From the NCBI GenBank assembly GCA_964629075.1, contig CAZVPL010000001.1, positions 39,016-103,015 on the forward strand: DNA of 64,000 nucleotides, given 5' to 3'. A program made the translations under genes and the position numbers. The notes under the pieces are model-generated. The model searched no databases. It was not told where the DNA came from and worked only from the letters and a program-made list of their open reading frames with translations. Position 1 is the first letter of the stretch, and every line of letters starts with the position of its first letter. The stretch is from an uncultured Bifidobacterium sp. (GTDB taxonomy: Bacteria; Actinomycetota; Acidimicrobiia; Acidimicrobiales; Ilumatobacteraceae). Below are positions 1-64,000 of this stretch, in pieces.

Positions 1-962
1 GTTTCGAGGCGCTTCTCGATTTGGTGCCCTCTGGCGCAATCGTTCTGCTTCTGTTCGTCGGTTCTCAACGCGTGGGCGAGGGCGCGATGACCGTCGGCGA
101 GCTCGGCGGGTTCGTCTACCTCTTCACACTGCTCTCCTTTCCGCTTCGCATCATCGGATACGCGCTCAGCGAACTGCCGCACTCGCGAGCCGGACTGGCG
201 CACCTGAATGCTTTTCTCAACGAGGCCGTTGCGCGACAAGTGAGACCGGAACCGCGCCTTGGTGTCGGTGTCGAGATCCAAGGGTTGTCGGTCACCCATC
301 CGGGCCAGTCGGCGAAGACCCTCGACATCGAGTTCCTGTCGGTTGAGCAGGGTGCTTCGCTGGCAATTGTCGGCGAGACGGGATCCGGAAAATCGACTCT
401 TGTCGGTGTCCTGGCAGGGATCGTGCCGTTCGATGGCCAGATAACCGTCGGAGCACGTGGTGTCGCACCCGTATTCCAAGAGACGTTTCTCTTCGGAACG
501 ACGTTGCGCGAGAACCTGCTGTTTGGATGCGTGCGTCCGGAATCCGACATCAGGAATTCTCTCGAAATTGCGGGCGCACTCGAATTCGTCGAACAGCTTC
601 CCGACGGGATCGACACGGTCGTCGGAGAGCGCGGCGTGGGGCTGAGCGGCGGACAGCGGCAACGTCTCGCCCTTGCGCGGGCACTCCTCGCCGAACGCGA
701 CGTGCTGGTCTTGGACGACACGACGTCGGCCCTTGACCCCGAGACTGAGGCCTTGGTCATGGCAAACCTCGTGGCGAATCGTGGGGGCCGGACGCTGATC
801 GTGATCGCTTCGCGGCCCTCAACGGTGGCGATGGTCGGTGACGTTCTCTTCCTTGCCGGCGGTCGGGTCATTGATCGCGGAGGGCACGACGAGCTGCTGT
901 TGCGATGTCCTCGGTATGCAGAGCTGATGGAGTCCTACGAGAGTGATCGTCATGCCAAATGA
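1..962 (+). CDS. ABC transporter, fused permease/ATP-binding protein, C-terminal part (5' end lies outside the window)
   Basis: Frame is open to the window edge. Walker A GETGSGKST, ABC signature LSGGQRQRLALARAL, Walker B VLVLDD. The stop at 960-962 overlaps the start of the next ABC gene. Confidence 0.9.
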   Translation, partial: FEALLDLVPSGAIVLLLFVGSQRVGEGAMTVGELGGFVYLFTLLSFPLRIIGYALSELPHSRAGLAHLNAFLNEAVARQVRPEPRLGVGVEIQGLSVTHPGQSAKTLDIEFLSVEQGASLAIVGETGSGKSTLVGVLAGIVPFDGQITVGARGVAPVFQETFLFGTTLRENLLFGCVRPESDIRNSLEIAGALEFVEQLPDGIDTVVGERGVGLSGGQRQRLALARALLAERDVLVLDDTTSALDPETEALVMANLVANRGGRTLIVIASRPSTVAMVGDVLFLAGGRVIDRGGHDELLLRCPRYAELMESYESDRHAK

Positions 963-2775
963 CTCATCGAAGGGCGCGATCAATGTCATCTCGAGGGGTC
1001 TGGCGCTCAGCCCGGCGCTCAGACGCGGACTCGGTGTCACTGTGCTTCTTGCAATGCTCGGCACGGGGACTCGAGTCGCGATTCCCATTCTGGTCCAGCT
1101 CATCATCGACCGCGGAATCAGCGCCGAGGGCGTCGACTTCGAACTCGTGGCCGGACTGTGCGTCGCAAGTGCCTTTGTCGTGTCTCTCTCAGCGGTGTCG
1201 CTTCGCTCGGCCATTCGGCGTCTGGGAATGCGCAGCGAAGAGGCGCTCTACGGACTGCGCGTGAAACTGTTCGAACACATCCACGGACTGAGCATCTCGT
1301 ACCACAACGAAGAGAAGAAGGGTGCCTTGGTGGCACGTGTGACGAGTGACATCGAGACACTCGGACAATTCTTTTCATGGGGTGCCCTCGCGTGGTTGCT
1401 CGACGGCTCACTCATGTTCGTCATTGCGGTGATCATGCTTTCTTACGATTGGTTGCTCGCCGTCGTTGCATTGGTCGTTGCGGCACCGCTGGTCTATGGC
1501 TTCCGACGAGTGCAGGTTCGTCTGGTGAGGTCGTACGAAAAGGCGCGAACGTTGAATGGCTCGTACTTTGCCGAAGCTGCCGAGTTCGTCAACGGATCGG
1601 ACGTCCTGGTCGCCTATGGCCAGCGGGATGCATACGCAGAGAAACTGCTGGCAACGATGCGGCAGCGGTACAAAGCCCAGATCAAGGCGGGATTCCTCGG
1701 TGCACTCTTGTTTCCGATAGGCGAGCTTTTCTCGGTGTTGACGGTGGTTGCCGTGTCGGTGACGGCAATTGTGCGAGGACCCGAGGTTGGTTTGACATTG
1801 GGGGCCGTCGTCGGCTTCATCTTCCTCACGTACAGATTCCTCGAGCCAGTCGCCGAATTCACCGAAATCATCGACAACACTCAGGCGGCAGTTGCCGGTC
1901 TGACCAGAATCATCGAAGTTCTCGACACCCCGGTGGGTCCTCCCGAACCGATTGACCCGCGTCCGCTGCCTTCCGGGTCGCTCGACATCAGGTTCACGAG
2001 GGTCTGGTTTGCTTACCAAACGAGGCCCACGATGGTCGATCAGGACACGTCGACCCGGATTCGAGCCGAAGGGCCCGATGACAATCCGTTTGTCGTTCGT
2101 AATCTCAGCCTCGAGATTCCATTCGGTCAGCACGTCGCGGTCATTGGCTCGACCGGTTCCGGCAAAACCACAATGGGACGACTCGTTTCACGACTCGTAG
2201 ATCCGTCCAGCGGCACCGTCTCTTTGGGCGGCGTGTCCTTGGCCGATGTTCGTCGCGAGGATCTTCGTTCGGTTCTCACCTTCGTTCCCCAGGAGCCTTT
2301 CCTTTTCGACGGAACCATTTTTTCGAACCTTCAATTCGTCGATGCCGCAGCCAACGAGGCGACGTGCCTCGGCGTTGCGGCGCAGCTTGGGCTCGATGAA
2401 TGGTTGAGCGGGCTACCGGACGGTCTTGCGACGCGGGTCGGTGAGAGGGGCAACGACTTGTCAGCAGGCGAACGTCAACTCGTCGCGTTGTTTCGTTCGG
2501 CGATTGCCGCGCCGAAGATTCTCATTCTTGACGAGGCGACCTCGGCAGTTGATCCACTGATAGAAGTGCGGATCTCGCGTGCTTTTGAAGCGCTGGCGGC
2601 GGGTCGCACAACCATTGCAATCGCGCACCGGTTGAGTACGGCGATGCGGGCCGACAGGATCCTCGTGATGGATGCGGGCGTGATCGTCGAAGACGGTACC
2701 CACGACGAGCTTGTCAACAGGTGTGGGCGTTATTCGACGCTCTACGAGGCATGGGTTGTCGCGACAGGGGGGTGA
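943..2775 (+). CDS. ABC transporter, fused permease/ATP-binding protein (partner of the upstream gene, exporter type)
   Basis: Hydrophobic multi-helix N-terminal half. Walker A GSTGSGKTT, signature LSAGERQLVALFRS, Walker B ILILDEATSAVD. Start is GTG 943 or ATG 952. Confidence 0.9.
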   Translation: MIVMPNDSSKGAINVISRGLALSPALRRGLGVTVLLAMLGTGTRVAIPILVQLIIDRGISAEGVDFELVAGLCVASAFVVSLSAVSLRSAIRRLGMRSEEALYGLRVKLFEHIHGLSISYHNEEKKGALVARVTSDIETLGQFFSWGALAWLLDGSLMFVIAVIMLSYDWLLAVVALVVAAPLVYGFRRVQVRLVRSYEKARTLNGSYFAEAAEFVNGSDVLVAYGQRDAYAEKLLATMRQRYKAQIKAGFLGALLFPIGELFSVLTVVAVSVTAIVRGPEVGLTLGAVVGFIFLTYRFLEPVAEFTEIIDNTQAAVAGLTRIIEVLDTPVGPPEPIDPRPLPSGSLDIRFTRVWFAYQTRPTMVDQDTSTRIRAEGPDDNPFVVRNLSLEIPFGQHVAVIGSTGSGKTTMGRLVSRLVDPSSGTVSLGGVSLADVRREDLRSVLTFVPQEPFLFDGTIFSNLQFVDAAANEATCLGVAAQLGLDEWLSGLPDGLATRVGERGNDLSAGERQLVALFRSAIAAPKILILDEATSAVDPLIEVRISRAFEALAAGRTTIAIAHRLSTAMRADRILVMDAGVIVEDGTHDELVNRCGRYSTLYEAWVVATGG

Positions 2776-2805
2776 GCCCCGGCGTGCGGATAGTTTTGTG
2801 ATTTG

Positions 2806-3549
2806 ATGCGCCGCACCGTGGTTCTCCTTGTGTTGCTGCCGTTCGTCGTGGCGTGCAGCGCCGGAGATACGCAACGCCTCGCCATCTGTGAACGATCAGT
2901 CGCAATCGAAACCGCCATCGCGCGTTCCGGTGAGCTTGCTGCCGAAACGAAGACCATGAACGCCGCGGTGCTGCGGAATCAACTCGATGAAGACATGCGG
3001 AGCCTGACGGCTGCGCTTGATGTAGCACCCGAAAGCATCGTGAGCGACATCTCGACCGTGCTGTCCCGACTGCGGAACCTTTACGGTTCGCTCGAGTTGC
3101 TCGAGTGGGACGCTGCTCGATTCATCTCGAATGATCGCCTCGACGAGGCATTGGCAGCTCTCGGATCGGTGAACACCCGACGACACCTGGCGCGCTTGAG
3201 TGGGTATCTGGTCGATGCTTGCGAGGATCAGTCTCTGGGGGGTTCGGTTCCGCCCGACACCGTCATCGCAACGCCTCCGACCTCCACGTCGACACCGGTA
3301 GTAGAGGAGCCGATTCCCGAAGAGCAAGATCTGCTCACCGTGCACGTCGCGATGGGGACGGCAATTGCCGAGAGCTTCGGGATTCCGGTCACCGTTGAGC
3401 AGGCCGAATGCCTTGGCGGAGAAGCAGACATGGTTGCCGTCGACGGCGACATTGAGAATCCCACCGACTGGCAAAGCAGGCTGGATGAAGCCTTTCTCGC
3501 GATTTTTCCAAAGTGCGGCCTCACCGCGCCGGATCGACCAACACCTTGA
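2806..3549 (+). CDS. putative lipoprotein, function unknown
   Basis: N-terminus MRRTVVLLVLLPFVVAC-SAG looks like a signal peptide plus lipobox. Pro/Thr-rich segment mid-protein. TTG 2803 is an alternative start. Confidence 0.6.
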   Translation: MRRTVVLLVLLPFVVACSAGDTQRLAICERSVAIETAIARSGELAAETKTMNAAVLRNQLDEDMRSLTAALDVAPESIVSDISTVLSRLRNLYGSLELLEWDAARFISNDRLDEALAALGSVNTRRHLARLSGYLVDACEDQSLGGSVPPDTVIATPPTSTSTPVVEEPIPEEQDLLTVHVAMGTAIAESFGIPVTVEQAECLGGEADMVAVDGDIENPTDWQSRLDEAFLAIFPKCGLTAPDRPTP

Positions 3550-4540
3550 TTGCACTCGACGGATCGTCGGCCAGACGGGCGATCGCCTCGGGCAGTTCAC
3601 TCAGACCGACCGTCTTGTCGTGCAGGGGATCGACCAGGATTCTTCCATCGGCCATCAGGTTCATCGTTTCGACGAAGTCATGGTGGTTGTAGGCGAGTGA
3701 TGCGACCACGGTGACTTCCTTGATCAGCCAGGACTGCGGCGAGATCGTCGCTGCGCCGGATGCGAGTCCGACGAGGTTGACCCGCCCCCCGCGGCGCACG
3801 AGATCAACGGCGACCTGAATGGTCGGAGGCACACCGGCACACTCGAACACGAGATCGGCACCCCTCGACCCGAATCTCTCCCGGGCGTCTTCCGGCGTGA
3901 TTGCCTCGTCTGCGCCCACGTCGAGGGCCTTCGAGCGTCGTAATTCGTTGGGTTCGATCGCAATGACCCGGCCCGCGCCCGCCGTCTTGGCCACTTGGAG
4001 GGTCAAGAGACCGATCGGGCCGCAACCCTGAACGAGCACAACCTCGTCGGGCCGAGGAAGGGTGCGCATCACTGCGTGATAGGCAACGGTTGCCGGCTCG
4101 ACGATGGAGGCCTGGTTTGCCGTCAGTGACGGATTCGTCCTGATAAGCCGAAGGGCGTCGACGGCGATTGCAGGCGCAAAGGCACCGTGCGGTGGAGCGA
4201 GTGGGTCACGGCCGAGAGCGTTCAGAAAAGCGTAGGTGCAGTAATTCGTTCGGCCGGACACGCATTCGGGGCAACGTCCGCATGCAGCCGATACACCGCA
4301 CACCACGCGATCACCTTCCTTGATGTGGCGCACGTCGGCCGCCACAGCCGAGACGGTGCCCGAGAACTCGTGACCACAAATTGCCGGGTTGTACGGCTCC
4401 TTCGAGAGGAACCCGTGGAGATCGGTCCCACAAATGCCGCACGAGTCAACCTTCACCACGGCCTTGCCTGTCGACGCAACGGGCTCGGGAAACTCGATGA
4501 ACTCCATCGTACGAAGTCCGGTGATGAGCGCTGCCTTCAT
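3521..4540 (-). CDS. Zn-dependent medium-chain alcohol/polyol dehydrogenase
   Basis: Motifs CGICGTDLHGF, ICGHEFSGTV and the NAD fold VQGCGPIGLL. Start placed at MKAALITG (ATG 4540-4538). The long upstream extension of the 533-aa ORF overlaps the ThuA-like gene. Confidence 0.9.
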   Translation of the reverse strand: MKAALITGLRTMEFIEFPEPVASTGKAVVKVDSCGICGTDLHGFLSKEPYNPAICGHEFSGTVSAVAADVRHIKEGDRVVCGVSAACGRCPECVSGRTNYCTYAFLNALGRDPLAPPHGAFAPAIAVDALRLIRTNPSLTANQASIVEPATVAYHAVMRTLPRPDEVVLVQGCGPIGLLTLQVAKTAGAGRVIAIEPNELRRSKALDVGADEAITPEDARERFGSRGADLVFECAGVPPTIQVAVDLVRRGGRVNLVGLASGAATISPQSWLIKEVTVVASLAYNHHDFVETMNLMADGRILVDPLHDKTVGLSELPEAIARLADDPSSAIKVLVDPAR

Positions 4541-5343
4541 GATCGTGTCTCCGGTGCTGGTTGTTGGGTGATTCGTTCGATCGCGGGTTCGATCGCCCAC
4601 GCCAAGCCGCGACGCAACAATTCGTGGAACTCCGAGAGTTCCCAAGATCCACGATCGATGGTGGGCCACCTCATGCCATTGAACGGCGCATGTTTCATGT
4701 CCCAATGACTCCGACAGTGACCCAGGGTGAAATAGAGAACAGACCCTTGTCCGAGTGGGCGCCGGTACATCACGTATCTCGGCTCGTCGGTGGGCCAATG
4801 CGACTCGGCGAAGCTGCTCGTGGTCCCGGTCCAGCGCGTTTCGAGTAACGGCTCGATGGCGGCACGGATCTCGGAGAGATAGAGCTCGTCGTTTGCATGG
4901 AACGTGGTGATGCCGGCGACCAGTGGATCGGCCTCGGCACCGGGTGACACGGTGACGGCATACGGCTCGATCGGCGGATGGGAAAGGAAACGACTCCCGA
5001 GCACGTCGCTGAACACGGGCATCGCATCGGGTGTTTCGAACGCCGGGCCAAACGATTCCGGACCGTCTATCGCCGAATTGGTCGCGTGCAGCGCGAATAT
5101 CCTGCCGCCTGCCTCGACCCAATCCTTGATGGCGACCTGGGCCCCCATCGATGGACGGACGTCGCAGGTGTACGTGACGAGCAAATCCGCGTCGGACAGA
5201 AGATCGATGTTTTCGTAGTCACTCGAGACCTGGGTGCGAATACGTTCGTCTGCCGCGAGCAACTTCAGAAGTTCGAGGCGCGCAAAATCAAAGTCGTGCC
5301 ATTTTCCGCCGACCACAAGGACGGCATTGATACGGCCTGACAT
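4537..5343 (-). CDS. ThuA-like (trehalose-utilisation domain) protein
   Basis: MSGRINAVLVVGGKWHDFDF...GGRIFALHATNS pattern typical of ThuA/class-I amidotransferase-like domains. Stop overlaps the ADH start (ATGA at 4537-4540). Confidence 0.7.
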   Translation of the reverse strand: MSGRINAVLVVGGKWHDFDFARLELLKLLAADERIRTQVSSDYENIDLLSDADLLVTYTCDVRPSMGAQVAIKDWVEAGGRIFALHATNSAIDGPESFGPAFETPDAMPVFSDVLGSRFLSHPPIEPYAVTVSPGAEADPLVAGITTFHANDELYLSEIRAAIEPLLETRWTGTTSSFAESHWPTDEPRYVMYRRPLGQGSVLYFTLGHCRSHWDMKHAPFNGMRWPTIDRGSWELSEFHELLRRGLAWAIEPAIERITQQPAPETRS

Positions 5344-5362
5344 TCCGAGCGACGACCGGCCG

Positions 5363-6115
5363 TCAGAAGTTGATGCGCTTGGTGTAACCGCCGTCGATGA
5401 CGAGGTTTGCGCCTGTGATGAGACTCGCCGCCGGGGACGCGAGGAAAGCCACTGCATTTGCGATCTCGACCGGATCACCGAGACGCTTCACGGGCATCTT
5501 GTTGACGATGGTGTTGTAGAAGTCCGCCATGTTCTGCTTGATGACGTCCCAGTTGCCGCCCTCAAAGAACACCGGACCCGGCGACACCATGTTCACCCGG
5601 ATGCCTTTCGAAGCGAGCGATTGCGAGAGATTCGATGCGTAAGCAACCATCGCCGCTTTCATGGGGCCGAAACTTCCCGGTCCGGCGAATTCTTCCTGGG
5701 CGGCGATGCTGCTCAGACACACGATGGAACCGCCACCGCCGGCTTCCATCACCGGTGCGAGCACCTCGGCCGCGCGTACGAGGCCGAGCACGTCGAGGTT
5801 GAGATTCTTGACCCACTGTTCTTCTCCGCGACCGGAGGCGCCGGACATGTTGTGCACGAAAACGTCGCAACCCCCAAGCTGCTCCGCTGCCTTCGTGAGC
5901 CACGCTTTGTAGGCGGTTCCATCGCCGGCGTCGATGCCTTCGCCGTACGCCTTCACTCCGATGCTGGCGATGCTGGCGACCGCCTCGGCGACGTCACCAC
6001 GCGCGCAAATTGCAACGTCACATCCCTCGCGAGCCAACAGTTGGGCAGTGGCGAGACCGAGTCCGCGCTTGCCACCCGTGACGATCGCCTTCTTGCCTTT
6101 GAGTCCAAGATCCAT
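5363..6115 (-). CDS. short-chain dehydrogenase/reductase (SDR)
   Basis: KKAIVTGGKRGLG nucleotide-binding motif and IRVNMVSPGPV. Start placed at MDLGLKGK (ATG 6115-6113). Confidence 0.85.
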   Translation of the reverse strand: MDLGLKGKKAIVTGGKRGLGLATAQLLAREGCDVAICARGDVAEAVASIASIGVKAYGEGIDAGDGTAYKAWLTKAAEQLGGCDVFVHNMSGASGRGEEQWVKNLNLDVLGLVRAAEVLAPVMEAGGGGSIVCLSSIAAQEEFAGPGSFGPMKAAMVAYASNLSQSLASKGIRVNMVSPGPVFFEGGNWDVIKQNMADFYNTIVNKMPVKRLGDPVEIANAVAFLASPAASLITGANLVIDGGYTKRINF

Positions 6116-6198
6116 GAATCCCCCTGTCGTATGACGGCCGGTCACCGTCGTGTTGCCGACGGCACACGTGCCGCATTCGCAGAGCATAGGGTGGTCGC

Positions 6199-6975
6199 AT
6201 GAACCCACGTGAAGTCGCACTGGTGACCGGTGCAGGATCGGGCATTGGCAAGGCCACGGCGAAAGTGTTTGCGGACAGGGGGTACGGAGTCGTCGCTGTC
6301 GACCTGACCTCCGAGAGCCTGGCGTGGACGGCCTCGGAACCGGATCCTTCCCGGTATGTCGCCATTGCCGGCACCGTCACGAGCGAGGCGTTGAACAAGG
6401 AAGCGGTGGCCGCAGCCGTCGAGACTTTCGGCCGGCTCGACGTTTCGATTTTGAACGCGGGCATCACTGGGTCTCGACCCTGGAACGAGGACGGAGCAAT
6501 CGATGCGTTGCGACGCATCCTTGACGTCAATGTCGTTGGCGTCGCCATCGGCATCAACGAGGCGGCGGCAGTGATGAAAAAGCAGGGGACCGGCGTCATT
6601 CTTCCGACGTGCTCGACCTCGGGTTTGCGCGGGGATCCCGGAAGCTGGGCGTACAACGCCTCAAAGGCCGCTGTCATCAACCTCGTGCGCGCTGCGGCGC
6701 TCGACCTGGGCCCTTTCGGCATACGCGTCAACGGCGTTGCCCCGGGTCCAACGGAAACGGGCCTCACGGTTCGTTTGAACGAGATGCCGGAACTCAAGCG
6801 GGGCATGGTGAACCGCATCCCACTTGGGCGTTGGGGTCAGCCCGAGGATCTCGCCGAGGTCTTCTTCTTTCTTGCCTCTCGCGCGGCGTCATTCATCACG
6901 GGCGACACGATCTTTTGCGACGGAGGTATCTCGGCAAACGCGGGGCACTTCCCGTTGCCGGAACGTCCGCGTTGA
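6199..6975 (+). CDS. short-chain dehydrogenase/reductase (SDR)
   Basis: VALVTGAGSGIGKA, NAGI, catalytic YNASKAAV, IRVNGVAPGPT. Confidence 0.9.
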   Translation: MNPREVALVTGAGSGIGKATAKVFADRGYGVVAVDLTSESLAWTASEPDPSRYVAIAGTVTSEALNKEAVAAAVETFGRLDVSILNAGITGSRPWNEDGAIDALRRILDVNVVGVAIGINEAAAVMKKQGTGVILPTCSTSGLRGDPGSWAYNASKAAVINLVRAAALDLGPFGIRVNGVAPGPTETGLTVRLNEMPELKRGMVNRIPLGRWGQPEDLAEVFFFLASRAASFITGDTIFCDGGISANAGHFPLPERPR

Positions 6976-6998
6976 TGCGTCTTTGTTAGCGTGTCGTC

Positions 6999-7523
6999 AT
7001 GGCCGACAAGTACATCACCAACTACGAAGATGTCACCGTCTATGGGCTCGACACCGAGACCGAGGACCTGATGCACGAGCAGCAGAAGGAACTCACCTTC
7101 TGTTGGACGACGAAGGACGGTTCCCCCATGGCGTCGATTCTCAGTTACTTCCGCAAGGACGGAAAGTTCTGGATGACGTCGGCCGCGCACCGCAAGCGCG
7201 TGCCCGCGATTCGTCGCGACCCACGTGTCGCAGTTGTGATCACCTCGACCGGCCAGCCCATGGGTGGCGGTCGCACCGTCACCTACAAAGGCACGGCACG
7301 TGTCCTCGACGACCGTGCAACGAAGGAATGGTTCTACCCGGCGCTTGCCGACCGGTTGTATGGCCAAAATCCTGAGCGCGCGGCCGAGTTCGCGAAGATG
7401 CTCGACTCACCCGACCGCATCATCATTGAGGTGACGCCGGGTCTTCGTGTCGGCTACGACGGTGCGAAGATGGCTGCAGCGACGACGCGGTCGCGCGATG
7501 CCGGTGTGTTGAAGAAACTCTGA
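6999..7523 (+). CDS. pyridoxamine 5'-phosphate oxidase-like (PPOX/F420-dependent class) protein
   Basis: Size and pattern (ELTFCWTTKDGSPMASILSYF...RRDPRVAVVI) resemble the split-barrel PPOX family. Assignment is from memory. Confidence 0.6.
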   Translation: MADKYITNYEDVTVYGLDTETEDLMHEQQKELTFCWTTKDGSPMASILSYFRKDGKFWMTSAAHRKRVPAIRRDPRVAVVITSTGQPMGGGRTVTYKGTARVLDDRATKEWFYPALADRLYGQNPERAAEFAKMLDSPDRIIIEVTPGLRVGYDGAKMAAATTRSRDAGVLKKL

Positions 7524-7542
7524 CCTCGTCAACAACCCTGAT

Positions 7543-9210
7543 CTATTCACCGAGCCCAAGTGCGGTCATCGCGGTTTCTCGGGTGATTTTGTAGTCGGCT
7601 TTGCCACTGGGGCTGCGGTACACCGAGTCGACAAACACGATGTGCTTCGGACACTTGTAGGACGCGAGATGCTTGCGCATTTCGGCGACGAGTTCGGTCT
7701 CCGTGATGGCCGAGTTCGCCGAGCGTGAGACCACGGCAACCACTGCATTGCCGAAGCGATCATCGGGAACACCGACGACCGTGCAGTCTGCGATACCCGG
7801 TACGGCCCGCGCAACGACTTCGACCTCTTCGGGGTAGACCTTCTCACCGCCGGTATTGATGCAAACGGACCCGCGACCAAGAAGGTGCATGGTTCCGTCG
7901 GCATCGATGAGGGCGTAGTCGCCGGGAACCGTGTATCTCACGCCATTGACCGTGCGGAAGGTCGAGGCGGATTTCTCGGGATCCCGGAAATAGCCCTGCG
8001 GAATCGGCCCCGATGCGCCGAGGACTCCGACCCGTCCGCTACCTCGGGGAATGATCTCCCACGTTTGGTCGTCGAAAGTGACGACGTTCGGCGGTGCGAC
8101 GAAAACCGCGGTTGCGAGAGGCGATTTGTCGGGGGTCGTCATGTCGATGCCGAACGGACCACCTTCGCTGGCGCCCAACATGTCGATCATGGTGGCGTTC
8201 GGCATGAAGGAACGCAGCGAAAGCTTTTGGTCGCCGGAAAGTGTCGCCCCGGACGAAGTGATGCGCGCCACGCTCGTCAGGTCGGGCAACTTGGCTCCCG
8301 TTGATTGAAGGCCTTCGAGATAACGGTTGATTGGTTTGGCGAAGGCATCGCCAACGAGCGATATCTGGTTCACCCTGTACTTCTCGGTCAGCGTCACCAA
8401 CTCGGCCGGATCGAACTTGCGTGACTTCAGCAACACGACTTTTCCGCCCAAGACAAAACTCGACATTGCGAGAAAAAGCGCGACTCCGTGCATCAGCGGC
8501 GGCGCGCAGAGATTTGTCGGACTCTTTCCCTCGGCATTCAATTGACGCGCGACACGGCCAACTTCGTCTGAGCTTGATGGAAGCGGCAATCCGAGGGCCT
8601 GGTACCCCGATGAGGCGAGCGCACCGAACAAGTCGACGTGACGCCACATCACGCCTTTCGGCATTCCGGTCGTACCGCCCGTATAGAGGAACAACAGGTC
8701 TTCTCCCGATCGTCCGATGCGTGGGGCGGGAGGTGCGAGGGTGATGGCCGTGGCGTAGTCGAGGTGACCAGCGGGAAGCGGCTCCTTCCCATCGAGGTCG
8801 TCGACCCGAATCAGGGTGCGCAGAGAGGGAACCAACTCCTGCAGCCCGCTGACGCGGTCGGAGAGCGACGCGTGGTACAGAAGCACCTCTGCTTCGGAGT
8901 TGTTGAGAATGTAGGCGACCTCGTTCACGAGGTACCTGTAGTTCACGTTGACTGGAGTCGCACGAAGCTTGAACAGCGCGTAGACGCTTTCAAGGTACGC
9001 AGCGTCGTTGTACAGCAGTTGCGCGACTCGTGAGCCTTGGGCAACTCCGCGTTCGGCAAACACGGACGCGAGTCGCGCCGCGTGGTCGTCGAGCTCATGC
9101 CAGCGAATCTCTTGATCGCCGAGCACCACCGCGATTTGGTCGGGTTGGGCATCCGCAAGGGCCTCCCACAAACTGGCCCAACTTTCCGAAACGTAGGGAA
9201 CTGTCGACAT
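7543..9210 (-). CDS. acyl-CoA synthetase / AMP-dependent ligase
   Basis: AMP-binding motif LYTGGTTGMPKGV, then GEKVYPEEVE, C-terminal SGKADY. Start at MSTVPYV (ATG 9210-9208) is preceded by AGGTGG. The 696-aa ORF extension is rejected. Confidence 0.9.
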   Translation of the reverse strand: MSTVPYVSESWASLWEALADAQPDQIAVVLGDQEIRWHELDDHAARLASVFAERGVAQGSRVAQLLYNDAAYLESVYALFKLRATPVNVNYRYLVNEVAYILNNSEAEVLLYHASLSDRVSGLQELVPSLRTLIRVDDLDGKEPLPAGHLDYATAITLAPPAPRIGRSGEDLLFLYTGGTTGMPKGVMWRHVDLFGALASSGYQALGLPLPSSSDEVGRVARQLNAEGKSPTNLCAPPLMHGVALFLAMSSFVLGGKVVLLKSRKFDPAELVTLTEKYRVNQISLVGDAFAKPINRYLEGLQSTGAKLPDLTSVARITSSGATLSGDQKLSLRSFMPNATMIDMLGASEGGPFGIDMTTPDKSPLATAVFVAPPNVVTFDDQTWEIIPRGSGRVGVLGASGPIPQGYFRDPEKSASTFRTVNGVRYTVPGDYALIDADGTMHLLGRGSVCINTGGEKVYPEEVEVVARAVPGIADCTVVGVPDDRFGNAVVAVVSRSANSAITETELVAEMRKHLASYKCPKHIVFVDSVYRSPSGKADYKITRETAMTALGLGE

Positions 9211-9315
9211 GACTCCACCTTGCGACTCGTCGTTCGGAGAAGTGTAGATGCAGCCCCATTCGCTCTCGGTTGGTTCCGGAATCGAGGACGCCGGCGCGCG
9301 ATCTAGTTTGGGGAC

Positions 9316-10407
9316 ATGGAGATCCCGCAACCCGATCCCGACAAACTGAAGATGTTCTCGTTTGTCCTGTACAGCCAGTTGTCCGGTGCAGTGACGGCCG
9401 GAATGATTCATCTTGGCGACAAGTTGGGGCTCTACAAGGTCCTCGCAGCAGCTGAATCTCCCCTGAGCTCGGGGGAGATTGCAGAGCGTTCGGGACTGCA
9501 CGAGCGTTGGGTGCGGGAGTGGACATCGAATCAGGCTGCCGCTCGGCTGCTCGAGGCCGACCATTCTGACCCGCACGACCCGACGTTCTCGTTGTCCGCC
9601 GAGGGGCGCGCGGTGCTCGCCGACGAGTCGCACCCCTCATTTGGAATGGGGATGTTTCATCGGTTGCCGTCCACGATGGAACGCCTCGCGGAGCTTCCCG
9701 GGTGCTTCGCGTCCGGACTCGGATTCGACTACGACGCACACGGCCACGACGGTGCAGTCGGTATCGAGCGTTCCTTCGAACCGTGGAGCAACGCGAACCT
9801 TGTACCGGTGGTCCTCCCCACCATTGACGGCCTGATCGACCGTCTACAACGCGGGATCCGGGTCGCGGACATCGGTTGTGGTGCGGGCAGCGCAGTGTGC
9901 ACCATGGCCGCCGCCTTCCCGGACAGTTTCTTCTTTGGTTACGACATTTCGCACCACGCTCTCTCCATCGCTCGGGAGAAAGCGGCGAAGCGCGGCTTGA
10001 GGAACGTCAGTTTTGTCGATGTACGCGACGAGGCGATCCCCACTGATGGTTCATTCGGGTTTGTGACGACGTTCGACTGCATCCATGACATGACCCGACC
10101 GCGCGAGATGGTTCACACAATTCGGAGGGCGATCGCAGATGATGGTGTCTGGCTCTTGGTCGACATCAAGGCGATGGAGACCCTCGAGCAGAATGTCGCC
10201 AAGAATCCGATGGCTGCCTTGATGTACGGCATCAGCGTGTTGTCGTGCATGGCTTCGGCGCTGTCTGAAAAGGATGGGGAAGGTTTGGGCACGCTCGGGC
10301 TTCCGGCGGGAAAGGCCGAAGCCTTCGCTCGCGAGGCTGGTTTCGTCTCGTTTTCAGTTCTGCCGGTTGAGCATTCCGTCAACGCGTTCTACGAGGTCAG
10401 ACCGTAG
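9316..10407 (+). CDS. class I SAM-dependent methyltransferase with N-terminal winged-helix-like domain
   Basis: SAM motif I VADIGCGAGSA. N-terminal dimerisation/wHTH-like region (GDKLGLYKVLA...SSGEIAERSGL). Confidence 0.8.
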   Translation: MEIPQPDPDKLKMFSFVLYSQLSGAVTAGMIHLGDKLGLYKVLAAAESPLSSGEIAERSGLHERWVREWTSNQAAARLLEADHSDPHDPTFSLSAEGRAVLADESHPSFGMGMFHRLPSTMERLAELPGCFASGLGFDYDAHGHDGAVGIERSFEPWSNANLVPVVLPTIDGLIDRLQRGIRVADIGCGAGSAVCTMAAAFPDSFFFGYDISHHALSIAREKAAKRGLRNVSFVDVRDEAIPTDGSFGFVTTFDCIHDMTRPREMVHTIRRAIADDGVWLLVDIKAMETLEQNVAKNPMAALMYGISVLSCMASALSEKDGEGLGTLGLPAGKAEAFAREAGFVSFSVLPVEHSVNAFYEVRP

Positions 10408-10421
10408 ACCGGTCTCGATGT

Positions 10422-11624
10422 CTACTTCTTGCAGCCGTCGATGGCCTTCACGATGGGATACGGATTGACGGCCGCACCACCCAAAGGATGCACCTCGAAG
10501 TGGAGATGCGGGGTGGTCGCACCGGTCGAACCGACCGTACCGATGACTTGTCCGGCGGTGACCTTCGTGCCGACGGCGATACCCGGAGCGAAGGTGTCGA
10601 GGTGGGCGTAGAAGAAATACGTTCCGTCTGCCATCGTGAGCCTGAGGGCATTGCCGGACAACTTGGCGGTGTCCGCGGTGGTGACCCGTGTGATTGTTCC
10701 GTCGGCGACGGCGAGAATCTCACGTCCACGATCGGCGATGATGTCGACGCCCTCGTGCTTGCGGTCGGGCCCACGTGGTTCCATCCAAGTGTCGATGAAG
10801 TAGCAGGCGGGGCGCACGGGAAACACGGCAATCGTCATGGGAAGCACCGGGCGCGGCAGCAGACCGAGTTCGATGGCTGTGCCCGGGTCGAGCGCGCCCG
10901 TCGGCGGAAGATTCCGTGCGGTCTGAAACTTCGAGATGGCGCTACGGGTCGCGTTGCCAAAGATTCCGTCCGCTCCACCGAAGACCTCGATGCCGCCGGC
11001 GATCAACGCATTCTGCAGTGCGGCGACAACCTCACCACGTGAGCCCAGAACGGGGAACATTTCGACCGACCACACAATCGGAGCCGGGGTAGGAGCTGGT
11101 GCATCCGTTGCAACGGGGGCCGGAGCAGCAGTTGTCGCAGGTGCGGGTGCGACGGTGGTGGCCGGCGCCGGGGGAACCGTGGTGGTCGCGGGGGCTGTGG
11201 TGGTCGTGGGTGCAGGGGCGGCCGTTGTTGTCGGCGCAACTGTCGCGGCTGTCGCCGCCACGGGTGTCGGCACCAAACCAAGCAGGCGGGCAGTGCGACG
11301 GTCCAAGATGCCGGTGGCGCGGTAGCCGACGACGGCCTGAAAGTTGCGCAGGGTCGCGCGGGTGCGGGGACTGAAGACGCCGTCGACGCCGCCCACGAGT
11401 GTGAAACCCTTTGCGACGAGAGCCTGTTGGAGGGCGCGAACCGCATCCCCAGACTGGCCGAAGCGGGGCAGGCCGGCGCGAGCCGGGGCCTGGACCGCGG
11501 CGCCAGGTGTCGCATTCGTTGCCGCCGATGCTCCCGAAACGCCGCCAAAGACCAACACAGCTGCGCAAACAACAGCTGCGAGTCCTCCGCCGATCCGTGT
11601 GGTTGTCGAGTGCCTGTTTCCCAT
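10422..11624 (-). CDS. secreted M23 peptidase with two peptidoglycan-binding domains
   Basis: Signal/TM segment, two PG_binding-like repeats (GDAVRALQQALVAKGF, GEVVAALQNALIAGGI), a Pro/Ala/Thr linker, and M23 motifs HEGVDI and HLHFEVHP. Confidence 0.9.
   Translation of the reverse strand: MGNRHSTTTRIGGGLAAVVCAAVLVFGGVSGASAATNATPGAAVQAPARAGLPRFGQSGDAVRALQQALVAKGFTLVGGVDGVFSPRTRATLRNFQAVVGYRATGILDRRTARLLGLVPTPVAATAATVAPTTTAAPAPTTTTAPATTTVPPAPATTVAPAPATTAAPAPVATDAPAPTPAPIVWSVEMFPVLGSRGEVVAALQNALIAGGIEVFGGADGIFGNATRSAISKFQTARNLPPTGALDPGTAIELGLLPRPVLPMTIAVFPVRPACYFIDTWMEPRGPDRKHEGVDIIADRGREILAVADGTITRVTTADTAKLSGNALRLTMADGTYFFYAHLDTFAPGIAVGTKVTAGQVIGTVGSTGATTPHLHFEVHPLGGAAVNPYPIVKAIDGCKK
11079..11270 (-). 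repeat. low-complexity Pro/Ala/Thr-rich linker coding repeat inside the M23 peptidase gene
   Basis: Translation is PVAATAATVAPTTTAAPAPTTTTAPATTTVPPAPATTVAPAPATTAAPAPVATDAPAPTPAP. Confidence 0.85.
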
Positions 11625-11806
11625 GTCGTGCTCCTTGCGAGTTGCACAAGGGGCATCGGCTGGTCGGGGAAAGACTTGAGAGAAATCTCACGGAAAATAG
11701 GTAGACCACCACGCAGAGTGGTTTCGGAGGGCAAAGAACCACCGAGGGTTGGTGTCTGTCAGCCCCGGGACCCGGACCCCGACTGGTTCGGCCGGTGTTG
11801 GGGCAG

Positions 11807-12427
11807 CTAGCTCGTGATCAGGGGCCGCACTGGACGCACTTCCCACGTCGCGAGACGCGTGACTGCCTCGAGGAGGTCGGCTCGGGTGAGAACACCTGCG
11901 TGGGCTGCGAACTGGACGGCCAGTCCGTCGATCAAGCCCATCAGACGCATCGCCGAATTGTGGGGTTCGGGACAGTCGAATTCTCCCTCGCTGTTTCCGC
12001 GCGAAACGATCGCCTCGATCAGTGCCACTCCACGTTCGTCGAGCTCTTGGCTGATCCGTCGCATCATTGGGTTGCGCAGAGCCTCACCCCACGCGTCGAT
12101 CCACAGCATCCATTCGAGGTCGTCGCTGCCTTCAGGCACGAAGTCTTCGATCGCGCGCGAAAGCTGCTCGTTGGGGCCCTCGACTTCGAACACGTACTGC
12201 TCGAGTTCGTGAAGCGCCGTGCGCGCGTAGTGCGCAAACGCCTCAGCCAACAAAGCCTCTTTGGATTCGAAGTGATAATGGACAAGGCTCGTTGAAATAC
12301 CGAGCCGCTGTGCGACATCGGACACGCGGGTACCTGCAAAGCCTCGCTCGATGACAACCCGACAGGTGGTTTCCAGAATTTCCTGTCGCCGTTCTTCGAC
12401 GGTTTGTCGCTTCACAGGGCAGAACAT
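11807..12427 (-). CDS. TetR family transcriptional regulator
   Basis: HTH VSDVAQRLGISTSLVHYHFESKEAL. Start is ATG 12427 (MFCPVK) or ATG 12442 (MESETM). The 301-aa ORF extension is rejected. Confidence 0.85.
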   Translation of the reverse strand: MFCPVKRQTVEERRQEILETTCRVVIERGFAGTRVSDVAQRLGISTSLVHYHFESKEALLAEAFAHYARTALHELEQYVFEVEGPNEQLSRAIEDFVPEGSDDLEWMLWIDAWGEALRNPMMRRISQELDERGVALIEAIVSRGNSEGEFDCPEPHNSAMRLMGLIDGLAVQFAAHAGVLTRADLLEAVTRLATWEVRPVRPLITS

Positions 12428-12440
12428 AGTCTCGGATTCC

Positions 12441-12878
12441 ATGGCGCTCACCCTCGATGACATCCGCAAAGAGTCCGACCGCTTCGGACGGCTTGCCTTC
12501 GTGGCAACCGTGTCCCCATCGGGCACCCCGTACGCGTCGCCCGTAGCGGTTGCGTGGCACGGCGAGACGATTCTCGCCTTCCTGGCGTCGAACGAGGCGA
12601 AGGTCGCAAACGTCCGCAAGAACCCGAAAGTCAGTGTGCATTTCTCGGTATCGGCGGAAACCGACTGGGACAGTTGTGTGGTGTGGGGCGACGGTCGCAT
12701 CGTCGACGACACCGCAGGGCGTCAAAGCCTGTGGGACAAGATGGGCTACGACTGCAACATGTTCGAACCCGGCGGACCCGCCGCGGATACCCATGTTTTC
12801 CTGGTGATCAATCCGACGAGAGCGCTGATCTTGCGTAATTACGGCCTGAAGGGGCGCGATTCCTGGCGACGTCGATGA
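12441..12878 (+). CDS. PPOX-class (pyridoxamine 5'-phosphate oxidase-like, probably F420/FMN-binding) protein
   Basis: FGRLAFVATVSPSGTPYASPV...NVRKNPKVSVHF is a split-barrel pattern. Start at MALTLDD (ATG 12441). Stop overlaps the ctaA start (ATGA). Confidence 0.65.
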   Translation: MALTLDDIRKESDRFGRLAFVATVSPSGTPYASPVAVAWHGETILAFLASNEAKVANVRKNPKVSVHFSVSAETDWDSCVVWGDGRIVDDTAGRQSLWDKMGYDCNMFEPGGPAADTHVFLVINPTRALILRNYGLKGRDSWRRR

Positions 12879-13804
12879 AGACGCAACGAGGTTCCAGACG
12901 GGTCTTGTCAGAGGCCGGCTATCGGCGGATCACGTTTGCCGCTCTCGTTGCGCTGTATGCGATCGTGATCACGGGTTCACTGGTTCGGTTGACCGGGTCG
13001 GGTTTGGGTTGCGTCGACTGGCCGCGTTGCAACGAAGAGAAGTTCATCGACGTCTCAACGGGTCACGGAGCCATCGAACAGGTCAATCGCCTCTTCACGG
13101 GCATCGTGACCGCGAGTGTCATTTTGGCCGTCCTCGGCAGTCTCCGTCTGGCACGTCGCCGTCGGGTTCTTACCGGTCTCTCGGTGGGGCTGGTCGTCGG
13201 TGTTCTGGCCCAGGTGGTCATCGGCGGCATCGTTGTTCTGACCGGCCTCAATCCTTGGGCCAACATGGCGCACTTTCTCGTTTCGATGGTTCTTCTGTCG
13301 AACGCGCTCATCCTTCATCGTCACGTGGGAGAGCCTGATCGGGAGGATGGTCGACGACCAGGGCGTCTTGATCCCCTCGTAGTTGTCGCAGGTTTGTGCG
13401 GGGTTGCAGCCGTCGTGACAGGCACGGTCGTGACAGCCACGGGACCGCATGCGGGCGACGAAGACGCGATTCGCTTGGGCTTTTCGATCCATCACGTTGC
13501 ACGAATTCACGGCAGCACCGTCGTTCTCACACTCGCGGTCGTTGCGTTGTTGTTGTGGCGGACGAAGGGCAAGGACCGCGTGCTCGAATCGAAGGTTTCG
13601 AAGCTCTTCGGGCTCGGACTACTTCAGGCTCTCGTCGGGTACGTTCAGTACCTTGCCGACGTTCCTGCCCTGTTGGTCGCCGTTCACATCGCTTTGGCCG
13701 CCGGAGTCTGGTTGGCGCTGACCGACGTTCTCTGGACGGCTAGTTCGCGGCGAGGCGCTGCATCCCCTGAATCACCCGATAGAAGTCCCGCACTGTCTCA
13801 CTGA
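12875..13804 (+). CDS. ctaA: heme A synthase (COX15/CtaA family)
   Basis: Polytopic membrane protein with the N-terminal LVRLTGSGLGCVDWPRC motif typical of CtaA/COX15. Confidence 0.85.
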   Translation: MKTQRGSRRVLSEAGYRRITFAALVALYAIVITGSLVRLTGSGLGCVDWPRCNEEKFIDVSTGHGAIEQVNRLFTGIVTASVILAVLGSLRLARRRRVLTGLSVGLVVGVLAQVVIGGIVVLTGLNPWANMAHFLVSMVLLSNALILHRHVGEPDREDGRRPGRLDPLVVVAGLCGVAAVVTGTVVTATGPHAGDEDAIRLGFSIHHVARIHGSTVVLTLAVVALLLWRTKGKDRVLESKVSKLFGLGLLQALVGYVQYLADVPALLVAVHIALAAGVWLALTDVLWTASSRRGAASPESPDRSPALSH

Positions 13805-14708
13805 CGATCTCGGCGACGGACTTGATCGACTGAATTCTCCCCGCAACCTGTCCGGTCAAGGCGATCGACGCTTCCATGTCACCGCCGAAATAGAGATCAG
13901 AGGTCTTTGCGAATTGTTCCATTCCCACGTGGTCGGCACGCTCGAGTTCGGTCGTTCGTTCTGTTCGCAGCGCACGCAGGCCGGGCCGCGAGAAACGGTT
14001 GAGGAAAACCGTGTCGGTCTCCTTCGCACTCACGATCGCACGTTTCCAGTTCTCGTGAACCGGAGACTCAAGCGCCGAGACCATGCGCGTACCCATCTGC
14101 ACACCCTCGGCGCCGAGAGCGAAGGCGGCCGCCATGCTCGCACCGTCGGTGATTCCGCCCGCCGCGATGATCGGCACGTCGACGTGCTCGGCCACCAACG
14201 GGAGAAGCACCATGGTCGACACGTCCTTCGGATTCTTGAAGCCGCCACCTTCGCCGCCCTCGACGACGAGTCCGTCAACGCCCGCTTCGACAGCCTTCAG
14301 TGCGGCGGCGAGAGTGGGCACGACATGAAAAACGGTGAGGCCCGCGGCCTTCAGCTTCGACGTGTACTTGGTGGGATCCCCCGCGGACGTGGTGACGAAT
14401 CGAACCCCCTGATCGACGACAAAGTCCGCGATGCCCTCGTCGCGCACGAACAGCTGCGCGATGTTGACGCCGAAAGGCTTCGTCGTCAGTCGTGCCATGG
14501 CGCGGATCTCTTCCTTGATCGCATCGAGGTCGCCCGAGGACGTTTCGATGATTCCCAGCGCTCCGGCATTCGAAACGGCTGAAGCGAGGGGAGATCGGGC
14601 GATCCAGCCCATCGGCGCCTGGACAATTGGGTAGTCGACACCGAGCAGGCGACTCACACGGGTGGAAATAGGTCGAACTTCACCGGTCATGGCGCCATGC
14701 TCGCACAC
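13740..14708 (-). CDS. nitronate monooxygenase / FMN-dependent enoyl-reductase-like protein
   Basis: YPIVQAPMGWIA, then VVEGGEGGGF and IIAAGGI, typical of the NMO (2-nitropropane dioxygenase) family. Alternative start at ATG 14690. Confidence 0.85.
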   Translation of the reverse strand: MCEHGAMTGEVRPISTRVSRLLGVDYPIVQAPMGWIARSPLASAVSNAGALGIIETSSGDLDAIKEEIRAMARLTTKPFGVNIAQLFVRDEGIADFVVDQGVRFVTTSAGDPTKYTSKLKAAGLTVFHVVPTLAAALKAVEAGVDGLVVEGGEGGGFKNPKDVSTMVLLPLVAEHVDVPIIAAGGITDGASMAAAFALGAEGVQMGTRMVSALESPVHENWKRAIVSAKETDTVFLNRFSRPGLRALRTERTTELERADHVGMEQFAKTSDLYFGGDMEASIALTGQVAGRIQSIKSVAEIVSETVRDFYRVIQGMQRLAAN

Positions 14709-14761
14709 CGGAGAGTTCCTCGTTGCAAGGGCGCTGACGAGGGCAGGGTAGTTTTCTCCGC

Positions 14762-15568
14762 ATGTCGTCCGGTGAAGTCCTCTACGAAGTGAGCGAGCAG
14801 ATTGCCACGATCACGCTCAACGCACCCGATCGCATGAACACCATCTCGGGTGTCATGCTTGATGAGCTCTCAGAGGCTCTCTTGCGGGCCGACCGAGATC
14901 GAGGGGTGCGGTGCGTCATCCTGACCGGAGCGGGTCGAGCTTTTTGCGCCGGGCTCGATCTGGCGGCGCAGATGAGCGGTTCGAAGGACGCTCTTGGGAA
15001 CATGGGTGACATCGGTTCGTCGACCGGCGAGTTCGACCTACGCACCGCACCCCCGGTGGTTCTTCACAATCTCGACACACCGGTGATCTGCGCTTTGAAC
15101 GGTGGTGCGGCCGGCTACGGCCTCGACATTGCATTCGGATGCGACATCCGTCTTGCGTCCGAGACAGCGAAGCTCAATCCCGGATTCGCCAAGCGTGGAA
15201 TCCTCCCGGAGAGCGGCGGTACGTGGTTGTTGCCGCGGATCGTGGGCTACGCAAAGGCTGCGGAGATCTCGTTCACCGGACGAACACTCACGGCGGCTGA
15301 GGCGCTGGACCTGGGTCTCGTGAATCACGTTCATCCGGCCGACGAACTTCAGGCGGCAGCCCGTGCGCTCGCCACGGAGATCGCCGCAAATGCTCCGCTC
15401 GCGGTACGGGCGATCAAGCGGATGATGCGCGCCGCCGAGACCGAGACGTTCGAGCAGAACATTCATCACGTTTTTCTCCAGTTGCTTCCGCTGTTCAAGA
15501 CCGCGGATTTCCGCGAGGGCGTGGCGGCATTCATGGAAAAGCGCACACCGGAGTTCAAGGGTCGTTAG
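14762..15568 (+). CDS. enoyl-CoA hydratase/isomerase (crotonase) family protein
   Basis: ILTGAGRAFCAGLDL oxyanion-hole motif. C-terminal FREGVAAFMEKR. Confidence 0.9.
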   Translation: MSSGEVLYEVSEQIATITLNAPDRMNTISGVMLDELSEALLRADRDRGVRCVILTGAGRAFCAGLDLAAQMSGSKDALGNMGDIGSSTGEFDLRTAPPVVLHNLDTPVICALNGGAAGYGLDIAFGCDIRLASETAKLNPGFAKRGILPESGGTWLLPRIVGYAKAAEISFTGRTLTAAEALDLGLVNHVHPADELQAAARALATEIAANAPLAVRAIKRMMRAAETETFEQNIHHVFLQLLPLFKTADFREGVAAFMEKRTPEFKGR

Positions 15569-15595
15569 TTCGACCGTCCGAGGCGGGGGCCGCAG

Positions 15596-16096
15596 GTGAA
15601 GCGAACCGATGCGATGCGACTGCTCGGACTCGACGGTAATTTTTGTGCCGACGATCTCCGTCGTGCGCGCCGTCGTGCATTGATTGTTCATCATCCCGAC
15701 CACGGTGGATCGCGCGAGGCCCTCGCCGACGTCGAGCGCGCCTACGACTTGCTCGGTAAGCAGACATCGGTTGCCCCACCGGCTACTCGTGACTCATCGA
15801 CACGGGTTCGGCGCGGAACTGATCGACCGTCTTTCACCGTCGACGTTCTTCCCGTGGACGCCTTCGAGATACTTCTTCTGGCGGCAGCCGAACTTGCCGA
15901 CGTGTGCGACGACGACCCGCCTTATCGTCTCGAGGTTCGGATGAGCGATCCCGTCGATACGTGGATCACATTCGAGGTGGTGCCTGACGCCGGTTCCTCA
16001 ACCGTGTCGATCACGGTCGACAGTTCGAGTGGTGTCGACATCGAGGAAATCCGCGATTTGTGGATCACGACAATCAACGGTCTGCGGACGCCCTGA
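15596..16096 (+). CDS. J-domain protein with uncharacterised C-terminal domain
   Basis: N-terminal ~55 aa (AMRLLGLDGNFCADDLRRARRRALIVHHPDHGG...ERAYDLL) carries the HPD tripeptide (15692-15700). GTG start at 15596. The remainder has no motif I recognise. Confidence 0.6.
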   Translation: MKRTDAMRLLGLDGNFCADDLRRARRRALIVHHPDHGGSREALADVERAYDLLGKQTSVAPPATRDSSTRVRRGTDRPSFTVDVLPVDAFEILLLAAAELADVCDDDPPYRLEVRMSDPVDTWITFEVVPDAGSSTVSITVDSSSGVDIEEIRDLWITTINGLRTP

Positions 16097-17057
16097 GCAG
16101 TCGATCGCGGATGGCGGTTCCCACGCCTTCGTCGAGCGGCAGTACGGCGAGAATCACGTCGGCACGGCGATCGTCGCAGTCACGCAGCATCGAATAGAGC
16201 GAACGCGAATACTCGAAGTCATCGGCCGGCCTGGGCACTATCGCCACCGTCCGACCCGCGGCCGCGTGTCGATTGCGTGCTTCGGCGAGATGTCCGTCCG
16301 ACTCGAAGACTTCGAGTCGTGTCGATGGTGCGTAGTGCGAACGCAACATTCCGGGCGCGATCGCGCTCGAGTCATCCGAGCTATTCGTTGACACTTGGCG
16401 TTCTTCGGTTGCGATCCCGTGTTCGGCGAGCGAGGACGAGACGGCTTCGTGAGTGACCGCTCCGGGGCGAAGTATCCGCGCTTTTGCGGTCGTGCAGTCG
16501 ACGATCGTCGACTCGAGTCCGACGCTGCAAGGCCCTCCGTCGAGTACCGCGTCGATCTCTTCACCAATGTCGGAGAGGACATGTTGAGCGGTGGTGGGAC
16601 TGATCGATCCGAATCGGTTCGCCGAAGGTGCGGCGAGGCCACAACTTCCTGCGTCATGGAGTCGGACGAGAAGACGCAGGGTGGCCGGATGCCGCGGCAC
16701 GCGGACGACGACGGTGGGCCTGGCGCCCGTGACCACCGACGACACAATGGTCGACTTCGCTGTGAGAACGGACAACGGACCGGGCCAGAAAGTTCTTCCG
16801 AGAACTTCGGCGGACGCCGACCACGCAGACGAAAGCAATCTTGCGTGATCCAGGTCGGCGACATGAACGATGAGGGGATGACCGGTCGGCCTGCCCTTTA
16901 CCGCAAAGACCCGCGCAACAGCGGAGGGATTCGAGGCATCCGCTCCGAGGCCGTAGACGGTTTCGGTGGGTATCGCAACGAGTCCACCCTCGAGAAGCAC
17001 CCGTGCAGCCGAGTCGACCTCGGCAACACTTTCGCCACGAAAGAGCCTGGCGGTCAT
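16074..17057 (-). CDS. L-threonylcarbamoyladenylate synthase (Sua5/YwlC/TsaC family, with Sua5 C-terminal domain)
   Basis: VAIPTETVYGLGADAS, FAVKGRPTGHPLIVHV, GLAAPSANRFG. Start placed at MTARLF (ATG 17057), about 30 aa before PTETVYG as in homologues. A longer form from ATG 17141 is possible. Confidence 0.85.
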   Translation of the reverse strand: MTARLFRGESVAEVDSAARVLLEGGLVAIPTETVYGLGADASNPSAVARVFAVKGRPTGHPLIVHVADLDHARLLSSAWSASAEVLGRTFWPGPLSVLTAKSTIVSSVVTGARPTVVVRVPRHPATLRLLVRLHDAGSCGLAAPSANRFGSISPTTAQHVLSDIGEEIDAVLDGGPCSVGLESTIVDCTTAKARILRPGAVTHEAVSSSLAEHGIATEERQVSTNSSDDSSAIAPGMLRSHYAPSTRLEVFESDGHLAEARNRHAAAGRTVAIVPRPADDFEYSRSLYSMLRDCDDRRADVILAVLPLDEGVGTAIRDRLLRASADR

Positions 17058-17071
17058 AGTTTGCACGCCGT

Positions 17072-17124
17072 GTTCAACATCGTCACGTTCAACATCGTCA
17101 CGCTCAACATCGTCACGTTCAACA
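17072..17124. repeat. 15-bp tandem repeat, about 3.5 copies (GTTCAACATCGTCAC)
   Basis: Read directly: gttcaacatcgtcac / gttcaacatcgtcac / gCtcaacatcgtcac / gttcaaca. Lies between the hydrolase stop (17119-17121) and the Sua5 start (17057). Confidence 0.95.
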
Positions 17125-17814
17125 AAGGATTCTGGTTTCAAGAAACTTCATGACGGAGTCGATGAAGGCGAATGACCCCGGTGTCGCGAAGTGATCGGTC
17201 CGAGGCAGGGTCTCGAGCCGACCGTCGGGAAATGCCGATGCGAGTGCATCCGCGGGTGCAGCGAAGTCACGGTCGCCGATGCAGACGAGAACGGGGCAAG
17301 TGACCACCGACAATTGATCGGGAGCGAGAAGAGTCGAGGGTGGTCTCTTCAGAATCGCCGAGAGGGCGTCGACATCGTTTTCTTCCTGGTGCGCATACTG
17401 TCCGAACAGGCGTGCGATGTTGTCGTCGGCCGGGGCGGTGCCTTCGATTCCTGCCAAGAGACGCGCCGTTTCTTCGGGTTTGTGGGGCTCGAACACTCCG
17501 TTGCCGATGCCGGCGAGAACGAGGCCTGCGAACCGCACGGGATCACGCAACGCGGCGCGAAGAGCGGTCAGTGCTCCGAGCGAGAAGGCGACGACGACAG
17601 ATGGTTCCTGTGGCATCGCGTCGAGCAGATAGCCCGCCAAGTCGGCGTAGGCCTCGGGGTCGTGGGGCTTGGCCGCCGCTCCGTGGCCCAACAGGTCGAC
17701 GCCGACGACGTCGCAACCCGTATCGGCGAAGATTCGGTCGATGCCGGGAGCCTGCCACGTATCACGAAACGATCCGCCCCAACCGTGAACGAGAACGAGC
17801 GATTTCGTGGTCAT
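17119..17814 (-). CDS. alpha/beta-fold hydrolase
   Basis: LVLVHGWGGS oxyanion region, nucleophile-elbow-like VVAFSLGAL, C-terminal HF. Confidence 0.8.
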   Translation of the reverse strand: MTTKSLVLVHGWGGSFRDTWQAPGIDRIFADTGCDVVGVDLLGHGAAAKPHDPEAYADLAGYLLDAMPQEPSVVVAFSLGALTALRAALRDPVRFAGLVLAGIGNGVFEPHKPEETARLLAGIEGTAPADDNIARLFGQYAHQEENDVDALSAILKRPPSTLLAPDQLSVVTCPVLVCIGDRDFAAPADALASAFPDGRLETLPRTDHFATPGSFAFIDSVMKFLETRILC

Positions 17815-17824
17815 GGTCGCCTAG

Positions 17825-19273
<1,449 letters not shown>

Positions 19274-19281
19274 GCGTTCCG

Positions 19282-19938
19282 ATGCGCGTCGTGGCCATCG
19301 ACGGACCAGCCGGAGCGGGAAAATCAACCATCGCTCAACTGCTGGCCGGGCGTCTCGGCGTTCCTTATCTCGACACCGGGGCGATGTATCGCGCGGTCAC
19401 TTTCGCAATGTTGAGGGACGGAATCGACCCGAGCCACGAGGATGACGTCGCGTCTCTCGCGCAACGTACGGAGATCGAACTTTCTCAGGGACGGGTTTTC
19501 GTCGACGGTGCCGATGTCACCGTGGAGATTCGTTCCCATCGAATCAATTCAGCAGTGAGCCACGTCGCCGCACTCAGTGCGGTGCGGTCGATATTGCGCA
19601 GCGCTCAACGCACTTGGGTGGAATCGCGCGGCGGAGGGGTTGTCGAAGGCCGCGACATCGGAACGGTGGTGTTTCCCGATGCAACCCTGAAGGTCTTCCT
19701 GACGGCACGGCCCGAGGTACGGGCGCAGCGTCGGGTGGCGGAGTCGGGCGGCGACGTCGACGAGATTGCACGGGCAATAGCCGAGCGTGATCGCCTGGAC
19801 TCGTCGCGCAGCGACAGCCCGTTGACCACCGCGGACGACTCGATTCAATTCGACACTTCGGACCTCACCATCGACCAGGTCGTCGACGAACTCCACCGGA
19901 TGGTCCTCGAAAGAGAGCAAGCCAGTGGCAGGCGTTGA
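19282..19938 (+). CDS. cmk: cytidylate kinase
   Basis: IDGPAGAGKSTIA P-loop, LDTGAMYRA, EGRDIGTVV. Confidence 0.92.
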   Translation: MRVVAIDGPAGAGKSTIAQLLAGRLGVPYLDTGAMYRAVTFAMLRDGIDPSHEDDVASLAQRTEIELSQGRVFVDGADVTVEIRSHRINSAVSHVAALSAVRSILRSAQRTWVESRGGGVVEGRDIGTVVFPDATLKVFLTARPEVRAQRRVAESGGDVDEIARAIAERDRLDSSRSDSPLTTADDSIQFDTSDLTIDQVVDELHRMVLEREQASGRR

Positions 19939-20611
19939 GAGCTTCTTGGCGGGCAACGGGCTTGGCTCACGTGCGTTCTACCGCGTCGTGCGGTCTCTTC
20001 TGAATTGGTTCTGTCGAATCTTCTGGAGAACGTCCGTGATTGGCGGAGAGCGAATTCCCAAAGCAGGACCGTTCATTCTTGCCCCGATCCACCGTTCCAA
20101 CATCGACACTCCGTTGGCGTGCACGGTGACGCGACGGCGCATGCGTTACATGGGGAAGGATTCTCTGTGGAAGAGGCGTCCGGTCGGCTGGATTCTCTCC
20201 GCGCTCGGCGGTTTCCCCGTGTCTCGCGGTACCGCCGATCGTGAGGCATTGCGTCGTTGCATTCTCGTTCTCGAGGCAGGCGAGCCTTTGGTCCTCTTTC
20301 CGGAGGGCGAGCGCAAGTCGGGGGAGACGGTCCAGCCTCTCTTCGACGGGGCGATGTACATCGCTCTGAAGGCGGGCGTGCCTGTCATTCCCGTTGGTAT
20401 CGGTGGATCCGAGCGTGCGATGCCGAAGGGCAAGAATTACCTGCGACCCAGCAAGTGTGTCGTGATCGTCGGTCGACCCCTGATTCCACCGCGGAGCGAG
20501 GGCCGAACGTCTCGTTCCGACGTACGTGACTTCACGGCCACGCTTCACGCCGAGCTACAGATCCTGTTCGACACGGCCCAGGACCTTGCCGGTATCGAGC
20601 GGGCGCGCTAA
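19925..20611 (+). CDS. 1-acyl-sn-glycerol-3-phosphate acyltransferase family protein
   Basis: HxxxxD motif APIHRSNID and the FPEGERK motif. GTG start overlaps the cmk end, the usual cmk-plsC arrangement. Confidence 0.85.
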   Translation: MAGVESFLAGNGLGSRAFYRVVRSLLNWFCRIFWRTSVIGGERIPKAGPFILAPIHRSNIDTPLACTVTRRRMRYMGKDSLWKRRPVGWILSALGGFPVSRGTADREALRRCILVLEAGEPLVLFPEGERKSGETVQPLFDGAMYIALKAGVPVIPVGIGGSERAMPKGKNYLRPSKCVVIVGRPLIPPRSEGRTSRSDVRDFTATLHAELQILFDTAQDLAGIERAR

Positions 20612-21858
20612 AAGTTGTTGCTCTGCGCCATTGCCACGAGAAGATCGCGGAGCGCGAGCGGATCTTCGGTACCACAGGTCTCTCGTGCCGAATGCATCGC
20701 GAGTTGAGGCACCCCGATGTCGATCGTTTCGATCCCGAGGCGAGTGGCAGTGATCGGGCCAATCGTGCTTCCGCATGGCATCGAGTTGTTCGACACGAAC
20801 TCCTGGAACGGGATGCCCGCATCGTTGGCAACCCCTCGCACAATCGCAGCACCGGCACCCGAAGTCGCATAACGCTGGTTCGAATTTGTCTTGAGCGCGG
20901 GTCCATGATTCACGAGAGGTGCGTGGCGAGGATCGTGCCGTTCGGGGTAATTGGGATGCAGGGCGTGCGCATTGTCCGCTGAGACACAAAGTGATCTTCT
21001 GAGAAAGTCGAATCGGCCAGCCAGTCGTCCCCTCACGCGCAAGAGTTCGTCGATCACAGTTTCGAGAAGGGGTCCTGCCGCACCTGTCGTGCTCTCGGAC
21101 CCAACCTCCTCGTGGTCGAACAGTGCGCAAATGAAGGGCCGTGGTCCACGGTGATCCATCGCCGCGTCAACGGCTGCCCAACACGACACCAAGTTGTCGA
21201 GGCGACCCGACGCGATGAGGTCGCCCGAGGCGCCGACAATGCGCGCCGGTGTGACGTCGAAAAAGACGATGTCGAATCCGGCCACCTCGCGATTCACGCC
21301 GAGGTGCTCGAGAAAAGTTCGCTCACCAGTCGACCAGATCGGGCGCATGTGCGCCTGCCGGTTCAATTGAAGGCCCTTCTCGTTGACATCACGGTCGAGA
21401 TGGATGGCCAATTGGGGTATCCGGGCAATCGCGTTGCGCTCTTCGATCAATCGGCCCAGACCCGCCTTGTCGTAGAGGACTCCGGCCACTCCAAGATCGC
21501 GGTCGAGCCACGAGTTCAAGAGTGCTCCGCCGTACACCTCGACCTCAAGGAGCGAGAGCCCTGCCCCGGACGAGTCGGGGCGGGGCTTCAAGCGCAGACA
21601 CGGAGAGTCGGTGTGCGCTCCCACAAAAAAGGCGCCCTTCTGGTCGGCCGGCGAAATCGACGGCCATGACCAGAAAATGACCGCGCCGCGATGCGAAACG
21701 ACGCCCTTTTCGAGCTCGAAAAAGGAATGATCCAACAACCCGAATTCGGCATGATCAAAACCGGCGGCGACCAGCCTCGCGACACTCGAGGCAACGGCAT
21801 GAGCGGGGGATGGAGAACCGTCGAGAAACCGAAGGAGGTCGGAGATGTCCGCCATCAC
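20608..21858 (-). CDS. M18 family aminopeptidase
   Basis: FLDGSPSPAHAV N-terminus, GAHTDSPCLRLKP, FDHEEVGS, MHS near the C-terminus. Confidence 0.88.
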   Translation of the reverse strand: MMADISDLLRFLDGSPSPAHAVASSVARLVAAGFDHAEFGLLDHSFFELEKGVVSHRGAVIFWSWPSISPADQKGAFFVGAHTDSPCLRLKPRPDSSGAGLSLLEVEVYGGALLNSWLDRDLGVAGVLYDKAGLGRLIEERNAIARIPQLAIHLDRDVNEKGLQLNRQAHMRPIWSTGERTFLEHLGVNREVAGFDIVFFDVTPARIVGASGDLIASGRLDNLVSCWAAVDAAMDHRGPRPFICALFDHEEVGSESTTGAAGPLLETVIDELLRVRGRLAGRFDFLRRSLCVSADNAHALHPNYPERHDPRHAPLVNHGPALKTNSNQRYATSGAGAAIVRGVANDAGIPFQEFVSNNSMPCGSTIGPITATRLGIETIDIGVPQLAMHSARETCGTEDPLALRDLLVAMAQSNNF

Positions 21859-22481
21859 GACTTCTGAAAGAGCCCCATCGGCAGACCCGAATTGCGCAGG
21901 TGTGAGGTTTCATTGATGGTGACGATCGATCGCTCCCCGCTGCGTGCCGCCGCGACACGATGGATCGAGGTGTAGTTCGGGTAGAAGAAACCTTGGACGT
22001 TCACCGTGAGACCGAGCACATGGACCAAGTAGGCATTGATGACTCCGCCGTGACAGACGATTGCGATCGTCTGTCCTGAGTGCTGCGAAACGAGTCCTTC
22101 GATCGCCTTGATGCACCGAGCGTTGAACTCGTCGGGGCTTTCCTCGTGAACGTTCCACTCACCACGCAACATGGCCTGCCACCGCGGGTCGTTGGCAGCC
22201 TTCAACTCCTCGACCGGCACGTATTCGTTGGAGTTCCGATCCCATTCGGCGACATCGTCGACGGTAACGATGTCGACACCTTGCACTCGAGCGAGAGGCG
22301 CCGCAGTCTGTTGGGCGCGTCGCAACGGACTGGCATACACCGCATGGATGCGCTCGGATGTCAGATAGTCGGCAAGGCGATCGGCTTGGGCCAACCCGTC
22401 CTCGGACAGTTGGGGATCTGCGATTCCCTCGTCGAGCTCGCGGCGGACGGGGAGGGCGTGGCGAATCAAGAGAAGTTCCAT
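21855..22481 (-). CDS. histidine phosphatase (phosphoglycerate mutase-like) family protein
   Basis: LLLIRHALP (RH catalytic motif), SPLRRAQQTA, VCHGGVI. Stop overlaps the M18 start (ATGA). Confidence 0.85.
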   Translation of the reverse strand: MELLLIRHALPVRRELDEGIADPQLSEDGLAQADRLADYLTSERIHAVYASPLRRAQQTAAPLARVQGVDIVTVDDVAEWDRNSNEYVPVEELKAANDPRWQAMLRGEWNVHEESPDEFNARCIKAIEGLVSQHSGQTIAIVCHGGVINAYLVHVLGLTVNVQGFFYPNYTSIHRVAAARSGERSIVTINETSHLRNSGLPMGLFQKS

Positions 22482-22528
22482 GGCCTCATGACTCTAAGCC
22501 AGAGCGGGTGTGGGACCCTCGTTGGACC

Positions 22529-22894
22529 TCATCCGGCCGGTGTCGGAGAATTGAGGGAGATCGTCACGTCCCTTCCGAAAAAGGTGCAGGACACCTTGTT
22601 GGTGACAACGCCGGTGACACTGCCGGCGACACCGTCGGTCGACACCGCGTTCGCCACTTTGTCGGCGCAGTCAACGAGTGATGCCCGCTGCGAATAGATC
22701 ACCACGCCGAGCGTCGCAAAGACAATGGAAAGGACGAGGCGGACGACCAGGGAGGAGATGAACCGCAGGATCAGCAAGATCACTGCGACACATACGACGA
22801 TGCCCACGATCGAGCCATTCTTCGCTTGGTTGAGGTCAAGCGCCTGGATGAGCGAAAAATCGGGCACGTTCCGACCATATTCGCCCGACCCCAT
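22529..22894 (-). CDS. small membrane protein, function unknown
   Basis: Two predicted TM helices (IVGIVVCVAVILLILRFI, LVLSIVFATLGVVIY). No recognisable motif. Confidence 0.5.
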   Translation of the reverse strand: MGSGEYGRNVPDFSLIQALDLNQAKNGSIVGIVVCVAVILLILRFISSLVVRLVLSIVFATLGVVIYSQRASLVDCADKVANAVSTDGVAGSVTGVVTNKVSCTFFGRDVTISLNSPTPAG

Positions 22895-22949
22895 TCATCT
22901 GGTGGATACCGCACGGGGTCTGCGATGGGTGGCGAAGTAGCCTGCAAAC

Positions 22950-23417
22950 GTGTCGTCCAACGTCTCGCTTTCCCAGTCCGGCCCTCCCGAGACGCGACTT
23001 CCTGCCGATTCCCCCGAGGTGCAGCACTTGGTCGGCCAAATCGCCGGGGTGTCGACGGAAGCATCGCGTTCGCTTGCAGCCGATGCCGTGCGCCTCGCGC
23101 CGCGAAGCTCGCTTGTCTGGTGGGTATGCGGACGCAACGCGCGCGATGCGGTCGAGCGCTATGCGGCATTTCGCGTCGGATACCACAGGGGTCTCGACGC
23201 GTTGCGCGCGAACGGGTGGAAGGGCTCGGGCTTCGTCAGGTGGAGCCACCCCGGAAACGTCGGATTTCTTCGATGTCTTCTGGGGCTGCAGATCGCTGCC
23301 GGAGAGTTGGGCGAACACGACGAAGAAGAGCGCTGTCGACTGTTCCTTTTGCAACTCGACCCGAGTGGCGTGCCACCCGAGGAGTTTCGCGACATTTCCT
23401 CTGCGACAGGCAAATGA
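22950..23417 (+). CDS. DUF3151 family protein
   Basis: GYHRGLDALRANGWKGSGFVRWSHPGNVGFLRCL matches my memory of the actinobacterial DUF3151 family (for example Rv0360c). GTG start. Confidence 0.75.
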   Translation: MSSNVSLSQSGPPETRLPADSPEVQHLVGQIAGVSTEASRSLAADAVRLAPRSSLVWWVCGRNARDAVERYAAFRVGYHRGLDALRANGWKGSGFVRWSHPGNVGFLRCLLGLQIAAGELGEHDEEERCRLFLLQLDPSGVPPEEFRDISSATGK

Positions 23418-23995
23418 CGGTTTGGGGAATCCTCGCCGGGGGTCGCGGGACGCGGTACGGCGGTCCCAAAGCAGTTGCGAACTTCAGAGGCCAGACGTTC
23501 CTCGACCATTGCCTTCGTTCTGTTCGACAATCTGCTGCGACCGGCGATGTGATTGCGGTGTCGGTCGGATTCGACTGGAGGCCCAATCTCCCTGCCGACT
23601 GCGTGGCGGTGGCCGATTCCGAGGTTGATCCGGGTCCGGCTCATTCGATCGGCCGTCTTGCCGGGTACGCGCATTCAATCGATCGGGATCTGGTCGTGGT
23701 CGCCGTCGACATGCTGAACGTGTCGCCGGTGACCCTCGAGCGCATGCGCGACCGACTTCGTGAACAGAGGCATTCTGACGATGCACGGGTGCTCATCGCC
23801 TCGTCGGGCGGTCGCGACCACTGGGTGTTCGTCGGGATCCCCCGTGCGCTTGCACAAACCGTTTCGAACAATGCCGCGTCCGTGTCGGCCATACAGGTCC
23901 TGTTGCGACTGTGTCCCATCGAGCGATTCACGGTTCCGCCAGAAGAGCTCCTCGACGTCAACACGCCCGATCTGCTGCCTCCCGACGCAAAGTGA
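23414..23995 (+). CDS. MobA-like NTP transferase (molybdenum cofactor guanylyltransferase-like)
   Basis: N-terminal GILAGGRGTRYGGPKA nucleotide-binding motif. ATGA overlap with DUF3151. Confidence 0.7.
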   Translation: MTVWGILAGGRGTRYGGPKAVANFRGQTFLDHCLRSVRQSAATGDVIAVSVGFDWRPNLPADCVAVADSEVDPGPAHSIGRLAGYAHSIDRDLVVVAVDMLNVSPVTLERMRDRLREQRHSDDARVLIASSGGRDHWVFVGIPRALAQTVSNNAASVSAIQVLLRLCPIERFTVPPEELLDVNTPDLLPPDAK

Positions 23996-24016
23996 AAGAG
24001 CGGTAGCCTTCGCATC

Positions 24017-24340
24017 ATGGCCGTGCCCGAAATCTCCGTGAGCGAGCTCCGCGACCTTCTGGCCCGAGGGGCGAGGGTGTTTGATGTTCGTGAATCCGAC
24101 GAGTACCTCGGAGGTCACGTGCCGAGTGCCCTGTCGGTGCCACTGTCGACTCTCACCGAGAACGTCCATGTTTTCGACGACAACGAGACGAACTACCTCA
24201 TCTGTCAGGTCGGCGGTCGAAGCATGAGAGCGTGCGAATACCTCGAAAGTCTCGGAAAGCCGGTCATCAACGTCGCCGGCGGCACCGGCGGATGGATCGC
24301 CTCCGGGTTCGACGTCGTGACGGGCGAGTCGGCGGTTTGA
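24017..24340 (+). CDS. rhodanese-like domain protein (sulfurtransferase)
   Basis: Single rhodanese domain with active-site loop CQVGGRS. Confidence 0.85.
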   Translation: MAVPEISVSELRDLLARGARVFDVRESDEYLGGHVPSALSVPLSTLTENVHVFDDNETNYLICQVGGRSMRACEYLESLGKPVINVAGGTGGWIASGFDVVTGESAV

Positions 24341-25485
24341 ATCCGGCCGACGCCGCCTGGATCGACACCGAGAGGGGAGTCGCCTCGCTGGCGGCGCGTC
24401 TGCGGGGCGTCGAGTTTTTCTGCCTCGACACCGAATTTCACCGTGAGCGCACCTACTTCCCGCAGCTCGCATTGATCCAGGTCAACGTCGACGGCGAGGT
24501 TTTCCTCGTCGACCCGACGGTGGTTGATCCGGCCGCCATCGGCGATCTGTTCAGCGGTGACGAGCTGATCGTTCTTCACGCGGCGCAACAAGACCTCGAC
24601 GTGTTGCAATTGACGTGCGATGTGCGGCTCGAAAACATCTTCGATACGCAGATTGCCGCCGGATTCGTCGGTTACGCAACACCCTCGCTTCAATCCCTCG
24701 TGCAGCGCGAACTCGGGATCTCGCTTCCAAAAGGAGACCGTCTGACGGATTGGTTGCGTCGGCCTCTCACGGCCGACCAATGTGCCTACGCTGCCGCCGA
24801 CGTTGTTCACCTCCCCGCACTCCACGATTCGATCACGCGACAGCTCGTTGATGCGGGTCGTGTGGAATGGGCACGGGATGCGTGTCGTGAACTTGCCTCA
24901 CGACCCTCTTCGCTCGTCGACCCGACGATGGCGTGGTTGCGCGTGAAGGACGTTCGAACGCTAAAGCCCCGGGCCCGCGGGGTTGCCCAAGCAGTGGCCG
25001 AATGGCGCGAGGAACGAGCACAAAGACTCAACGTGCCGGTCCGGCATGTTCTCGCCGACCTGGCACTTCTGGGTATCGCTCAGCGTGCACCCAGATCGGT
25101 TGACGAGCTTGCTCAATCTCGCGGAGTCGACGGCCGATACACCAAAGGTTCCATCGCTCGCGAGATTCTCGAAGCGGTCGAACGCGGTCGCGATCTCGAG
25201 GTGGCATATCCGCGCAATGACGTCGAGGAGTTCGACCGCGATTTGCGTCCGGCTGCGACTCTCATTTCGGCGTGGATCAGCGAAGTCGCAGCGCGAGAGA
25301 AGATCGAAGTTGCGATGCTCGGCACGCGTTCCGACATCATTGATTTTCTGCGAGGCAACCCCGATGCGCGACTACGCCACGGTTGGCGAGCCCAACTCGT
25401 CGGCTCGGACCTCGGTGACCTCGTGTCTGGCGCGGCCGGAATAGCCTTCGACGGGGCGGGCGGGCTGAGGCTTTTCAGGGGCTGA
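24337..25485 (+). CDS. rnd: ribonuclease D (3'-5' exonuclease plus HRDC domain)
   Basis: DEDD motifs FFCLDTEF, LHAAQQDL, YAAADVVHL. Start is uncertain. TTG 24337 overlaps the rhodanese stop. The ORF upstream of that overlaps the rhodanese gene. Confidence 0.8.
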   Translation: MNPADAAWIDTERGVASLAARLRGVEFFCLDTEFHRERTYFPQLALIQVNVDGEVFLVDPTVVDPAAIGDLFSGDELIVLHAAQQDLDVLQLTCDVRLENIFDTQIAAGFVGYATPSLQSLVQRELGISLPKGDRLTDWLRRPLTADQCAYAAADVVHLPALHDSITRQLVDAGRVEWARDACRELASRPSSLVDPTMAWLRVKDVRTLKPRARGVAQAVAEWREERAQRLNVPVRHVLADLALLGIAQRAPRSVDELAQSRGVDGRYTKGSIAREILEAVERGRDLEVAYPRNDVEEFDRDLRPAATLISAWISEVAAREKIEVAMLGTRSDIIDFLRGNPDARLRHGWRAQLVGSDLGDLVSGAAGIAFDGAGGLRLFRG

Positions 25486-25614
25486 GTGATTCGGCTGGTC
25501 AAACCGGCCGAACAATTGCCCCCGATTTCTCGGGCCCTCGGGATACACTGGGAAACCGTTGTTGCCCGGTCGCCAAGAGTCCGGGTCCTTTGCGAAGAAG
25601 TTCGGAGCCCTCAC

Positions 25615-25809
25615 GTGAAAAAGGGTCGTCATCGTCGCTTCGAAGAAGCGCGCAAGTTGAAGCAGGCCGGGCCAAGTGCGGCCGATCTCGGGTTCGGTGC
25701 GAACCAATCTCGTCAACGCTCCGAGGACGACGAGTACGCCGCTATCGCCGAGAAGTACGGCGTGACTTTTGACGACGACGAAGAGGAAGACGACGAGGAA
25801 GAGAACTGA
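25615..25809 (+). CDS. small charged protein (basic N-terminus, acidic tail), function unknown
   Basis: GTG 25615 is preceded by GGAG at about 9 nt. VKKGRHRRFEEARKLKQ...DDDEEEDDEEEN. By hand count, third-position G/C is higher here than in the upstream part of the 107-aa ORF. Confidence 0.5.
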   Translation: MKKGRHRRFEEARKLKQAGPSAADLGFGANQSRQRSEDDEYAAIAEKYGVTFDDDEEEDDEEEN

Positions 25810-25845
25810 CGCCACCCGACCCCAGGTCGGCTCTTCTCCACCAAC

Positions 25846-27675
25846 ATGACCCCCCGCCGCAACATCGCTCTGGTCGCGCACGTCGACCACGGGAAGACCA
25901 CTTTGGTCGACTCCCTCCTCCGCTCGACGGGGACCTTCGCCGCCCACCAACAAGTCGTCGACCGAGTCATGGACTCCGACGACCAGGAACGCGAGCGTGG
26001 CATCACGATTCTTGCGAAGGCGGCCCAGATCACCTACAAGGGCGTCAGCATCAACCTCGTCGACACACCGGGTCACGCCGACTTCGGGGGCGAAGTCGAG
26101 CGGGCGCTCCACATCGTCGACGGGATCGTCTTGTTGGTCGACGCAGCCGAAGGACCTCTCCCGCAGACCCGTTACGTGCTGTCGAAGGCGATGGATGCAA
26201 ATCTCCCGGCCGTGGTCGTCTTGAACAAGGTTGATCGTCAAGACGCGAGAGCCGAAGAGGTTCTCGGTGAGGTCGAGCAACTCTTCCTCGACCTCGCTCG
26301 AAACGACGAACAACTTTCCTTCACCGTTGTGAGTGCGGTGGCACGTGAGGGCAGGGCGATGATCGGGGTCGGCATGCCTGCGCCTGACGCAACTCTTGAG
26401 CCGCTGCTCGATTGCATGCTTGCCCTTCCCGAACCGAAGAGCGATTCGGACGGAGTTCTGCGGGCACTCGTGACGAACCTCGACGCTTCCGACTATCTCG
26501 GAAGGCTGGGCATCGGACGCGTTTATTCGGGCACATTGCGCAAGGGCGAGACCGTTGCGGTGTGTCAACGACCCACCGACGAGAATCCCTCACCGGTGCT
26601 GAAAAGGCGCATCTCGACTCTCCACGTATTTCGCGGGATCGGTCGAGTCGAGGTTGACACGGTCGAAGCAGGAGATCTCTTCGTTGTTTCGGGTATCCCC
26701 GAGATTGAGGTCGGCGACACGATCACCAATGCCGACAATCCCTCACCCTTGCCGCGGCTGGTCGTCGATGAACCGGTGATCCGCATGAGCTTTGGCGTCA
26801 ACACGTCCCCGATGGCCGGTCGAGAAGGCAAGTTCGTCACGAGTCGCCATCTGCGCGATCGACTCGAACGCGAAATTCTGGGCAACGTCTCCATTCGCAT
26901 CGCGCCCACCGAGTCCCCCGAAGTCATCGAGGTCTCGGGTCGTGGCGAACTTCAGCTCGCGGTCCTCATCGAGAACATGCGTCGCGAGGGGTACGAGCTT
27001 CAGGTCAGTCGCCCCGAAGTTGTCACAAAGGAGATTGACGGTCGCCGACACGAACCACTCGAGGCGGGCACCGTCGACGTTCCCGATGAACACGTCGGCT
27101 CGGTGACTCAGGCGCTTGCTCCCCGCAAGGGTCGCGTCACCGACATCCGTCCGGGAGACGTCGGGCGCACGCTCGTTGGCTTCGAGGCGCCGTCGAGGGG
27201 TCTCATCGGCTTTCGGTCGCAGGTCATCACCGAGACCCGCGGTACGGCCTTGATTCACATGCGGCTCATCGGATGGACGCCTTGGGTGGGTGAGCTGCCG
27301 CATCGCCTCGGGGCGGCCATGGTGTCCGACCGCACCGGGAAGGTGACCGCATACGCCCTCGACAATCTCCAATTGCGTGGAACTCTCTTCGTGGCTCCCG
27401 GCGAAGAGGTGTACGAGGGAATGGTCGTCGGTGAGAATTCCCGCAGCGATGAGATGGTGGTCAACGCGGTACGTGCCAAGGAAAAGACGAACATCCGAAC
27501 CCACAGCCACGATGACGGAATCAAGCTTGCGGCTCCGGTCATTCACTCTCTCGAGACGGCAATCGAGTGGATCGCTGACGACGAGTTGGTCGAGGTGACG
27601 CCTGCGGCGTTGCGTATTCGCAAACGGCTACTCGGACTCGAGGATCGCCGTCGCGCCTTCAAGCGGTCCCAATAA
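25846..27675 (+). CDS. typA: translational GTPase TypA/BipA
   Basis: [34 protein letters not shown]. 609 aa. Confidence 0.95.
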
Positions 27676-27711
27676 GTAAGGGGCCACCGGACCTCGCTTG
27701 TCGGGAGGCGC

Positions 27712-28476
27712 TTATCGGGAGGTGGTTTTGCGGGTGACGCCCGACTTTGGCTTTCGCGAAAGGGTCACCGGGTGTCCCGCAACGGTGGGAATTCTCTTTT
27801 CGAGCTCCTTCACGAGAAGTGCATAGACCTTTGCTCCCACGAGTTCCGTGAGTTCGTTCTTCAGATACTTGTAGGTCGGCTCACGACCAACGAACGCCTC
27901 GGGTGATGCCGTGCACCACCAGTGGAATTCGTGGCCACCGTCGCCCCAATCGCGTCGTTTCCACTCACGGACGAAAGTGACGATGTGGCCGTCTTCGTCG
28001 GTCGTCTCCTGGAGCCGCACGGGTACCTGCCAACACACGTCGGGTTTCCAATCCATGGGCCTCTCGCCGGCCTCCATCGCTCCGATATGGAGGGCGCATC
28101 CCACTCCGCCTTCGAAGCCCGGACGGTTGAGAAAGATGCAAGCCCCGTCGACCACCCGGGTCTTCGGCGTTCCGTCACGCTCTTGACCCAACCAACCCAC
28201 CTTCGCGGCTCGGGCTTTGTACTGCCAGTTCTTCGCGGTGAGTCTGCGCGACGAGCGCACGACGGTCTTCTCATCGTCTTTGTCCATGAAGTGCGCGCCA
28301 AAGCTGCAGCAGCCCTGCATGAGGTCGGTCGTGTCCTCTTCGTGAACTCCCTTGCATCCCTCGCCGTAAATGCACTTCCAGTTGCTGAGGAGGTACGAGG
28401 CATCGAACATCCACATTCGGCCACCTTCCGGATCTTCGAAGCTGACCCAATCGTGGACTTCAGATGCTTTGGACAC
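27712..28476 (-). CDS. conserved Cys-rich protein, function unknown (possible metal-binding)
   Basis: Cys clusters CIYGEGCKG, GCCSFGAHF, GACIFLN, GCALH, CWQVP, WWC. Coding-like codon bias. Confidence 0.6.
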   Translation of the reverse strand: MSKASEVHDWVSFEDPEGGRMWMFDASYLLSNWKCIYGEGCKGVHEEDTTDLMQGCCSFGAHFMDKDDEKTVVRSSRRLTAKNWQYKARAAKVGWLGQERDGTPKTRVVDGACIFLNRPGFEGGVGCALHIGAMEAGERPMDWKPDVCWQVPVRLQETTDEDGHIVTFVREWKRRDWGDGGHEFHWWCTASPEAFVGREPTYKYLKNELTELVGAKVYALLVKELEKRIPTVAGHPVTLSRKPKSGVTRKTTSR

Positions 28477-28547
28477 GCCGAGACGCTAGTGGTGTCGTGC
28501 TGTGTGAACAAATGCGTCCGACTTGGGGTATCGGTATTGTGCATCGA

Positions 28548-29951
28548 ATGGTGCGGCGTCGTTCGGTGAAGCAGATGGGGGGATCCACCGTCGGTGATGC
28601 CCCGCATGAACTTCACCTCGTGTCGCGGGACGCGTCGAACATTGAAGGTCGAGCATCGGGCCTTGTGAAGCCTGACAGCGTCGAGGATGTCGTCAGAGTT
28701 GTGCGAGATTGCCACGCACGCCAGATCCCGTTCGTCGCCCGCGGCGCAGGAACGGGTCTCGCCGGCGGTGCGGTGCCGACATCCGGTTCGGTGGTCATTT
28801 CGATGATGGGCATGAACCGGATTCGCAGTGTCGACCCCGAGCGGCGGTTCGCCTGGGTGGAGCCCGGGGTGCTCAACGCCGACCTGTCGCGCGCCGTCAC
28901 CCGGCATGGACTGCACTTCGCCCCCGATCCGTCAAGCCAACAAAGTTGCACCATCGGCGGAAATGTGGCGAACAATTCCGGTGGGCCCCACTGCTTGTCG
29001 GCCGGCGTCACGTCGGCCCACGTTCTCGCCATCGAGGCGGTTCTCTCCGACGGTTCGCTCGTCACTCTCGACCAAGAGTCGTCTCCGTTCGATCTTCGCG
29101 GGGCTTTCGTGGGGAGCGAGGGCATGTTCGGGATCGCAACCGCGATCAAGGTCCGCCTGACACAGAACGCTCCGCACCACGCCACAGTGGTGGTCGGGTT
29201 TCCGACCATCGATCTTGGGGCGCGCGCCGTCAGTGCGGTCATCGCCGCAGGCATCGTTCCTTCTGCACTCGAGATGATGGATGCGCCGATCACGCGGGCT
29301 GTCGAGGCATACGTGCACGCTGGATTTCCCCTGGATGTCGGGGCCCTCCTGATCATCGAAGTCGAGGGTCTGCGGCACGGCGTCGAGGCCGATATCGACT
29401 CATGCCTTGCCATTTGTCGTCAGTACGAAGCGTCGTACGTCCGTCGGGCACAGACCGAAGCCGAACGAGCGGTCATCTGGAAGGGTCGAAAGACCGCGTT
29501 CGGCGCAATCGCCCGCATCAAGCCGAATTACTACCTTCACGACACGGTGGTACCGCGCCGTCGTCTAGCCGAGGTTCTCGAGAAGGTCGGGCACATTGCA
29601 GCCGCAGAGGATCTGCAGGTAATGAACGTCTTCCATGCGGGTGACGGCAACCTTCACCCGCTGTTGCTGTTCGATCGACGTGAGGACGGCATCATGCAAC
29701 GGGTGCACCGTGCGGGTGCCGAAATCGTGCGCGTGTCCGTCGAGGCAGGGGGAGTGTTGTCGGGAGAACACGGTATCGGCCTCGAAAAGCGCGACTTCAT
29801 GTCGCTCATGTTCGACGAGCCGAGTCTTCGAGCCCAGAGTGATGTCCGTCGGGCCTTTGATCCGTCTGGACTTGCGAACCCCGACAAGGTACTGCCGACC
29901 GGATCAGGGTGTGGCGAGTCGGTCGCGGTACCCGACGGGGCCTGGATATGA
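28548..29951 (+). CDS. glcD: FAD-linked oxidase, GlcD-like (glycolate/D-lactate oxidase subunit)
   Basis: FAD-binding ARGAGTGLAGGAV, C-terminal GEHGIGLEKR. Start is ATG 28548 or 28575. The ORF start at 28464 would overlap the divergent gene. Confidence 0.85.
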   Translation: MVRRRSVKQMGGSTVGDAPHELHLVSRDASNIEGRASGLVKPDSVEDVVRVVRDCHARQIPFVARGAGTGLAGGAVPTSGSVVISMMGMNRIRSVDPERRFAWVEPGVLNADLSRAVTRHGLHFAPDPSSQQSCTIGGNVANNSGGPHCLSAGVTSAHVLAIEAVLSDGSLVTLDQESSPFDLRGAFVGSEGMFGIATAIKVRLTQNAPHHATVVVGFPTIDLGARAVSAVIAAGIVPSALEMMDAPITRAVEAYVHAGFPLDVGALLIIEVEGLRHGVEADIDSCLAICRQYEASYVRRAQTEAERAVIWKGRKTAFGAIARIKPNYYLHDTVVPRRRLAEVLEKVGHIAAAEDLQVMNVFHAGDGNLHPLLLFDRREDGIMQRVHRAGAEIVRVSVEAGGVLSGEHGIGLEKRDFMSLMFDEPSLRAQSDVRRAFDPSGLANPDKVLPTGSGCGESVAVPDGAWI

Positions 29952-29961
29952 GGACGCGGAC

Positions 29962-30669
29962 ATGACGCGGTCCAAGGAACTCTCGTCGGGCGTCGTTCGG
30001 TTCGAACCCGAAGAGCTCGTCGTTTCGGTGCGGGCCGGAACCACGATGGAAGAGCTCGGGGCGGTTCTGAAGAGCAAGCATCAACGCCTCCGCATTCCGG
30101 CCATCGGAACCGTGGGAGGAGTGCTGGCAGCTCGCCGGAACGGTCCGTTTCCCAGTGACAACTTCGCTCTTCCCAACATCGTGCTGAAGATCCACGCCAT
30201 CGACGGGACCGGAAGGGCTTTCGTCGCTGGTGGAGGAACGGTGAAGAACGTGTCGGGCTTCGATCTCGTGAAACTTCTCGTCGGCTCGTGGGGTACCTTG
30301 GCCACCATTACCGAAGCGATCTTCCGGACCGAGCCGATTCCTGCATGCAGTCGATGGTTCATCGGCGACGGCGACGTCGGGGAGCTGTACCGACCCGTGC
30401 TCGTCGCACCGTGTCGCGGAGGGTTGTGCATCAACCTCGAAGGGCACCCCGACGACGTCGACGAGCAGGCCGCTTTTCTCCGTGGTTTCGCAGAGATCCC
30501 GGCACCGAGCGCCACTGAGATGTTGCAGCTTTTCTCCATCCCCGAAGTGCCCCCCGAGCGCCCTGATCTCGCGCCGGCAGTGGTCGACATATGCCGACGA
30601 CTCAAAGCCCGGTTCGATCCGCACAACGCGTTGAGTCCCGAGCTGTCCACCCGTTGGGGACTTGCATGA
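29962..30669 (+). CDS. glcE: GlcE-like FAD-binding subunit (short form)
   Basis: GGTVKNVSGFDLVKLLVGSWGTLATITE is typical of GlcE. Only 235 aa, bounded upstream by the glcD stop. Confidence 0.7.
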   Translation: MTRSKELSSGVVRFEPEELVVSVRAGTTMEELGAVLKSKHQRLRIPAIGTVGGVLAARRNGPFPSDNFALPNIVLKIHAIDGTGRAFVAGGGTVKNVSGFDLVKLLVGSWGTLATITEAIFRTEPIPACSRWFIGDGDVGELYRPVLVAPCRGGLCINLEGHPDDVDEQAAFLRGFAEIPAPSATEMLQLFSIPEVPPERPDLAPAVVDICRRLKARFDPHNALSPELSTRWGLA

Positions 30670-31862
30670 ACTTTGCATCCGTCGAAGCCGACGACCTCGC
30701 CGGTTGCGTATCTTGCGGGCTCTGCCTCCCGCACTGCCCGACATATCGAATCACGGGGAGCGACTCACAAAGCCCTCGCGGTCGCATCGGATTGGTGGCG
30801 GCAGTCCGTGCCGGCGAAATAGCCCTCGACGACGGCGTGCGCCAGGCACTGAATTCCTGTGTGCAGTGCATGGGTTGCTTGCCGGCGTGTCCATCGTCGG
30901 TTCGCTACGACCGGATCATCTCACCCGTCATCAATGAGCTCGCATCGACATCAGGTCGAAAACTGCTGCTGAAGCGATTGTTGTTCGCGCCACTCACGAA
31001 ACCGCGTCTCCTCCGTGGCATCACGGCAGTGGCTTCTCTTGCGCAACGCGTCAACTTGATGCCGAGACGGTTCCCAGTCCCGCCCGTCCGCGCAAGATCG
31101 GCGCCGCTCCGAGTTCCCCCTGCGCCGTCCGTGGCTCGTGGCGAAGTTGTCCTCTTTCGAGGTTGCGTGATGGATGCTTGGTATCGGCATGTTCATCAGG
31201 CAACTGTCGACGTGCTTTCGCGTCTCGGCTACGACGTCCGGCTCTCCGAGCCATCGTCGTGTTGCGGCGCCCTCCACGCGCACGCCGGCCTCGCCAAGGA
31301 CGCATCACGAATGACTGCCGATGTGGCCACGACCCACGCCGGCGCGTTGATGATCGTCAACTCCGCGGGCTGCGGCGCCCATCTCCTGGGCCACGCCGAG
31401 GGCCTTGGTGAAGTCGTCGATGTGATGGAGTTCGTGTCACGCCACCTCGATGAGCCCCTGTTCACTTCTGTCGAGCGATCCCACGAGGTCGTCGTTGTTC
31501 ACGACGCATGCCATCTTCGCAACGTACAGGGCACCCATCTTGCGGCCCACCGTGTGCTCGCGTTGTTCCACGATGTACGAACCATTCCTGACGACGGCCT
31601 TTGTTGCGGTGCAGGTGGCGCCTACGCCATCGACCATCCGACGACGGCCACGAGAATTGTCGAGCGCAAGAACGATGCAATTCGAACCGTACTGGACGAG
31701 CGCGTTCGCTATCTCTCGTCGGGAAACCCCGGGTGTGCGGGTCAACTACATGCGCATCGCCCCGAGTCATGGGGGGCGATCACCATCGTTCATCCGGTCG
31801 AATTGGTTGCGCGAGGGTTGGCGAGGACAGATAAAGCCAGGGGAGAGACCATCCGAAAATGA
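30666..31862 (+). CDS. glcF: GlcF-like iron-sulfur subunit (2x4Fe-4S plus CCG domains)
   Basis: CVSCGLCLPHCPTY and CVQCMGCLPACPS ferredoxin motifs, later CCG-type motifs (SSCCG, GLCCGAGG). ATGA overlap with glcE. Confidence 0.88.
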   Translation: MNFASVEADDLAGCVSCGLCLPHCPTYRITGSDSQSPRGRIGLVAAVRAGEIALDDGVRQALNSCVQCMGCLPACPSSVRYDRIISPVINELASTSGRKLLLKRLLFAPLTKPRLLRGITAVASLAQRVNLMPRRFPVPPVRARSAPLRVPPAPSVARGEVVLFRGCVMDAWYRHVHQATVDVLSRLGYDVRLSEPSSCCGALHAHAGLAKDASRMTADVATTHAGALMIVNSAGCGAHLLGHAEGLGEVVDVMEFVSRHLDEPLFTSVERSHEVVVVHDACHLRNVQGTHLAAHRVLALFHDVRTIPDDGLCCGAGGAYAIDHPTTATRIVERKNDAIRTVLDERVRYLSSGNPGCAGQLHAHRPESWGAITIVHPVELVARGLARTDKARGETIRK

Positions 31863-32071
31863 GAAGTTTCGACACCAATTTCGAATCCGTGGCCGACCAG
31901 CTGGCGACCATCAACGAGGTTCTTGCCGACTCCGCCCTCGCCATTCTCTCGCGGGCCGTCAAAGGCGATTCGCAAGACTTGCGGGTGGAGAAAGACGTTC
32001 AGAGGGCGCGGCGTGCCATAACAAAAGCAGAATCGATACTTCGCGCGATCAGCGACGACCAAATCGATTGA
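31859..32071 (+). CDS. small helical protein, function unknown
   Basis: ATGA overlap with the glcF stop. 70 aa, coding-like third-position bias by hand count. Its 3' end overlaps the convergent LOG gene by 23 bp. Confidence 0.4.
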   Translation: MRSFDTNFESVADQLATINEVLADSALAILSRAVKGDSQDLRVEKDVQRARRAITKAESILRAISDDQID

Positions 32072-33032
32072 TTTCATCGATCATCAGGCGCAATTCGCCG
32101 AACGAGCGTTTGTCGAAGGCGAGCACGATCCTCTCCAGGTCGAGATTGTCATTGTCGCGTATCTCCGCCGGGTGGGCGGCGGCTCTCTCGATGAGCCCCT
32201 GCTTCACGACATGGGCGAATCGAGTGTTCAATGACCCAAGCTCGTCGTCGTTCGGGCCGCGTCGCATCCGGATCACCAATTTGTTGCCGATGAACCGCAG
32301 CGATTGGTAATTCGAATAGAAAGCGGTCACCTCGTTGGCTGCCGCCACGGCATCGTTGGTGGTGAAGTAGAGCGCTCGATCGTCACCGGATATCAAGCCT
32401 CGGCTCGCCATCTGGCTTTCGATGAATTCGCCGACCTGCTGCCAGTAGGTGTCTCCGGGAACGTCGAGAAGAACGATTGGAACGGGGTTCCCCTTGCCTG
32501 TTTGCGTGAGGGTGAGAAGTTCGAAGAGCTCGTCGAGTGTGCCGAACCCCCCGGGCATGCAGATGAATGCCTGCGATGCCTTCGTCAGAGCAAACTTTCG
32601 GGTGAAGAAGTATTTGAGGGCTATGTGCTTCTCGTCGCCCGCGATGATTTCGTTCGCCTCATTTTCGAACGGAAGAACGATCGAGACTCCGATGCTTCCC
32701 TCGCGACCGGCACCAACCATGCCGGCCTCCATGATGCCGGGGCCGGCGCCCGTGATGACCATCCAACCCTGCGCGGCCAGCTCGCGCGCGACACGAACCG
32801 TTTGCTCGTAGAGCGGATCGTGTGAGGCCGTACGTGCACTACCGAAGATCGTCACCTTCGGTCGACCCTCGACCTGTTTCAGGAGATCGAATGCCTTGCG
32901 CAGATCACGGACGGTGTTGGCCATGATTTTTTGGTCGAGTGTCGATGGCTGCGAGGCGAGGAAAGTCTCGATCTCGGCCCGGAGGTCCCGACCGTGGGGT
33001 CCAACATCTGAGCCGGGTAACGAACTCGTCAT
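32049..33032 (-). CDS. LOG family (TIGR00730-type) protein, long form with C-terminal extension
   Basis: VTIFGSARTA, ITGAGPGIMEAG, MPGGFGTLDELFE. Start placed at MTSSLPG (ATG 33032), 13 bp after the tal stop. Confidence 0.8.
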   Translation of the reverse strand: MTSSLPGSDVGPHGRDLRAEIETFLASQPSTLDQKIMANTVRDLRKAFDLLKQVEGRPKVTIFGSARTASHDPLYEQTVRVARELAAQGWMVITGAGPGIMEAGMVGAGREGSIGVSIVLPFENEANEIIAGDEKHIALKYFFTRKFALTKASQAFICMPGGFGTLDELFELLTLTQTGKGNPVPIVLLDVPGDTYWQQVGEFIESQMASRGLISGDDRALYFTTNDAVAAANEVTAFYSNYQSLRFIGNKLVIRMRRGPNDDELGSLNTRFAHVVKQGLIERAAAHPAEIRDNDNLDLERIVLAFDKRSFGELRLMIDEINRFGRR

Positions 33033-33045
33033 CGATGCGAACCCT

Positions 33046-34176
33046 TCATCGCTGCCGGTACGCGTCGAGCTTGGCCTGCATGACACCCAGCAACTCTCGG
33101 AAGCTCTGCTGAAAGGAGGCAATTCCCTCCGCCTCGAGCTTGGTCGCGACGTCGTTCAGGTCGACACCGACTGCGACGAGCTCGGACCAGATCGCGCGCG
33201 CGGAATCGAGGTCGAAATCAAGCGTGCGTTCCAGACGACCGTGGTCATCGAACGCCTCGAGGGTGTTGTCGGGCAGGGTGTTCACCGTGAACGGACCGAT
33301 CAGTTCATCGACGTACATCGTGTCGGGGTAGGCAGGATTCTTCGTTGATGTGCTGGCCCAGAGCGGACGCTGGGCCTTGGCGCCTTTCTCGGCGAGCGCA
33401 TACCAACGTTCACCACTGAACTTCTCGGTGAAGAGGGAGTAAGCGAGACGCGCCTGCGCCACCGCAGCCTGCCCTTTCAATTTTGACGAGACGTCATGAC
33501 CGAGGGCATCGAGTCTTTGGTCGACTTCCGTATCGACCCGGCTGATGAAGAAACTTGCAACCGAGTTGACGTTGGCGATGGATGCGTCGGTGTTCGCAAC
33601 GCGGTCCTCCAAGCCCGAGATGTACGCATCGATGACGTCGGCGTAACGCTGAAGACTGAAGATCAAAGTGACGTTCACGTTGCGACCCTCGGCGACCATC
33701 CGGCGGATCGCCGGCAGGCCTTGGGTCGTTGCCGGAATCTTGATCATGACGTTCGATGCACCAATACGGTCGTCGAGTCGACGTGCGGCGTCGAGTGTCG
33801 CGTCTCCGTCGAAAGCAAGCATCGGGTCCACTTCGACGCTCACGAAGCCGTCACTACCATCGCTTGCGCGATGGAGGGGAGCGAACACCTCGAGCGCGCC
33901 GTTGATGTCCTCGAGCACGAGTTCCCAGTAGATGTCGTCGACGCCGAAGCCGTCGGCCGCCAGACGTGCGAACTGGTCGTCGTACTCGGACGAACCCTGT
34001 ATTGCCTTCTGGAAGATCGTCGGATTCGAGGTGAGCCCGCGGACCCCGCGCTGAACCAGGTCCGCGAGGTGACCACTCGTCAGGTATCCCCGTCGCAGAT
34101 TGTCGATCCACGGACTCTGCCCGTGGACGTTGAAGAGACTTTGTAGACGTGTACCGCTTGTCATCACCGCGAACAT
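33046..34176 (-). CDS. tal: transaldolase (actinobacterial long type)
   Basis: SPWIDNLRR, GLTSNPTIFQKAI, catalytic-Lys region VMIKIPAT. Alternative start at ATG 34164. Confidence 0.93.
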   Translation of the reverse strand: MFAVMTSGTRLQSLFNVHGQSPWIDNLRRGYLTSGHLADLVQRGVRGLTSNPTIFQKAIQGSSEYDDQFARLAADGFGVDDIYWELVLEDINGALEVFAPLHRASDGSDGFVSVEVDPMLAFDGDATLDAARRLDDRIGASNVMIKIPATTQGLPAIRRMVAEGRNVNVTLIFSLQRYADVIDAYISGLEDRVANTDASIANVNSVASFFISRVDTEVDQRLDALGHDVSSKLKGQAAVAQARLAYSLFTEKFSGERWYALAEKGAKAQRPLWASTSTKNPAYPDTMYVDELIGPFTVNTLPDNTLEAFDDHGRLERTLDFDLDSARAIWSELVAVGVDLNDVATKLEAEGIASFQQSFRELLGVMQAKLDAYRQR

Positions 34177-36116
34177 AGTTCGCGTGCGGCGCGCACGACA
34201 TTGGCCGTCGACATTCCGAGATGTTCGAGCGCCACGGCTCCGGGAGCACTTGTTCCGAATTCATCGATGCCCACGACGGCGTCGGCTATCGCCGACCAGC
34301 CGAACGTGCTGCCTGCCTCGACGGCGAGAACCGGAGTGCCTGGTGTGAGAACCGACTCCCTGAATGAGGCGTCCTGGGAAGCGAAGCGACCGACATCGGG
34401 CATCGAAACCACTCGAGCAGTCACTCCCGCTTTCGATAGTTCATCAACGGCCGCCAGACACAACGAGACTTCACTGCCCGTGGCGACGAGGACCACGTCG
34501 GGCTTTGGTGCATCGCGCACGATGCCGGCTCCGCGCCCGACAGCGGATCCGTCGGTAACCGTTGGCAGGTTCTGACGGCTCAATACGAGCGCTGTAGGTC
34601 CGTCGAATTCGAGGGCGGTAACGAATGCTTGAGCTGTCTCGTTTCCGTCGGCAGGTCGAATGACCTGGAGTCCGGGAATGATGCGAAGTGAGGCGAGATG
34701 TTCGACGGGCTGATGGGTTGGTCCGTCTTCACCCACACCGACCGAGTCGTGGCTGAAGACGAAAATCACCTTCGCCTTCGACAGCGCCGCGAGACGAATG
34801 GCGGGCCGCATGTAATCAGCGAAGACGAAGAAGGTTCCGATGACGGGAACGAGGTCACCGTGAAGAGCGATGCCATTCGCAATGGCCGCCATGGCGTGCT
34901 CGCGCACTCCGAAATAGATCTGACGGCCGGAACGATCGGTTCGGGTGAATGCCCGGTCTGGGGACAATTTGGCCCCGGTGTTGCCGGTGAGGTCTGCTGC
35001 CCCCGCAATGATGCCCGGCAAGTGTTCCGTGGCAGCCGCGAGAACCTTCTGTATCGCCACGCGAGTTGCCGGACTTTCGTCATCCTTGAATGTCGGGAGC
35101 TTGCCGGCGAGACGCGACCCCAAGCCTTCGGTCGCATGGGACGCGAGCTTCTGCACGGCACCGGATGCAGCCCATGCCCTGTGGGCCTCTGCGCAGCGAT
35201 CCTTCGCAGAATTGCGATATTCCGACAGAAGATCAGCCGGAGCATGAAAGGCCTCGTCGGGGATACCGAGGAGGGCCTTTGTTCGGGTGATGTGTTCGGC
35301 CACGAAGGGGTTCCCGTGTGCTGCATGCTTGTCGGTGAAGTCGGGAGACGGAAACCCGATACGGGTCGGCAAGACCACGAGTGTGGGAGCGCCTTTGTGG
35401 GACTTCGCACGGTTGAGGACCGCTTCGAGGTCGTCGCAGCTCTCGGAGATGGGACCTGCTTCGATGACGTTCCATCCGTAAGAGCGAAAACGTTCGACGA
35501 CATCGTCGCTGCAGGTGAGGTCGGTGGAGCCGTCGATGGTGATCTTGTTGTCATCGAAGACGCAAATGAGTCGTTCGAGACCCAGGTGACCGGCCAGCGA
35601 TGCCGCTTCGTGGCTGACACCCTCCATCAAACAACCGTCTCCGGCAATCACAAACGTGTGGTGGTCGATCACCTCGCTTCCGACCGTCGCGCGGAGATGC
35701 TCTTCGGCGATGGCCATCCCGACCGCATTGGCGAAACCCTGCCCCAGCGGTCCCGTCGTGACCTCGACGCCCGCGGTATGGCCGACTTCCGGGTGTCCAG
35801 GTGTCCGCGATCCGAGCTGACGGAACGCCCGAAGGTCGTCGATCTCAAGCCCGTAACCGTTCAGCCACAAGAGTGCGTACTGGAGAATCGAGGCGTGACC
35901 GCAGGACAAAATGAAGCGATCGCGATTGGCCCACGTGGGATCACCTGGGTGATGGCACATGACGCGGGAATAGAGCGTGTGAGCCAAGGGGGCCAGGGCC
36001 ATTGCCGTGCCCTGGTGCCCGCTCTTTGCGTGGAACGGTGCGTCCATTGCGATTCCACGGATGACCGCGATCGCTTTCTCATCGAACGCCGCTCTGTCGG
36101 AGATGTCGTTGGCCAC
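34164..36116 (-). CDS. tkt: transketolase
   Basis: SGHQGTAMALAPLAH, TPP motif GDGCLMEGVSHEA, SHDSVGVGEDGPTHQPVE. Confidence 0.95.
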   Translation of the reverse strand: MANDISDRAAFDEKAIAVIRGIAMDAPFHAKSGHQGTAMALAPLAHTLYSRVMCHHPGDPTWANRDRFILSCGHASILQYALLWLNGYGLEIDDLRAFRQLGSRTPGHPEVGHTAGVEVTTGPLGQGFANAVGMAIAEEHLRATVGSEVIDHHTFVIAGDGCLMEGVSHEAASLAGHLGLERLICVFDDNKITIDGSTDLTCSDDVVERFRSYGWNVIEAGPISESCDDLEAVLNRAKSHKGAPTLVVLPTRIGFPSPDFTDKHAAHGNPFVAEHITRTKALLGIPDEAFHAPADLLSEYRNSAKDRCAEAHRAWAASGAVQKLASHATEGLGSRLAGKLPTFKDDESPATRVAIQKVLAAATEHLPGIIAGAADLTGNTGAKLSPDRAFTRTDRSGRQIYFGVREHAMAAIANGIALHGDLVPVIGTFFVFADYMRPAIRLAALSKAKVIFVFSHDSVGVGEDGPTHQPVEHLASLRIIPGLQVIRPADGNETAQAFVTALEFDGPTALVLSRQNLPTVTDGSAVGRGAGIVRDAPKPDVVLVATGSEVSLCLAAVDELSKAGVTARVVSMPDVGRFASQDASFRESVLTPGTPVLAVEAGSTFGWSAIADAVVGIDEFGTSAPGAVALEHLGMSTANVVRAARELCSR

Positions 36117-36125
36117 GGGCGCAGA

Positions 36126-36527
36126 CTAGTTGTTCGGCTGCGGCAGCAATGTGAGCGGAACGATGGTCCACGGATCGCGATTCACCCGACAATGAGCGAA
36201 GACCTGTCCATAGTCGTCGAATTCCAACTCGCCTCGTACCAATCGATAGGTGAACTTTCCCGGATCGACGCGAAACGGACTGACGTTACGCGCCACCTGC
36301 TCGTCGTCTTCCTTCGGACCCTTGCGGAAGACCACCTCGAAGACGCCCTCGCCGGATTCAGTCGGCTCGCAGTAGATCAGCGCAACGAGGTGCGGCGAGA
36401 ACGTGAACGGAGGTTCCGACGGGGCCACCGTCGAGAAAAATGCGCCGGTGAGATCGATCCTCGTGCTCGGTCCCTCAACCTGACGCATCTCAAAATTGTC
36501 GACGAAAAGTGCGGAGACGAGATGCAC
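36126..36527 (-). CDS. hypothetical protein
   Basis: 133-aa ORF tightly packed between nagA (9 bp) and tkt (9 bp) on the same strand. No motif recognised. Confidence 0.55.
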   Translation of the reverse strand: MHLVSALFVDNFEMRQVEGPSTRIDLTGAFFSTVAPSEPPFTFSPHLVALIYCEPTESGEGVFEVVFRKGPKEDDEQVARNVSPFRVDPGKFTYRLVRGELEFDDYGQVFAHCRVNRDPWTIVPLTLLPQPNN

Positions 36528-36536
36528 GACTGCAGT

Positions 36537-37664
36537 CTAGGAGACGCGCTCGATTGGCACGCCAGCGGCGTACGTCAATTCAACTTCGAGTCGATCATCG
36601 AAACACGTGATATCCGCAAGTTGACCGACGGCGAGAGCGCCGATGTCCCGAGCTTCGATCAGTTCCGCCGGGGTGGACGTTGCAGAGACGAGGGCGTCGG
36701 CAAGGGGTACTCCGGCATGATTGACGACACGACGGATCTGTTCAGCAAGCGACAAGGCGGCTCCGGCAAGTGTCCCGTTCTTCAGCCGACCGGCATCGGT
36801 GACGGTGACCCCGTCGGTTGCAGCCACGGAGTCACTGACGAGGAACGTCTTGCCGGCACCTTTCGTTCGAAAGACGAGCCGAATCGTCTCGGCGTCGACG
36901 TGCACGAGATCGCCGATCAGGCCCGCGTACATCCCCGGGTCATCGAGAATCGCACCGGCAAGACCGAAGCCTCGGTGCTCGACACCGCTCATGGCATTGA
37001 AAATGTGGGTGCAGGAAACGGCCCCGGCGCTCACCGTCATCTCGTATTCCTGTCGCGTCGGAGCAGAGTGCCCGATCGATGCGACGATGTTTCGCGCGAC
37101 GAGCCGTTCCATCACCCGATCCGCGGCCGGTGACTCGGCAGCGAGTGTCATCATGCGGACACCTTCGCCGCAGCCCTCGAAGACGTCGTCGATGGTGTCC
37201 GGCGCCTCGGCGATGAGGTTCGTGTCGTGGGCTCCGGGACGACGACCAAGAAACGGCCCTTCGAGATGTATTCCGAGGATGCGAGTACTGCCGGGAGGAG
37301 TTGCCTTGGATGCCGCCACAATGATTGCGCAAGTTTGACTGCGTACCGATGGCTCACATGTCGGGATTGTCGGTAGAAACGCTGTTGTTCCCGCCGCCGC
37401 GAGCGAGCGCTGCAGGGCTGCCAAGGACTCCGGGGTTGCTCCGGTCACGGGAAAGTTGCCGAAGCCATTGCACTGGAGGTCGACCAAACCGGGGGAGACG
37501 AGAGGATGAATTCGGCGGGGGCGCTCGCTGCTGCCAAAGGTTCTCACCGAGTGGATGCGGTCGCCATCGATGTCGATGGCGACGTCATCACGAATGGTGC
37601 CATTGACGAGCGCACGCCGAGCATGGATCGTTCGACGGCGCTGAAACTCGTCAGGCTGCGGCAC
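36537..37664 (-). CDS. nagA: N-acetylglucosamine-6-phosphate deacetylase
   Basis: Amidohydrolase motifs PGLVDLQCNGF, GIHLEGPFL, IGHSAP, THIFNAM. Confidence 0.88.
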   Translation of the reverse strand: MPQPDEFQRRRTIHARRALVNGTIRDDVAIDIDGDRIHSVRTFGSSERPRRIHPLVSPGLVDLQCNGFGNFPVTGATPESLAALQRSLAAAGTTAFLPTIPTCEPSVRSQTCAIIVAASKATPPGSTRILGIHLEGPFLGRRPGAHDTNLIAEAPDTIDDVFEGCGEGVRMMTLAAESPAADRVMERLVARNIVASIGHSAPTRQEYEMTVSAGAVSCTHIFNAMSGVEHRGFGLAGAILDDPGMYAGLIGDLVHVDAETIRLVFRTKGAGKTFLVSDSVAATDGVTVTDAGRLKNGTLAGAALSLAEQIRRVVNHAGVPLADALVSATSTPAELIEARDIGALAVGQLADITCFDDRLEVELTYAAGVPIERVS

Positions 37665-38451
37665 GCCTCGATGGTATGACGAGCTTGACTTCGTTCAGAC
37701 GCACCCTTGCGAGGCGCAGCCAGGTGAGAACCTTGATGACCCACCAGCCGTAGTCGATTTCATACCAGCGGTGCGCCAGGCGCGCAGAGGTGGGCGCAGC
37801 GTGGTGATTGTTGTGCAGACCCTCCCCTGCGGTGAGGAAGGCGAGCCATTGGAGATTGCCCGCCCCATTGTCGTACGGACGTCGACCAAAGTGGTGTCCG
37901 ATCGCATTCACCGCCGCGGATCCGCCGAGATACAGATTCACATGGACCAAGGCGGCAGCGAGGCCCACCCACGCGCCGAACAAGAGGCAGAGTGAGGTGA
38001 TCCCGAGTGTGAGTCCGAGAATCGTGCGATCAAAGAGGAACCTGTCGAGTGCCGTAGCGGGCATGTCCTTGGCGTAACGGCCGAGGGTTGACGGATCACT
38101 TGCGCAACGCCGGTAGAGCGACACGTTCTTTGCCTGCACCGTCTTCCAACCAAGAAGTACCGGCGAATGGGGGTCGCCATCGACGTCCGTGAACGCGTGG
38201 TGTTTGCGATGGACGGCAACCCACTGCCGTGGGCGGATCCCCGTCGTGATCCAGACGACGAATCGGAAACCAACCGCAGCCGCGGGGGACAGACTGAGGG
38301 CGCGGTGGGACATCGCACGGTGGAGATACACCGTGGTCGCCACGTTTGCGACGACAGTGACCGTCAGCCCGATGACCAACGAAGCGAGAACGGTCCCGAC
38401 AACGGAATTTGGCGCGAAGAGAGCCGGCGCGAAGTTGAGGAAGGCAGACAT
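37651..38451 (-). CDS. membrane acyl-CoA/lipid desaturase (short delta-9-like)
   Basis: Three His boxes HRAMSH, HRKHH, HNNHH, plus TM segments. Confidence 0.85.
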   Translation of the reverse strand: MSAFLNFAPALFAPNSVVGTVLASLVIGLTVTVVANVATTVYLHRAMSHRALSLSPAAAVGFRFVVWITTGIRPRQWVAVHRKHHAFTDVDGDPHSPVLLGWKTVQAKNVSLYRRCASDPSTLGRYAKDMPATALDRFLFDRTILGLTLGITSLCLLFGAWVGLAAALVHVNLYLGGSAAVNAIGHHFGRRPYDNGAGNLQWLAFLTAGEGLHNNHHAAPTSARLAHRWYEIDYGWWVIKVLTWLRLARVRLNEVKLVIPSRRAAA

Positions 38452-38464
38452 GGTTACACCCTAA

Positions 38465-38486
38465 CTACCTACCGACCAGTAGGTAG
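38465..38486. promoter_or_regulatory. perfect 8-6-8 inverted repeat, candidate TetR operator in the desaturase/TetR divergent promoter
   Basis: CTACCTAC-cgacca-GTAGGTAG read directly. Located 14 bp from the desaturase start and 22 bp from the TetR start. Confidence 0.55.
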
Positions 38487-38507
38487 AACTCTCTGTAACC
38501 TTCGAGG

Positions 38508-39122
38508 GTGGCCAGCAAGCCGATGCGCGACCAAATCCTCGATGAAGCCACCGAGCTCTTCGCACGCCAGGGTTACGACGGGACGTCACTCAACGACATT
38601 GCGGCCGGGGTCGGCATCAAGCGCCCGAGTCTTTTGCATCATTTTCCGAGCAAGGATGCGCTCTACGGCGAAGTTTTCGAAAGGATGCTCTCGGAGTGGC
38701 TCGAGCGTGTCGAGAGCACGATCGCAACCCCCGGAACAGGTTGGGAGCGCTTCTCCGGGGTTCTCGCGTCGGGTTTCGACTTGTTCGTCGACAATCCGGC
38801 ATACGTGCGCCTGATGCGGCGAGAGGCGCTCGAGGGAGGTGACAGGCTCGGAATCGACCTGGTTGGAGTGGTGACGCCGCTCTTCGACGCCGCCGTCGAA
38901 TGGCTCGAGGGAGAAATGAGGGCGGGTCGTTTCCGCTCGGTCGACGCACGTCACATTCTCATCACTGCGTACGCATCTCTTCTCGGATATGTCTCCGACG
39001 CGCCGTTCATCAATGGACTGATGAACGATGACGCGCTCGCCCCTGCAACACTCGTCGCACGTCGCGGGCACATTCTCGACCTGTTCCACCGAGCGCTCGT
39101 ACCCGAAGGCGCTACCCCATGA
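38508..39122 (+). CDS. TetR family transcriptional regulator
   Basis: HTH LNDIAAGVGIKRPSLLHHFPSKDALY. GTG 38508 or ATG 38523. Confidence 0.9.
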   Translation: MASKPMRDQILDEATELFARQGYDGTSLNDIAAGVGIKRPSLLHHFPSKDALYGEVFERMLSEWLERVESTIATPGTGWERFSGVLASGFDLFVDNPAYVRLMRREALEGGDRLGIDLVGVVTPLFDAAVEWLEGEMRAGRFRSVDARHILITAYASLLGYVSDAPFINGLMNDDALAPATLVARRGHILDLFHRALVPEGATP

Positions 39123-39145
39123 GCGAGTCTCACTAGTCTCGGTTC

Positions 39146-41335
39146 GTGACCAGTCCAAACAATTCCCCGGTTAACTCGGGGAAGACATTGTCGGAACGCG
39201 AAAGCAAGTCTCTCCTCGCCGGCTTTGGCGTACCGTTCCTCCCCGAACTCGAACTCGAGCACCCCAACGAGGCAGCGGCGCTCACGTCGCTCATGTCGGC
39301 ACAGCGCCTGAGTTTTCCCGTTGTTGCAAAGCTGAACGGCGATCGAATTGCTCACAAGACAGAGCGTGGTCTTGTGAAGTTGAATCTCGCCGACGGCACC
39401 GCACTCACAGACGCAGTCGACTCGCTCTTCGCCGCGGCACGGCCCGAAGACGGACCAGTCTCGGTTCTCATCGCTCCGATGGTGAAGAGCAACCGAGAGT
39501 TCATCGCGGGATTGGTCCGCGACCCACAGTTCGGGCCGGTGGTCATGCTTGGTGTCGGGGGCGTGCTCGCAGAGGCGATAGCCGATGTCGTGTTCCGTCC
39601 TGTTCCCTTGGGCCCGGCGGATGCGAGCGAGATGATTTCCGAAATCAAGGCCCAGAAGCTGCTCGGAGAGTTCCGTGGCGGACCCGCGATTGATCGCGAA
39701 GCGCTGTCATCCGTCCTCCTCGGGCTGTCGAAGGCAGCCGTGGCGCGACCCGATGTGGCATCCATCGATGTCAACCCACTTCTCGTCGATGCAACGGGAG
39801 GCGTGGTTGCCGTCGATGCACTCGTCGAACTGGCCGACCAGGCGATCGAGGCTGCAACAGCGCCACGCACACCATGGTTGCGCGATGAACACTTTCGGGC
39901 GTTGTTCGAGCCTCGCGGCGTACTCGTTGCGGGTGCGTCGAGTCACCCCGGAAAGTTCGGATTCGTTTCGATGCACAACATCCTTGCGAGCGGTTACAAG
40001 GGACGCGTGGGTGGCACGAACTTGTCGGGAGAAGTCGTACTGGGAGTACAAACCGTGGCCTCCGTCGCTGATCTTCCGGAAGGTTTCGCCGACTTGGTCT
40101 TTGTCTGCACTCCGACTTCGGCCAATCCAGGGCTCCTGCGAGATTGCGCCGCTCGAGGCGTCAAGGCTGCATTTCTTACGTCGGCGGGCTACGGGGAGGC
40201 CGGTGAAGAGGGTCGTGCCCTCGAGGCCGACATCGTTGCACTCGCCGAAGAGCTCGACATTCTTCTCGCCGGCCCGAACGGTCAGGGTGTGGTCAGCACT
40301 CCCGCCGAACTGTGCGCCCAAATCGTTGCGCCATATCCGCCGCGCGGGCGCATCGGTGTCGCCAGCCAGAGCGGCAATTTTGTTTCATCGTTCCTGAACT
40401 ACGCGCGGTCCAGCGGAGTCGGCGTCAGCCGCGCAGTGTCGGCCGGCAACGCCGCGAGCGTGTCGGTCGCCGACTACCTCGGGTGGTACGCGACCGACCC
40501 CGAGACCTCCGTGGGGCTGGCCTACCTGGAAGGCATCTCCGATGGTCGGGCACTCATGGCTCAACTCGCTCATGTCGCCGAGCGCATGCCGCTTGTCGTC
40601 GTGAAGGGTGGCGCCACCGAGGCCGGAGCCAAGGCTGCCGCGAGTCATACGGGTGCTTTGGCGGCAAACGACAAGGTGTTCGATGGCGCCTGCAGAGCAG
40701 CCGGAATCGTTCGCGCCGCGACCGTGGAAGAAGCCTTCGACACAGCGGCCTGCTTTGCCACCCAGCCGCTTCCGCGCGGCGGTCGAACGGTCATCCTCAC
40801 GACGGCGGGAGGGTGGGGTGTCGTCACGTCCGACGCACTGTTCCAGCGCCCCGAACTCGAACTCATTCAGCTTCCCGAGGACTTGAAAGAATCGATCGAC
40901 GCCTTGTTGCCGCCGCGCTGGAGCAAAGGCAATCCGGTCGACTGTGCCGGAGGAGAAACCCGCGACACGATCCCCGAGGTGCTCGGACTGATCTCCCGGC
41001 ACGAGGCTGTCGATGCGGTGATTTATCTCGGCATCGGAATCCAGTCGAATCAGGCGCGCTTGATGCGCGAAGGGAACTTCTATCCCGACCATGGCTTGGA
41101 ACGCATCGTCTCCTACCACGAGCGACAAGACGCGCGTTTCGCCGAGGCAGCCGCCCAACTGTCGGCCGAAACCGCAAAGCCCATTCTCGTTGCCACCGAG
41201 CTTGCCATCGCTGATCCGGAGAATCCCGGGCCACGAACCGTTCGCGAAACGGGTCGGTATTGCTTCCCGACGGGCAACCGGGCGGTGGCGGCCCTGGCTC
41301 ACATGGTTCGCTACGCGAACCACCGACGTCGATGA
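39146..41335 (+). CDS. ADP-forming acetate/acyl-CoA ligase family protein (ATP-grasp, then CoA-binding and CoA-ligase domains)
   Basis: N-terminal ATP-grasp-like region (FPVVAKL...REFIAGLVRDPQFGPVVMLGVGG), then CoA-binding (GVLVAGASSHPGKFG) and the phospho-His loop ASHTGALA. GTG start. Confidence 0.8.
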   Translation: MTSPNNSPVNSGKTLSERESKSLLAGFGVPFLPELELEHPNEAAALTSLMSAQRLSFPVVAKLNGDRIAHKTERGLVKLNLADGTALTDAVDSLFAAARPEDGPVSVLIAPMVKSNREFIAGLVRDPQFGPVVMLGVGGVLAEAIADVVFRPVPLGPADASEMISEIKAQKLLGEFRGGPAIDREALSSVLLGLSKAAVARPDVASIDVNPLLVDATGGVVAVDALVELADQAIEAATAPRTPWLRDEHFRALFEPRGVLVAGASSHPGKFGFVSMHNILASGYKGRVGGTNLSGEVVLGVQTVASVADLPEGFADLVFVCTPTSANPGLLRDCAARGVKAAFLTSAGYGEAGEEGRALEADIVALAEELDILLAGPNGQGVVSTPAELCAQIVAPYPPRGRIGVASQSGNFVSSFLNYARSSGVGVSRAVSAGNAASVSVADYLGWYATDPETSVGLAYLEGISDGRALMAQLAHVAERMPLVVVKGGATEAGAKAAASHTGALAANDKVFDGACRAAGIVRAATVEEAFDTAACFATQPLPRGGRTVILTTAGGWGVVTSDALFQRPELELIQLPEDLKESIDALLPPRWSKGNPVDCAGGETRDTIPEVLGLISRHEAVDAVIYLGIGIQSNQARLMREGNFYPDHGLERIVSYHERQDARFAEAAAQLSAETAKPILVATELAIADPENPGPRTVRETGRYCFPTGNRAVAALAHMVRYANHRRR

Positions 41336-42783
41336 GTCGATCGAACGACAAAGCCGAGACCGCCGCGAAGGCGTCCAACAAACGTCGTCGTGCGCGGCGC
41401 CCCGGACGCCTCGTCGCCATTGTCGGCGCCGTTGGGGCGGCGCCTCTTGCGGCACTGTGGTTCGCTGGTCATTCACTCGCTACGCGCACCGAAGGTCGCA
41501 GCGCAGATCCGGTGTCGTATCTCGCGACACCGGTACTGAACGTTCGTCGCGCCGCAACGACGCTCGTCGGCGACATCGCCGCGAGAAATCTCCGTGCCGA
41601 ACTGGCATCGATCGTCGACCGAATGCCGTCGAACGCTTGCATCAGGATCGACGCTGGCGGGCGAGTGGTGCTGAGCAAATCCGCCGACAAGGCCCTCGTG
41701 CCCGCAAGCACGATGAAGATTGCAACCGCTGCCGTCGCACTCGATGTCCTGCCCGCCGACACGCGCTTCGTGACGCGAGTTCTGGGAACGGTCGACAACG
41801 GGATCGTGGGTGGAGACCTAACCCTCGTTGGAGGAGGAGATCCACTCCTTGTCAGTCGCGAATATCTGCCGACGGAGAAGTATCCGACGACGGACCCGAC
41901 TTATCTCGACGACTTGGCCGACAAGGTGAAGAGTGCCGGTGTCACCGCGGTTTCAGGTTCCGTGGTCGGTGATGAGTCATACCTCGATGATGATCGCTAC
42001 CTCGATGACTGGGCTTCGGGAATCCGAGGCACCGAAGGTGGCCCACTCGGCGCGTTGATGGTGAACGACGGCGTCGTCGTCGGAAATCCGATCAAGCCCG
42101 ACAATCCGGCCATCGCCGCCGCCGCAGAGTTCACCCGGCTCCTCGAAGCCCGCGGCATCGCGGTGGCAGGAGACCCAAAGGAGGCAAAGGGAGCCCCCGC
42201 AGGCGCAGCCATCGCCGAGATCCAGTCGAGCCCCCTCGTCAAGATCGTTGCGGAGATGTTGACCAACAGTGACAACAACACTGCCGAGGTGCTCGTGCGC
42301 CACCTCGGTCTCGCAAAGTCCCTGCAGCCAACGACGGCAGCGGGCCTGGCCGTCATCAGTCAAACGCTGGCGACGTGGGGCATCGACGGGGTCGTGGCGA
42401 AAGACGGATCGGGTTTGTCGCGGGGGAATCGAATCACGTGTGCGGCTCTTGTCGAGCTCTTGGAACGCGAGCCCGTGGGGGGAGAATTGAAGTCGGGTCT
42501 CGCCGTTGCAGCGCGCACAGGGACCCTGAGGGACGTCTTCGACGGAACCCCCGTTGCCGGGAAGCTTCTCGGCAAGACGGGAACGCTCCTTAACGTGAAG
42601 ACACTTGCCGGTGTCCTTCCGGTCGACAGCAAGGACGAAGTTCTCTTTGCGCTGTTGCTGAACGGCGCGGGCTGGGCCGACCAAGGCAACTACCGGCCGC
42701 TCTGGGAACAGCTCAGCACGGCACTCGCGACGTACCCAAAGGCTCCGACGCGGAGTCAGGTGGCGGTACTCGGAGCCGGCTGA
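41332..42783 (+). CDS. dacB: D-alanyl-D-alanine carboxypeptidase/endopeptidase (PBP4, S13 family)
   Basis: SxxK (PASTMK), SxN (NSDNN), KTG (GKTGTL). N-terminal basic region plus TM. ATGA overlap with the upstream gene. Confidence 0.88.
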   Translation: MSRSNDKAETAAKASNKRRRARRPGRLVAIVGAVGAAPLAALWFAGHSLATRTEGRSADPVSYLATPVLNVRRAATTLVGDIAARNLRAELASIVDRMPSNACIRIDAGGRVVLSKSADKALVPASTMKIATAAVALDVLPADTRFVTRVLGTVDNGIVGGDLTLVGGGDPLLVSREYLPTEKYPTTDPTYLDDLADKVKSAGVTAVSGSVVGDESYLDDDRYLDDWASGIRGTEGGPLGALMVNDGVVVGNPIKPDNPAIAAAAEFTRLLEARGIAVAGDPKEAKGAPAGAAIAEIQSSPLVKIVAEMLTNSDNNTAEVLVRHLGLAKSLQPTTAAGLAVISQTLATWGIDGVVAKDGSGLSRGNRITCAALVELLEREPVGGELKSGLAVAARTGTLRDVFDGTPVAGKLLGKTGTLLNVKTLAGVLPVDSKDEVLFALLLNGAGWADQGNYRPLWEQLSTALATYPKAPTRSQVAVLGAG

Positions 42784-42793
42784 CCCAGGCACG

Positions 42794-43156
42794 ATGCGGC
42801 CGAGTGCAATTCAGCCGGTTCGCTGCGAGAATCGTGTCGTGGCAAAGGACGACGCAAACCGCACGTCTCGCGAGCGTGATGGCGAACTTTTCGATCTCGT
42901 CGTCTCGTACGCGCGTCAGGAAACCATCGAACCGCTTCGCGGGGTCGGACGGTGGGTGGCGTTTGGTCTCATTTCGATGGGGCTCATTTCGGTCGGCATG
43001 GTCCTTGTTTCCCTTGGGCTACTCCGGGCGGTGCAAGACATCGGGGGAACCACCTTCGACGGCGCGTGGTCCTTCGTGCCCTACATCTTCGGCGTCGTGT
43101 TCGCTTCGGTGATCGTCGCCATCGCCATCAGTCAAATCAAACGTCCGCGGCTCTAG
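42794..43156 (+). CDS. small membrane protein (holin-X-like/phage-holin-family-like topology)
   Basis: Two TM helices (WVAFGLISMGLISVGMVLVSLGLL, VPYIFGVVFASVIVAIAI). Family call is tentative and the start is uncertain. Confidence 0.5.
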   Translation: MRPSAIQPVRCENRVVAKDDANRTSRERDGELFDLVVSYARQETIEPLRGVGRWVAFGLISMGLISVGMVLVSLGLLRAVQDIGGTTFDGAWSFVPYIFGVVFASVIVAIAISQIKRPRL

Positions 43157-43163
43157 GGAGAAC

Positions 43164-43382
43164 GTGATGCAGGAAAACGGTTCCGACAGGAAGATCTCGA
43201 AAGACGACCTCGAGCGGCGTTTCAAGGCGCTTCAGAACGATCTTCAGGGCACGGTCGAAAACAAGAAGCAGACGCTGCTCGCCATCGCAGGCGCAGGAGC
43301 AGCAGTGCTGATCATCGTGTCGTACCTCTTTGGCCGGCGACGCGGCACGCGCCGCGCCACGCGGGTGGAGTTCAGGCGCTGA
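43164..43382 (+). CDS. small C-terminally anchored membrane protein
   Basis: Charged helical N-terminus, single TM LLAIAGAGAAVLIIVSYLF, basic tail. 7 bp after the previous stop. Confidence 0.5.
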   Translation: MMQENGSDRKISKDDLERRFKALQNDLQGTVENKKQTLLAIAGAGAAVLIIVSYLFGRRRGTRRATRVEFRR

Positions 43383-43387
43383 CCGCA

Positions 43388-43609
43388 ATGGCATCCCGCC
43401 GTACCCGTCGAATCGGCTTTCTCGCGTCTCTCGTCATCGGCGGAACGCCGAAGCGCCGCAAAGTGTTCAACGCCATCGTTCGTCGTTCACGGTCGGTCAC
43501 CCGAGGTGTCATCATCGTTCGAATCGTCCGCCGCGCGCTGCGCGGGTCGACCCCGAGCCAGGTGTCCGTTCGCACTTCGCGGGCGGTCATCGACGTCGAG
43601 GGTCGCTGA
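43388..43609 (+). CDS. possible small, extremely Arg-rich protein
   Basis: ATG lies 5 nt after the previous stop, and the stop lies 5 nt before the trmI ATG. About three quarters of third positions are G/C by hand count, similar to prcA. No homology recognised. Confidence 0.35.
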   Translation: MASRRTRRIGFLASLVIGGTPKRRKVFNAIVRRSRSVTRGVIIVRIVRRALRGSTPSQVSVRTSRAVIDVEGR

Positions 43610-43614
43610 GAGCG

Positions 43615-44400
43615 ATGTTCGCTTTTGGTGACACGTTCGCCTTCGGCGAGAAGGTGATGCTCGTCGACCGCAAGGAACGTCGTTACCTCGTTGACCTCGC
43701 AGCCGGCGGGGAATTCCACAGTCATGCGGGATTCGTGTCCCACGACGACATCGTGGGCTGCCCCGACGGCGCCGAGGTTGTCTCGACAAAAGGCGCGCGC
43801 TACATCGTTCTGCGACCGACACTCGAGGATTTCGTCGTCGAGATGCCCCGTGGGGCACAAGTCATCTACCCCAAGGACCTGGCGACAATCCTCATGATCG
43901 GGGACATCCGTCCGGGCGTGCGTGTTCTCGAGTCGGGGATCGGTTCGGGGGCTTTGTCGATGGCCATGCTCCGCGCCGGTGCCGAGATCACCGGTTACGA
44001 ACTGCGCGAGGATTTTGCGAATCGCGCACGCGCAAACGTCAGGTCGTTTCTCGGCGAGTCCGCCCTCGCTTCTTACGACATACACATCCGTAACTGCTAC
44101 GACGGCATTGACGGATCCGACTTCGACCGAGTGATTCTCGACCTACCCGAACCTTGGCTCGTGGTCGACCATGCCGTGAACGCCCTGCGGCTGGGCGGCG
44201 TCTTGGTTGCCTACACGCCGGCGATCACTCAGGCCATGCAGGTGCGCGCCGCACTGGGTGACTACTGGAGCGGACAACGGACACTCGAGGTGCTGCACAG
44301 GACGTGGCACATCGACGGACAAGCTGTTCGTCCCGACCACCGTATGGTCGCCCACACCGGTTTTCTCACTGCCGCCCGCCTGGTGGGCAAACCCGATTGA
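43615..44400 (+). CDS. trmI: tRNA (adenine58-N1)-methyltransferase TrmI
   Basis: GEKVMLVDRKERRYLV...HSHAGFVSHDDIVG...QVIYPKD and SAM motif VLESGIGSGALS. Start at MFAFGD (ATG 43615). Confidence 0.88.
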   Translation: MFAFGDTFAFGEKVMLVDRKERRYLVDLAAGGEFHSHAGFVSHDDIVGCPDGAEVVSTKGARYIVLRPTLEDFVVEMPRGAQVIYPKDLATILMIGDIRPGVRVLESGIGSGALSMAMLRAGAEITGYELREDFANRARANVRSFLGESALASYDIHIRNCYDGIDGSDFDRVILDLPEPWLVVDHAVNALRLGGVLVAYTPAITQAMQVRAALGDYWSGQRTLEVLHRTWHIDGQAVRPDHRMVAHTGFLTAARLVGKPD

Positions 44401-44417
44401 AAGCCCCGAAGGGGTTT
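44401..44417. terminator. short GC hairpin between convergent trmI and ferredoxin genes (weak bidirectional terminator candidate)
   Basis: aaGCCCC-gaa-GGGGttt read directly. Short stem, triloop, and only a 3-nt T run. Confidence 0.3.
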
Positions 44418-44446
44418 AAGCAAACAAAGATCTCAGATCCGAACGA

Positions 44447-44692
44447 TCAGGGCTCGATGAAGATGCACTCGCCAGGGCACTCTTCGGCTGATTCAACGAC
44501 CGCATCAATCATGCTGTCGGGGAAACTCGCGAGACCCTCGGCACCTTGAGGGTTGCCCTTCGCCGTTGCGAAAATCTTGCTTCCCTCTTTCACGTATGCG
44601 AGCCCATCGTCGAGGAGGGTGAACACATCCGGCGCGATCTCTTCGCAGAGGCCATCGCCCGTGCACAGATCCTGATCGATCCAGACCTTCAT
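44447..44692 (-). CDS. single-cluster ferredoxin
   Basis: CTGDGLCEEIAP ... CPGECIFIE is the CxxDxxC...CP pattern of small 3Fe/4Fe ferredoxins. Confidence 0.85.
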   Translation of the reverse strand: MKVWIDQDLCTGDGLCEEIAPDVFTLLDDGLAYVKEGSKIFATAKGNPQGAEGLASFPDSMIDAVVESAEECPGECIFIEP

Positions 44693-44902
44693 TGACTGCT
44701 CCTTCGTCGCTCGTGTGAGTCGCTGATGTGAAAGCGAGACCGCCCGGGGACGAGCGATGACGCGCCATGACTCTACACAACCAGACCCCAGAGGTCACCT
44801 TTTGCACGGGACAACCACCACGTTCCTGCGGGGTGGTGGCGCGACGACGGGCCGGAGGTGATAGAGAGAAGCAAGGACATCTCGTCGTGTCGGAGGTACG
44901 GA

Positions 44903-46588
44903 ATGTCGGGTGGGCAGGCAGAAGAGAGCGGCCAGGACGCAGGGCGTGTGGCCCGTCTCGAAGCGCAGCTTCTCGAGACAAAGAGCCAATTGGCCCACAA
45001 GAACGCCCAGAACGAGAAGTTGTCGTACACCCTGCGCGAGGCGCGGGAACACATTGCCCAACTTCGCGAGGAAGTGGACAAGCTTTCGCAGCCACCGTCG
45101 GCCTACGGAGTCATCGTGGGCAAGAACGACGACGAGACGGTCGACATTCTCACCAGTGGCCGCAAGATGAGGGTTCATCTGCATCCGGACATCGATTTCG
45201 AGACCGTCGCCCGTGGGGCAGAGGTCGTGCTGAACGAGAGCCTCAACGTCGTGATGGCACGCTCACCCGAAGGGTCTGGGGAAGTCGTGTCCCTGAAGGA
45301 AATCTGCGATGACGGCGTGCGTGCGGTGGTCACAGTTCGCGGCGACGACGAAAGAATCTGTGAACTAGCCGACGCGCTGCGTGGTGCGCACCTGCGTTCC
45401 GGAGATCTACTGCGCCTCGACCCGCGCTCGAATCTTCTCCTTGAAAAGCTTCCCCAGCCCGATGTCGAAGACCTGCTCCTCGAAGAGGTTCCCGACATCG
45501 ACTACGCCGACATCGGTGGACTCGACTCACAGATCGAGCTCATCGCCGATGCCGTCGAACTTCCGTTCCTCTACGGCGACTTGTTCGCCGAGCATCGGCT
45601 GCCGGCTCCGAAGGGTGTTCTCCTCTACGGACCACCCGGCTGCGGCAAGACTCTCATCGCCAAGGCCGTCGCAAACAGCCTCGCAAAGAAGGTGGCCGCC
45701 AAACAGGGCGATGCAAAGGGGCGCAGCTACTTCATCAACGTGAAGGGCCCCGAGCTGCTGAACAAGTACGTCGGCGAGACCGAGCGCCAGATCCGCCTCA
45801 TCTTCCAACGGGCAAGAGAAAAGAGCGAAGAGGGCTGGCCCGTCATCGTCTTTTTCGACGAGATGGACTCGATGTTCCGAACCCGCGGCAGCGGAATCAG
45901 CAGCGACATGGAGTCCACAATCGTGCCCCAGCTTCTCGCAGAAATCGACGGCGTCGAGGGGTTGCGGAACGTCATAGTCATTGGCGCGACGAACCGGGAG
46001 GACCTCATTGATCCTGCGATTCTTCGGCCCGGACGCCTCGACGTGTAGATCACGATCGAGCGTGCGGCCCGCACGTCGGCCTCGCAGATTTTTTCGCGCT
46101 ACCTCACATCGGATCTTCCCCTCGACCTCACCCTGCCCGACACGGACGACTCCCGAGACGCGGACGAAGCAGTGAGAGCAATGATCGACGCCACGGTCGA
46201 GGCGATGTACAGCGACGACGATTCGAACCGCTTCCTCGAAGTCACCTACCAGAACGGCGACAAGGAAACCCTGTATTTCCGCGACTTTGCCTCCGGGGCC
46301 ATGATCGAGAACATCGTTCGCCGCGCGAAGAAGCTGGCCATCAAGCGCGTGATCGCCGGCGGGGAACGGGGCATCAGATTGAACGACCTCGTTGAATCCG
46401 TGCGTCAGGAATTCAAGGAGCACGAGGACCTTCCGAACACCACGAATCCCGACGATTGGGCACGTATCTCCGGCAAGAAGGGCGAACGCATCGTCTTCAT
46501 TCGCACCCTCGTCAACGAACACGCCGGGGACGCCTCGTCTCGCGGTGGCAAGGCGATCGAACGCACCGCCACCGGTCAGTACCTCTGA
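44903..46588 (+). pseudogene. arc: proteasome-associated AAA ATPase ARC/Mpa, reading frame interrupted by one in-frame TAG (46046-46048)
   Basis: Coiled-coil N-terminus, Walker A GPPGCGKT, Walker [25 protein letters not shown]. The downstream part (ORF track 46172-46588) is in the same frame and ends TGQYL. ORF-track fragments are 44858-46048 and 46172-46588. Start ATG 44903 is preceded by GGAGG. Confidence 0.85.
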
Positions 46589-46602
46589 GTCGCGGGCTAC
46601 AA

Positions 46603-48141
46603 ATGGCGATTCACAAGGTCTGCGGGATCGAAACCGAGTACGGCATCATCACGCGCGGTTTCGACGCGAACCCGGTTGTCGCGTCTTCGGTTCTTGTGAA
46701 CGCCTACGCCGGAAACTTTCCACAGTTGACCGGCTGGGACTTCGCCGACGAGACGCCCGGCAGCGACGCGCGCGGTTTTGCGCTAGAAGACGCATTTCCA
46801 CCCGAGGTCGAGACGCATCTCGTGAACAGTGTCCTCACGAACGGCGCACGTTATTACGTCGATCACGCCCATCCCGAGGTCTCAACGCCCGAGTGCACAA
46901 GTGCGGCTCAGGTCGTTCTGTTCGATCGCGCCGCCGAAGAGGTCATTCGCCGTAGCGCGCTGTCGGCGAACGAGAAGCTGCCACAGGGGCACGAGATCGT
47001 TCTTTACAAGAACAACTCGGACGGCAAGGGCAACTCCTACGGCTGCCATGAGAATTATCTCGTCGACAGGAACCTTCCATTTGGTCGTCTCGCGAGCCTC
47101 ATCACGACGCACTTCGTCACCCGCCAGGTGTTCACCGGCGCGGGCAAAGTGGGCTGTGAACAGCCGGGCCGATCCGCTGCCGCTGTTCCTTTTCAGATCA
47201 GTCAGCGAGCCGACTTTTTCGAGGAAGAAATCGGACTCGAGACGACGCTCAAGCGACCGATCGTCAACACACGCGACGAACCGCACTGCAACCCGAACCT
47301 GTACAGGCGCCTCCATGTCATCGTCGGCGACGCGAACATGAGCGAGGTTGCGACCTTTCTCAAAGTAGGAACGACTGCCATCGTCCTCGCGATGGTCGAA
47401 GACGACTTCCTGCCGCACAACCTTCAATTGTCGAACCCGCTGGCTGCCATCACGGCAGTCAGCCACGACCCGACTCTTCGGGCCACCGTCGAGCGGATCA
47501 ATGGCCAACGCCTGACCGCTCTCGAGATGCAGTTTCTCCTCTTGGAGTACGCCGAAAAATACAACCAACAATTCGGCCTCTCGTGCGTCGAGACCCCGGG
47601 CGAGGGGGGAGAAGCCGAATCGATTCTCCGGCGCTGGAAGACTGTGCTCGAAGGTCTCGAGACGAATCCCGATTCGGTCGCGGGCATCGTGGATTGGGTG
47701 GCCAAGAAGCGTCTCGTCGACGGATTTGCCGATCGCCATCACCTGACCCCGGGGCATGCCAAGTTGAAGGCGATCGACCTGCAGTATCACGACATGCGTC
47801 CCGACCGATGTTTGGCGGCACGCGTCGGCCTCGAGACATTGTGTGACGTCTCGGATGTTCAACGCGCCGTCAGCGAGCCGCCCGCGTCGACTCGGGCGTT
47901 TTTCCGTGGGAAGTGTCTGCAGAAGTGGCCGACCGAAGTGGTCGCAGCCAACTGGGACAGTCTCGTCTTCGACATCGGCGACGAACCCTTACGGCGCGTG
48001 CCGATGATGGAGCCGATGCGGGGTACACGTGCGATCGTCGGGGACCTCCTCGACGGTGCTTCGAGCCCGCGTCATCTGATCGAGATGCTCGGAGCCGGCG
48101 CCAGTGAGGCTTCGGGATTCATCGACCCGGGTATGTACTGA
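46603..48141 (+). CDS. dop: Pup deamidase/depupylase Dop
   Basis: [16 protein letters not shown]-terminus, carboxylate-amine ligase-like. Position between arc and pup. Confidence 0.92.
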   Translation: MAIHKVCGIETEYGIITRGFDANPVVASSVLVNAYAGNFPQLTGWDFADETPGSDARGFALEDAFPPEVETHLVNSVLTNGARYYVDHAHPEVSTPECTSAAQVVLFDRAAEEVIRRSALSANEKLPQGHEIVLYKNNSDGKGNSYGCHENYLVDRNLPFGRLASLITTHFVTRQVFTGAGKVGCEQPGRSAAAVPFQISQRADFFEEEIGLETTLKRPIVNTRDEPHCNPNLYRRLHVIVGDANMSEVATFLKVGTTAIVLAMVEDDFLPHNLQLSNPLAAITAVSHDPTLRATVERINGQRLTALEMQFLLLEYAEKYNQQFGLSCVETPGEGGEAESILRRWKTVLEGLETNPDSVAGIVDWVAKKRLVDGFADRHHLTPGHAKLKAIDLQYHDMRPDRCLAARVGLETLCDVSDVQRAVSEPPASTRAFFRGKCLQKWPTEVVAANWDSLVFDIGDEPLRRVPMMEPMRGTRAIVGDLLDGASSPRHLIEMLGAGASEASGFIDPGMY

Positions 48142-48169
48142 CCTCGGGATTTTTCGCTACGGTTGTTCC

Positions 48170-48370
48170 ATGGCCGAGCGCATACAGAAACATCGCACGG
48201 ACCGCGCCAAAGAAGACTCGGTTGGCGAGAGCGCGGCTCCCACCGCCGATACCGAGCGTGGCGAGAAGTTGAAGGCCGAACTCGACGATCTCCTGGACGA
48301 GATCGACGAGGTACTCGAGTCGAACGCCGAGGATTTCGTGAAGAGCTACGTCCAAAAGGGCGGTGAGTAG
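48170..48370 (+). CDS. pup: prokaryotic ubiquitin-like protein Pup (C-terminal GGE)
   Basis: 66 aa. KLKAELDDLLDEIDEVLESNAEDFVKSYVQKGGE. Immediately upstream of prcB. Confidence 0.93.
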   Translation: MAERIQKHRTDRAKEDSVGESAAPTADTERGEKLKAELDDLLDEIDEVLESNAEDFVKSYVQKGGE

Positions 48371-48376
48371 CGCACC

Positions 48377-49177
48377 ATGGCAATGCCGTTCTTCGCTCCC
48401 GGTGACAACCCGGGGGCAAGTTTTCTCGACCTTTTGCGGCGTACGGGTGTCGAACCTTTTGCCGCGGGTGATGCCGGGCGGGTCAGCGTCCCGCACGCGA
48501 CAACCTGCGTGGCGCTTCGTTTCGGCAGTGGAGTCGTCATGGCGGGCGACCGCAGGGCGACTTCGGGAAACTTGATCTCGCATCGCTCGATGGAAAAAGT
48601 GGTCGAGGCCGACCGTCTCAGCGGTGTCGCCATCGCCGGTGCTGCGGGGCCCGCGATGGAAATGATCAAGCTTTTCCAGCTGCAGCTCGAGCACTACGAG
48701 AAGGTGGAGGGCATGATGCTCTCCCTCGAGGGCAAGGCGAACCAGCTTTCGATGTTGGTTCGGGGCAACCTACCCGCGGCGATGCAGGGGATGGTCGTAG
48801 TACCGATCTTTGCGGGTTACGACACTGCTGCGGGGACAGGTCGTCTCTGGGACTACGACCCGACGGGCGGTCGGTACGAGGAAAAGGAATACGTGGCAAC
48901 CGGGTCGGGGAGCTTGCACGCCGGCACCGTCGTCAAAGTCGGTTGGCGATCCGACCTCAGCGAAGACGATGCGATCCGGTTGGCAGTCAAGGCGCTGTGG
49001 GAAGCAGCCGATGCCGATTCGGCAACCGGTGGGCCCGACGCACTGCGCGGGATCTACCCGGTCACGGCGACGATCACATCGAATGGTTGGGCGCGCGTCA
49101 ACGATGCGCGCCTCGCCTCAATCGTCGAAGAGCTGTTGGTCGAGCAGCGCGCGCGAAACGGAGGGGACCAGAGATGA
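48377..49177 (+). CDS. prcB: 20S proteasome beta subunit
   Basis: Propeptide followed by TTCVALRF (N-terminal Thr nucleophile), GDRRATSG. Confidence 0.93.
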   Translation: MAMPFFAPGDNPGASFLDLLRRTGVEPFAAGDAGRVSVPHATTCVALRFGSGVVMAGDRRATSGNLISHRSMEKVVEADRLSGVAIAGAAGPAMEMIKLFQLQLEHYEKVEGMMLSLEGKANQLSMLVRGNLPAAMQGMVVVPIFAGYDTAAGTGRLWDYDPTGGRYEEKEYVATGSGSLHAGTVVKVGWRSDLSEDDAIRLAVKALWEAADADSATGGPDALRGIYPVTATITSNGWARVNDARLASIVEELLVEQRARNGGDQR

Positions 49178-49854
49178 GCATGCCCTTCTACGTCGCACCC
49201 GAGCAGATAATGAAGGACCGTGCGGACTATGCCCGTAAAGGCATCGCCCGTGGTCGGGCTCTCGTCGCAATCCAGTACGACGCCGGCATCGCAATCGTCG
49301 CCGAGAACCCTTCCAACACCTTGCGAAAGGTGAGCGAGATCTACGACCGCATCGCCTTTGCCGGAGTCGGAAAGTACAACGAGTTCGACCAACTGCGCGT
49401 CGCCGGTGTTCGCGCCGCCGACCTGAAGGGGTACCAGTATTCGCGAGCCGACGTCGATGCCCGCAGCCTGGCCAACCAGTACGCGCAGATTCTCGGCCAA
49501 ACCTTCACCCACGAGATGAAACCTCTCGAGGTTGAAATCCTTGTCGCGGAGATCGGTGTCGACGCGGCACACGACCAGCTTTTCCACATCCTCTACGACG
49601 GCACGGTCCTCGACGAGAAGCGTTTCTCGGTCCTCGGAGGCGACGCGGATGCGATCGCCGGCAGGCTCACGCCCGATCTTTCCTCGACACCCGACCTTGC
49701 CGTAGCGATCAAAGTCGCCAGTCGTGCGCTGAGCGGACCCGATCGCACTCTCGTCGCTGACGACCTTGAGGTCGCAGTCTTGCGCCGCAACGGGGCAAGA
49801 CGTGCGTTTGCCCGTCTCGACGACGTCGAGGTCGAGCGCCTCCTCGCCAGCTGA
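49174..49854 (+). CDS. prcA: 20S proteasome alpha subunit
   Basis: [31 protein letters not shown] overlap with prcB. Confidence 0.93.
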
Positions 49855-49871
49855 CCGTCGGCGTCGTTCGC

Positions 49872-51230
49872 ATGGACCGTCGCATCTACGGAATCGAGAC
49901 CGAATACGGCATCACGTGCACTCTGCGCGGTCAGCGGCGACTCAGTCCGGACGAGGTGGCAAGGTATCTCTTTCGCAAGGTCGTCTCGTGGGGTCGCAGC
50001 AGCAATGTCTTTCTTGAAAACGGAGCGAGGCTCTATCTCGACGTCGGCTCGCATCCCGAGTACGCCACCCCCGAGTGCGACAACATCTACGACGTCGTCG
50101 TCCATGACAAGGCGGGCGAACGACGAATCGAGGACCTGACGTACTCCGCGGAGGAAAGACTGCGCGACGAGGGCATTCGGGGGACCGTCTACCTTTTCAA
50201 GAACAACACCGACAGCGCCGGCAACTCATACGGCTGTCACGAGAACTACCTGACGGCGCGTGACGATGATCAGGCGGCAATCGGCCAGATTCTGATTCCT
50301 TTTCTCGTGTCGCGCCAGGTCATATCCGGTGCCGGTCGAATAACACAAACAGCACGCGGCCCGGTGTATTCGATCTCGCAACGCGCAGACCACATTTGGG
50401 AGGGGATGAGTTCGGCCACAACGCGAAGTCGCCCCATCATCAACACGCGCGACGAGCCGCACGCCGATGCCGAGCACTACCGCCGCCTTCATGTCATCGT
50501 CGGCGATTCGAACATGAGCGAATACACCACTTTCCTCAAGGTCGGGTCCACAGCCTGCCTACTGAGGATGATGGAAGATCCGGCAGTGGTTCTTCGTGAC
50601 ATGACCCTGGAGAACCCAATCAGGGCAATCCGCGAGATCAGCCACGATCTGACGTGTCGGCGCACTGTTCGGCTCCAAAACGGAAGGGAGGTCAGCGCCC
50701 TCGACATTCAGCGCGAGTACCTCGACCGTGCGATCACGTACGCCGACAGAAAGGGTTTTCCCGAGTTCGAGCAGCGGGCCCTCGCGATGTGGGAGCACTG
50801 CGTCACCAAACTCGAGTCCGATCCCCTCGCGCTCGATCGTGAAATCGACTGGGTCATCAAGTACCGGTTGATCGAGCGTTACCGCGAACGCCACGGACTC
50901 GAACTCGGCGATGCCCAGACCCAGCTCGTCGACCTTCAGTATCACGACATCTGTCGCGATCGTGGCCTGTACTACAAGCTCGAATCGAAGGGTCTCGTCG
51001 AGCGAATCTGCAGTGAAGATGACATCACGCACGCGGTCGACAACGCACCGACCACGACACGCGCCCGTCTTCGCGGGGAATTCATCAAGCGCGCAAAGGC
51101 AAAGAAGCGCGACTACACGGTCGACTGGGTGCATCTGAAGTTGAACGATCAGGCACAACGCACCGTTTTGTGCAAGGACCCGTTCAAGAGTCGCGACGAG
51201 AGGGTCGAAAAGATCATCGAGTCGATGTGA
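49872..51230 (+). CDS. pafA: Pup--protein ligase PafA
   Basis: [36 protein letters not shown]. 452 aa, paralogous to Dop, downstream of prcA. Confidence 0.93.
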
Positions 51231-51862
51231 CGACGGGTAACCTCGCACGGGTGCGCGATGAATTACCCGGCGAAGGCTCCGTGTCCACGGGCAGCAGCCG
51301 GGGGACAGAGGCGTTCCGTGCGGTGCGCGACTGGGTGGTAGTGCTCGTCGTCGCTCTTCTCGTGGCACTTGGAATCCGTACGTTCGTGCTGCAGCAGTTC
51401 TACATATCTGGACCGTCCATGGAGACGACCCTTTTCCAGCCGAACCGCGTGCTCGTGAACAAGCTCTCCTACAAACTCGGTGACATCGGCCGTGGAGACG
51501 TGGTGGTTTTCGACCGCGTCACCTCGAATGGACGAAGCGTTCAGCACGACGACCTCATCAAACGGGTCATTGGATTGCCGGGTGAGTCGGTTTCGATCAA
51601 GGCTTGCGTGGTCCACATCGACGGGCAGATCCTGGAAGAGTCGTATCTTCCTGACCGTGACGTCTCCGAGACCGACCTTGTGGCGCGTTGTCGGCAACCC
51701 GAGATGGCCCCTGTGATCGTTCCCGACGGTCAGGTGTTCGTTCTCGGCGACAATCGGCCTCAATCAATGGATAGCCGCGTGTTTGGGCCGGTCGACAAGA
51801 AAAGCATCGTCGGTCGCGCATTCGTGGTGATCTGGCCGATCGGTCGTTGGCGTTGGCTGTGA
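51227..51862 (+). CDS. lepB: signal peptidase I
   Basis: TM anchor, catalytic Ser box SGPSMETTL, Lys box [21 protein letters not shown]. Start is GTG 51227 (GTGA overlap with the pafA stop) or GTG 51251. Confidence 0.85.
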
Positions 51863-51869
51863 CCCTTGA

Positions 51870-52550
51870 TCAGCCGCGCAGCGCCACATCGGCAAGCCTG
51901 TCGGGCCAGTCGCTGTAGACCGCGTCGACGCCCATTCTCACGACCTCGGCGATTTGTCGTTCGTGTTGACAGTCCCAGGCGAAACAGGCCAGATCGAAAC
52001 GTTTGAACAACGCAACGAGCCCTCCGCTCCAGTCGGGGTAGGGCATGTTCACGACACCTACCCGCGCCTCGCGAAGTTCGGCCGCATGTCGTTCGGGACC
52101 ACCCTTCATTCGCGCCAGACGCGTCGAGTGAACGAAATTGATGTCGGGAGACCCCGGGATCTCCCGACGGAGAACATCGAGATCGGGATGGCAGAGAAAC
52201 AAGAGCTTCGCTGCATGTGGCCGGTGCGCGAGGTAGGCATCCGTGACGGTCGAGAACGCCGACGGATCCTTGACGTCGAGCGAGAGGGGAACAGACACCG
52301 GGATCTCCGTGAGAAGTTCCTCGAGACGTGGGATGTGAGAGGGAAGGTCGGCACTGTGAACCGCGGCGATCGGCTTTGACTTGAAGCGACCCTTCACGAC
52401 TCCGTCGTGATCGAGCACGGCCACGCCATCGGCTGTGAGCCAGACGTCACTTTCCAGACCGTTTGCTCCGAGTTTGAGGGCCAGCGCGAACGCCTCGAGG
52501 GTGTTCTCGGGGGCATACGCCCGCGCACCTCGATGAGCAAACCCGATCAC
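51870..52550 (-). CDS. glycerophosphodiester phosphodiesterase
   Basis: [34 protein letters not shown]. Confidence 0.88.
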
Positions 52551-52601
52551 AGCCGTCGAGACTAACGACCCACCGAGCGGGACTGTTCATAGACTTGGCT
52601 C

Positions 52602-52985
52602 GTGTTCAACCTGTCGGGTGGAGAGATCGTCATTCTTCTTCTCCTCGGCCTCGTCGTGCTCGGGCCCGAAAAGTTGCCCGACGCGATGCGCAAGTTCGGG
52701 CGCGTTTACAACGAAGTGAAACGTGTCGCCGGCGGCATCCAGCGCGACGTCACGGCCGGTTTCTCCGACCCGGTCAACGAGTTGAAGAAGACCGCCAACG
52801 AGGCCCGCCGCTTCCTCAACCCGAACGAATTCTCCGCGGCGGAAGGTACGTCCGGCAGTGCGCCGGAACCCGTTTTCGTCCCGTACGAGGCTGCCCCCGC
52901 GTTGCCCGAGGACAGCAACGAGGAAGTGTCGTCTGAGCAGCAGGCGCAGAAGATCGAGGATGACGACAGTGGCACGCAGGCGTAA
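52602..52985 (+). CDS. twin-arginine translocase TatA/TatB family protein
   Basis: N-terminal TM plus hinge IVILLLLGLVVLGPEKLPD and an amphipathic helix. The 127-aa length is more TatB-like. GTG start. Confidence 0.85.
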   Translation: MFNLSGGEIVILLLLGLVVLGPEKLPDAMRKFGRVYNEVKRVAGGIQRDVTAGFSDPVNELKKTANEARRFLNPNEFSAAEGTSGSAPEPVFVPYEAAPALPEDSNEEVSSEQQAQKIEDDDSGTQA

Positions 52986-53763
52986 ACGGGCTCGCGTTCG
53001 CCGTCAGGACGACGAAGCAACCCTCACCGAACACCTCAGTGAGCTGAGATTCCGCATCATCCGGTCGCTCCTCGCCATCGGAGTCGGAATGCTGGCCGTC
53101 CTCCTGCAATACGAGCGTCTCCTGCGCTTCTTGACCACGCCCTACCGTGATCTTTGTATCGAGCGCCCCGACTTCAATTGTGATGGCACGCTCTACGGCC
53201 TCGGGCCGCTCGACGGCCTCGCTGCGCGCATGCGAATCTCGGTCTACGGCGGGCTGATTCTTGCCTTGCCGGTCATCATGTGGCAGATATGGCGATTTGT
53301 TGCCCCTGCACTGCATCGCAAGGAGAAGAAGTACGCGGTCGGATTCGTCGTCTCAAGCGTGGTGCTCTTCGCTTTGGGCGGGTACATCGCCTATTGGACA
53401 CTTGACAAGGCGCTCGAGTTTCTCATCAGTTGGTCGGGCGCCAACGTCGAGCAGACCTACCAGATCACGAAGTACGTCAATCTTGTCTTTGCGATGGTGA
53501 TGGCGTTCGGGATCGGATTTCTCTTTCCTGTTCTCCTCGTGTTTCTGCAGCTCGTCGATGTCCTGAGTCCCCGAACCCTGGTGTCTCAATGGCGCTGGGC
53601 GATCATGATCATTTTTCTCGTCGCCGCCGTCATCACGCCGTCCGGTGATCCGATCTCGCTCTTCGCATTGTCTCTGCCCATGTGCATTCTCTACGCACTC
53701 TCCGTGGGTATCGGCTATCTGATTGCGTGGCGTCGTCGACGGCGGTCACGAGCGGACGCGTGA
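52960..53763 (+). CDS. tatC: twin-arginine translocase subunit TatC
   Basis: LTEHLSELRFRIIRS followed by six TM segments. ATG 52960 overlaps the tatA/B end by 26 nt. Confidence 0.9.
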   Translation: MTTVARRRKRARVRRQDDEATLTEHLSELRFRIIRSLLAIGVGMLAVLLQYERLLRFLTTPYRDLCIERPDFNCDGTLYGLGPLDGLAARMRISVYGGLILALPVIMWQIWRFVAPALHRKEKKYAVGFVVSSVVLFALGGYIAYWTLDKALEFLISWSGANVEQTYQITKYVNLVFAMVMAFGIGFLFPVLLVFLQLVDVLSPRTLVSQWRWAIMIIFLVAAVITPSGDPISLFALSLPMCILYALSVGIGYLIAWRRRRRSRADA

Positions 53764-56336
53764 CCTTCTCTCCCGATCCATTTCAGGTCGCCGCGTGCAC
53801 CGCCCTCGATGAGGGAGCCTCGGTTCTCGTCGCGGCCCCGACGGGTTCGGGCAAGACGTTCATTGCCGAGCACGCCATCCGACGTGCTCGCGATTCGGGA
53901 CGCCGGGCTTTTTACACGGCTCCGTTGAAGGCGTTGTCGAACCAGAAGTTTCGTGATTTCCAACAGCTGTTCGGCGAGCGCGAGGTCGGCCTTCTGACGG
54001 GCGACACCAGCATCAACCCCGACGCACCGGTTCTGGTGATGACCACCGAGGTCCTCAGAAACATGATCTACGCCCGCTCGACGGCTCTGGAAAACCTCGC
54101 TTTCGTCGTTCTCGACGAAGTTCACTTTCTCCAGGACGAATACCGCGGGCCGGTCTGGGAGGAGGTGATCATTCATCTCCCGCTCGAGGTGTCGCTCGTC
54201 TGCCTGTCTGCGACGGTTTCGAACGCTGATGAGGTTGCGGAGTGGCTGACCACGGTTCGCGGCGACACGCGGTCGATCGTCGAGACGAAACGGCCAGTGC
54301 CTCTCGAGCATCATCACTCTTTCTACGACAAGGCAACCGGCATGACCCGGATCATGCCCACCCTCGACGGGTCGCGAATCAACGAGAAGTTGAAGCGGGT
54401 GGTTTCGTCGCCCGGTCAGTCGCAGCGCGGTGACAGGCGTCGGAACAGGGATCAGCGAGTCGGACCACCCTCAAGGACCGAGATCATCGAGGAGCTTCAG
54501 CAACTCGACATGCTGCCGGCGATCTATTTCATATTCAGTCGGAACCAGTGTGACGACGCCGCAAAAGCCTGTCGCCGCAACGCGCTCTCGTTCGTCACCG
54601 GCAGCGAGGCAAGACGAATACGGGAAATTGCCGATCGCCATGGATCCCGTCTGAGCGATGACGAGCGTCGAGCGCTCGATTTCGACGGTTTCGTGGACCT
54701 CGTGTCGTCGGGGGTGGCGCCCCACCACGCTGGTCTCGTTCCGGCGTTCAAGGAGATGGTGGAAGAAGCCTTCACTGGCGGTCTCATCAAGGTCGTTTTC
54801 GCAACCGAGACGCTGGCCGTCGGCATCAACATGCCCGCGCGCACGGTGGTCATCGACAAGCTCACTCGTTACACGGGCGAGCGTCACGTGCCGCTGAAAC
54901 CTTCGGACTTCACCCAACTCACGGGTCGGGCGGGCCGGCGTGGAATCGACACGATCGGACACGCAGTGACGGTCTGGAGCCCGTTTGTGTCCCTCGACGA
55001 GGTCGCTCGGTACGCGACCAACAAGACGTTCACCCTCACGTCCGCGTTTCGACCCACGTACAACATGACCGTGAATCTCGTTCGCACCCATTCAGAGCGC
55101 GAAGTACGTCATCTCCTGAATCTCTCGTTCGCTCAGTTTCAGTCGAACTCGAACGTCGTTGCGATTCAGTCCAGGCTCGAGCGCCGCAGACAGGCGCTCG
55201 AAGTCGCCATCGAAAAGGCCGAGAGTCCCTTTGGCGACATATGGGCATACCGCCGCGCAAAGGGTTACGGCGTCGATGCCCCAACGCGCGCCGCGAATGA
55301 TCGTCTGCTCTGGGACGGACTCGCACCCGGCGACGTTCTCTTCGGACGGGTCGATCGGGGTGACGAGAAGTTCCTCGTCGTTGCAACAGCAGCCCGCAAA
55401 CGGGGCCTCAAGGTGACCGTATTGGACGTCCGACAGGGCGTTCGCGGACTTCTGCTCGATGATTTCGACGCCACACCCAAGTTGATCGGGCGACTCGAAC
55501 TTTCCGAGGACTTTTCGGTCTGGGACCCCACCGATCTGAAGTCCGCGGCACAGCGCCTGGCAGGGCTCAGGAGCAGGGCGGCGGGTCAGGGAGCTGACGA
55601 GGCGTCGTCCGACGGCATCACTGCCGATCCACATCTCCGCGAGCGGATGCGACATGCCGACAACGCAGACCGCATCCGGCGCGACATCTCCCGCATCGAA
55701 GAGGACCTGGCGGGGGAGTCCCGTTCGGTTGCCGCAACCTTCGATCGGGTGCTTGATCTGCTGCGATCACGCGGCTTCATCGACGGTTGGTCACTGACAC
55801 CGTCGGGTCGGATCCTCGCAGGGGTCTTCCACGAGTGCGACATACTCATCGCCGAAGTCGTCGACCGTGGACTGCTCGACGATCTTGGGGTCGCGGATCT
55901 CGCAGCCTCAGTTTCTGCATTCGTCTACGAGCGTCGGGCCGCCGATGATGTCGACCATCCGCACCCGTCGCAGGCCACCAAGAGTGCCATCGAGGCGATC
56001 GAGGATCTCAGTCTCGTCGTGCGCGACGCCGAAGAGGCCGCAGGATTGCCGACGCACAGGTTTCCGGACAATGGCTTTGCGCGTGCGGCCTCGGTCTGGG
56101 CATCGGGTGGTTCTTTGGCGAAGATCCTCGACGTCGTGCCCGACATGGGTGCCGGTGATTTCGTGCGAACGGTTCGTCAGATCGTCGATCTCCTTCGCCA
56201 GATCGAAAGGACCACTCCGAACCACGACTTGGCCCTGACGGCCGGGCGGGCGGCGCATGCCATGTACCGGGGTCTCGTGGTGGGCAGTGAGGCGCCATCC
56301 TCTGATCGGTCCAACCCGACGAGAACCACGCCATGA
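53760..56336 (+). CDS. helY: Ski2-like DEAD/DEAH-box helicase HelY
   Basis: Motif I AAPTGSGKTF, motif II LDEVHF, SAT, and a C-terminal DSHCT-like region. GTGA overlap with the tatC stop. tatC-helY synteny as in mycobacteria. Confidence 0.9.
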   Translation: MTFSPDPFQVAACTALDEGASVLVAAPTGSGKTFIAEHAIRRARDSGRRAFYTAPLKALSNQKFRDFQQLFGEREVGLLTGDTSINPDAPVLVMTTEVLRNMIYARSTALENLAFVVLDEVHFLQDEYRGPVWEEVIIHLPLEVSLVCLSATVSNADEVAEWLTTVRGDTRSIVETKRPVPLEHHHSFYDKATGMTRIMPTLDGSRINEKLKRVVSSPGQSQRGDRRRNRDQRVGPPSRTEIIEELQQLDMLPAIYFIFSRNQCDDAAKACRRNALSFVTGSEARRIREIADRHGSRLSDDERRALDFDGFVDLVSSGVAPHHAGLVPAFKEMVEEAFTGGLIKVVFATETLAVGINMPARTVVIDKLTRYTGERHVPLKPSDFTQLTGRAGRRGIDTIGHAVTVWSPFVSLDEVARYATNKTFTLTSAFRPTYNMTVNLVRTHSEREVRHLLNLSFAQFQSNSNVVAIQSRLERRRQALEVAIEKAESPFGDIWAYRRAKGYGVDAPTRAANDRLLWDGLAPGDVLFGRVDRGDEKFLVVATAARKRGLKVTVLDVRQGVRGLLLDDFDATPKLIGRLELSEDFSVWDPTDLKSAAQRLAGLRSRAAGQGADEASSDGITADPHLRERMRHADNADRIRRDISRIEEDLAGESRSVAATFDRVLDLLRSRGFIDGWSLTPSGRILAGVFHECDILIAEVVDRGLLDDLGVADLAASVSAFVYERRAADDVDHPHPSQATKSAIEAIEDLSLVVRDAEEAAGLPTHRFPDNGFARAASVWASGGSLAKILDVVPDMGAGDFVRTVRQIVDLLRQIERTTPNHDLALTAGRAAHAMYRGLVVGSEAPSSDRSNPTRTTP

Positions 56337-56905
56337 CGATCGAAAAAGGTGCCGAGTGGGGATTCGTCGTTGACGAATGGGCCGGCGGGATTGCTCCGAC
56401 GGGCGACCTCGCCCGGGAAATCGGCATCGCTGTGCGGGAAGATGCCGACGCATCGAAACACGCGGGCCCATGGCGTCGACTTCCCCTCGACACCCTCGTC
56501 GTCTCCCTCACCACTCGCGAAAGTGGAGTCGTTCAACACGAAACATCAGGGTGGCTGCGTGTCGGAAGCCGATACCGCGGAGATTTCTGCATCGTCTCCT
56601 CGCTGTCGTTCGTCGACGGGAGGCGCCTCTTTTCCCGGTCTCACCCGAATGATGGTCGTTTCGAATGGCTCTGCCTGTCCCGGAAGATGCCGGTGCGTCA
56701 GCGCATCAGTTTCTGGCGTCGCACACACACCGAAACCCACCTGCCGCACCCACTTGCGCGAACCGGTAGCGGGACGACTTTTGACCTGATGTTCACCCGC
56801 CCCGTGCGTGCGACGTTCTCCGATGGGGTGGTCTTTGAACGCGTCATGGAAATCAGGGTGAACATCCAACCCGACTCCACCCACACCCACATTCCTGCTC
56901 AGTAG
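56333..56905 (+). CDS. hypothetical protein, possibly a DAG-kinase/NAD-kinase accessory (beta-sandwich) domain without the catalytic domain
   Basis: ATGA overlap with helY. GDFCIVSS...HPNDGRFEW...THLPHP...FSDGV...V..QPDS...IP resembles the C-terminal half of YegS/DAGK-like kinases. No GGDGT motif. Confidence 0.5.
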   Translation: MTIEKGAEWGFVVDEWAGGIAPTGDLAREIGIAVREDADASKHAGPWRRLPLDTLVVSLTTRESGVVQHETSGWLRVGSRYRGDFCIVSSLSFVDGRRLFSRSHPNDGRFEWLCLSRKMPVRQRISFWRRTHTETHLPHPLARTGSGTTFDLMFTRPVRATFSDGVVFERVMEIRVNIQPDSTHTHIPAQ

Positions 56906-56914
56906 AGTCGCATC

Positions 56915-58117
56915 GTGGACGATCTCGGATTGCTGAAAAAGGAAGTCCTGGCAGACATCGATCGGCTTGCACCGATGATCATCGAGATCAGCCGGGACAT
57001 CCATGCCCATCCCGAACTCAACTTCGAAGAGACCCACGCCCACGCCACCCTCACCGACGCGTTGTCAGACAGATTCAACGGGGTGACACGGTCGGCCTAC
57101 GGAGTAGAAACCGCGTTTCACGCAACTCAGGGCAGCGAAAGTGGGCCCGGCGTCGGCGTCATTCTCGAGTACGACGCCCTGCCCGAAATCGGTCACGCCT
57201 GCGGCCACAACGTCATCGCTGCTGCCGGTCTCGGCGCGGCACTCGCTTTGCAGGCGGTTGTGTCGTCGACCGGCGGCCGACTCGAGGTCTACGGCACTCC
57301 GGCCGAGGAGGGCGGTGGCGGAAAGATCGCGATGGCCCGCAACGGGGCGTTTCGCGGACTCACGGCAGCAATGATGGTTCACCCCGCAGACGTCGACATC
57401 ACGTCGATGCGTGCGATCGCCATCCACGAATGCTGCGCAAAGTTCCATGGCGCCGAGGCGCACGCCGCCGCAGCCCCGCACATGGGACGCAATGCCCTCG
57501 ACGCCGCCGTCTTGGCGTACAACTCGATCGCAGCACTTCGTCAGCACATCCGACCGACGGAGCGCGTTCACGGCATCTTCACCCATGGTGGCGACAAGCC
57601 GAACATTGTGCCGAAGTACGCACAAATGAGCTGGTACGTCCGCTCGGACACGCTCGAGACCCTCGCGCCGCTGAAGGCACGGGTCGAAGCGTGTTTCCGC
57701 GGCGCAGCGCTTTCCACGGGTTGCGAGGTCGACCTCGAGTGGGAGGACCACGCCTATGCCGACGTGCGTGATTCTGTCGCGTTGCTCACTGCGTACGTCG
57801 ACAACGGGCGCGCCGTTGGCCGCGAGTTCCTCGCGCCGTCACCGAACAGCATGGTGGTCGGGTCGACCGACATGGGCAACGTGAGTTACCTCGCACCGTC
57901 CATTCACCCGATGATCCGGGTCGCTCCACGTGGCGTGCCCATTCACACGGCCCGATTCGCCGACTATGCAGGAGGGACCGAGGGCGACAAAGCCGCCCTC
58001 GACGGAGCCAAGATTCTGGCGATGACAGCCCTCGACGTGTGGGCCGACGCCGGTCTGCGGCGTGCCGTGGAGACCGAATTCGCCTCCATCGGGCCGCTGC
58101 CCGACGGCGTTCTCTGA
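56915..58117 (+). CDS. M20 family metallopeptidase/amidohydrolase
   Basis: IHAHPELNFEE, GHACGHNV, TPAEEGGGGK. GTG start. Confidence 0.85.
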   Translation: MDDLGLLKKEVLADIDRLAPMIIEISRDIHAHPELNFEETHAHATLTDALSDRFNGVTRSAYGVETAFHATQGSESGPGVGVILEYDALPEIGHACGHNVIAAAGLGAALALQAVVSSTGGRLEVYGTPAEEGGGGKIAMARNGAFRGLTAAMMVHPADVDITSMRAIAIHECCAKFHGAEAHAAAAPHMGRNALDAAVLAYNSIAALRQHIRPTERVHGIFTHGGDKPNIVPKYAQMSWYVRSDTLETLAPLKARVEACFRGAALSTGCEVDLEWEDHAYADVRDSVALLTAYVDNGRAVGREFLAPSPNSMVVGSTDMGNVSYLAPSIHPMIRVAPRGVPIHTARFADYAGGTEGDKAALDGAKILAMTALDVWADAGLRRAVETEFASIGPLPDGVL

Positions 58118-58160
58118 CACCCCACACGATCCCTCGCCAACACGGTCGGGACTCGTAGAG

Positions 58161-59774
58161 TTGGACGCCGTGACGGTCTACGTGCCCGAGGAGTTCACCC
58201 CCGCCGAGGCCGACATCCTGCGGCGTTATTTCACCAACCTTGACTCGCCCGTCTTTGCCCTCGTCAACCTGCCTGAGGTCGTGAAGGGCGCGCTCTTTGC
58301 CCGCTACAGCCGCAGCGCAAAAAGTTTGCGACGGCTGTTCCTCGATGAGTTCGTGGGCGAGCTTGACATTCGTGGTGACCAAACGTTTGACGCCACCGTC
58401 GGTGTGGCGCGGGCCGAAGATCTCTACGAGAAAGTCTTCGTCGAGTACGGCGACGACTCCGTGGCCCAACTCGGGGGAGTCCACCTCGCCTGCGAACAGG
58501 CCTCAAACATCCTCACGAAGATCCTCGAGTGGGGACGCTTGATGAGCTATCTCGAGCAGAGCACCCGTTACATCTCATACGACGTGCGTCTTGGTGGTCG
58601 GTACCGCTACTACCGCGATCCCGACATCCTCACCGGCAAGTTCGGCACCCGTTACGTCGGCGACATGGACCGCATGTTCGATTCCTACAGCGCGCTCGTC
58701 GAATCCCTCACCGACCATGTGAGGCGCGTGGTTCCTCAGGGTCCGAAGGACTCCGACTTCGTCTACCGACAAGCCACGCGGGCCAAGGCACTCGACGCCG
58801 TGCGTGGGGCGCTGCCATCCGCGGCGCTGTCGAACGTCGGCATTTACGGCAGCGGTCAGGCCTTCGAGTCACTGCTGTTGCGCATGCGTTCGAGCTCGCT
58901 GCCGGAGGCGAGGTTGTATGCCGACTTGATGCTCCAGGAATTACGCAAGGTCATTCCCAGCTTCCTGCGGCGCGTCGACCAACCCGACCGGGGTGGACGT
59001 TGGTCGCAATACCTCGTCGACACGGCCACCGAGACCGACCTCGCAGTGAGGGCGCTCTTCGACGAGATCGCCGACGACGACCCTGCCGAGTCGGTCACCC
59101 TCACAGATTTCGACCCTGACGGGGAAAACAAGCTTCTCGCCGCCATTTGCTATTCCCACACCAACCTCAGCGAGGCGACGATCTCCAAACGTATTGGGTC
59201 GATGTCGCACGATGAGAAGGTTTCACTCATCCGCGCCTACGTCGGCGATCGTTCGAACAGACGTCATCGACCGGGTCGCGCGTTTGAACGTACCGACTAT
59301 CGGTTCGACGTCTTGTCGGATTACGGAGCGTTTCGCGACCTCCAGCGCCACCGAATGCTCACCATCGAATGGCAACCGCTCACCCCCAATCACGGCTACG
59401 TCCGCCCGGATCTGGTTGATGATGCCGGCCAAGCCGGCGTTTTCGACGAAGTGATGGAGCGCAGCGCAGGTCTTTTCGACGCCCTTGCCAGCGAATACCC
59501 GGCGCAGGCGCCCTACGCGGTTTCCATGGCCTACAGAATCCGATACGTCATGCAGTTCAACGCCCGTGAGGCGATGCACATGCTCGAGCTTCGTTCGAGC
59601 CCTCAGGGACATCCGGCGTACCGGAAGGTTGCCCTCGACATGCACCGTCTCATTCGCGACGTCGCCGGGCACCGTGCGGTCGCGGATGCCATGACACACA
59701 TCACAACCGAGGCCCCCGAGCTCGAGCGTCTCGAGGCCGAGCGGCGCGCCGAGTCGCGCCGGAATATGTCCTGA
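58161..59774 (+). CDS. ThyX-like (FAD-dependent thymidylate synthase family) protein with two Thy1-like halves
   Basis: First half has WGRLMSYLEQSTRY (58530-58571). Second half has FRDLQRHRMLT (RHR at 59346-59354). Start is uncertain (TTG 58161 or GTG 58170). The ORF start at 58062 overlaps the M20 gene. Confidence 0.7.
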   Translation: MDAVTVYVPEEFTPAEADILRRYFTNLDSPVFALVNLPEVVKGALFARYSRSAKSLRRLFLDEFVGELDIRGDQTFDATVGVARAEDLYEKVFVEYGDDSVAQLGGVHLACEQASNILTKILEWGRLMSYLEQSTRYISYDVRLGGRYRYYRDPDILTGKFGTRYVGDMDRMFDSYSALVESLTDHVRRVVPQGPKDSDFVYRQATRAKALDAVRGALPSAALSNVGIYGSGQAFESLLLRMRSSSLPEARLYADLMLQELRKVIPSFLRRVDQPDRGGRWSQYLVDTATETDLAVRALFDEIADDDPAESVTLTDFDPDGENKLLAAICYSHTNLSEATISKRIGSMSHDEKVSLIRAYVGDRSNRRHRPGRAFERTDYRFDVLSDYGAFRDLQRHRMLTIEWQPLTPNHGYVRPDLVDDAGQAGVFDEVMERSAGLFDALASEYPAQAPYAVSMAYRIRYVMQFNAREAMHMLELRSSPQGHPAYRKVALDMHRLIRDVAGHRAVADAMTHITTEAPELERLEAERRAESRRNMS

Positions 59775-59930
59775 AGTTGTTCTGAAGTCGGTGGGTTGCC
59801 ACCCGTTCCCCACAAATTTGGGTGAATGGTGCCGTGAGCCCCTATGGTGCGCGCCTGAGACCCACTGGTCTGTCTAGTATCCCCGCGCAGATCGATCGTC
59901 AGAAGAGATCGAAAGAAAGGTTCGCTGTTC

Positions 59931-60506
59931 ATGGCAAGCAAGAAGGGCAAGCCCGAGAAGGCGGCCCCCAAGAAAGCCACCAACGACAAATCGAACAAGT
60001 CGGCGGGCAAAAAGAAGGCCGGCGGAGACGACGACGTCGACTCCGCCGACGAAGATCTCGAAGTCGAAGTCGAAGTCGAGATCGAAGAAGAGATTGATCC
60101 GGATATCGACGCCGAAGACATCGACCCTGACGAGCTCGACGAAGAAGAATTCGTCGCCGAGGCTGACGAGTTCGACGATGACGCCGAATTCGAAGACGAC
60201 GCCGAAGAAGAAGTCACGACCGTTGCCCGTCGCGCCGCGGAAGACGAAGACGACGAAGACCTCACGACGCCCGACGACGTCGAAGCCGATCTCGACACGA
60301 TTCTGAAGGATCGTCTCGTCGCGGCCGAAGACCAACCCGAAGAGGACGACGAGGAACAAGAAGTCGACGAGCGTTCCGTTGATGGCGACGCCCTTCAGCC
60401 TCGTCGGGCCGACGAAGAGATGTGCACGTCGTGTTTCCTTCTTGTGCGCCGTGCTGCGCCGAATTGCCCGGTCGGCGACGACGACTGTCCGATTTTCGCC
60501 CGCTGA
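59931..60506 (+). CDS. DUF4193 family protein with long Lys-rich/acidic N-terminal extension
   Basis: C-terminal EADLDTILKDRLVAAED...CTSCFLLVRRAAPNCPVGDDDCPIF matches my memory of DUF4193. The N-terminal ~110 aa are KK-rich then D/E-rich. Confidence 0.75.
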   Translation: MASKKGKPEKAAPKKATNDKSNKSAGKKKAGGDDDVDSADEDLEVEVEVEIEEEIDPDIDAEDIDPDELDEEEFVAEADEFDDDAEFEDDAEEEVTTVARRAAEDEDDEDLTTPDDVEADLDTILKDRLVAAEDQPEEDDEEQEVDERSVDGDALQPRRADEEMCTSCFLLVRRAAPNCPVGDDDCPIFAR

Positions 60507-60543
60507 TCACACGACTCCGAAACACCCTCGACGGCACGACATC

Positions 60544-60903
60544 ATGGATTCCGACCCCGTGGCCCTCGCCCGCGCAATCGAGCGGCACCTGCGCAATTCA
60601 CATGCCATCGGGAAGCTCATTGTCGACGGGGTGTGGACACGCCTCGTGGGTGGTGGCTCGCCGACACGTCGGGGGGGAGACGCACCCGCTGCAACGCCGC
60701 CTGATGCCGGTTCAACCGTCAAGGCACCCGTCACGGGCCTCCCACTCGCCGAGGCCGAGTGGGCACTTCTCAGTTCCGGGGACGTCGTGAACAAGATCGA
60801 CGAGTGCGACGATGCGACCGTTCGTGCAATCGGCGACTTCGAAGAGTCGCACAGGCGCCGTCGTCTCGTGATCGAAGCAGTTCGTCGAAGGCTCGGATCA
60901 TGA
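60544..60903 (+). CDS. hypothetical protein
   Basis: 119 aa starting MDSDPVALARAIERHL. Its stop overlaps the next start (ATGA at 60900-60903). Confidence 0.5.
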   Translation: MDSDPVALARAIERHLRNSHAIGKLIVDGVWTRLVGGGSPTRRGGDAPAATPPDAGSTVKAPVTGLPLAEAEWALLSSGDVVNKIDECDDATVRAIGDFEESHRRRRLVIEAVRRRLGS

Positions 60904-61265
60904 GCCCCGACGTGACCGATGATGTCGCGCGTGTCGCGTCGTGCATCACTGGATACCGCGCCAACCGAGCAGGACAGCGGGGGATCGATACCTACGCCTG
61001 GCTCGTCGATCTCCTCGGCGCACGGCCCGACTCACACAGCGTGGTGGTCACGGTTGGTGGCGCCACCGGCGTGGTGACCACGTCGAGCGGGTCAGCGGTA
61101 CTTCACAGCCTCGATGGCCCGGCGGACGACGCGTCAATCGTCATTGACCATGCGAGAACGCTGAACCCCGGCGTGACCGTCCGCGGCCTTGCGCTACCGG
61201 GCGATCGACACACGAAGAACCTCTTCGAAGAAGCGCGCATGCCGGCACAGTTGCTGGTGCACTGA
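60900..61265 (+). CDS. hypothetical protein
   Basis: 121 aa starting MSPDVTDDVARV. Translationally coupled to the previous ORF. Confidence 0.5.
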   Translation: MSPDVTDDVARVASCITGYRANRAGQRGIDTYAWLVDLLGARPDSHSVVVTVGGATGVVTTSSGSAVLHSLDGPADDASIVIDHARTLNPGVTVRGLALPGDRHTKNLFEEARMPAQLLVH

Positions 61266-61295
61266 ACACCGAAGCCCGGTGCGCACGAAAGTGAC

Positions 61296-62081
61296 TCAGC
61301 GACCCTTCCAGTTGGGAGCGCGCTTTTCGATGAAGGCGGTCAGACCCTCTTTGGTGTCCTCGGATGACATCACACCGGCAAATTCGGCATTGGTCATCTT
61401 GATGAGATTGGCGTCATTTTCGTAGGCCGCCGCCAGAACAACCTTGCGGCTGGCCCACACGGCGAGCGGTGCCGCGGCGCAGATTTTCTCGGCAAGCGAC
61501 AGCGCAGTCGGCATCACCTGATCCGGTGCCACGCAGTGGTTGACGAGGCCGAGTTCGTAGGCACGCTGTGCGGGTAGCGGTTCGCCGGTCAGGATGATCT
61601 CCATCGCAGCGGACTGGCCAATCGCGCGGGGCAACCGAAAAAGACCGCCCGCCCCTGCGATGAGGTTGCGCTTCACTTCGGCAAGACCGAAGGCCGAACG
61701 AGTCGAGGCAACCACCAAATCGCACGACAACACGATCTCGCAGCCTCCGGCGGTGGCGAGACCATCGACCGCGACGATGACAGGCTTGCGGCGGTCACGG
61801 TACGTGAGACCGGCGAAGCCACCACGCTGGGTGTTCAACGCCGCGGCGTTGCCAGAGTTGATGGCCTTCAGGTCGGCACCCGCACAGAAGACGGGCTTTT
61901 CCTGGCCCGCGGTATTCGCGGTGAGAATCGACACCCACACCTCATCGTCGGCTTCGATCTGGTCGATCGCCGACTCGACACCGCTCGCGACGTCTCCGTT
62001 GACGGCGTTGCGGGCTTCCGGACGGTTCAGCGTGATGATTCCCACGCGGCCGCGCTTTTCGTACTGGACGATGTCAGACAT
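61296..62081 (-). CDS. enoyl-CoA hydratase/isomerase (crotonase) family protein
   Basis: RVGIITLNRPEARNA, FCAGADLKA, C-terminal EGLTAFIEKR. Start at MSDIVQY (ATG 62081). Confidence 0.9.
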   Translation of the reverse strand: MSDIVQYEKRGRVGIITLNRPEARNAVNGDVASGVESAIDQIEADDEVWVSILTANTAGQEKPVFCAGADLKAINSGNAAALNTQRGGFAGLTYRDRRKPVIVAVDGLATAGGCEIVLSCDLVVASTRSAFGLAEVKRNLIAGAGGLFRLPRAIGQSAAMEIILTGEPLPAQRAYELGLVNHCVAPDQVMPTALSLAEKICAAAPLAVWASRKVVLAAAYENDANLIKMTNAEFAGVMSSEDTKEGLTAFIEKRAPNWKGR

Positions 62082-63348
62082 TTTCTGTGCTCGCTTCCTT
62101 CTTGCGCTCGGGACGGTTGGAGGGCCTGCCACCTCGCTTGTCGGGCGACTTCTTGTCGACGGGACGCGTGGGGCGCAACGGTCGGGGCATGGCAGCACCG
62201 GGAGCCACCGTGACGCCGAACTTTGCTGCAACCTGTGGCATCGCCGGAGCGAGACGGGTCACGCAGGCCAGAAGCTCGGGTGCAACGGCTGCCGGCACGC
62301 CCGGTGCCGACAACTGTGCGCGAACCGGGCTGAATGCAGCCGCCTCGAGCATCGCGATCCAACGGTCTGCGGGGGCGTCGACTTCGAGCGCTGCGGACGC
62401 CGCTGCCGCGAGGCGCCCCGCAAGCTCGGCGGGAAAACGTGCGCCGGCCTTTGGTGGTTGGGACGACAGCTTGAGGGCGCGCACGACACGACCGACTCCA
62501 AGAGCGGCATCGATGTCGGAGAGCCACTCGGCGTGATCCTTTTCCTGTCGCGCAGCCAAACCTTCCTTCAAGCGAGCCGCAATCGCACGAGTCGACTCGT
62601 CACGCGCAATTGCAGGATCGTCGCCCGTGGTGACGACCGAGCGAAGATCTCGCAGGTCGAGTGAGTCGAGATCGGCCACGGCTGCATCGGCACGGTCGAG
62701 CCACTCGGCGACACGAAGCTTCGGCAGCAGGTTTTCGGCCATGGTGACGAGACCATCGGCAGGAATCACTTCCTTGCCTTCGGCGGCGAGCACTTTGTTT
62801 TGCTCGACAACGGCGGCACGAACGGCGGGGATCCCACCTTGCAGAACCCGCTCGGCAATCGCACGCTGTGCTTCGGGCAACGATCCGAGTACCTCGTTGC
62901 GATGAACGCGACCGGGCTTCAGGCGCTTCGCCTTTGGACGCTGGGGCAGCTCGGGGGGCGGCGTGAATGGCCCACGACGTTTGCGTCCATCGGCTGTATC
63001 GGGCTTGTCTCCGCTTCGCTCGCCCCGCGGGGCGCGTTTGTCATCGCGACGCGGACGCTCTGCACGTGGAGCCTTGGTTTCGATCACCGGCTTGAAGGGT
63101 TTGTCGGATGCGAGGAGTTCGAGTTTGTTCGCCTTTTCGACGCGTTCTTTGCCGGCAACGACAGAGAGAATCGTGATGCCGTCGATGTCGAAGTCGGCTT
63201 CGACTTTCAACACGTCGCCGACCTTCGACCCTCCGCCGAGAACCGAACCTTCGAGGACGCCCTTCGGTTCACGTGCCCCGGCGGCCCGCCAGGTCCACGT
63301 GCCGTCCGGACGGCTGCTCGTGAGTTCGATTTCGATGCGACGCGACAT
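62074..63348 (-). CDS. hypothetical protein with basic low-complexity linker
   Basis: 424 aa. Compact N-terminal domain, an R/K/P-rich segment (PRRDDKRAPRGERSGDK...KAKRLKPGR), an Ala/Leu-rich helical C-terminal part and a basic tail. Overlaps the crotonase start by 8 nt. Confidence 0.6.
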   Translation of the reverse strand: MSRRIEIELTSSRPDGTWTWRAAGAREPKGVLEGSVLGGGSKVGDVLKVEADFDIDGITILSVVAGKERVEKANKLELLASDKPFKPVIETKAPRAERPRRDDKRAPRGERSGDKPDTADGRKRRGPFTPPPELPQRPKAKRLKPGRVHRNEVLGSLPEAQRAIAERVLQGGIPAVRAAVVEQNKVLAAEGKEVIPADGLVTMAENLLPKLRVAEWLDRADAAVADLDSLDLRDLRSVVTTGDDPAIARDESTRAIAARLKEGLAARQEKDHAEWLSDIDAALGVGRVVRALKLSSQPPKAGARFPAELAGRLAAAASAALEVDAPADRWIAMLEAAAFSPVRAQLSAPGVPAAVAPELLACVTRLAPAMPQVAAKFGVTVAPGAAMPRPLRPTRPVDKKSPDKRGGRPSNRPERKKEASTENV

Positions 63349-63431
63349 AGGGACACAACGCTAACGGGTGATTGCCCCGCCGTCTCATTCCTGACGGACC
63401 AACGGGAATCACCTCCGACTAGGGTTCCCGC

Positions 63432-63950
63432 GTGGCCATATACGCATTGGGCGATCAGGTACCCGATATTCACCCGACGGCATTCGTGCATCCCGATGCA
63501 ACCATCATCGGCAGCGTCACAATCGGTGCCGGATCCAGCATCTGGCCCGGAGCCGTGTTGCGCGGCGACGACGGCTACATCACAGTGGGTCGCGACACGT
63601 CAATCCAGGATGGAAGCGTGCTGCACACCACGCCGATGTGGCCCACGATCGTCGGAGACGAGTGCATCGTCGGCCACATCGTTCATCTCGAGGGGTGCAC
63701 GGTCGAGGACCGCGCCCAAGTTTCGAACGGGGCCATCGTGTTGCATCAGGTCATCGTGCGCACCGGTTCTATCGTCGCAGCGAACGCCGTTGTTCTCAAC
63801 GGTCTCGAGGTTCCTGCGGGCGCATTGGCGGTCGGCGCGCCCGCCGTCATCAAGGAAGGTCGAGCAAAGATGGATGTCGTCGCCATGGGCGTCAAGTCCT
63901 ACATCGACAAAGCTGCGCGCTACCGCGCGCAGATGCGCCGCATCGACTGA
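63432..63950 (+). CDS. gamma-carbonic anhydrase-like / hexapeptide-repeat (LbH) protein
   Basis: MAIYALGDQVPDIHPTAFVHPDATIIGSVTIGAGSSIWPGAVLRGD is typical of the YrdA/PaaY/gamma-CA family. GTG start. Confidence 0.85.
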   Translation: MAIYALGDQVPDIHPTAFVHPDATIIGSVTIGAGSSIWPGAVLRGDDGYITVGRDTSIQDGSVLHTTPMWPTIVGDECIVGHIVHLEGCTVEDRAQVSNGAIVLHQVIVRTGSIVAANAVVLNGLEVPAGALAVGAPAVIKEGRAKMDVVAMGVKSYIDKAARYRAQMRRID

Positions 63951-64000
63951 CGTGCTGACCCTCCTCGTGGTCGAGGTGCCCACAAGCGACGTCGAGTACG

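What the first reader, a model, noticed from the sequence alone, without database searches (positions are those of the whole stretch)
46046..46048. In-frame TAG replacing a conserved lysine codon in the proteasome ATPase gene arc/mpa
The arc/mpa reading frame (44903-46588) is intact except for one TAG. The local translation is [16 protein letters not shown], whereas Mpa/ARC proteins, as I remember them, read RPGRLDV-K-IKIERP. A single AAG-to-TAG change explains it. The sequence after the stop stays in the same frame for 180 more codons. It still encodes a well-preserved C-terminal domain ending in the 20S-docking motif GQYL, so any inactivation is very recent. The alternatives are a sequencing error or local stop-codon readthrough or suppression. 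TAG is used as a normal terminator by pup, nagA and the M18 peptidase in this window, which argues against genome-wide reassignment. A truncated protein would keep the coiled coil, OB domains, Walker A/B and Arg finger. It would lose the helical lid and the proteasome-docking tail, uncoupling pupylation from degradation while dop, pup, prcBA and pafA all look intact.
Basis: partly seen in the sequence, partly recalled or inferred. Interest (0 to 1): 0.75.

Follow-up and report, generated by a model that had tools for sequence, protein, structure and literature searches.

The report
Stop codon inside proteasome ATPase gene
The stop codon in the proteasome ATPase gene is real in this sequence, but it is one of four base changes packed into 23 bases and seen in no other record, so it is most likely an assembly or sequencing error, or failing that a fresh knock-out mutation, and not a recoded codon.

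Summary
TAG at 46046-46048 interrupts an otherwise complete arc/mpa frame (44903-46588) at a lysine that is invariant in 120/120 homologues and 87/87 related loci.

The TAG is not a lone change. It is the first of four transversions within 23 nt:
- 46046 A>T, K382*
- 46053 A>C, K384T
- 46064 C>G, P388A
- 46068 A>C, D389A

Three of the replaced residues are invariant or K/R-only. The fourth (389) varies but is never Ala.

The only same-species record is an ENA contig that is 99.4-100% identical over 17 kb. It reads AAG...AAG...CCG GAC and encodes an intact 561-aa protein. Outgroups show that all four states are derived in the window. Such clustering is not expected by chance (simulated P about 2e-4). 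The other window-derived changes nearby are isolated third-codon-position changes.

No donor template for the patch exists in the window. TAG terminates pup, an enoyl-CoA hydratase and a nagA-like gene normally. There is no tRNA in the window, no unusual RNA structure downstream of the stop, and no truncated product in a database of 5.8 billion protein clusters.

Verdict:
- Local consensus or assembly error, about 0.6.
- One-step multi-nucleotide null mutation, about 0.35.
- Recoding or readthrough, about 0.02.

Interest is low.

The parts
44903..46588 (+). arc/mpa (proteasome-associated AAA ATPase) reading frame of 561 codons, interrupted at codon 382
   Evidence: Translation. TIGR03689 hits on both halves. 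Pfam OB-N at residues 68-127, OB-C at 128-184 and AAA from 239. E = 1.8e-198 to Mtb Mpa 7px9_A. Walker A at 45629-45652, Walker B at 45842-45868, RPGRLDV at 46025-46045, GQYL at 46574-46585.
46046..46048 (+). In-frame TAG at codon 382, in place of an invariant Lys (AAG in the closest relative)
   Evidence: Lys is present in 120/120 homologues and 87/87 loci.
46046..46068 (+). 23-nt patch holding four window-specific transversions: 46046 A>T (K382*), 46053 A>C (K384T), 46064 C>G (P388A), 46068 A>C (D389A)
   Evidence: Comparison with the same-species contig L001. Outgroups L002-L007 all carry the L001 state. Clustering has simulated P = 1.7e-4. No donor copy exists in the window.
46049..46585 (+). 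Downstream 179 codons of arc: the end of the AAA core, the helical lid, the C-terminal domain and the GQYL tail. Not translated unless the TAG is bypassed.
   Evidence: TIGR03689 profile positions 360-511. Identical to intact L001 from 46069 onwards. The first in-frame restart codons are GTG 46172 and ATG 46181.
46603..48141 (+). dop (Pup deamidase/depupylase), intact, 512 aa
   Evidence: Same length and position as the Pup_ligase-family gene called in L001-L007. Translation.
48170..48370 (+). pup, 66 aa, ends ...QKGGE, terminated by TAG
   Evidence: The PF05639 gene is at the same place in L002-L007.
48377..49177 (+). prcB (20S beta subunit), 266 aa, intact
   Evidence: Same length as in L002-L007.
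49174..49854 (+). prcA (20S alpha subunit), 226 aa, intact
   Evidence: Same length as in L002-L007.
49872..51230 (+). pafA (Pup ligase), 452 aa, intact
   Evidence: The exact product is on record on the same-species ENA contig.

Best explanation
The TAG is part of a 23-nt patch (46046-46068) in which this assembly, and only this assembly, carries four transversions in an otherwise intact and strongly constrained arc/mpa gene. The most likely cause is technical: a local consensus, base-call or assembly error in a metagenome-derived contig. Examples would be a stretch supported by one or a few low-quality read ends, or a wrongly resolved bubble. On that reading the organism has a normal 561-aa ARC reading ...RPGRLDVKIKIERPD..., and the Pup-proteasome operon is fully functional.

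What is shown: the patch exists, it is derived, it is statistically clustered, it is private to this record, and it hits conserved residues. What is inferred: that its origin is technical rather than mutational. The reads were not available.
For: 1. The only same-species record is L001 (ENA ERZ4209337 NODE_3685). It is 99.4-100% identical over window 34857-51870, has AAG/AAG/CCG/GAC at the four sites and encodes an intact 561-aa protein.

2. All four states are derived in the window. Outgroups L002, L003, L006 and L007 agree with L001.

3. Clustering: 4 of the 18 substitutions in 8873 nt fall within 23 nt, with simulated P = 1.7e-4. All four are transversions, against 3 transversions in the 14 other differences.

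4. All four are non-synonymous. K382 is invariant in 120/120, position 384 is K or R in 120/120, P388 is invariant in 120/120, and position 389 is never Ala.

5. Only two other differences in the 11.7 kb with outgroups could be polarised as window-derived, 40177 and 45631 (four more are ambiguous). Both are at third codon positions, and 45631 is synonymous. The ARC protein is 96% identical to relatives whose DNA is only about 85% identical. So the lineage is under strong purifying selection apart from this patch.

6. Sequence is identical to L001 for 258 nt upstream and 695 nt downstream of the patch.

7. No truncated product appears among the best 120 hits of the search of 5.8 billion protein clusters. 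The only 100%-identical hit is full length. Exact look-ups of the 381-aa and 396-aa products fail. Neither allele is found in the genome or JGI metagenome pattern scans.

8. Literature: many internal-stop 'pseudogenes' in bacterial assemblies are assembly errors that depend on coverage (PMC11017572).

9. Clustered transversion differences also occur in the independent low-coverage assembly of this species, for example 26561/26565 and 37869/37895/37920. This shows that such patches arise in data of this kind.
Against: - No reads, coverage or quality values are available, so error is inferred and not shown.
- The window shows no other sign of poor consensus. There are no indels against L001 or L088 over 21.5 kb apart from gaps in those contigs, and no other derived cluster.
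- A 64-kb contig suggests reasonable coverage, which makes a four-error patch less expected.
- The comparison rests on a single same-species contig of about 3x coverage.
- A real multi-nucleotide mutation would look identical in the consensus.
Confidence: 0.6

Rival explanations
1. The patch is a real, very recent null allele. One multi-nucleotide mutational event changed four bases within 23 nt and created K382* together with three missense changes. An example would be an error-prone translesion-synthesis patch across damaged DNA. The lineage would make a 381-residue ARC fragment. That fragment lacks the last core strand, the lid, the C-terminal domain and the GQYL docking tail, so pupylation would be uncoupled from ARC-dependent unfolding and degradation.
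For: The sequence as given contains the changes. The rest of the window agrees cleanly with the independent contigs, with no indels. The absence of any decay downstream fits a very recent event, because the window and L001 differ by only about 0.2%. mpa is dispensable for growth in culture in mycobacteria (my own knowledge, not tested here).
Against: A four-substitution cluster is a rare class of real mutation. It would have to reach consensus frequency in a gene kept at 96% protein identity across 15% DNA divergence. The allele is seen nowhere else. If the TAG had come first, later neutral changes would be scattered and not packed into 23 nt. No mutational template was found.
Confidence: 0.35
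2. The TAG is decoded, by programmed readthrough, a suppressor tRNA or pyrrolysine-type recoding, so that full-length ARC is made.
For: The downstream frame is open and intact to GQYL. The stop replaces a Lys, and pyrrolysine is a lysine derivative. That is a resemblance only.
Against: The same-species contig has AAG, and all 87 related loci have AAG or AAA, so the stop is not conserved. TAG terminates pup, a complete enoyl-CoA hydratase (Pfam model 2-250 of 251), the nagA-like gene and hyp133 at the same ends as in relatives. There is no tRNA in the window. No other TAG-split gene was found among the candidates tested. The RNA downstream folds no better than shuffles, z = 0.10. The three neighbouring changes would still be present in any readthrough product: two at invariant or K/R-only residues and one giving Ala where it is never seen.
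Confidence: 0.02
3. The patch was copied from a template: gene conversion from a paralogue or a foreign arc allele, a diversity-generating retroelement, or a short template switch at a quasi-palindrome.
For: Three of the four changes are at adenines, which resembles a retroelement signature. 46064 C>G turns CGTCCGG..CCGCACG into a perfect 7-bp inverted repeat, CGTGCGG/CCGCACG. Template switching is known to generate mutation clusters (PMC5453318).
Against: No segment on either strand of the 64-kb window matches the derived patch better than chance. The best match is 19 of 27 positions. No 14-mer spans the first two changes, and the best matches across the last two are 11 of 12, which is chance level. 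None of 120 homologues or 87 loci carries the derived residues, so no natural allele could be the donor. The quasi-palindrome accounts for one of the four changes only. The gain in hairpin stability is small: -16.8 against -14.5 kcal/mol as DNA.
Confidence: 0.03

Closest known systems
Mpa/ARC, the proteasome-associated AAA ATPase of Actinobacteria (TIGR03689; M. tuberculosis Mpa, PDB 7px9, 5kwa, 5kzf)
   Same: Full-length collinear homology (E = 1.8e-198). Coiled-coil and double-OB N-terminus, Walker A and B, RPGR motif and C-terminal GQYL. The operon order is arc-dop-pup-prcB-prcA-pafA.
   Different: The reading frame is broken at codon 382. Residues 384, 388 and 389 differ from the family consensus KIKIERP[DNTS].
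Spurious internal-stop 'pseudogenes' produced by assembly or sequencing error (Cooley & Wright 2024, PMC11017572)
   Same: An internal stop in an otherwise perfect, conserved gene. A near-identical genome has the intact gene. The source is a metagenome-type assembly.
   Different: Here the stop comes with three neighbouring substitutions. The source reads could not be inspected, so the attribution is inferential.
Multi-nucleotide mutation clusters, including short template-switch events (PMC5453318)
   Same: Several substitutions within about 20 nt arising as one event.
   Different: No template was found for the patch. At most one of the four changes fits quasi-palindrome correction.
Programmed UAG recoding (pyrrolysine or suppressor-tRNA readthrough)
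   Same: An in-frame UAG with an intact downstream frame.
   Different: The stop is not conserved even within the species. UAG is a normal terminator in the same window. No tRNA or stimulatory structure was found.

Membership tests
Proteasome-associated ATPase ARC/Mpa (TIGR03689) | Scores above the curated equivalog cut-off | tested here: met
   The N-terminal 381 aa alone score 547.7 bits against a cut-off of 504.75. The C-terminal 179 aa add 175.2 bits on profile positions 360-511.
Proteasome-associated ATPase ARC/Mpa (TIGR03689) | Double OB-fold interdomain followed by one AAA module with Walker A and B and the RPGR arginine motif | tested here: met
   PF17758 at residues 68-127, PF16450 at 128-184, PF00004 from 239. 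GPPGCGKT at 243-250, VIVFFDEMD at 314-322, RPGRLDV at 375-381.
Proteasome-associated ATPase ARC/Mpa (TIGR03689) | C-terminal 20S-docking motif GQYL | tested here: met
   It is encoded at 46574-46585 in the same frame, but lies downstream of the TAG.
Proteasome-associated ATPase ARC/Mpa (TIGR03689) | Genomic association with dop, pup, prcBA and pafA | tested here: met
   The order arc-dop-pup-prcB-prcA-pafA is the same as in L001-L007.
Proteasome-associated ATPase ARC/Mpa (TIGR03689) | Uninterrupted reading frame with the conserved strand VKIKIERP | tested here: not met
   The window reads V*ITIERAA. The consensus is VKI[KR]IERP in 120/120 homologues.
Programmed stop-codon recoding (Pyl or suppression/readthrough) | The in-frame stop is conserved in orthologues or close relatives | tested here: not met
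   AAG in the same-species contig L001. AAG or AAA in all 87 related loci.
Programmed stop-codon recoding (Pyl or suppression/readthrough) | UAG is rare or avoided as a terminator, or other genes carry in-frame UAG | tested here: not met
   TAG ends 13 of 55 long ORFs with coding-like composition (some of them antisense). These include pup, the nagA-like gene and a complete ECH_1 enoyl-CoA hydratase. No other TAG-split gene was found among the candidates.
Programmed stop-codon recoding (Pyl or suppression/readthrough) | A cognate tRNA(CUA) or pyl genes, or a stimulatory RNA structure downstream | tested here: inconclusive
   There is no tRNA in the 64-kb window, and the downstream fold has z = 0.10. 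The rest of the genome is not available.
Decaying pseudogene | Several independent lesions, or relaxed constraint spread along the gene | tested here: not met
   Outside the 23-nt patch, the only differences from L001 within arc are four synonymous third-position changes. There are no frameshifts.
Diversity-generating retroelement or gene-conversion target | A template or donor repeat matching the variable patch | tested here: not met
   No donor on either strand of the window. The best ungapped match is 19 of 27 positions.
Assembly or sequencing artefact | The variant is unsupported, or supported only by low-quality or low-coverage reads | not testable with these tools

The most novel reading that the evidence does not exclude
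The UAG at codon 382 is bypassed in vivo by readthrough or a suppressor tRNA. An Ilumatobacteraceae lineage would then make full-length ARC with an altered last core strand (X-I-T-I-E-R-A-A). This would be a strain-specific recoding or tuning of the proteasomal unfoldase. A less exotic variant is a natural arc-null lineage in which an intact pupylation system and 20S proteasome are uncoupled from the unfoldase.
Probability: 0.02. Interest if true: 0.6.

Novelty: not a real feature. Interest (0 to 1): 0.1.

Why it matters
If the stop were real and tolerated, it would mark a free-living actinobacterial lineage that keeps Pup, Dop, PafA and the 20S proteasome but has just lost the unfoldase that links them. 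That would be a natural experiment on degradation-independent pupylation.

The evidence points instead to a private 23-nt lesion of the kind assemblies produce. The practical value is therefore cautionary. An in-frame stop in a MAG should be read together with its immediate neighbours and with the nearest-strain sequence before recoding or gene loss is invoked.

Tried and rejected
1. Other records with the TAG allele. Exact look-ups of the 381-aa and 396-aa truncated products found nothing on record. A homology search with the N-terminal fragment found no truncated near-identical protein. IUPAC pattern scans for either allele gave 0 hits in genome contigs and 0 hits twice in JGI metagenome contigs.

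2. The window's own source contig. Exact look-ups of Dop, an 884-aa protein and IMPDH found nothing on record. PafA returned only the ENA contig already in hand.

3. Donor template, gene conversion, retroelement or template switch. The k-mer and ungapped scans of both strands gave only chance-level matches.

4. Methylation-motif-linked systematic error. The two A changes sit at different positions of two AAGATC sites. The other 12 AAGATC/GATCTT sites and the roughly 120 GATC sites in the compared region are unchanged. Rejected.

5. Other TAG-interrupted genes in the window. A scan for stops flanked by at least 100 open codons on each side was noisy. Pfam on the best TAG candidates showed separate, complete genes.

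6. A readthrough-stimulating structure downstream of the TAG. The fold is no better than shuffles.

7. TypA-based relatives L089-L095 turned out to be only about 78% identical in DNA. They were of no use for a strain-level comparison.

Full report
**Observation**

The window carries TAG at 46046-46048, in the frame that opens at ATG 44903 and closes at TGA 46586-46588. There are 381 sense codons before the stop and 179 after it.

The frame is the proteasome-associated AAA ATPase ARC/Mpa:
- The N-terminal 381 residues alone exceed the curated TIGR03689 cut-off (547.7 against 504.75 bits). The C-terminal 179 residues match profile positions 360-511.
- Pfam finds the two OB domains (residues 68-127 and 128-184) and the AAA core from residue 239.
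- The whole frame aligns collinearly with M. tuberculosis Mpa (7px9_A, E = 1.8e-198). The stop lies opposite the first Lys of RPGRLDV-K-IKIERP.
- Walker A, Walker B, RPGR and the terminal GQYL are all present.

That Lys is present in 120/120 of the best database homologues and in all 87 related genomic loci, mostly as AAG with a few AAA.

**What else is there**

The organism belongs to an uncultured Ilumatobacteraceae (Acidimicrobiia) lineage known only from MAGs.

One public contig is from the same species: ENA ERZ4209337 NODE_3685 (L001, coverage 2.9). It is 99.4-100% identical to window 34857-51870 and encodes an intact 561-aa ARC (P0001).

Within arc the two sequences differ at eight positions. 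Four are synonymous third-position changes: 45631, 45640, 45715 and 45787. The other four lie within 23 nt:

| Position | Change | Effect |
|---|---|---|
| 46046 | A>T | K382* |
| 46053 | A>C | K384T |
| 46064 | C>G | P388A |
| 46068 | A>C | D389A |

The window reads V*ITIERAA, where L001 and six contigs of a sister species read VKIKIERPD. Outgroups show that all four states are derived in the window.

Only two other differences in the 11.7 kb with outgroups could be polarised as window-derived, 40177 and 45631 (four more are ambiguous). Both are at third codon positions, and 45631 is synonymous.

Placing 18 substitutions at random in 8873 nt gives four within 23 nt with probability 1.7e-4. 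All four are transversions, whereas 11 of the 14 other differences in that block are transitions.

The residues that were replaced are conserved. K382 and P388 are invariant, position 384 is K or R, and position 389 is D, N, T or S and never A.

Flanking sequence is identical to L001 for 258 nt upstream and 695 nt downstream. The whole of the gene after the patch is identical to the intact gene.

**What it is not**

Recoding is not supported:
- The stop is absent from the same-species contig and from every relative.
- TAG terminates pup, the nagA-like gene, the 133-aa gene next to it and a complete enoyl-CoA hydratase, at the same ends as in relatives.
- No tRNA lies in the window.
- The best candidates for other TAG-split genes proved to be separate, complete genes.
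- The RNA downstream of the stop folds no better than shuffled sequence, z = 0.10.
- Any readthrough product would still carry K384T, P388A and D389A.

A templated origin is not supported either. This covers gene conversion, a diversity-generating retroelement and template switching:
- No segment of either strand of the window matches the derived patch above chance.
- None of the homologues carries the derived residues.
- Only 46064 C>G can be read as quasi-palindrome correction, giving CGTGCGG/CCGCACG.

A methylation-motif-linked systematic error was also considered and rejected. The two changed adenines occupy different positions of two AAGATC sites, and the other such sites are unchanged.

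Gradual pseudogene decay is excluded by the absence of any other lesion.

**What it most likely is**

Two readings remain, and the consensus sequence alone cannot separate them.

(a) A technical error patch, confidence about 0.6. In its favour:
- The four-change haplotype is private to this assembly.
- All four changes are non-synonymous; three hit invariant or K/R-only residues. ARC here stays 96% identical in protein across about 15% DNA divergence.
- Its spectrum and its clustering differ from the background differences.
- No truncated product appears among the best 120 hits of the search of 5.8 billion protein clusters.
- Internal-stop 'pseudogenes' in bacterial assemblies are frequently coverage-dependent artefacts (PMC11017572).
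- Clusters of transversion differences also appear in the independent 3x assembly of the same species. This shows that such patches arise in data of this kind.

(b) A real, very recent one-step multi-nucleotide null mutation, confidence about 0.35. In its favour:
- The window is otherwise clean. It shows no indels and no other derived cluster against 21.5 kb of same-species sequence.
- The contig is long, which suggests adequate coverage.

Consequence if the stop is real (inference from the domain map and from established knowledge of Mpa). The 381-residue product would keep the coiled coil, the OB domains, Walker A and B and RPGR. It would lose the final strand of the AAA core (Pfam AAA reaches residue 386 in the intact protein), the helical lid, the C-terminal domain and the GQYL docking tail. 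It would therefore be expected to be inactive as an unfoldase. Meanwhile dop, pup (ending in GGE), prcB, prcA and pafA are intact.

The gene identity, the Lys-to-stop change, normal TAG usage elsewhere and the 'error or very recent' framing are all correct. The claim that a single change explains the difference is incomplete. The 0.75 interest rested on a recoding or uncoupling scenario that the nearest-strain comparison does not support.

**Verdict**

This is an ordinary finding. It is a private 23-nt lesion in a MAG-type sequence, probably an artefact and otherwise a trivial fresh knock-out. The read pile-up over 46020-46090 would settle which.

Noticed in passing
L001 (ENA ERZ4209337 NODE_3685) and L088 (NODE_26247) against window 24384-29017 and 34857-51870: The roughly 3x-coverage ENA contigs differ from the window mostly by G or C where the window has T or A (for example 26561, 26565, 27201, 35245, 35319, 37869, 37895, 37920, 39266, 39483, 39526). 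They also contain 10-N scaffold gaps opposite window 39421-39435 and 39984-40035. This looks like G-biased low-coverage error in that assembly and not variation in the window.
   Followed up: partly
window 48904-48937 (prcB) against L001 about 14001: L001 lacks 34 nt of prcB that the window and the sister-species contigs have. This shifts the frame, so that prcB, prcA and pup are called with odd lengths (275, 224 and 88 aa) in L001. The window's prcB (266 aa) is the normal one.
   Followed up: partly
window 48170-48370 (pup) and 46603-48141 (dop): Pup ends ...QKGGE. A C-terminal Glu is ready for ligation and needs no deamidation. Yet a full-length dop is retained, presumably as a depupylase.
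   Followed up: no
window 44903-46588 against L002-L007: The ARC protein is 96% identical (99% over the first 381 residues) to contigs whose DNA is only about 85% identical. Purifying selection is very strong, and the C-terminal third is the more variable part.
   Followed up: partly
window 46061-46075: The derived sequence CGTGCGG-C-CCGCACG is a perfect 7-bp inverted repeat. The ancestral sequence has one mismatch (CGTCCGG-A-CCGCACG, within the palindrome GTCCGGAC). The change at 46064 removes that mismatch. The effect on fold energy is small.
   Followed up: yes
L089 (GCA_018970175.1) and other NCBI records: Some MAG proteins of this Acidimicrobiia lineage are labelled 'Acidobacteria bacterium' in NCBI, for example TypA P0122 and ARC P0013. 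Some GTDB-set MAG titles read 'Bifidobacterium breve' or 'Ferrithrix thermotolerans'. These are probably taxonomic mislabels in the source records.
   Followed up: no
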